In this document: positions 1 through 33,302 of the stretch, piece after piece
Position numbering within the stretch: the first letter of the stretch is position 1
How the letters are laid out: every line of letters starts with the position of its first letter
NCBI GenBank assembly: GCA_964641005.1
Contig: CAZXJW010000001.1
Span: 2,415 to 35,716, forward strand
Direction: 5' to 3'
DNA from: an uncultured Rhodocyclaceae bacterium
GTDB lineage: Bacteria; Pseudomonadota; Gammaproteobacteria; Burkholderiales; Ga0077523
DNA: 33,302 nucleotides
Notes under the pieces: model-generated
Databases searched by the model: none
Seen by the model: the letters and a program-made list of their open reading frames with translations, nothing else
What the model was told of the DNA's origin: nothing
Made by a program: the position numbers and the translations under genes

Positions 1-398
1 GCGGCCAGCGCCGGCAGCAGCGCGTCCATGGCATGGACGTAGGTGAAGTACTTTGCATCCATGGCGGCGTGCCAGGCGGCGGCGGTGAGCTGGTCGGGCG
101 GGGTGCGGCGGGCGGCGCCGGCGGAGTTCACCAGCACGTGGAGCTTGCCCATCTCGGCGGCCGCCTGGTCCGCCATGCGGGCCGCGTCCTCGGGCTTCGA
201 GAGGTCGGCCACGATGGTGAAGGGCGGCGCGTCGCCGGCCGAGTGCAGTCGCGCGGCGGCGATCTTGAGGTGTTCGGCGCTGCGCGACACCAGCGCCACG
301 CGTGCGCCTTCCGCCAGGAAGGCCGCGGCGCAGGCGAAACCGATGCCCTTGCTGCCGCCGGTGATCACCACCGCCTTGTCGTCGAGTTCGAGATCCAC
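1..398 (-). CDS. Short-chain dehydrogenase/reductase (SDR), N-terminal part only; the gene continues past the left window edge
   Basis: Not in the ORF track because it has no stop inside the window. The reverse complement from GTG at 398 reads VDLELDDKAVVITGGSKGIGFACAAAFLAEGARVALVSRS...LVNSAGAA. These are the Rossmann TGxxxGIG and NSAG motifs of classical SDRs. A GGAAAGGA Shine-Dalgarno-like run lies about 8 nt upstream. Confidence 0.8.
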   Translation of the reverse strand, partial: MDLELDDKAVVITGGSKGIGFACAAAFLAEGARVALVSRSAEHLKIAAARLHSAGDAPPFTIVADLSKPEDAARMADQAAAEMGKLHVLVNSAGAARRTPPDQLTAAAWHAAMDAKYFTYVHAMDALLPALA

Positions 399-440
399 GC
401 GAGAGTCCTTTCCGGGGCGGCCTGCCGCGCCGGCCGGGCG

Positions 441-1322
441 CTACAGCAGCGCGTCGGCCAGCACGCCGAGGAACACGGCACCGCCCACCTTGTTGTTGTC
501 CAGGAAGGCGCGGAAGCAGCCTTCCCGGGTCCGGTGGCGGATCATGCCGTACTGGCGCGCGCACAGCAGCCCCGCCGCCGCGAGTCCGGCATGGTAGGGC
601 CAGCCCGCCGAATGGACGTGGCCCACCGCCGCCATCAGCGCCAGGAAGCCGGCGTGGCAAAGCATCACCGCCGCCACGTCCAGGCGCCCGAACAGGATGG
701 CGCTGGTGCGCAGGCCCAGCCTGAGGTCGTCGTCACGGTCCACCATGGCGTACTCGGTGTCGTAGGCGATGGTCCACAGCACGTTCGCGGCGAGCATCAG
801 CCAGGCCTCCGGCGGAACCCGGCCCTGCAGCGCCGCGTAGGCCATGGGAATCCCGAAGCCGAAGGCGATGCCCAGGTAGGCCTGGGGTATGGCGAAGAAG
901 CGCTTGGTGAAGGGATAGCTGGCGGCCAGGAACGCGCCCGCGAAGGAGAGCTTCACCACCAGCGGGTCCAGCGGCAGGATCAGCACGAAGGCCGCCAGCG
1001 CCAGCACCGCCGCCACCGCCAGCGCCTCGCGCGGGCTCACCTGGCGCGCCGCGAGCGGGCGCGAGCGGGTGCGCTCCACGTGCGGATCGAAGTCGCGGTC
1101 GGCGTAGTCGTTGATGGCGCAGCCGGCCGAGCGCATCAGCACCGTGCCGGCCACGAAGATGGCCACCACCATGGCATCGGGCCGGCCGCCGCCGGCCAGC
1201 CACAGGGCCCAGAGGGTGGGCCAGAGCAGCAGCAGGATGCCGATGGGCCGGTCCAGCCGCACCAGCCGCGCGTAGAGCACGAGCCGCGTTCGAAGGCGGG
1301 ATGCGGGCGCGGCGTGCTGCAC
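441..1322 (-). CDS. ubiA: 4-hydroxybenzoate polyprenyltransferase (UbiA family)
   Basis: 293-aa ORF, multi-pass hydrophobic. It has both Asp-rich prenyltransferase motifs (NDYADRDFD and [12 protein letters not shown]) and RLDRPIG near the N-terminus. The listed start at 1322 is GTG, so the exact start is uncertain. Only 10 nt separate it from the stop of the upstream NuoB-like gene. Confidence 0.9.
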
Positions 1323-1332
1323 GGCGCTCGCC

Positions 1333-1842
1333 TCAGCGGGTCGCGATGGCCGTGAGGATCCCCTTGAGGATCGCCACCGGCGTGGGCGGACAGCCCGGCA
1401 CGGCCACGTCCACGGGGATCACGTTGGCCACCCTGCCGCAGCTCGCGTAGCCCTCGCCGAAGATCCCGCCCGTGCAGCCGCAGTCGCCCAGCGCCACCAC
1501 CAGCTTCGGGTCGGGCACCGCCTCCCAGGTGCGCCTGAGCGCGGTCTGCATGTTGCGCGACACCGGCCCTGTCACCAGCAGCAGGTCGGCGTGGCGCGGG
1601 CTGGCCGCCATGCGGATGCCGAGCTGTTCGAGGTTGTGCACCGGACTGTTGGCGGCATGGATCTCCAGCTCGCAGCCGTTGCACGAACCGGCATCCACGT
1701 GGCGGATCACCAGCGCGCCGCGGAAGCTGCGCAGGACCTCGTCCTTCAAGCGCTGGCGCACCTCTCGCAGCGCCTCGTCGGCCTCGGGTGGCGGTTCGGT
1801 GACGATGCCCGTGCGGGCGATCTGGCGAAGGATGCGGTACAT
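1333..1842 (-). CDS. NuoB / HyfI / HycG-like small subunit of a group-4-hydrogenase-related (Ehr-type) membrane complex
   Basis: 169 aa, ATG at 1842. The four-Cys pattern for the proximal [4Fe-4S] cluster is retained ([22 protein letters not shown]). Confidence 0.9.
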
Positions 1843-1852
1843 GGCCGTGGCT

Positions 1853-3400
1853 TCAGAGGTCCGCGCCAGCGTAGCTCAGGTTGAACGACTTGTTGATGAG
1901 CGGGAAGTCCGGGACGATGTTGCCGATCACGGCATGCTCCAGGGCCGGCCAGTTCTGCCAGGAGGGATCGTGGGGATGGCAGCGGCGCACCCGTCCGTCG
2001 GGGCCGGTCTCCAGCGCCACCATCGCCTCGCCGCGCCAGCCCTCCACCCAGCCGATGCCCAGGGCCGCGCGCGGCGCCGGCAGGGCCACGCGGCATTCGT
2101 CCTCGGGCAGGCCCTCGAGAATGGCGCGCAGCAGCCGCAGCGATTCGGTGATCTCGTCGAAGCGCAGCGCCACGCGCGCGGCCACGTCGCCGCCCGGCTG
2201 CGTCCGGTCGCGCACGCCGAGCGCATCCCAGGGGCTGCACGGCAGCTCGGCGCGCAGGTCGCGGCGAAGGCCGCTGGCGCGCGCCGCCATGCCGGTGAGT
2301 CCCAGGCGCAGCGCCAGCTCCCGGGACACGCGACCGCAGCCCGCGAAGCGGTCCTGGAGGCCGGCGTGCTCGTCGTAGATGGCGCGCAGCTCGGCAACCT
2401 CCGCCTCGAGCAGCGCCATCGCCTCGTGCTGGTCCGCCAGGTCCTCCATGGGCACGTCCATGGCCACCCCGCCGGGCACCACCGTGTCCATCAGGTAGCG
2501 GTGGCCGCACAGGCGCGCATTGTCGCGCAGCCACTCCTCCTTGAGCCTGCCGAACTGCGCCAGGCCGAAGGCGAGGCCGGCGTCGTTGCCCAGCATGCCC
2601 AGGTCGCCCAGGTGATTGGCCACGCGCTCGCGCTCGAGCAGCAGCGCGCGCAGCCAGGCCGCGCGCGGAGGGATCTCGACCCCCCAGGCCGACTCGAGCG
2701 CCATGCAGTACGCCCAGGCGTGGGTCACCGTGGAGTCGCCGCTCACCCGCCCCGCGAGCCGGTGGGCCTCGGCCGCGGGCAGCGACTCGAAACGCTTCTC
2801 GATGCCCTTGTGCTTGTAGCCCAGGCGCTCCTCGAGCCGCAGGACGCGCTCGCCCAGCACCGAGAAGCGGAAGTGGCCCGGCTCGATGGTCCCGGCGTGC
2901 ACCGGGCCCACGGGGATCTCGTGCACGCCCTCGCCGGCCACGGCCACGAAGGGATAGTCGTCGGGCGCCGGCTCGAAGGCCTGGCGGCCCACGAAGTCGC
3001 GCCGCAGCGGATGGGCGTCCGCGGGCCAGGCGCCATGGCGCAGCCACGGACGATGGTCGCGCGCCCCTTCGAACACCACTCCGTTCAGCTCGGCCGCGGC
3101 GCGCTGCAGCCGCACCGCCGGCAGGAACAGGTCGGACAGGTCGGGCACCGCGGGCGCCGCGCGGTCGGGCAGCGCGAGGCGCAGCAGCAGCAGGCCGGCC
3201 TCGTCGGCCAGCGCGGCGAACGCCTCGTGGCCCTCGCCGAGGTCGCGCCGGTCGGCCGCCCACAGCGACACCAGCCGGCCGCCACGCGCGTGCACCGCGC
3301 CCGCGGCGGCGCGCCAGCCGGCGGCGTTCACCTCGGCCAGGCGCACCGGCATGGCACCGGGCAGCGGCCGCGTGGCCACGGGCAGGGCGGCGGCGCTCAT
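1853..3400 (-). CDS. NuoC-NuoD fusion / HyfG-HycE-like 'large subunit' lacking the [NiFe] cysteine ligands
   Basis: ATG at 3400 overlaps the stop of the upstream gene (ATGA, 3397-3400). The 804-aa track ORF is only an upstream extension of this frame across the preceding gene. The N-terminal ~150 aa are NuoC-like and the rest NuoD/HycE-like (GPVHAGTIEPGHFRF, ERLGYKHKGIEK). The ligand positions read RVSGDSTVTH where R-x-C-G-x-C-x-x-x-H is expected. The C-terminus reads NKSFNLSYAGADL-stop where D-P-C-x-x-C-x-x-R is expected, and there is no C-terminal processing extension. Confidence 0.88.
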   Translation of the reverse strand: MSAAALPVATRPLPGAMPVRLAEVNAAGWRAAAGAVHARGGRLVSLWAADRRDLGEGHEAFAALADEAGLLLLRLALPDRAAPAVPDLSDLFLPAVRLQRAAAELNGVVFEGARDHRPWLRHGAWPADAHPLRRDFVGRQAFEPAPDDYPFVAVAGEGVHEIPVGPVHAGTIEPGHFRFSVLGERVLRLEERLGYKHKGIEKRFESLPAAEAHRLAGRVSGDSTVTHAWAYCMALESAWGVEIPPRAAWLRALLLERERVANHLGDLGMLGNDAGLAFGLAQFGRLKEEWLRDNARLCGHRYLMDTVVPGGVAMDVPMEDLADQHEAMALLEAEVAELRAIYDEHAGLQDRFAGCGRVSRELALRLGLTGMAARASGLRRDLRAELPCSPWDALGVRDRTQPGGDVAARVALRFDEITESLRLLRAILEGLPEDECRVALPAPRAALGIGWVEGWRGEAMVALETGPDGRVRRCHPHDPSWQNWPALEHAVIGNIVPDFPLINKSFNLSYAGADL

Positions 3401-4848
3401 CCGATCATCGCCGCGGCCTGGCGATACCACGCGGCGATCCAGGGCGGTATCCACAGGCCCAGCAGCAGCACGATGGCGAGGTGGACGAACACCGGCGCGG
3501 CCGCCGGGCGATGCTGCAGGGGCGCTCCGGTGGGCTCGCCGAACACCATGGCCTGCACGCGCCCGAACACGGCGGCGAAGGCCACGCCCAGCGCCAGCAG
3601 CAGCAACGGGGTGGCCCAGGGATGATCGCGCATGGCGGTGGTGAGGATCATGAACTCGGCGGTGAACACGCCGAAGGGCGGCATGCCGAGGATCGCGATC
3701 GTGCCCAGCATCAGCCCCCAGCCCACCGCCGGACTGCGCGACACCAGGCCGCGGATGCCCTCCATGGCCTGGGTGCCGGTCTTCTGCGCGGCGTGCCCCA
3801 CGGCGAAGAAGATGGCCGACTTGGTGAGCGAGTGCACGGTCATGTGCAGCAGCGCGGCGAAGCCCGCCACCGCTCCGCCCATGCCGAAGGCGAAGGTGAT
3901 CAGGCCCATGTGCTCGATGGAGGACCAGGCGAACAGCCGCTTCACGTCCTTCTGGCGCGACAGGAAGAATGCCGCCACCAGCACGGTGAGCAGCCCGAAG
4001 CCCATCATCAGCCGGCCGGCCAGGGCCGTGCCCAGCGCGCCGTCCACCAGCACCTTGGAACGCACCACGGCGTACAGCGCCACGTTCAGCAGCAGCCCGG
4101 AGAGCACCGCGGAGATGGGCGTGGGGCCCTCGGCGTGGGCGTCCGGCAGCCAGTTGTGCAGCGGCACGAGGCCCACCTTGGTGCCATAGCCCACCAGCAG
4201 GAAGACGAAGGCGATGGCGAGCACGGTGGGCTCGAGCTGGTCCTTCACGGCGTCCAGGTGCGTCCACAGCAGCGCCGTGCCGCCGGCGCCGAGCACGCGC
4301 TCGGCGGCGAGGTAGATCAGGATGGTGCCGAACAGCGCCTGGGCGATGCCCACGCCGCAGAGCAGGAAGTACTTCCAGGCCGCCTCCAGGCTGGCCGGCG
4401 TGCGGTACAGCGACACCAGCAGCACCGTGGCGAGCGTGGCGCCCTCCATGGCCACCCAGAGGATGCCCAGGTTGTTGGTGGTGAGCGCGAGCAGCATGGT
4501 GAACAGGAACAGCTGGTACATGGCGTGGTAGAGGCGCATGCCGCCCGGGCCGATGCGTCCCCGGTCCACCTCGGTGCGCATGTAGGGGCGGCTGAACAGC
4601 GCCGTGGTGAAGCCCACGAAGGTGGTGAGCGCCACCAGGAACACGTTGAAGGCGTCCACGTGGAACTGCTCGCGCAGCAGCACCTGGGGACCGGCCTCCA
4701 CCACCTGCATGGCCATGGCGGCGGCGGACAGGAAGCCGAAGCCCGCGAACACCGCGTTCAGGTCGGCGGCCTCGTGCCGGTCGCCGCGCCAGGCGAGCCA
4801 GGCGGCGCCGGCGAGCGGCAGGGCGAGCACCATCAGCAGCGCCGTCAT
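3397..4848 (-). CDS. HyfF / NuoM-N-like antiporter-type membrane subunit
   Basis: 483 aa from ATG 4848 (MTALLMVLALPLAG...), which overlaps the upstream stop as ATGA (4845-4848). It has the antiporter-subunit signature WLPDAHAEGPTPISAVLSGLLLNVALY and is polytopic. Confidence 0.88.
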   Translation of the reverse strand: MTALLMVLALPLAGAAWLAWRGDRHEAADLNAVFAGFGFLSAAAMAMQVVEAGPQVLLREQFHVDAFNVFLVALTTFVGFTTALFSRPYMRTEVDRGRIGPGGMRLYHAMYQLFLFTMLLALTTNNLGILWVAMEGATLATVLLVSLYRTPASLEAAWKYFLLCGVGIAQALFGTILIYLAAERVLGAGGTALLWTHLDAVKDQLEPTVLAIAFVFLLVGYGTKVGLVPLHNWLPDAHAEGPTPISAVLSGLLLNVALYAVVRSKVLVDGALGTALAGRLMMGFGLLTVLVAAFFLSRQKDVKRLFAWSSIEHMGLITFAFGMGGAVAGFAALLHMTVHSLTKSAIFFAVGHAAQKTGTQAMEGIRGLVSRSPAVGWGLMLGTIAILGMPPFGVFTAEFMILTTAMRDHPWATPLLLLALGVAFAAVFGRVQAMVFGEPTGAPLQHRPAAAPVFVHLAIVLLLGLWIPPWIAAWYRQAAAMIG

Positions 4849-5504
4849 CCGCGGTCCCTCAGCTTCTCGAGGTTGCGCACGTCGAGGCTGTCGAAGGTCT
4901 CGCGGATGCGGAAGAAGAAGATGCCGAACACGAACACGCCCACCAGCACGTCGAGCGCGATGCCCAGCTCCACCACCATGGGCATGCCGTAGGTGGCGCC
5001 GGTGGCGGCGAAGAACAGCCCGTTCTCCAGCGCGAGGAAGCCGATCACCTGCGGGATGGCGCGCCGGCGGGTGATCATCATGAGCAGCGACAGCAGCACC
5101 GCCGCCATGGCGATGCCCAGCGTGCCGCGGGTGATGGTGCCGGAGAGCTCGGCGATGGGCAGGGCCAGGTTGAAGGCGATCACCACCAGCACGATGCCCA
5201 CCAGCAGGGTGGTGGGCACGTTGATGAGCGGCTCCACGTCGCGGTCCACTTCCAGGCGCACCGCCAGCCGGCGCAGCACCAGCGGCAGCAGCGCCGCCTT
5301 GAGCAGCGCCGTGAGGCCCGCCGACCACCACAGGTGGGCCTGGCCCGTGCTCCAGGCCACCACGGCGGTGTTGGCCGCCAGCAGCGCACCCTGCAGGGCG
5401 AACAGCCCGATCAGCGCCATCAGGCGCCGCTGGGCGAGCATGGCGAAGGCCATCAGCAGCATCAGCGCCGCCAGCAGGTCGATGAGCTGGGCGGACAGGC
5501 TCAC
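4845..5504 (-). CDS. HyfE-like small membrane subunit
   Basis: 219 aa from GTG 5504 (VSLSAQLIDLLAALMLL...), overlapping the upstream stop as GTGA (5501-5504). Hydrophobic, with a GFLALENGLFFAA motif typical of HyfE/NuoK-like subunits. The rest of the 507-aa track ORF is an out-of-gene extension. Confidence 0.8.
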   Translation of the reverse strand: MSLSAQLIDLLAALMLLMAFAMLAQRRLMALIGLFALQGALLAANTAVVAWSTGQAHLWWSAGLTALLKAALLPLVLRRLAVRLEVDRDVEPLINVPTTLLVGIVLVVIAFNLALPIAELSGTITRGTLGIAMAAVLLSLLMMITRRRAIPQVIGFLALENGLFFAATGATYGMPMVVELGIALDVLVGVFVFGIFFFRIRETFDSLDVRNLEKLRDRG

Positions 5505-6469
5505 CGGGGTGCCGCCTGCAGGAAGAAGGTGAGCATGCCCAGCACCGCCAGCAGGAAGGCCATGCCGAGGAACTCGGGAGCGCGGAAGATGCGCATCTTC
5601 GCCGACACGGTCTCGAGCAGCGCGAGCGCGAAGCCGCCGATGAACAGCTTTGCCGTGAGCGCCGCCAGCGCCAGGGGAAGGAGGTCCCAGCGCCCCGCCG
5701 GCGCCACGCCCCAGGGGGCGAACAGCGCGATGCCGACGCCGGCGTAGACCATGAACTTGAGCGCGTGGGCCCATTCCATGAGGGCGAGGTGGCGGCCCGA
5801 GTACTCGAGCAGCATGGCCTCGTGGATCATGGTGAGCTCCAGGTGCGTGGCCGGATTGTCCACCGGGATGCGGGCGTTCTCGGCCAGCAGCACCATCACG
5901 AAGGCCACCGCGGCGAAGGCGAGGCTCGGATGCAGGGCGAAGGGCTGGTACGCGAGGGTCTCGACGATGGTGGTGAGCGATGTGGAGCCCGCGATCAGCG
6001 AGGGCATGAAGAACACCATCAGCAGCGCCGGCTCGGCCAGCCCCGCCACCAGCATCTCGCGACGCGCGCCCAGCGAACCGAAGGCGGTGCCCGTGTCCAT
6101 GGCGGCCAGCGCCATGAACACCCGGGCCGTGGCCAGCAGCCCCACCAGCGCGATCACGTCGGCGGCCGGCGCGAACGGCAGGTCGGTGGCCACCATGGGC
6201 ACGATGCCCGCCGCGAGGACCATGCAGCCGAACACGCAGTAGGGCGCGAAGCGGAACAGGAAGGAGGCCTCGTGCGCCACCACCGACTCGCGTGCCAGCA
6301 GCTTGAGCAGCACCCGCCAGGGCTGCAGCAGCCCCGGGCCGGTGCGGTTGCCGAGCCACGCGCGGCACTGAGCCACCCAGCCCGCGAGCAGCGGCGCGGC
6401 CAGCACCAGCAGCAGCGTCTCGATCAGCTGCGACAGCGCGAACGGTGGCACGAGACCGGGTTCAGGCAC
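5501..6469 (-). CDS. HyfC / HycD / NuoH-like membrane subunit
   Basis: 322 aa, GTG start at 6469, with an 8-nt overlap on the upstream gene; an alternative GTG lies at 6451. NuoH-family core: AENARIPVDNPATHLELTMIHEAMLLEYSG. Confidence 0.88.
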   Translation of the reverse strand: MPEPGLVPPFALSQLIETLLLVLAAPLLAGWVAQCRAWLGNRTGPGLLQPWRVLLKLLARESVVAHEASFLFRFAPYCVFGCMVLAAGIVPMVATDLPFAPAADVIALVGLLATARVFMALAAMDTGTAFGSLGARREMLVAGLAEPALLMVFFMPSLIAGSTSLTTIVETLAYQPFALHPSLAFAAVAFVMVLLAENARIPVDNPATHLELTMIHEAMLLEYSGRHLALMEWAHALKFMVYAGVGIALFAPWGVAPAGRWDLLPLALAALTAKLFIGGFALALLETVSAKMRIFRAPEFLGMAFLLAVLGMLTFFLQAAPR

Positions 6470-8471
6470 GGATCACCAGCAGCAGGAACAGCAGCGTGGC
6501 GAAGCTGTACACCAGGTACAGGTGGATGCGGCCGTGCTGCAGCGGCGCGACCAGCGCCGAGATGCGGGCGGCGAGCCGCGCCACCGGCAGGTAGAGCCAG
6601 TGCCAGAGCCGGTCCTCGGTGCGCGCGGCGTAGCGCGGCGCCTCGTCGAAGGGGTCGGGTACGTGGCGCTCGATGCGGAAGAAGGGTTCGAAGATCTGCT
6701 TGATGGGCTGGCCGAAGCCCTCGGCCGTGTCCTGCATGCGCGCGGTCTGGGCCGGGAAGCCGCAGTCCCAGGGATCGGCTCGGCGGGTGCGCCCGTGCCA
6801 GAGCTGGCGCACCAGCAGCCACGTGGCGGCGATCACGCCGGCCACCACCACCAGGAACAGCAGCGGCGAATAGCTCGCCCGGTCGGCGGAGTCCGGCGTG
6901 AGGAACACCCAGCCGCGCGCCAGCGGCGCGCCGATGCCCTGGCCGAGCAGCAGCACCGACACCGGCTCGAGGCCGCGCAGCACCAGCACCGGCAGCACGC
7001 CCAGCAGCACGCAGGCGGCGGCGAAGTACGCCAGCGCGGCGCGCTCCCACGGGCCGGCGTCGCGGGCCTCGCGCAGGCTCGGCTCGCGCGGGCGGCCCAG
7101 GAACACCACGCCGTAGAACTTCACCATGACGTAGGCCGCGAACGCTGCCGCGAGCACCAGCGCCGCGGTGGCGATGGGCACGAACATGCGCAGGTAGGAA
7201 TCGGGCAGCTGCGGCGAGAGCAGGAAGGCCTGCAGCAGCAGCCACTCGGAAGCGAAGCCGTTGAGCGGCGGCAGGCCGGCGATGGCCAGGGCCCCCACCA
7301 GGGCCGTGGCCGCCACCCAGGGCATGCGCCGCGCCAGGCCGCCGAGATGGCCGAGGCTGCGCTGCGACGTGGCATGCATGACCGAGCCGGTGGCGCAGAA
7401 CAGCAGGCTCTTGAACATGGCGTGGTTCAGGCAGTGGTAGAGGGCGGCGGCCAGGGACAGCGCCGCCAGCGCCACCATGCCGTGGTGGCGGAACACCAGC
7501 GCCAGGCCCAGCGCCGCCAGCACGATGCCCAGGTTCTCGATGGACGAGTAGGCGAGCAGGCGCTTCATGTCCGTCTGCACCGCCGCGAACATCACGCCGA
7601 ACAGCGCAGTGGCCAGCCCCAGCGCCAGCGCCGCGACGCCCCACCAGGCGGCCGGCTCGCCGGCTAGGTCGAAGCCCACCCTCAGCAGCCCGTACACCGC
7701 CGTCTTCAGCATCACGCCGCTCATGAGCGCCGACACCGGCGAGGGCGCGGCGGGATGGGCCTCGGGCAGCCAGGCATGCACCGGCAGGAAACCCGCCTTG
7801 GCGCCGAAGCCCAGCAGCGCCAGCACGAAGGCCAGCCCCGCCCAGGCCTCGCTGCGGCCGGCGCCGCGCATGGCCTCGAAGGTGTACTGCCCGGCGCCCG
7901 CCTGCAGCACGCCGAAGGTGAGCAGGATCGCCACCGCACCCACGTGCGCCATGAGCAGGTACAGGAAGCCCGCGCCGCGGATCTCCGCCACGCGATGGTC
8001 GGTGACCACCAGGAAGTAGGAGGCCAGCGCCATGGTCTCCCAGGCCACCATGAACAGGTAGGCGTCGTCGGCCACCAGGACCGTGGCCATGGCGGCGAGG
8101 AACAGGTGCACCTGGAGGCAGGTCAGCCCCGGCTGCGGATTGGCCGCGCCGCGGAAGTAGCCGGCGGAATAGACGAGCACGCCGGCCGAGGCGGCGCCCA
8201 GCAGCAGCAGGAAGAAGCCCGACAGCGCATCGGCGCGCAGGTGGAAAGGCAGGTCGGGCAGGCCCAGCGGCAGCACCAGCACCTGGGGCGCCGCGCCCAT
8301 GGACATCCAGCCGCACCATGCCAGCAGCAGCGCGCCCACGGCGCCCGCCGGATAGAGCACGTGCACGGCATCGCGTTCACGCCCGAGCCACAGGCCGACC
8401 AGGCCCAGGGCGATCCAGTAGGCCGCCACGCCGAGGACGACGGCGAGCGGCGAGAGGGCGGCTGCGCTCAT
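6462..8471 (-). CDS. HyfB / NuoL-like antiporter-type membrane subunit
   Basis: 669 aa, ATG at 8471. Signature WLPEAHPAAPSPVSALMSGVMLKTAVYG, a long polytopic protein with the C-terminal extension typical of HyfB/NuoL. Confidence 0.9.
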   Translation of the reverse strand: MSAAALSPLAVVLGVAAYWIALGLVGLWLGRERDAVHVLYPAGAVGALLLAWCGWMSMGAAPQVLVLPLGLPDLPFHLRADALSGFFLLLLGAASAGVLVYSAGYFRGAANPQPGLTCLQVHLFLAAMATVLVADDAYLFMVAWETMALASYFLVVTDHRVAEIRGAGFLYLLMAHVGAVAILLTFGVLQAGAGQYTFEAMRGAGRSEAWAGLAFVLALLGFGAKAGFLPVHAWLPEAHPAAPSPVSALMSGVMLKTAVYGLLRVGFDLAGEPAAWWGVAALALGLATALFGVMFAAVQTDMKRLLAYSSIENLGIVLAALGLALVFRHHGMVALAALSLAAALYHCLNHAMFKSLLFCATGSVMHATSQRSLGHLGGLARRMPWVAATALVGALAIAGLPPLNGFASEWLLLQAFLLSPQLPDSYLRMFVPIATAALVLAAAFAAYVMVKFYGVVFLGRPREPSLREARDAGPWERAALAYFAAACVLLGVLPVLVLRGLEPVSVLLLGQGIGAPLARGWVFLTPDSADRASYSPLLFLVVVAGVIAATWLLVRQLWHGRTRRADPWDCGFPAQTARMQDTAEGFGQPIKQIFEPFFRIERHVPDPFDEAPRYAARTEDRLWHWLYLPVARLAARISALVAPLQHGRIHLYLVYSFATLLFLLLVIRA

Positions 8472-8525
8472 GCGCGGGGGAGCGTCAAGGTGGGGTCGAT
8501 GATACGTCGAAGGGGGGACCGGCCT

Positions 8526-10601
8526 TCACACGCGCAGCAGTTCGCCCCGCCCGCCGAGCCAGCGCTCCACGTGGGCGCGGGCCGCCGCCTCGTGGTGCTG
8601 CAGCATCCAGGCGGCCGCGTCGCGGGCGGACTCCAGCAGCGCCGCGTCGGCCACCAGGTCGGCGAAGCGCAGCATGGGCACGCCGCTCTGGCGCGCGCCC
8701 AGCAGCTCGCCCGGGCCGCGCAGGCGCAGGTCCTCCCGGGCGATCTCGAAACCATCGGTGTTCTCGTAGATGATCCTCAGCCGCTCGCGCGCCAGCGGGC
8801 CGAGCGGCTTCTGGTAGAGCAGCACGCAGGCCGACTCGGTGGAGCCGCGCCCCACGCGCCCGCGCAGCTGGTGCAGCTGCGACAGGCCCATGCGCTCGGC
8901 GTGCTCGATCACCATCAGCGAGGCGTTGGGCACGTCCACACCCACCTCGATCACGGTGGTGGCCACCAGAAGCTGGATGCCGCCGGCCTTGAAGTCGGCC
9001 ATCACCCGGGCCTTCTCCACCGCGGGCAGCCGCCCGTGCACCAGGCCCACCACGAGGTCCGGAAACGCTGCCTGCAGCACGGCGTGGGTGTCGAGCGCGG
9101 TCTTGAGCTGCAGCTGCTCGCTCTCCTCGATGAGCGGGCACACCCAGTAGGCCTGGCTGCCCGCGGCGCAGGCCTGGCGCACGCGGTCGAGCACGGCCTC
9201 GCGCCGCTCCTCCGACACCACCTTGGTCACCACCGGCGTGCGCCCGGGCGGCAGTTCGTCGATCACCGAAACGTCCAGGTCGGCATAGAAGCTCATGGCC
9301 AGCGTGCGCGGGATCGGCGTGGCACTCATCATGAGCTGGTGGGGCAGCGCATCGCCACCGGCGCCCTTGAGCCGCAGCGCGAGCCGCTGGTGCACGCCGA
9401 AGCGGTGCTGCTCGTCCACGATGGCGAGCGCCAGCCGGGGGAAGGTGACCGCTTCCTGGAACAGCGCGTGGGTGCCCACGGCCACGGCGGCGCGCCCCTC
9501 CTCCACCGCGGCGAGCGCCGAGCGGCGCGCCTTCGCCCCGAGGCTGCCGGCGAGCCAGGCCACCTCCACCCCCAGCGGCTCGAACCAGCCGCGGAACTTG
9601 TGGTGATGCTGCTCGGCCAGGATCTCGGTGGTCGCCGTATCATTAAAAAAGAAACCATCCTGCACGGCGCACGCGGCCGCGAGCGCGGCCACCACGGTCT
9701 TGCCGCTGCCCACGTCGCCCTGCAGCAGTCGCTGCATGGGATGCGCGCGGGAGACGTCCGCGCGGATCTCGCCGAGCACGCGCTGCTGGGCGCCGGTCAG
9801 GCGGAACGGCAGTTCCGCCTCGAGCCGGGCGGCGAGCGCCCCGCCAGCGCCCAGCGGCTCGGCGCGCGCCGCGTCGCGCGAGCGGCGGTGGATGCGCATG
9901 GAGAGCTGCTGGGCGAGCAGTTCGTCGAACTTCACCCGCTGCCAGGCCGGGTGGATGCGCGACTCCAGCGCCTCGAGGGCGACGTCGGGCGGCGGATCGT
10001 GCAGCAGCTTCAGCGACTCCGCGTAGGACGGCAGCGCCAACCGCTTCACCAGGCCGGCGGGCAGCGTGTCCGAGAGATCGCACTGCGCGAGTGCCCGCGC
10101 CACTGCCTGGCGCAGCGCCGGCTGCGACAACCCGGCGGTGGTGGGATAGACCGGCGTGAGCCGGTCCGGCAGCGCCTCGTCGCCACGCACCACGCGGATG
10201 CGCGGATGGACCATCTCCGCCCCGAAGAAGCCGGGCCGGATCTCGCCCACCAGGCGCACCCTGGCGCCGGGCAACAGCTGCTTCTGCTGGCTGGGATAGA
10301 AGTTGAGCAGCCGCACCACGAGCTCGCCGCCGGCGTCGCGCACCCGTGCCACCAGCTGGCGGCGCGGTCGGTACTTCACGTCCGCGTCCACCACCGTGCC
10401 CTCCACCTGGGTGAGCACGCCGGCGGGCGCCTCGGCGATGGGATACAGCCGGGTCTCGTCCTCGTAGCGCAGCGGCAGGTGCAGGGGAAGCTCGCACAGC
10501 CTGCGCAGGCCGAGTTTCGCGAGGCGCTCGGCGACGCTCGGGGCGATGCCCTCGAAATCGCCCGCCGGCGCGGCGCGCGCCGGCTTGTCAGCCGTCGGCA
10601 A
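8526..10601 (-). CDS. recG: ATP-dependent DNA helicase RecG
   Basis: 691 aa with Walker A GDVGSGKT, DEQHRFG, SATPIPRT and GRVGRG, plus an N-terminal wedge region (LPLRYEDET). The listed start at 10601 is TTG and overlaps the ridA-like stop by 14 nt, so the start is uncertain. The motif Ia region is disrupted by the adapter-like patch at 9621-9654. Confidence 0.92.
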   Translation of the reverse strand: MPTADKPARAAPAGDFEGIAPSVAERLAKLGLRRLCELPLHLPLRYEDETRLYPIAEAPAGVLTQVEGTVVDADVKYRPRRQLVARVRDAGGELVVRLLNFYPSQQKQLLPGARVRLVGEIRPGFFGAEMVHPRIRVVRGDEALPDRLTPVYPTTAGLSQPALRQAVARALAQCDLSDTLPAGLVKRLALPSYAESLKLLHDPPPDVALEALESRIHPAWQRVKFDELLAQQLSMRIHRRSRDAARAEPLGAGGALAARLEAELPFRLTGAQQRVLGEIRADVSRAHPMQRLLQGDVGSGKTVVAALAAACAVQDGFFFNDTATTEILAEQHHHKFRGWFEPLGVEVAWLAGSLGAKARRSALAAVEEGRAAVAVGTHALFQEAVTFPRLALAIVDEQHRFGVHQRLALRLKGAGGDALPHQLMMSATPIPRTLAMSFYADLDVSVIDELPPGRTPVVTKVVSEERREAVLDRVRQACAAGSQAYWVCPLIEESEQLQLKTALDTHAVLQAAFPDLVVGLVHGRLPAVEKARVMADFKAGGIQLLVATTVIEVGVDVPNASLMVIEHAERMGLSQLHQLRGRVGRGSTESACVLLYQKPLGPLARERLRIIYENTDGFEIAREDLRLRGPGELLGARQSGVPMLRFADLVADAALLESARDAAAWMLQHHEAAARAHVERWLGGRGELLRV
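9621..9654 (-). other. Illumina P5 flow-cell oligo sequence (24-nt exact match plus T-rich spacer) embedded in recG; probable assembly or adapter contamination
   Basis: The minus strand reads TTTCTTTTTT-AATGATACGGCGACCACCGAGATC. The last 24 nt equal the 5' part of P5 (AATGATACGGCGACCACCGAGATCTACAC). It is the only AT-rich patch inside an ORF in this window. It replaces the conserved RecG segment x-Q-x-A-L-M-A-P with FFFNDTAT. Confidence 0.7.
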
Positions 10602-10968
10602 GGATGGCGTCCACCTCGACGGAGGCAGCGCGCGGCAGGCCTGCCACCTGCACCGTGGTGCGCGCAGGCCAGGGCTGGCGGAAATAGCCGGCCATGATCT
10701 CGTTGAGCTTCGGGAAATCGCGCATGTCGGTCAGGTAGACCTGGACCTTCACCGCATCGTCGAGGCTGCGCCCGGCGGCCGCCGCCACCGCCTGGAGGTT
10801 GCGGAACACCTGGTGGATCTGCGCCTCGATGCCGCCGGGCACCAGCTCGCCGGTGGCCGGATCCAGCGGCGTCTGGCCGGAGAGGTAGATGGCGCCATGG
10901 CTGCGCACGGCCTGGGAATAGATGCCGATGGCGGCGGGTGCGTCGGGACTGTGGACGGGCTGGCGCAT
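10588..10968 (-). CDS. RidA / YjgF / TdcF-family reactive-intermediate deaminase
   Basis: 126 aa from ATG 10968 (MRQPVHSPDAPAAIGIYSQAV...ARTTVQVAGLPRAASVEVDAI), with GAGG 6 nt upstream. The longer 152-aa track ORF adds an unlikely N-terminal extension. Confidence 0.85.
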   Translation of the reverse strand: MRQPVHSPDAPAAIGIYSQAVRSHGAIYLSGQTPLDPATGELVPGGIEAQIHQVFRNLQAVAAAAGRSLDDAVKVQVYLTDMRDFPKLNEIMAGYFRQPWPARTTVQVAGLPRAASVEVDAILADG

Positions 10969-11120
10969 GGAAACCTCGGGGAATGGTGACGCGGCATGGT
11001 ATGCGAGCCCCCCGGCTGCCTCAATGCACCGCGGCGCGGCAACCACTCCCGTCGCCGCGCGTACTGCACCGCAGCATCGGCGGTGCTACGATGCGCGCCT
11101 CGCCTCCGGGCGCGTGCCTC

Positions 11121-13061
11121 ATGAACGACCCCCAGCCCAGTTCCGCCGCCGCGGCGGACCCGGAAGGCTCTCCGCCACCGGGCCCGGCGGGTCCGCATCG
11201 CCGCAGCAGCCTGGCCGCCCTGGCGCTGGGCGCGGTGGGCGTGGTGTTCGGCGACATCGGCACCAGCCCGCTGTACACCATGAAGGAGGCCTTCGGCCCG
11301 GCCCACGGTCTGGCACTCACCCACGACAACGTGCTGGGCGTGCTGTCGCTCGTGTTCTGGTCGCTCATGGTGTTCGTGACGCTCAAGTACGTCACGCTGG
11401 TGATGCGTGCCGACAACCGCGGCGAGGGCGGCATCATGGCGCTCATGTCGCTGGTGGTGGGCACCACGGCACGCCGCTCGCGTGGCCGCTGGTGGCTCAT
11501 GACCCTGGGCATGTTCGGTGCGGCGCTGTTCTACGGCGACAGCATGATCACGCCGGCCATCTCGGTGCTCTCGGCGGTGGAAGGGCTGTCGGTGGCCACG
11601 CCGGTGTTCGACCCCTACATCGTGCCCATCACCCTGGTGGTGATCGTGGTGCTGTTCGTGGTGCAGTTCAAGGGCACGGGCACGGTGGGCGCGCTGTTCG
11701 GGCCCATTACGCTCGCGTGGTTCATCGTGCTCGCGGTGCTCGGCGTCGGCCAGATCATCCACAACCCGCACGTGCTGCTCGCCCTGAACCCGGCGTGGGC
11801 GGTCGGCTTCTTCGTGGAGAACCGGCTCGCGGCCTTCCTGGCGCTGGGCGCGGTGGTGCTGGCGGTGACGGGCGCCGAGGCGCTCTATGCCGACATGGGC
11901 CACTTCGGGCGCACGCCCATCCGCCTGGCGTGGTTCGCGGCGGTGTTCCCCGCGCTGGTGCTGAACTACTTCGGCCAGGGGGCCCTGCTGCTGTCCGACC
12001 CCTCGGCGGTGGCGCACCCCTTCTTCCGCATGGTTCCCGGCTGGGCGCTGTACCCGATGGTGGCGCTCGCCACCATGGCCACGGTGATCGCCTCCCAGGC
12101 GGTGATCTCGGGCGCCTACTCCCTCACCCGCCAGGCCATCCAGCTCGGCTACTGCCCGCGACTGGCCGTGCACCACACCTCCGAGAAGGAGATGGGCCAG
12201 GTGTACATGCCGTGGATCAACTGGGCGCTGCTGGTGGCCGTGATCGCGCTGGTGCTGGGCTTCCGCTCCTCCAGCGCGCTGGCCTCGGCCTACGGCATCG
12301 CGGTGACGGGCACCATGGCCATCGACACCATCCTGCTGTACTTCGTGATCAGCCGGGTGTGGAAGTGGGGCCGCGCCGCGGCGCTGGCCATCTGCGGCGT
12401 GCTGCTGGTGATCGACCTGGCCTATTTCGGCGCGAACTCGGTGAAGGTGTTCCAGGGCGGCTGGTTCCCGCTGGTGATCGCCGCGGCGGTGTTCCTCGTG
12501 ATCTCCACCTGGCGGCGCGGACGCGAACTGCTGTTCGACCGGCTGCGCCCGGGCGCGATCCCCATCGAGCCCTTCCTCGCCTCCATCACCGCCCACCCGC
12601 CGCAGCGCGTGCCCGGCACGGCCGTGTTCCTCACGGCAGGCCGCGAGGGCGTGCCGCACGCCATGCTGCACAACCTCAACCACAACAAGGTGCTGCACGA
12701 GCGCGTGGTGCTGCTCACGGTGCTCACCGAGAACGTTCCGTACGTGGACGACGCCAACCGCCTGGAGGTGGCGGAGCTCGGCGCTGGCTTCTACCGCATG
12801 ACCGTGCGCTACGGCTTCAAGGATGAACCCGACCTGCCGAAGGCGCTCATGCTGCCCAACGCGCTCGGCCTGCAGTTCGAGATGATGGAGACCTCGTTCT
12901 TCCTGTCGCGCCAGACCATCGTGCCCACCAGGGCGCCGGGCATGCCGCTGTGGCGCGAGAAACTGTTCGCCGCGCTGTCGCGCAACTCCGGCAGCGCCAC
13001 GGAGTTCTTCCGCATCCCCACCAACCGGGTGGTGGAGCTGGGAACGCAGATCGAGATCTAG
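11121..13061 (+). CDS. kup: KUP/HAK/KT-family potassium uptake protein
   Basis: 646 aa from ATG 11121 (an alternative ATG lies at 11091). Family signature GVVFGDIGTSPLYT, 12 predicted TM segments and a cytoplasmic C-terminal domain ending ...VVELGTQIEI. Confidence 0.92.
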   Translation: MNDPQPSSAAAADPEGSPPPGPAGPHRRSSLAALALGAVGVVFGDIGTSPLYTMKEAFGPAHGLALTHDNVLGVLSLVFWSLMVFVTLKYVTLVMRADNRGEGGIMALMSLVVGTTARRSRGRWWLMTLGMFGAALFYGDSMITPAISVLSAVEGLSVATPVFDPYIVPITLVVIVVLFVVQFKGTGTVGALFGPITLAWFIVLAVLGVGQIIHNPHVLLALNPAWAVGFFVENRLAAFLALGAVVLAVTGAEALYADMGHFGRTPIRLAWFAAVFPALVLNYFGQGALLLSDPSAVAHPFFRMVPGWALYPMVALATMATVIASQAVISGAYSLTRQAIQLGYCPRLAVHHTSEKEMGQVYMPWINWALLVAVIALVLGFRSSSALASAYGIAVTGTMAIDTILLYFVISRVWKWGRAAALAICGVLLVIDLAYFGANSVKVFQGGWFPLVIAAAVFLVISTWRRGRELLFDRLRPGAIPIEPFLASITAHPPQRVPGTAVFLTAGREGVPHAMLHNLNHNKVLHERVVLLTVLTENVPYVDDANRLEVAELGAGFYRMTVRYGFKDEPDLPKALMLPNALGLQFEMMETSFFLSRQTIVPTRAPGMPLWREKLFAALSRNSGSATEFFRIPTNRVVELGTQIEI

Positions 13062-13082
13062 GCGGGAGAAATCCGGCGGCGG

Positions 13083-14183
13083 TCAATGCCGCGTCTTCGA
13101 CTCCGGGAACATGTACACCTTGCCGCCCTTCATGCGCGGCGGCGAGGGCTGGTTGCCCTTGCTCACGGCGTCGGCGGCGGAATCGAACACGATCGCCACC
13201 ACCTTGCGCGAGGCGTCGCGATAGCAGCGCAGGCGCAGCTGGTCGATGTGCCAGTAGGGATCGGCGAGCCGGTCGCAGCGCGCCAGCTCCATGAGGAAGC
13301 CCCCGTTGGCCAGCGCGATGCGGCGAGACTGGTGCTCGGTGCCCTGGATGAGACGCGCGAAGTCCGGCGCCTGGGCGCCCTCCTCGAGCAGCGACACCAC
13401 CACCGGCCGGGCAGGCTCGCCCAGCTCGGTGCGCTCGAAGCCCACGCTCACCACGAAGGAATCCATGCCCTTGTACGACTCGGTCTCGCAGGTGTACGCC
13501 TCGTGGTGGAAGACGAAGAAGCTCACCGCCGCCTGGCCCCACTTCAGTGCCGTCTCCACCGCGAAGGACAGGTCCCACTTGCCGGCCTTGAGGTCGGGGA
13601 TCACCGCCGAGGTGCCGCCGCGCGACTGGCAGGCCACGGACAGCTTGTCGCCCACCTTGAAGCCGGCGAACTCCTCGAAGTCGGAGTGGGACATGTACTC
13701 GTAGGTCTCCTCGAGGCCCTCGGCCATCTCGCCGCGTTCGTAGCTGACGCGACCGTCGTAGCCCGTGCCGTCGGGATACGCGTACTCCAGGGTGAAGCGC
13801 AGCTTCTGGTATTCCTCGGAGAGCATGCGCGCCAGCCCCAGCAGCGGCGTGCGGCTGGTGTAGAACTCGTAGGTGACCGAGTTCTCCTCCTCGGTGACGA
13901 TGTAGACCGGGTGGCTGGAATCGGCGTAGTCGCCCCAGCGCTCGCGCAGGTAGGCGCACAGGCGCCCCATGGTGCGCGCCGAATCGCCGAACAGCGGATC
14001 GGGCACCGGGTCGAATTCGCCGAACTTCAGGAACCAGTCGACCTCGCTGCCCCAGCGCTCGGATTCCTCCAGGGCGCGGCGGAAGGTGCGCAGCTCGGGC
14101 GGCTCGCCGCTCACCTGGAGCAGCTGGCGGCAGCCGGCCTCGTCGTCGTCTTCGGGGGAATCGGGGTAATCGTCTTCGGACAT
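13083..14183 (-). CDS. Hypothetical acidic cytoplasmic protein (no family confidently recognised)
   Basis: 366 aa, ATG at 14183, codon usage native for this window. Very acidic N-terminus (MSEDDYPDSPEDDDEAG), with no signal peptide or TM segment. Convergent with kup (21-nt gap) and divergent from the sirtuin gene. Confidence 0.7.
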   Translation of the reverse strand: MSEDDYPDSPEDDDEAGCRQLLQVSGEPPELRTFRRALEESERWGSEVDWFLKFGEFDPVPDPLFGDSARTMGRLCAYLRERWGDYADSSHPVYIVTEEENSVTYEFYTSRTPLLGLARMLSEEYQKLRFTLEYAYPDGTGYDGRVSYERGEMAEGLEETYEYMSHSDFEEFAGFKVGDKLSVACQSRGGTSAVIPDLKAGKWDLSFAVETALKWGQAAVSFFVFHHEAYTCETESYKGMDSFVVSVGFERTELGEPARPVVVSLLEEGAQAPDFARLIQGTEHQSRRIALANGGFLMELARCDRLADPYWHIDQLRLRCYRDASRKVVAIVFDSAADAVSKGNQPSPPRMKGGKVYMFPESKTRH

Positions 14184-14301
14184 TCTGCGGACGCAGGGCG
14201 GGCGGGAGTACGGCGGGCCGGCAGTTTACAACAGGCCACCCCCCGGAGGCCCGGCGCTGCTACGCTGGCAACTCCACCACCCCTGCCACTCGACCGTCCG
14301 G

Positions 14302-15138
14302 ATGCCTGCCGATCCCGTCGCCCGTGCCGCCGGCTTCATTGAGGAGGCCGACGGGCTGGTCGTCACGGCCGGCGCCGGCATCGGCGTGGACTCGGGCCTG
14401 CCGGACTTCCGCGGTGGCGCGGGCTTCTGGGGTGCCTATCCGGCCCTGGGCCGCGCCGGCATCCGCTTCGAGCACATCGCCAGCCCGGACACCTTCCACG
14501 ACGACCCGGAACTGGCCTGGGGCTTCTACGGCCACCGGCTGGCGCTGTACCGGAAGACCGTGCCCCACGAGGGCTTCGCCATCCTGCGCGCCATCGGCGC
14601 GCGGCTGCCGGGCGGCGCATTCGTCTACACCAGCAACGTGGATGGCCAGTTCCAGAAGGCGGGCTTCGATCCGGCTTCGGTGCTGGAGTGCCACGGCTCC
14701 ATCCACCACCTGCAGTGCCTGAAACCCTGCGGCGAGCGCATCTGGCCGGCGGAGGACTTCGAGCCGGTGGTGGACGAGGCCCGCTGCCGGCTGGTGTCGC
14801 CGCTGCCGTCATGCCCGAAATGCGGCGGCGTGGCGCGCCCGAACATCCTCATGTTCGGCGACTGGAGCTGGCTCGATGCCCGCACCGCCCTCCAGGGCCG
14901 GCGCTGGGCCGACTGGCGCGCCGGCGTGCGCCGCCCGGTGGTGGTCGAGGTGGGCGCCGGCACTGCCATCCCCTCGGCGCGGCGCTTCGGCGAGGAGCAG
15001 GGCTGCCCGCTGGTGCGCATCAACCCCGTGGAGAGCTCGGTGCCGGCGCGTGGCGTCGCGTTGCGCATGGGCGGGATGGCGGGGCTGGTGGCGTTGCGCG
15101 ACGCGTTGCGGGCGGGCGGCTACCTGCCGGCAATCTAG
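14302..15138 (+). CDS. Sir2-family NAD-dependent protein deacylase (sirtuin)
   Basis: 278 aa with GAGIGVDSGLPDFRG, TSNVDGQF and the catalytic ECHGS. The Zn-ribbon cysteines are present (CLKPC...CPKC). Confidence 0.85.
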   Translation: MPADPVARAAGFIEEADGLVVTAGAGIGVDSGLPDFRGGAGFWGAYPALGRAGIRFEHIASPDTFHDDPELAWGFYGHRLALYRKTVPHEGFAILRAIGARLPGGAFVYTSNVDGQFQKAGFDPASVLECHGSIHHLQCLKPCGERIWPAEDFEPVVDEARCRLVSPLPSCPKCGGVARPNILMFGDWSWLDARTALQGRRWADWRAGVRRPVVVEVGAGTAIPSARRFGEEQGCPLVRINPVESSVPARGVALRMGGMAGLVALRDALRAGGYLPAI

Positions 15139-16658
15139 GCGCGAGCCCTTCCCTTGCGGGCCACACGACGCCATGCCGCCACGGTCCCCGTCCCCGCCAG
15201 CCCGAGTCCGCAGAGGCTGCCCGCGACGAGCAGCACGTCCCACGCCGGCCGGTTCTCCAGCAGCGGTAGCCAGTCCCAGCTGTGCAGGAAGGCGAAGGCC
15301 CAACGCTTGACGCGCTGGTGGCGATCGAGGCGGCCGGCGACGGCGCCGGTGTGCGGGTCCACGTGCACCCAGGTGTCGTGCGCATCGGCGAAGCGCACGC
15401 GCAGCACCGGCAGGCGCTTCTCCACGTGGCCCAGCATGGTGTGCTCCGCCCGCCCGTACCAGTAGGCGTCGAAGCCCTCCAGCCACTGCGCCGAGGCCAC
15501 CCGTGAGCCGGGCAGCAATCGCGCGGCGGCCGCTTCCACCGCGGCGCGCGGCAGCCGCTCCAGAGCGGCGCCTTCCGGCACGGCCGGCAGCACGCGCGTG
15601 CCGCCGCCGCCATCGAAGCCCACGTACAGGCCGGTGCCGTCGAACACGCGCAGTTCCAGCTCGCGCGCCGTGAACCCCGCCGCGCGCAGCCGCGCCAGCG
15701 CCTCCGCCGGCCCGAAGGCGAAGCGCCCGGGCTCGAGCGCCCCGCCGTGGAAGGCCGCCTCGTCCAGCGGCGGCGCGCCCGAGTCGAACAGCCTCCAGGG
15801 GTTCATGGAGAACAGCCCGCTCATCACCCACGTGAAGGCGAGCGCGCCCGCACCCAGCCCCAGCCAGTGGTGCCAGCGCGCCACGCCTGGCGGGTAGGGA
15901 CTGGCAGTGCCGTTGCGATAGGGACGCCGCCATCGCACCCGCAGCCAGCCCGCCGCGGTGCCAGTGACCACGAGAGCCGTGCCGGCCACCGACAGCCAGA
16001 CCACGATGTCGTGCCAGTGGCGGTCCACCGCCCCGCCCCGGAACACGTACAGCCAGTGCAGCCACGCACCCACCCAGTTCCAGGCGCGCTCGGTGGCGGT
16101 GGCATCGCGCACCGGTTCCCCCGTGCGAGAGGACACCCACACCACCGTGCCCTCCGCGTCGTCCGCGCGCACGCGCCACAGCGGGCGATGGGGGTCGAGG
16201 GCGCGCGAGTGGGTCCACGCGTCCTCGGCGACGGCGCCCTCGGAGACGACCCCGGCACCGGGCCGGTACGCGCGCGCCGCGGAGAGGGCGGCCGCCTCGT
16301 CCACAGGGTCGATGGGCGCCACGGCGCCCTTCGCGGCCTCCACCGCCACCGGCGCCGCCTTGCCGAACCCCAGCACCGCGCGCGGCGCCCCGGCCACGGT
16401 GGTGAGCCGCACCGAGGAAGGCGCCCCGGCGACGCCCGACGCCGACGCGTTCCCCGCGCGAGCCGCGGCCAGCAGGTCCTCCAGCGACGCGCAGCAGCGC
16501 TGCGGATCGAGCGGCGGCAGCGCCGCCAGCCGCTCGGCGGTGGTGAGCTTGGGATAACCCACGTACATCATCACCAGGCCCGAGCCGAACCACAGCAGGA
16601 GCACCAGGCACAGCGCGATGCCCAGCCAGCGGTGGGCGAGGAACAGCAGCCGCTTCAT
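15135..16658 (-). CDS. PepSY-associated TM-helix protein (PiuB-like, iron-regulated membrane protein family)
   Basis: 507 aa from ATG 16658 (MKRLLFLAHRWLGIALCLVLLLWFGSG...), 8 nt after the receptor stop. It has the terminal TM helices and HRW-type motifs typical of the family. The longer 747-aa track ORF runs into the receptor gene. Confidence 0.85.
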   Translation of the reverse strand: MKRLLFLAHRWLGIALCLVLLLWFGSGLVMMYVGYPKLTTAERLAALPPLDPQRCCASLEDLLAAARAGNASASGVAGAPSSVRLTTVAGAPRAVLGFGKAAPVAVEAAKGAVAPIDPVDEAAALSAARAYRPGAGVVSEGAVAEDAWTHSRALDPHRPLWRVRADDAEGTVVWVSSRTGEPVRDATATERAWNWVGAWLHWLYVFRGGAVDRHWHDIVVWLSVAGTALVVTGTAAGWLRVRWRRPYRNGTASPYPPGVARWHHWLGLGAGALAFTWVMSGLFSMNPWRLFDSGAPPLDEAAFHGGALEPGRFAFGPAEALARLRAAGFTARELELRVFDGTGLYVGFDGGGGTRVLPAVPEGAALERLPRAAVEAAAARLLPGSRVASAQWLEGFDAYWYGRAEHTMLGHVEKRLPVLRVRFADAHDTWVHVDPHTGAVAGRLDRHQRVKRWAFAFLHSWDWLPLLENRPAWDVLLVAGSLCGLGLAGTGTVAAWRRVARKGRARA

Positions 16659-16666
16659 GGCGCGCC

Positions 16667-25800: not shown

Positions 25801-28800
25801 GCTCGCCGGCGGCACGCTCGCCGTGAGCGCCATCGACACGGTCATCGGCACCGCCGGCACCACCGACGTGGTGCGCGCCATCGCCGCGGGCTCGTCCTTC
25901 GTGGTGAGCGCCGTGGACACGGTGATCGGCTCGGGCGCCGGCAACGCCGACGTGGTGACCATGGTCACCGCCGACACCCTGGCCGTCTCGGCCCTGGACA
26001 CGGTGATCGGCTCGGGTGGCGGCGACGCCGTGCGCATGCTGGCCGGCGGCACCCTGAACATCGACCTGGTGAGCACCGCCATCGGCACCACCGGCTCGAC
26101 CGAGGTGGTGCAGCTGCTCGACACCGCCACGGTGTCGGTCTCCAACGTGGACACGGTGGTGGGCACCACCGCCACCACCGACGTGGTGCGCAACCTCTCC
26201 GCCGGCACCCTGGCGGTGAGCGCCGTCGAGACGGCCATCGGCACCGCTGCCACCACCGACGTGCTGCAGATCGTCTCGGGCGGCTCGGCCAGCGTGGCCG
26301 TGAGCGCCATCGAGACGGTGCGCGGCAGTGCCGCCACCGATGACGCGGTCACGCTGCTGGCGTCCGGGGCGCTGGCCGTCTCCGGCGTGGAGACCGTCGT
26401 GGGCACCGGCGGCGTCGACGCGCTCGCCATGCTCTCGGGCGGCGCCATCGTCGTGTCGGCCATCGAGACCGTCACCGGCACCACCGGCACCACGGACGTG
26501 GTGTCGGTGCTCGCCGCCGCCGGCACCACGCTCTCGGTCTCGGCGGTGGAAACCGTGGTGGGCACCACCGACCAGGCCGAGATCGTGCGCCTGCTGGCCG
26601 CCGGCTCCATCGCGCTCAGCAACGCCGAGACAGTCATCGGCACCACCGCCGCGGGCGACTCGGTGCGCATGCTCAACGAGGGCACGCTGCGCGTGAGCGC
26701 CGTGGAGACCGCCATCGGCTCCACCGGCACCACCGACGTGCTGTCCCTGGCGAGCGCCGGGGTGTCCGTGTCGGCCTTCGAGACCGTTATCGGCACCACC
26801 GCCACCACCGACACGGTGACGATGCTCAACCAGGCGCTGTCCGTGTCCGCCATCGAGACGGTGATGGGCTCGGCCTCCGCCGACGTGCTCAGCCTGCTGG
26901 CCGCCGGCACCGTGGTGGTCTCGGGCGTGGAGACCGTGGTGGGCCTCACCGCCGCGGGCGACGTGGTGCGGGTGCTCGCCTCCGGCACCCTGGCCGTCAG
27001 CGAGATCGAGACCGTGGTGGGCGCGAGCGGCACCGACGTGCTGAGCCTGCTCGGCACCGACGTGGCCGTGAGCGTCTCGAACGTGGAGACCGTGATCGGC
27101 GGAGCCGGCACGGCCGACAGCCTGAAGATCCTGGCCGGCGGCGGCATCACCGTGTCGGCCGTCGAGACCGTCACCGGCACGCTGGACGCGGACACCGCCC
27201 GGATGATCGCCTCCGGCGCCACCACGCTCTCGGTGAGCAACGTGGAGACCGTCATCGGCACGGCCTCGGCCGACACCGTCGCCATGATCTCGGGCGCGAG
27301 CCTCGCGGTCTCGAACGTGGAGTCGGTGGTCGGCACCGGTTCGGTGGAGACCATCAGCCTGCTCGCCGCCGGCAGCCTCGGCGTGAGCAACGTGGACGTG
27401 GTCCTCGGCTCGTCCGGCACCGACACCGTGAACATGCTCGCCGCCGGCACCGTGAGCGTGAGCAACGTGGAGAGCGTGACCGGCTCGGCCGGCTCGGACA
27501 ACGTGCGGATGCTGGGCACCGGCGCCGCCACCGCGCTGGCCGTGTCCGCCGTGGAGACCGTGACCGGCACCTTCGGCTCGTCCGACACGGTGACCATGCT
27601 CACCGACGCCACGCTGGCCGTGTCGGCGGTGGAGTCCGTGATCGGCACGGCGGCCACCACGGACACCGTGACCCTGCTGGGCGGCACCACCGTGGGCGTG
27701 TCGGCCGTGGAGACGGTGCTGGGCACCGGCGCCACCTCCGACACCGTGCGCATGCTCGCCTCGGGCACCGTGGTGGTCTCGGGCGTCGAGTCCGTGGCCG
27801 GCACCACGGCCGCGGGCGACGTGGTCCGCGTGCTGGACAACGACAGCTTCCTGTCCGTGAGCAACGTGGAGACGGTGATCGGCTCCGCGGGATCCGGCGA
27901 CATCCTCAACCTGGCCGGCGCAGGCGCCGTGTCGGTCTCGCGCGTCGAGACCGTCATCGGCTCGGCGGCCACCGACACGGTCACCGCGCTCGCCGCCGGC
28001 GAACTGGTGGTCTCCGCCGTGGAAACCGTGGTGGGCGCGGGCTCGGGTACCGATTCGGTCACCCTTCTGGTGGAGGGCAGCGTGGCCGTGAGCAACGTCG
28101 CCTCGGTGCGCGGCACCGACGGTGCCGGGGACACCGTGCGGCTGCTGGCCGCCGCCAGCACGACGCTCTCCCTGTCCTCCGTGGACACGGTGCTCGGTTC
28201 CGCCAGCGCCGACACGGTGGTGCTCATGAACACCGGCATCCTGGCGATCTCCAACGTGGAGACCGTCACCGGCACCACCGAGGGCACGGACGCGGTGCGC
28301 ATGCTCGGCTCCGGCACGGTGGCCGTCTCGGCCATCGAGTCGGTGGTTGGCACCACCGCCACCGGCGAGGTCACGCGCCTGCTCGACGCGGGCACACTGT
28401 CCGCCTCGGCCATCGAGACGGTGCTGGGCAGCGCCGGCGTGGACACCGTGGTGGTCCTGTCCGGCAGCAACATCGCGGTGTCCAGCGTCGAGTCGGTGAT
28501 CGGCACGGCGGGCGTGGAGGCGGTGACGCTGCTGCAGGCCGGCACCACGGCCGTGAGCGAGATCGAGACCGTGATCGGCTCCAGCGCCAGCGGCGACTCG
28601 GTCACCTTCCTCGGCGCCACCAGCATCGGGGTGTCGAACATCGAGACCGCAGTGGGCTCGGGCGAGCCCGGCGCCGACGTGCTGCGCCTGCTCGGCGCCA
28701 ACAGCCTGGCGGTTTCCGTGTCCGCCATCGACACCGTGCTCGGCTCCACCGCCACCACCGACGTGATCGCCGCCATCGGCGGCGGCAGCCTGTCGCTGTC

Positions 28801-31800
28801 GAACGTGGAGACCGTGCTCGGATCCGCCGCCACCGACGACGTGGCCACGCTGCTGGGCAGCGGCACGCTCGCCACCACGGCCGTGGAGACCGTCATCGGC
28901 ACCGGCTCCACCACGGCCGCCGACGTGCTGCGCCTGCTCGGCGCCGGCGCGACGGCCGTGTCCGCCATCGAGACGGTGCTGGGCAGCGGCGCCCTCGAGT
29001 CCGTGACCCTGCTGGCCGGCACCACCATTGCCACCTCCGCCGTGGACACGGTGATCGGCTCGGCCGCGGTGGAGAACCTCACCCTGCTGGGCACGGACCA
29101 GGTGTCCGTCTCGGCCATCGCCTCCGTGACCGGTTCGGCCGGCGTGGACACCATCACCCTGATGGAGGCCGGCACGCTGTCGGTTCGCAACGTGGAGACC
29201 GTCGTCGGCCTGACCACCGGCGGCGACCTGGTGCGCATGATGACCACCGGCACGCTGGTGGTGTCGAACCTCGAGTCGGTGATCGGCAGCACCACAGGCC
29301 CCGGCGACATCGTCCAGCTGCTCGCCTCGGCGGAGACGCTGCAGGTGCGCGACGTGGACACCGTGGTAGGCACGGCCGGCGTGGAGTCGGTCGCCCTCGA
29401 CAACATCACCGCGCTGGCAGTGAGCGCCGTGGATTCGGTCACTGGCACCACCGCCAACACCGACCGCATCACTCTCCTGGGCGCGGGCAGCGTGAACGTG
29501 AGCGCCGTGGAGACCGTGCTGGGCAGCGCGGGCACCGACACGGCCACCCTGCTCGCCACCGGCACCCTCGCGGTGTCCGGCGTGGAGAGCGTGGTCGGCA
29601 CGACCGACGCCACCGACGTGGTGCGGCTCTACGCCGGCGGCAGCGTGGCCGTGTCGGCGGTGGAGACCGTGCAGGGCAGCACCACCGGAACCACGGACCT
29701 GGTGCGCCTGCTCGACGCGGCCGCCGTGGCCGTGTCGGCCGTGGAGACCGTGGTGGGCACCGCGGGCGCCGATGCCGTCACCACGCTCTCGGCCGGACTG
29801 CTCAAGGTCTCGGCCATCGAGACCGTGACCGGCACCGCCGGCGCCGAGACCGTGCAGATCCTCGATGCCGCCTCCAGCCTGTCCGTGAGCGCCATCGACA
29901 CGGTGCTGGGCGGCGCCGGCACCGACCAGGTCTCCATGCTGGCCGCCGGCACGCTGGCCGTCAGCAACGTGGAGACCGTCACCGGCACCACCTCGGGCAC
30001 CGAGGTGATGCGCATGCTCGGCACGGGCAACATCGCCGTGTCCGAGATCGAGACGGTGCTGGGCAGCGCCGGCACCGACGTGATCCGCCTCGCCGCCGCC
30101 CAGTCCATCGGCGTTTCCTCGGTGGAGACCGTCATCGGCACCACCGGCGCCGATGCCGTGAACGTGCTCGGCTCCGGCACCCTCGCCGTGTCCGCCGTGG
30201 AGACCATCACGGGCACCACCGCCACCGGCGAGGTGCTCACTCTGCTGGCCACCAACTTCACCTACTCCATCAGCGCCATCGAGACCGTGGTGGGCACGGT
30301 CTCCAACAACGATCGCATCGAGCTGCTGGCCGGCGCGAACCTGGCGGTGAGCGACATCGAGACCGTGATCGGCAGCACGGGCACCGGCGACGCGGTGCGC
30401 ATGCTGGTGGCCGACACCCTGCTGGTGAGCCGCATCGACAGCGTGGTGGGCTCGAGCGGCACCGACGTGGTGACCCTCGCCGCCACCGGTTCCCTGTCGG
30501 TGAGCCTGGTGGACAGCGTGGTGGGCACCACCGCCACCACCGACGTGGTGCGCCTGCTGGGCACCGATGGCGTGGCCGTCTCCGCCATCGAGACCGTCAT
30601 CGGCACGGTCGCCAACACCGACCGGGCCACCCTCGTGGGCGGGACGACCCTGGCCGTGTCGGCCATCGACACGGTGACCGGCACCACGGGAACCGCGGAC
30701 GTGCTGACCCAGATCGGCGGCGGCAGCCTGACGGTGTCCGCCTTCGAGACCGTGGTGGGCTCCGCGTCCACCGACGTGGTCTCCAAGCTGGCCGCCGGCA
30801 GCCTGGCGGTCAGCGCCGTGGAGACCGTCACCGGCAGCGCCGGCACCGACACGCTCACCCAGCTCCAGGCCGACGTGACCCTGGCGGTGAGCGGCGTGGA
30901 GACCTTGGTGGCCACCACCGGCACCGCCGACGCGGTGCGCATGCTCAACAGCGGCACGCTCGCCGCGTCCGCCGTGGAGAGCGTCATCGGCTCGTCCGCG
31001 GCAGACACCCTGCGCCTGCTCGGCGGCTCCGCGGCCACGGTGTCCGTGAGCTCCGTGGAGACCGTGGTTGGCACCGCCAACGCCGGCGATGCCGTGCTGC
31101 TGCTGGGTGCTGCCACAGGACCCTGGTTGCTCTCTGCGGTGGAGTCCGTGGTGGGCGGCAGCGGCACCACCGACAGCGTGGTGCTGCTGGGCGGAGGCAC
31201 CGTCTCCGTGAGCGGAATCGAGACCGTCACCGGCGGCACCGGAACCTCGGACCGCGTGGACGTGCTCGGTTCCGCGGCCCTGAACATCGGCCTGAGTGCC
31301 GTGGAGATCGCCGTGGGCTCCGCCGGCGCGGGTGACACCGTGCGCCTGCTCTCGTCGGGCACCCTGTCGGCGTCCAACCTCGAGTCCGTGGTGGGTTCCG
31401 CGGGCGTGGACACGGTGCGCATGCAGGCCAGCGGCACGCTGCTCGTGTCCGCGGTGGAGTCCGTGGTGGGCAACACCGGGACCGACGTGGTGAACTTCGC
31501 CCGCGCCACCGTGGATCCGACCACCCTGAGCATCTCGGCGGTGGAGACCGTGGTGGGCGGAACCGCCACCAACGATGCCGTGGCCCTGCTGGCCAGCGGC
31601 ACCGTGGCCGTGTCGGCCATCGAGACCGTCACCGGCGGCGCCGGCGCCGACGTGGTGAACCTGCTCGCGGCCGGCAACCTGGCAGTCTCGCTGGTGGAGA
31701 CCGTCGTGGGCAGCGCCGGCGCGGATGCCGTGACCGCCCTGGGAACCGGTCCCGCCAGCCTGCTGGTGTCCGCCGTCGAGACCGTCACCGGAACCGCGTC

Positions 31801-33302
31801 CACCAGCGACGTGCTGACCCTCGCCGAGGCCGGCACCATCACCCTGTCCGGCATCGAGACCCTGGTGGGCTCCACCGCTGCCGGCGACGTGGCGCGGCTG
31901 CTCGCCGCGGGCACGCTGGCCGTGTCCAACGTGGAGACCGTCATCGCCTCCACCATCACCGGGGACGTGGTGCGCCTGCTGGCCGCCCAGCCGATCTCGG
32001 TGTCCAACGTGGAGACGGTGATCGGCACGGCCGCCACCACCGATTCCGTGACGCTTCTGGGCACCGGCACGCTGGCGGTCTCGGTATCGGCGATCGAGTC
32101 GGTCACCGGCACCGCGGGCACGGCGGACATCGTGGCCCTGATCGGCGCCGGAACGCTGTCGGTGTCGGCGATCGAGACCGTGATCGGCACGGCCGGCACG
32201 GACACGGCGGTGATGCTGGCGGGCGGGACGCTCGCCGTGAACGGCATCGAGACCGTGGTGGCCACGGCCGGCAGCACCGACGCGGTGCGCCTCGTCACCG
32301 CCGGAACCGTGGCGGTGAGCGCGGTGGAGACCGTGCTCGGCACCGCCGGCGTGGACGTGGCGCGCATGGTGGGCACCACCAGCCTCGCGCTGTCCGGCAT
32401 CGAGACCGTCGTGGGCACGGCCGGCACCGCCGACGTGGCCACGCTGCTGGGCGCCGGCTTGACCAACCTCTCCGCCATCGAGTCGGTGGTGGGCTCCACC
32501 GCCACGGGCGAGTCGGTGCGCATGCTCGCCGCCGGCACCCTGAGCGTGAGCGCAATCGAGACGGTGCAGGGCTCCGCCGGCACCGACACCGTGCAGCTGC
32601 TCGCCGCGGGTTCCGTGGCGGTGTCCTCGGTGGAGACGGTGGTGGGCACGGCGGGAACGGCCGACACCGCCACCGCCCTGGCCGCCGGCACGCTGGCCAT
32701 CAGCGAGATCGAGACGCTCGTGGGCAGCTCGGGCGCGGACATCGCCCAGCTGCTGTCCAACGAGACGCTGCACGTCTCCAGCGTGGAGACGGTGATCGGC
32801 GTGGCGGGCAACGACACCCTGGTGCTGCTCGCCACGAGCCCGGCGGCCACGCCGGTGCGCATCAGCAACATCGAGGTGGTGGTGGGCACCACCAACGCGG
32901 CGGACACCATCGCGGTGCTCGCCGCCGGCGCCCTCTCGGTGAGCGCCATCGAGACGGTGCTCGGCTCGGGCTCCACCGCCACCGCCGACGTGGTCACCAT
33001 GCTCGATGGCGGGACGCTCGCCGTGAGCAGCGTGGAGACCGTGGCCGGCACCGCCGGTGCCGGCGACGCCGTGCGCCTGCTCACCTCCGGCGCCACCACG
33101 CTCGCGGTGTCCGCAATCGAGTCGGTGCTGGGCAGCGCCTCGGCCGACACCATCCGCCTGCTCGCCGCGGGAAGCCTCTCCTTCAGTGGCGGCGGAGGCG
33201 CGGACACGGTGATCGGCGCCACCGCGACCGACAGCCTTACGCTCCTGGCCGCGGGCGCCGTGGCGGTGAGCAGCATCGGCTCGGTCACCGGCACCACCGG
33301 CA
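22811..33302 (+). CDS. Giant repeat protein (at least 3,497 aa, C-terminus outside the window); RTX-like, probable secreted or surface protein
   Basis: Not in the ORF track because it has no stop in the window. ATG 22811 lies 8 nt after AGGAG. The frame was checked by hand at the start (MTIYTVTAGMTILGNDSVQGTGGTTDAVNLLFTGGDISVSGVETVVGSTGTADIAV...), at 24182-25020, at 27002-27060 and at the end (...LLAAGAVAVSSIGSVTGTTG). All are in one frame with no stops. G-rich first codon positions and near-100% GC3 match the other genes here. No Sec-type N-terminus. Confidence 0.85.
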   Translation, partial: MTIYTVTAGMTILGNDSVQGTGGTTDAVNLLFTGGDISVSGVETVVGSTGTADIAVQFGSGASDLSVSAVETVLGRAAETDAVTLLGTYGTLRVSNVESVTGTAGSGEIVAMLGAGGLSVSGIETVLGSSGTDTVALLADAALAVSAVETVIGSTGTTDTVTVLSSGTLRVSAIETVVGTASPNAVALLAAENVAVSNIETVIGVAGAESVTLLASGAASMALSRVDTVVGTGNAGDQVRLLGAQTLDVSAVETVTGSTATGDTVRFLDTDATMTVSAVELVVGSTGTDDVLRSLGGGNVSVSNIESVLGTASADTITLVGQTAVIVSGIETVTGTAGTADAVTLLQDSAIALSAVESVVGVAGSNDAVRILGTGSVAVSVSAIGTVLGSTTTTEVVQLIDAGDTLRVSHVDTVLATTGTGDTVIMLAAGGLAVSEAETVVGSAGTDSLTLLSGDAVFHVSAIETVAGTGGTDAVQLLAALPGGTALAVTQVATVVGTSGGADSARLLGAGTVSVSAIETVLGAAGGGDNVELLATQTLVVSDVNRVVGVAATTDVLRLLGGAAVSVSAIDTVIGSVGTDAVVMLSDDNAVLVSLVETVTGSAGTTDTVNLAGFGTVAVTAVESVVGSAGQDAIRLLAAGAVGVSAVDTVIGSAGSDAVTILGSGPTVSLSGVETVVGTTAVGEIVRLMAPSSISVSAIEQVQGSTQAGDTVIMLGNASVSVSVTNVETVQGTTDTGDVVRLIGGGAVLLSAVETVSGSAGGDVVTLAAAGTITVDGIETLIGTAGADTAELLAAGTLGVSAIESVIGGTASTDVVQMLSAATLLVSNVDTVLGSSGTDVVTQLGGSGLAVSNVETAIGTAATDDTVTVLGGSVRVSAIESVLGTVGTESIVLLGSGVTVNVAEVDTVTGSAGTDVVNLLSSSPVALSDVESVVGGSGVDVARLLAAGTLSASAIDTVIGSAGTDVLALLGAEDKNIAVSAVETVLATAAGTDTVTMLAGGTLAVSAIDTVIGTAGTTDVVRAIAAGSSFVVSAVDTVIGSGAGNADVVTMVTADTLAVSALDTVIGSGGGDAVRMLAGGTLNIDLVSTAIGTTGSTEVVQLLDTATVSVSNVDTVVGTTATTDVVRNLSAGTLAVSAVETAIGTAATTDVLQIVSGGSASVAVSAIETVRGSAATDDAVTLLASGALAVSGVETVVGTGGVDALAMLSGGAIVVSAIETVTGTTGTTDVVSVLAAAGTTLSVSAVETVVGTTDQAEIVRLLAAGSIALSNAETVIGTTAAGDSVRMLNEGTLRVSAVETAIGSTGTTDVLSLASAGVSVSAFETVIGTTATTDTVTMLNQALSVSAIETVMGSASADVLSLLAAGTVVVSGVETVVGLTAAGDVVRVLASGTLAVSEIETVVGASGTDVLSLLGTDVAVSVSNVETVIGGAGTADSLKILAGGGITVSAVETVTGTLDADTARMIASGATTLSVSNVETVIGTASADTVAMISGASLAVSNVESVVGTGSVETISLLAAGSLGVSNVDVVLGSSGTDTVNMLAAGTVSVSNVESVTGSAGSDNVRMLGTGAATALAVSAVETVTGTFGSSDTVTMLTDATLAVSAVESVIGTAATTDTVTLLGGTTVGVSAVETVLGTGATSDTVRMLASGTVVVSGVESVAGTTAAGDVVRVLDNDSFLSVSNVETVIGSAGSGDILNLAGAGAVSVSRVETVIGSAATDTVTALAAGELVVSAVETVVGAGSGTDSVTLLVEGSVAVSNVASVRGTDGAGDTVRLLAAASTTLSLSSVDTVLGSASADTVVLMNTGILAISNVETVTGTTEGTDAVRMLGSGTVAVSAIESVVGTTATGEVTRLLDAGTLSASAIETVLGSAGVDTVVVLSGSNIAVSSVESVIGTAGVEAVTLLQAGTTAVSEIETVIGSSASGDSVTFLGATSIGVSNIETAVGSGEPGADVLRLLGANSLAVSVSAIDTVLGSTATTDVIAAIGGGSLSLSNVETVLGSAATDDVATLLGSGTLATTAVETVIGTGSTTAADVLRLLGAGATAVSAIETVLGSGALESVTLLAGTTIATSAVDTVIGSAAVENLTLLGTDQVSVSAIASVTGSAGVDTITLMEAGTLSVRNVETVVGLTTGGDLVRMMTTGTLVVSNLESVIGSTTGPGDIVQLLASAETLQVRDVDTVVGTAGVESVALDNITALAVSAVDSVTGTTANTDRITLLGAGSVNVSAVETVLGSAGTDTATLLATGTLAVSGVESVVGTTDATDVVRLYAGGSVAVSAVETVQGSTTGTTDLVRLLDAAAVAVSAVETVVGTAGADAVTTLSAGLLKVSAIETVTGTAGAETVQILDAASSLSVSAIDTVLGGAGTDQVSMLAAGTLAVSNVETVTGTTSGTEVMRMLGTGNIAVSEIETVLGSAGTDVIRLAAAQSIGVSSVETVIGTTGADAVNVLGSGTLAVSAVETITGTTATGEVLTLLATNFTYSISAIETVVGTVSNNDRIELLAGANLAVSDIETVIGSTGTGDAVRMLVADTLLVSRIDSVVGSSGTDVVTLAATGSLSVSLVDSVVGTTATTDVVRLLGTDGVAVSAIETVIGTVANTDRATLVGGTTLAVSAIDTVTGTTGTADVLTQIGGGSLTVSAFETVVGSASTDVVSKLAAGSLAVSAVETVTGSAGTDTLTQLQADVTLAVSGVETLVATTGTADAVRMLNSGTLAASAVESVIGSSAADTLRLLGGSAATVSVSSVETVVGTANAGDAVLLLGAATGPWLLSAVESVVGGSGTTDSVVLLGGGTVSVSGIETVTGGTGTSDRVDVLGSAALNIGLSAVEIAVGSAGAGDTVRLLSSGTLSASNLESVVGSAGVDTVRMQASGTLLVSAVESVVGNTGTDVVNFARATVDPTTLSISAVETVVGGTATNDAVALLASGTVAVSAIETVTGGAGADVVNLLAAGNLAVSLVETVVGSAGADAVTALGTGPASLLVSAVETVTGTASTSDVLTLAEAGTITLSGIETLVGSTAAGDVARLLAAGTLAVSNVETVIASTITGDVVRLLAAQPISVSNVETVIGTAATTDSVTLLGTGTLAVSVSAIESVTGTAGTADIVALIGAGTLSVSAIETVIGTAGTDTAVMLAGGTLAVNGIETVVATAGSTDAVRLVTAGTVAVSAVETVLGTAGVDVARMVGTTSLALSGIETVVGTAGTADVATLLGAGLTNLSAIESVVGSTATGESVRMLAAGTLSVSAIETVQGSAGTDTVQLLAAGSVAVSSVETVVGTAGTADTATALAAGTLAISEIETLVGSSGADIAQLLSNETLHVSSVETVIGVAGNDTLVLLATSPAATPVRISNIEVVVGTTNAADTIAVLAAGALSVSAIETVLGSGSTATADVVTMLDGGTLAVSSVETVAGTAGAGDAVRLLTSGATTLAVSAIESVLGSASADTIRLLAAGSLSFSGGGGADTVIGATATDSLTLLAAGAVAVSSIGSVTGTTG
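22844..33302 (+). repeat. Tandem degenerate coding repeats, modal period 75 nt (25 aa), roughly 135-140 units by period estimate
   Basis: The conserved E/D codon of the V-E-T-V core falls at 25070, 25145, 25220, 25298, 25373 and 25448, giving spacings of 75, 75, 78, 75 and 75 nt. Consensus: L-x-V-S-[AGN]-[VI]-[ED]-[TS]-V-[IVLT]-G-[ST]-x-G-[TAS]-x-D-x-[VIL]-x-[LM]-L-x-x-G-x. The units are diverged at the DNA level. Confidence 0.85.

Follow-up and report, generated by a model that had tools for sequence, protein, structure and literature searches.

The window analysed here, a stretch of 33,302 nt from an uncultured Rhodocyclaceae bacterium, contains six genes that resemble those of hydrogenase 4 but encode a large subunit devoid of the cysteines that hold a Ni-Fe site, which raises the question of what the complex does if it is not a hydrogenase. 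The genes form one block on the minus strand (1333–8471) with HyfB-, HyfC-, HyfE-, HyfF-, HyfG- and HyfI-like products, and gene calls together with Pfam and NCBIfam matches confirmed the predicted order B-C-E-F-G-I. B (6462–8471, 669 aa) is a HyfB/HycC/NuoL-like antiporter-type subunit with a HycC-type C-terminal extension, C (5501–6469, 322 aa, GTG start) a HyfC/HycD/NuoH-like membrane subunit, E (4845–5504, 219 aa) a HyfE-like membrane subunit with a NuoK-like C-terminal half and F (3397–4848, 483 aa) a HyfF/NuoM-N-like antiporter-type subunit. G (1853–3400, 515 aa) is the large subunit, in which a NuoC-like domain (residues about 1–150) is fused to a HycE/NuoD-like domain, and I (1333–1842, 169 aa) is the HycG/MbhJ/NuoB-like small subunit. 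All six reading frames are intact. Read from the DNA, the genes are chained by an 8-nt overlap at B/C (GTGCCTGA, 6462–6469, where the GTG start of C overlaps the stop of B) and by 4-nt overlaps at C/E (GTGA, 5501–5504), E/F (ATGA, 4845–4848) and F/G (ATGA, 3397–3400), and a 10-nt gap separates G from I. These translational-coupling overlaps are conserved and lie where the original prediction placed them; the stoichiometric co-translation that it read into them goes further than the overlaps themselves. As predicted, a six-frame search of the whole window for the ferredoxin motif CxxCxxCxxxCP returned nothing, and no formate dehydrogenase (FDH), hyp or hycI gene emerged when the window's other plausible genes were scanned with Pfam; NuoE/F genes are likewise absent from the window.

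G combines the Pfam domains Complex1_30kDa and Complex1_49kDa and matches E. coli HycE at 1.9e-56 (phmmer, PDB). Its AlphaFold2 model (pLDDT 89.6, pTM 0.92) has HycE (7Z0S_E) as the top PDB match, with a TM score of 0.91. Residue-level alignment to HycE revealed that four of four Ni-Fe cysteines are replaced, RVCGIC reading RVSGDS and DPCYSC reading NLSYAG. The L1-equivalent motif RVSGDSTVTH (residues 218–227; 2720–2749, minus strand) stands in place of RxCGxCxxxH, and the L2-equivalent motif FNLSYAGADL (residues 506–515; 1856–1885, minus strand) in place of DPCxxCxxR, the protein ending three residues beyond NLSYAG with the stop codon directly after. With all four ligands lost, G cannot hold a canonical [NiFe] centre, in agreement with the original prediction, which had named both replacement motifs. 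It had also pointed to the missing C-terminal extension that a maturation protease would remove; the extension is indeed absent, but its absence is not diagnostic, since the nearest Cys-bearing relatives also end in ...DR. Among the Cys-less family, S220, G221 and D222 are invariant or nearly so and N507, S509, Y510, G512 and D514 are conserved, giving the large-subunit signature [SC]-G-D-[STEN] plus NLSY[SA]G-x-DL-stop. Conservation of at least 95% extends to about 60 polar residues of G, some of them in what was once the active-site region. Such family-specific motifs would speak for functional constraint instead of random decay. Passages of PMC6349859, PMC10284858 and PMC12342949 define Ehr complexes as multisubunit clusters resembling group 4 hydrogenases and complex I, with a large subunit in which the Ni-Fe CxxC motifs are missing, and the literature is at one in not counting Ehr among the hydrogenases. 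The cluster fits this definition, which supports the predicted Ehr interpretation, and the cassette is almost certainly an Ehr member and not a [NiFe] hydrogenase.

The Azorhizobium caulinodans Hyq ‘endo-hydrogenase’ (hyqRBCEFGI, AZC_4360-4355; PMC2650096, PMC3357923) offers the model for a complex that is a hydrogenase after all, oxidizing or evolving H2 at a non-canonical site in G and passing electrons through the [4Fe-4S] cluster to ubiquinone. Hyq has the same six structural genes in identical order, HyqG is a NuoC::D fusion that likewise lacks both CxxC motifs, HyqI has four cysteines for one cluster as I does, and the SGD and NxSYSGxDL signatures are common to G and an alphaproteobacterial representative (P0143, 44% identity). 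Deletion of hyqBCEFGI made diazotrophic growth slower, and H2 evolution under microaerobic conditions needed hyq (PMC2650096, PMC3357923), so that the description of Ehr as defined only bioinformatically does not hold. In G the hydrogenase proton-path residues E173, H176, R218 and H227 are retained, and a weak hint comes from Burkholderia plantarii, whose membranes oxidize H2 without an annotated hydrogenase, in a paper that draws no link to the cluster (PMC13626601). However, HyqG keeps three family-specific cysteines (C258, C491 and C497), also carried by P0143, which are G271, I502 and L508 in G, and no Cys is conserved in the window clade. Whereas hyq comes with its own regulator gene (hyqR) and is under NifA/sigma-54 control in diazotrophs, the cassette contains no regulator gene. 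The absence of hyp and other maturation genes from the window, the placement of the Acidithiobacillus ferrooxidans homologue among non-hydrogenases by HydDB and the lack of induction of the Nitrospira Ehr by H2 also argue against H2 chemistry. The H2 turnover claimed for Hyq comes purely from genetics, with no enzyme purified, and its authors describe the catalytic site as speculative and judge a Ni-Fe centre to be ‘uncertain, if not unlikely’. We find no basis for H2 turnover in the cassette and regard a hydrogenase function as very unlikely.

The small subunit I is an Oxidored_q6 protein (Pfam, 2.5e-31) similar to HycG (1.1e-39) and MbhJ (2.9e-36; phmmer, PDB). Alignment to HycG, MbhJ and Nqo6 bore out the claim that all four proximal [4Fe-4S] cysteines are kept: C54, C57, C121 and C151 (minus-strand codons 1681–1683, 1672–1674, 1480–1482 and 1390–1392) are retained in I and at least 95% conserved in 76 I sequences. 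They provide for one [4Fe-4S] cluster with hydrogenase-type CxxC ligation, not ligation of the tandem-Cys N2 type. No Fer4 domain is present in I. The nearest Cys-bearing relatives, true [NiFe] group 4 enzymes reported as group 4f-like (PMC10284858), share with the cassette the B-C-E-F-G-I order, 35–42% identity in G, the lack of a cleavage extension and the small-subunit ‘IVTE’ motif, but keep RxCGxC and ELCYxC, the Cys ligands that the window family lost. The small subunit of one such relative (L086) is longer, at 240 aa, through a clear 2x[4Fe-4S] Fer4 domain inserted after the N-terminal ‘IVTE’ motif and ahead of the NuoB domain; that of the other relative examined (L087, 274 aa) has a degenerate Fer4 remnant only. 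By this comparison, the 2x[4Fe-4S] relay domain has also disappeared from the small subunit of the Cys-less family.

That loss bears on a second reading, in which the complex serves as membrane anchor and coupling module for a formate dehydrogenase whose genes lie elsewhere, giving formate:quinone electron transfer or a formate-driven ion pump. The lost relay is the domain that would wire an FDH to the proximal cluster, and FDH, NuoE/F and Fer4, absent from the window, do not recur in the flanks of 81 loci, a Fer4 motif occurring at only 1 of them. Descent from FHL-type enzymes would suit a formate role: E. coli formate hydrogenlyase (Hyc, PDB 7Z0S) and Hyf (FHL-2) give the top PDB sequence and fold matches of B, C, G and I, but FHL has a Ni-Fe site, the HycF/HyfH and HycB/HyfA ferredoxins, FdhF and maturation genes, none of which the window encodes. 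Proteomics, a further departure from a purely bioinformatic definition, found the Geobacter Ehr subunits all most abundant on formate (PMC7894505), co-occurrence with fdhA-nuoEF led to the proposal of an FDH–Ehr complex in Margulisbacteria and Saganbacteria (PMC6349859), and a formate role has been suggested for At. ferrooxidans and Nitrospira. The co-occurrence arguments in this literature are tentative, and we consider an FDH module unlikely.

The membrane subunits are well kept. B matches Proton_antipo_M (Pfam, 1.1e-51), NF005086 (NCBIfam, 866.8 bits against a cut-off of 667) and HycC (7Z0S_C, 1.2e-63; phmmer, PDB), and its C-terminal 135 aa match only the C-terminus of HycC, with which it shares this extension. 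For F, the NCBIfam NF005045 score is 843 bits, where the cut-off is 543. E145, K225, H350, K354, E409 and the C-terminal W568 and C570 of B are at least 95% conserved in 55 family sequences, and E135, K224, H335, H339, K343 and E398 of F are conserved in 70, both subunits keeping the TM5 Glu, the TM7 Lys (kept by B, unlike HycC), the TM11 His/Lys and the TM12 Glu. C (Pfam NADHdh, 3e-35; HycD 7Z0S_D, 5.4e-45, phmmer, PDB) carries a conserved acidic chain of E138, E146, E197, D204, E211, E217 and E222, together with a conserved Y223. E matches NCBIfam NF008556 ‘hydrogenase 4 membrane subunit’ (1.3e-23) with a score below its cut-off, its residues 130–216 match Pfam Oxidored_q2 at 0.001, and E160, E179 and D185 are conserved. 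The cassette thus keeps the charged residues by which complex I, Mrp and Mbh move protons or ions. Like complex I, it has homologues of NuoB, C, D, H, K and L/M/N with conserved antiporter and E-channel charged residues; it differs in the absence of NuoI, E, F and G, in quinone ligands that are not conserved and in CxxC in place of tandem-Cys ligation.

Full conservation of the antiporter residues, and the similarity of B to MrpA and MrpD, would also suit a complex that has ceased to be an electron-transfer enzyme and become an Mrp-like cation/proton antiporter or other secondary transporter, with the G–I head and its cluster as a structural part or a redox/O2-sensing gate. Both ends of the ancestral electron path (the Ni-Fe site and the Fer4 relay) are gone, leaving one isolated cluster, no nearby redox partner is conserved, and a SulP-STAS anion transporter lies co-oriented within ~350 nt upstream (53–351 nt) in five loci of different lineages. 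However, the conservation of the cluster cysteines and of the polar residues of G seemingly exceeds the needs of a passive scaffold, homologues of MrpB, C, E, F and G are absent, and a sensor of this kind has no shown precedent; we give transport a low probability.

In this lineage the cassette forms a separate unit of 7.1 kb with recG on one side and ubiA on the other, bounded upstream by a 54-nt recG–B spacer (8472–8525, minus strand) and downstream by a 10-nt I–ubiA spacer (1323–1332, minus strand). The recG–B spacer carries a short element, TATCATC...CTTGA, common to relatives (TATCAT at 8499–8504), for which a promoter role is only a suggestion; a consensus scan found no sigma-70 promoter in these 54 nt, and no -24/-12 motif was seen on reading them. 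The link to ubiA is accidental, because relatives without the cassette have recG and ubiA adjacent, 15 nt apart or overlapping. Presence of the cassette is polymorphic among close relatives, and B of the closest (98%) relative has a premature stop in two samples, which suggests that the complex is dispensable at least there. Both observations, along with the lost catalytic ligands, would favour a drifting, non-functional hydrogenase relic, as asserted for Geobacter Ehr in PMC13194489. The selection data contradict this reading: dN/dS of the six genes is 0.09–0.20 against an 85% relative and 0.10–0.25 against the 98% relative, similar to the RecG and UbiA neighbours (0.15). All six genes are under purifying selection, which therefore argues that the cassette is not a relic; intact frames, conserved overlaps and invariant family motifs across >600 species also speak against decay. 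We judge a relic extremely improbable, and the encoded complex is very probably functional.

What remains most likely is an ion-translocating redox module that works with a separate partner and is not a hydrogenase. An intact Ehr cassette working as a complex-I-like converter is the best explanation as a whole, at roughly an even chance. The complex would be a minimal complex-I-like energy converter, in which a partner encoded apart from the cassette (for example a ferredoxin, a flavodoxin or a dehydrogenase) would dock on the surface freed by the lost Fer4 relay and trade electrons directly with the single cluster of I. On its other side, at the C/G/I interface, this cluster would pass electrons to or take them from a partner in the membrane, most plausibly quinone. 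By way of the conserved Asp/Glu/His network in G and the Glu chain running through C and E, the redox reaction would be linked to the passage of H+ or Na+ in B and F, and it could proceed either way. Sprecher et al. inferred that quinone binds where HyqC, G and I meet, and Asp139 of complex I Nqo4 aligns with D273 of G. The quinone-pocket His/Tyr, which the original prediction had singled out for inspection, are absent: the T. thermophilus Nqo4 head-group ligands Tyr87 and His38 align with the invariant G221 and with I172, and the beta1–beta2 loop of G (GPVHAGTIEPGHFRF) is hydrogenase-like, not NuoD-like. The missing ligands, this loop and the CxxC ligation would all count against the proposed mechanism. 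Against the mechanism also stand the lack of a conserved donor or acceptor gene beside the cassette among 81 loci, the accidental ubiA adjacency and the premature stop in B of the 98% relative, and a single cluster without a second redox site would also fit a structural or sensory role. We therefore propose the specific mechanism, electron transfer between partner and quinone coupled to ion movement, only tentatively.

The cassette is an ordinary member of the widespread, already described Ehr / hyfBCEFGI / Hyq family. A relative of G is encoded in >600 species genomes of several phyla, the nearest at 63% identity, and the B-C-E-F-G-I order is kept in 54 of 54 fetched loci with full-length B. 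Novelty is limited, since identical hyfBCEFGI clusters, without hyfA, D, H and J, are known from Cupriavidus metallidurans CH34 (Rmet_4666-4671), C. necator H16 (H16_A2196-A2201), At. ferrooxidans and Nitrospira (PMC2864759, PMC7735108, PMC5596200). Compared with these, only the sequence is new and the recG/ubiA insertion site different, with nothing functionally distinguishing; loci from Burkholderia, Paraburkholderia, an Acidithiobacillus sp. (L062), Nitrospirota and other Burkholderiales have 43–63% G identity and identical motifs. The Geobacter sulfurreducens Ehr (GSU0739-0745; Coppi 2005 and Marreiros et al. 2013, as related in passages of PMC6349859, PMC7894505 and PMC12342949) is alike by description, with NuoL-like, NuoH-like and HyfE-like subunits, a large subunit without the Ni-Fe CxxC and a small subunit, but is reported there with seven genes (two ehrA), the window holding the six-gene betaproteobacterial form. 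Added here are the Cys-less signature, the Fer4 domain loss, purifying selection and the recG/ubiA insertion site. The predicted mislabelling in databases was also evident: B and F score above cut-off for the NCBIfam ‘hydrogenase 4 subunit B’ and ‘subunit F’ equivalogs, and homologues carry source names such as ‘Ni,Fe-hydrogenase III large subunit’, ‘NADH-quinone oxidoreductase subunit C’ and even ‘HypE’.

The module consists of six consecutive reading frames on the minus strand of the window, which has a G+C content of about 72%, and all six proteins matched core homologues of group 4 [NiFe]-hydrogenases and complex I (Pfam, NCBIfam and PDB). In Pfam and NCBIfam searches, the HyfB-like protein B (6462-8471, 669 aa) and the HyfF-like protein F (3397-4848, 483 aa) both matched Proton_antipo_M, the HyfC-like protein C (5501-6469, 322 aa) matched NADHdh (NuoH), the C-terminal half of the HyfE-like protein E (4845-5504, 219 aa) was weakly NuoK-like, the HyfG-like large subunit G (1853-3400, 515 aa) matched Complex1_30kDa and Complex1_49kDa, and the HyfI-like small subunit I (1333-1842, 169 aa) matched Oxidored_q6 (NuoB). 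The closest solved structures were those of the E. coli formate hydrogenlyase subunits HycC (1.2e-63), HycD (5.4e-45), HycE (1.9e-56) and HycG (1.1e-39). Reading frames, profile matches and structural matches thus agree with the original prediction of a six-gene hydrogenase-4-like module at 1333-8471. Its genes are chained, as had been described, by 4-nt or 8-nt overlaps: read from the DNA, B and C share GTGCCTGA (6462-6469), C and E share GTGA, and ATGA forms the overlap both at E/F and at F/G, with a 10-nt gap separating G from I. A candidate seventh gene upstream, a 95-aa ORF at 8468-8755, was rejected, its translation being a high-GC shadow within the 3′ end of recG. A 'WDCGF' motif in the C-terminal extension of B had suggested a NuoA/ND3-like identity, which was not confirmed, as phmmer matched the extension to the C terminus of HycC only.

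Homologous core subunits and a large subunit without both CxxC motifs support the recognition of the module as an energy-converting hydrogenase-related (Ehr) complex, a name that later papers credit to Coppi (2005) and Marreiros et al. (2013). Like Ehr large subunits, G lacks the N-terminal and C-terminal CxxC, and the locus adds one more typical member to this known family, with nothing that makes the window special. Descriptions up to 2025 place Ehr complexes near group 4f, give their function as unknown and consider them unlikely to be hydrogenases (PMC6349859, PMC10284858, PMC12342949, PMC10432482). Identical hyfBCEFGI clusters have been reported in Nitrospira (PMC5596200) and in two Cupriavidus strains, C. 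metallidurans CH34 and C. necator H16 (H16_A2196-A2201; PMC2864759), and the catalytic subunit of hyfBCEFGI in At. ferrooxidans is a non-hydrogenase by HydDB (PMC7735108). No entry for the exact window protein was found in the contig index. A word-indexed search with G returned 8000 matches at E<=1e-10, and an exhaustive search among cluster representatives returned 3867 at the same threshold; the source names of the former, 'Ni,Fe-hydrogenase III large subunit' or 'NADH-quinone oxidoreductase subunit C', bear out the anticipated mislabelling of such genes in databases. Scanning one genome per species for relatives of G yielded at least 600 loci, the best 80 of which fall in Burkholderiales, Gallionella, Thiobacillus, Paraburkholderia/Burkholderia, Thiomonas, Rhodanobacter, Acidithiobacillus, Acidobacteriaceae, Nitrospirota, Mariprofundus and Methylococcaceae. 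The B-C-E-F-G-I order was found at every locus with a full-length B (54 of 54); a Nitrospirae MAG (L066), in which B and C are missing and F and G are separated by an unrelated gene, was treated as a decayed or mis-assembled outlier.

Residue-level alignment of the large subunit, with verified coordinates, placed RVCGIC of HycE on RVSGDS of G and DPCYSC on NLSYAG, as expected from the earlier reading of the N-terminal CxxC as SGDS and of the C-terminal DPCxxCxxR as NLSYAGADL. The four Cys ligands of the group 4 Ni-Fe motifs L1 (RxCGxCxxxH) and L2 (DPCxxCxxR) are therefore absent from G. Cys ligands at shifted positions, named in the original prediction as evidence that would speak against it, were found neither in G nor in the window's clade, which has no conserved Cys, and the alignment columns that carry Cys in more than 30% of sequences all lie away from the former Ni-Fe site. 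A canonical [NiFe] centre cannot bind to G. The protein also stops three residues after NLSYAG; the absence of a C-terminal extension stands as an observation but is not diagnostic, because the nearest Cys-bearing relatives likewise lack the protease-cleaved extension. Among representatives with identities as low as 35%, the consensus at the L1 position is R-[VI]-[SAC]-G-D-[STEN]-x-x-x-H and the C terminus F-N-L-S-Y-[SA]-G-x-D-L-stop, and in a 30-sequence alignment G221, D222, Y510, G512 and D514 are invariant and S220 nearly so. The exact pattern of the window (SGDS with G271, I502 and L508, and SY[SA]G) occurs in 48 of 81 species sequences, the remainder being close variants. Judged from these alignments, the Cys-less large subunits are not products of random degradation, and the conservation of their motifs argues that the former metal site has been rebuilt as another, conserved pocket of polar residues that includes a new, invariant Asp. 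An AlphaFold2 model of G (pLDDT 89.6, pTM 0.92), of low confidence only in the β1–β2 loop (residues 166-174), had HycE as its best PDB match (TM 0.91/0.88) and the NuoCD fusion of E. coli as the next; HycE scored above NuoD in the G alignment as well.

In the small subunit, alignment to HycG and MbhJ showed that C54, C57, C121 and C151 are kept in the hydrogenase CxxC arrangement, so that all four Cys of the proximal [4Fe-4S] cluster are retained, as first proposed. A ferredoxin subunit of the NuoI/HyfH type is indeed missing from the window: the CxxCxxCxxxCP ferredoxin motif occurs in none of the six frames of the 33 kb, and no NuoI-type 2x[4Fe-4S] relay was found there, either as HycF, HyfH, EchF or MbhN or as a Fer4 domain fused to the small subunit. 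The best matches of G are Cys-less relatives, followed at 35-42% identity by Cys-bearing group-4-like proteins (RxCGxC ... ELCYxCxDR-stop), two loci of which were examined. One of them (L086) has the gene order of the window. Its small subunit reaches 240 aa through an inserted 2x[4Fe-4S] ferredoxin domain (CQTGCHRCTQICP ... CIFCHACRQVCP), which follows an N-terminal 'IVTE' motif also found in I of the window (TGIVTEP) and precedes the NuoB domain; I, at 169 aa, lacks this insertion. Having neither a Fer4 domain nor a Ni-Fe site, the window's family is therefore without both ends of the ancestral electron wire, and it keeps the proximal cluster only, the incoming relay and the Ni-Fe exit site being gone. 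The second locus (L087) is a short contig on which only G and I are visible, the small subunit being 274 aa long with a degenerate Fer4 remnant. Of the four proximal-cluster Cys, that subunit (2434-3258 of L087) has only one left (DAGSDNAADWE ... PGDPP), but the accompanying large subunit (P0170) has RICGVC and ELCYSC intact, a loss pattern opposite to that of the window. Cys-bearing sequences grouped together in a neighbour-joining tree, which was star-like and midpoint-rooted with unreliable rooting and was not used for the direction of evolution.

Residues at least 95% conserved comprise the four Cys of I, E145, K225, H350, K354 and E409 of B (TM5 Glu, TM7 Lys, TM11 His/Lys and TM12 Glu), E135, K224, H335, H339, K343 and E398 of F (TM5 Glu, TM7 Lys, TM11 His/His/Lys and TM12 Glu), the acidic chain E138, E146, E197, D204, E211, E217 and E222 of C, and E160 and E179 of E. 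The full set of ion-translocation residues is kept along with one [4Fe-4S] site, and B retains the TM7 lysine that HycC lacks. In comparison with a relative of 85% identity, pairwise dN/dS for the six genes was 0.09-0.20, and with one of 98% identity it was 0.10-0.25; the flanking UbiA and RecG genes gave 0.15, equal to the cassette values. The cassette is selectively maintained and self-contained. The Ehr complex of Geobacter has been stated to be a 'dead hydrogenase' (PMC13194489), a reading that does not fit because dN/dS equals that of the housekeeping flanks, and a relic of a dead hydrogenase is extremely improbable. In the closest relative (98% in G), TGG is changed to TAG at codon 52 of the HyfB-like gene (L082, 4653-4808; L083, 4048-4203), so that gene callers split B into 51-aa and 612-aa ORFs; this variant was found in two separate JGI metagenomes, and the Trp codon is intact in the window.

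The statement that such complexes are defined only bioinformatically has to be withdrawn, as it missed the closest experimentally studied relative, hyqRBCEFGI of Azorhizobium caulinodans, which is called an 'endo-hydrogenase'. Its six structural proteins are ordered as in the window, HyqG is a 504-aa NuoC::D fusion without both CxxC motifs, HyqI has four Cys and hyq is under NifA control; deletion of hyq slows diazotrophic growth, and microaerobic H2 evolution requires hyq, from which its authors infer an H2:ubiquinone oxidoreductase whose catalytic site is 'speculative' in their view, with Cys 258, 491 and 497 of HyqG conserved (PMC2650096, PMC3357923). The window cassette resembles Hyq in gene order, in its NuoC::D-fused, CxxC-less G and in its four-Cys I, but C258, C491 and C497 of HyqG correspond to G271, I502 and L508 of G. 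All three Cys are present, in FICND and DFPLCNKSFNCSY / DFPLCNKSFNCSYSGVDL, in a 504-aa alphaproteobacterial relative from Falsiroseomonas (P0143) that is 44% identical to G. Their absence from G counts against the cassette being a nickel-free Hyq-type hydrogenase, which we regard as very unlikely despite its likeness to Hyq. A weak hint in favour of such a hydrogenase is that Burkholderia plantarii DSM 9509 oxidises H2 with no hydrogenase annotated (PMC13626601), in a paper that draws no link to the cluster. It is likewise very unlikely that a Cys-free G is still catalytic, with the invariant Ser-Gly-Asp-Ser/Thr and Asn-Leu-Ser-Tyr pocket in place of the Ni-Fe site as a new kind of active or ion-loading site, supplied through the hydrogenase proton path that G retains (E173, H176 and R218). 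The extreme version of this reading, to which the Azorhizobium genetics point, would make Ehr/Hyq complexes of aerobes an H2:quinone oxidoreductase that needs no nickel and is compatible with O2. The window data remove the sole Cys candidates offered by the Hyq subfamily. No hyqR-like regulator lies between recG and B in the window, and no -24/-12 (NifA/sigma-54) element was seen on reading the recG-B spacer.

This spacer comprises 54 nt (8472-8525, minus strand) and contains no gene. An element upstream of the B start, TATCATC-N7-8-CAyCTTGa, is common to the window and to three loci in which the cassette follows recG (L082, L084 and L004), and may be a promoter -10 or an operator; a consensus promoter scan did not call it, and promoter and terminator scanning of window positions 1-11200 gave nothing informative. 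Relatives with 98% and 85% identity in G have the layout Kup-RidA-RecG-[six genes]-UbiA-SDR-UbiD, and the recG-cassette-ubiA arrangement recurs in two more distant MAGs (L004 and L007); I and ubiA are separated by 10 nt in the window and overlap by 4 nt in L084. Two other Burkholderiales loci (L088 and L089), with UbiA 75% identical to that of the window, carry Kup-RidA-RecG-UbiA-SDR-UbiD with no ehr genes. There recG and ubiA are 15 nt apart or overlapping, so the 7.1-kb cassette represents a discrete insertion in (or a clean loss from) the spacer of a pre-existing syntenic block, and its adjacency to ubiA and ubiD, considered as a quinone link, therefore carries no functional weight. The six genes behave as a portable unit that is kept under purifying selection.

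All-versus-all clustering of flank ORFs from 81 loci yielded no conserved redox partner, and ferredoxin, formate dehydrogenase and NuoEF were not found among the recurrent ORFs, which were a small RHH_9 regulator (17 loci), generic sensor kinases, MetG/ApbC and SulP-STAS. Among the other plausible genes of the window, Pfam scans identified UbiA, RecG, RidA, Kup, a SIR2 protein, a TonB-dependent receptor, an M55 peptidase and an ECF sigma factor/DUF6596 protein, and none for formate dehydrogenase, hyp or hycI, in line with the first reading of the 33 kb. That the cassette is a module coupled to formate dehydrogenase, as the greater abundance of Ehr on formate in Geobacter and co-occurrence arguments would have it, is distinctly unlikely. 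The RHH_9 ribbon-helix-helix gene lies no more than 300 nt upstream of the cassette, co-oriented or divergent, in 15 loci (L001, where it precedes B, L011, L017, L020, L025, L034, L044, L048, L051, L055, L056, L058-L060 and L064), and a co-oriented SulP-STAS anion transporter lies 53-351 nt upstream in 5 loci of different lineages (L015, L029, L043, L052 and L072); both are absent from the window. The two are the commonest neighbours of the cassette and may offer leads to its regulation and to a role connected with transport.

The reading that we consider most likely is that the cassette encodes a minimal complex-I-like converter. The lone cluster of I would pass electrons directly to or from a partner that is encoded separately, docked at the surface once occupied by the lost relay, and would do likewise with a carrier in the membrane where C, G and I meet. 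Through the E173/H176/D222/D273 network of G and the Glu chains of C and E, this redox step would be coupled to H+ or Na+ movement in B and F, possibly reversibly. This specific ion-coupled path from partner through cluster to membrane carrier is possible rather than probable. Four features weigh against this mechanism. Inspection of the quinone pocket, as originally advised, showed that the complex I ligands are missing: Tyr87 and His38 of T. thermophilus Nqo4 align to G221 and I172, which are invariant in the family. In addition, the β1–β2 loop of G is hydrogenase-like, no partner gene is linked, and the cluster is ligated by C54-x-x-C57 instead of the tandem Cys that bind N2 in NuoB, with Nqo6 C45 aligned to G56. 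NuoI, NuoE, NuoF and NuoG are all absent from the window. A Mrp-like transporter, redox-gated or redox-independent, is an unlikely alternative to the converter: Mrp antiporters are MrpA-G sets without a hydrophilic redox head, whereas the cassette has the G and I head, with MrpA/D-like domains only in B and F, and MrpB, C, E, F and G were not detected among its proteins (Pfam and NCBIfam).

Ehr/Hyq-type complexes, present in at least 600 species genomes, are among the most widespread complex-I relatives without an assigned function, and their carriers include nitrifiers, iron and sulfur oxidisers, methanotrophs, Burkholderia and Cupriavidus; routine mis-annotation as hydrogenase 4 or NADH dehydrogenase distorts reconstructions of H2 and formate metabolism. 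The window holds no new kind of system, but together with its relatives it sharpens the question of function in four ways: both ends of the electron path are lost, one Fe-S cluster and the ion-channel residues are kept, the family has an invariant pocket of its own, and the cassette is portable. The replacement pocket, the loss of the Fer4 relay, purifying selection, cassette-like insertion and the distinction from the Hyq subfamily go beyond the original prediction and are useful for experiment design.

Other features of the window were also recorded. A 380-aa ORF (13086-14225, minus strand) has a coding-like GC3 of 0.94, and its sole match is a weak one to DUF1281_C, the ferredoxin-like domain of Api92-like proteins (1.8e-05). 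In recG, an in-frame patch at about 9627-9656 (minus strand; GGTTTCTTTTTTAATGATACGGCGACC), AT-rich and odd for a genome of 72% G+C, stands in place of a conserved helicase motif: three relatives, including L082 (RecG 96% identical), have GFQVAVMAPTEILAEQH or a close variant with the invariant core AVMAPTEILAEQH, and the window has GFFFNDTATTEILAEQH. The patch could be an assembly artefact or a disabling RecG substitution. A giant ORF (22811-33301, plus strand) runs off the end of the window; its ATG lies at 22811, it encodes over 3,490 aa and its GC3 is 0.96. Without a Pfam match, it consists almost wholly of V/T/A/G/S-rich repeats of about 25-27 aa ('..VSAVETVxGSxGxDxVxLL..') with a DNA period of 75-81 nt, and may be a huge repetitive surface protein; in L088, a 4,054-aa gene, also without a Pfam match, occupies the equivalent flank of the syntenic block. 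A tRNA-Ala(CGC) gene (22343-22418, minus strand) lies a short way upstream of the giant ORF.
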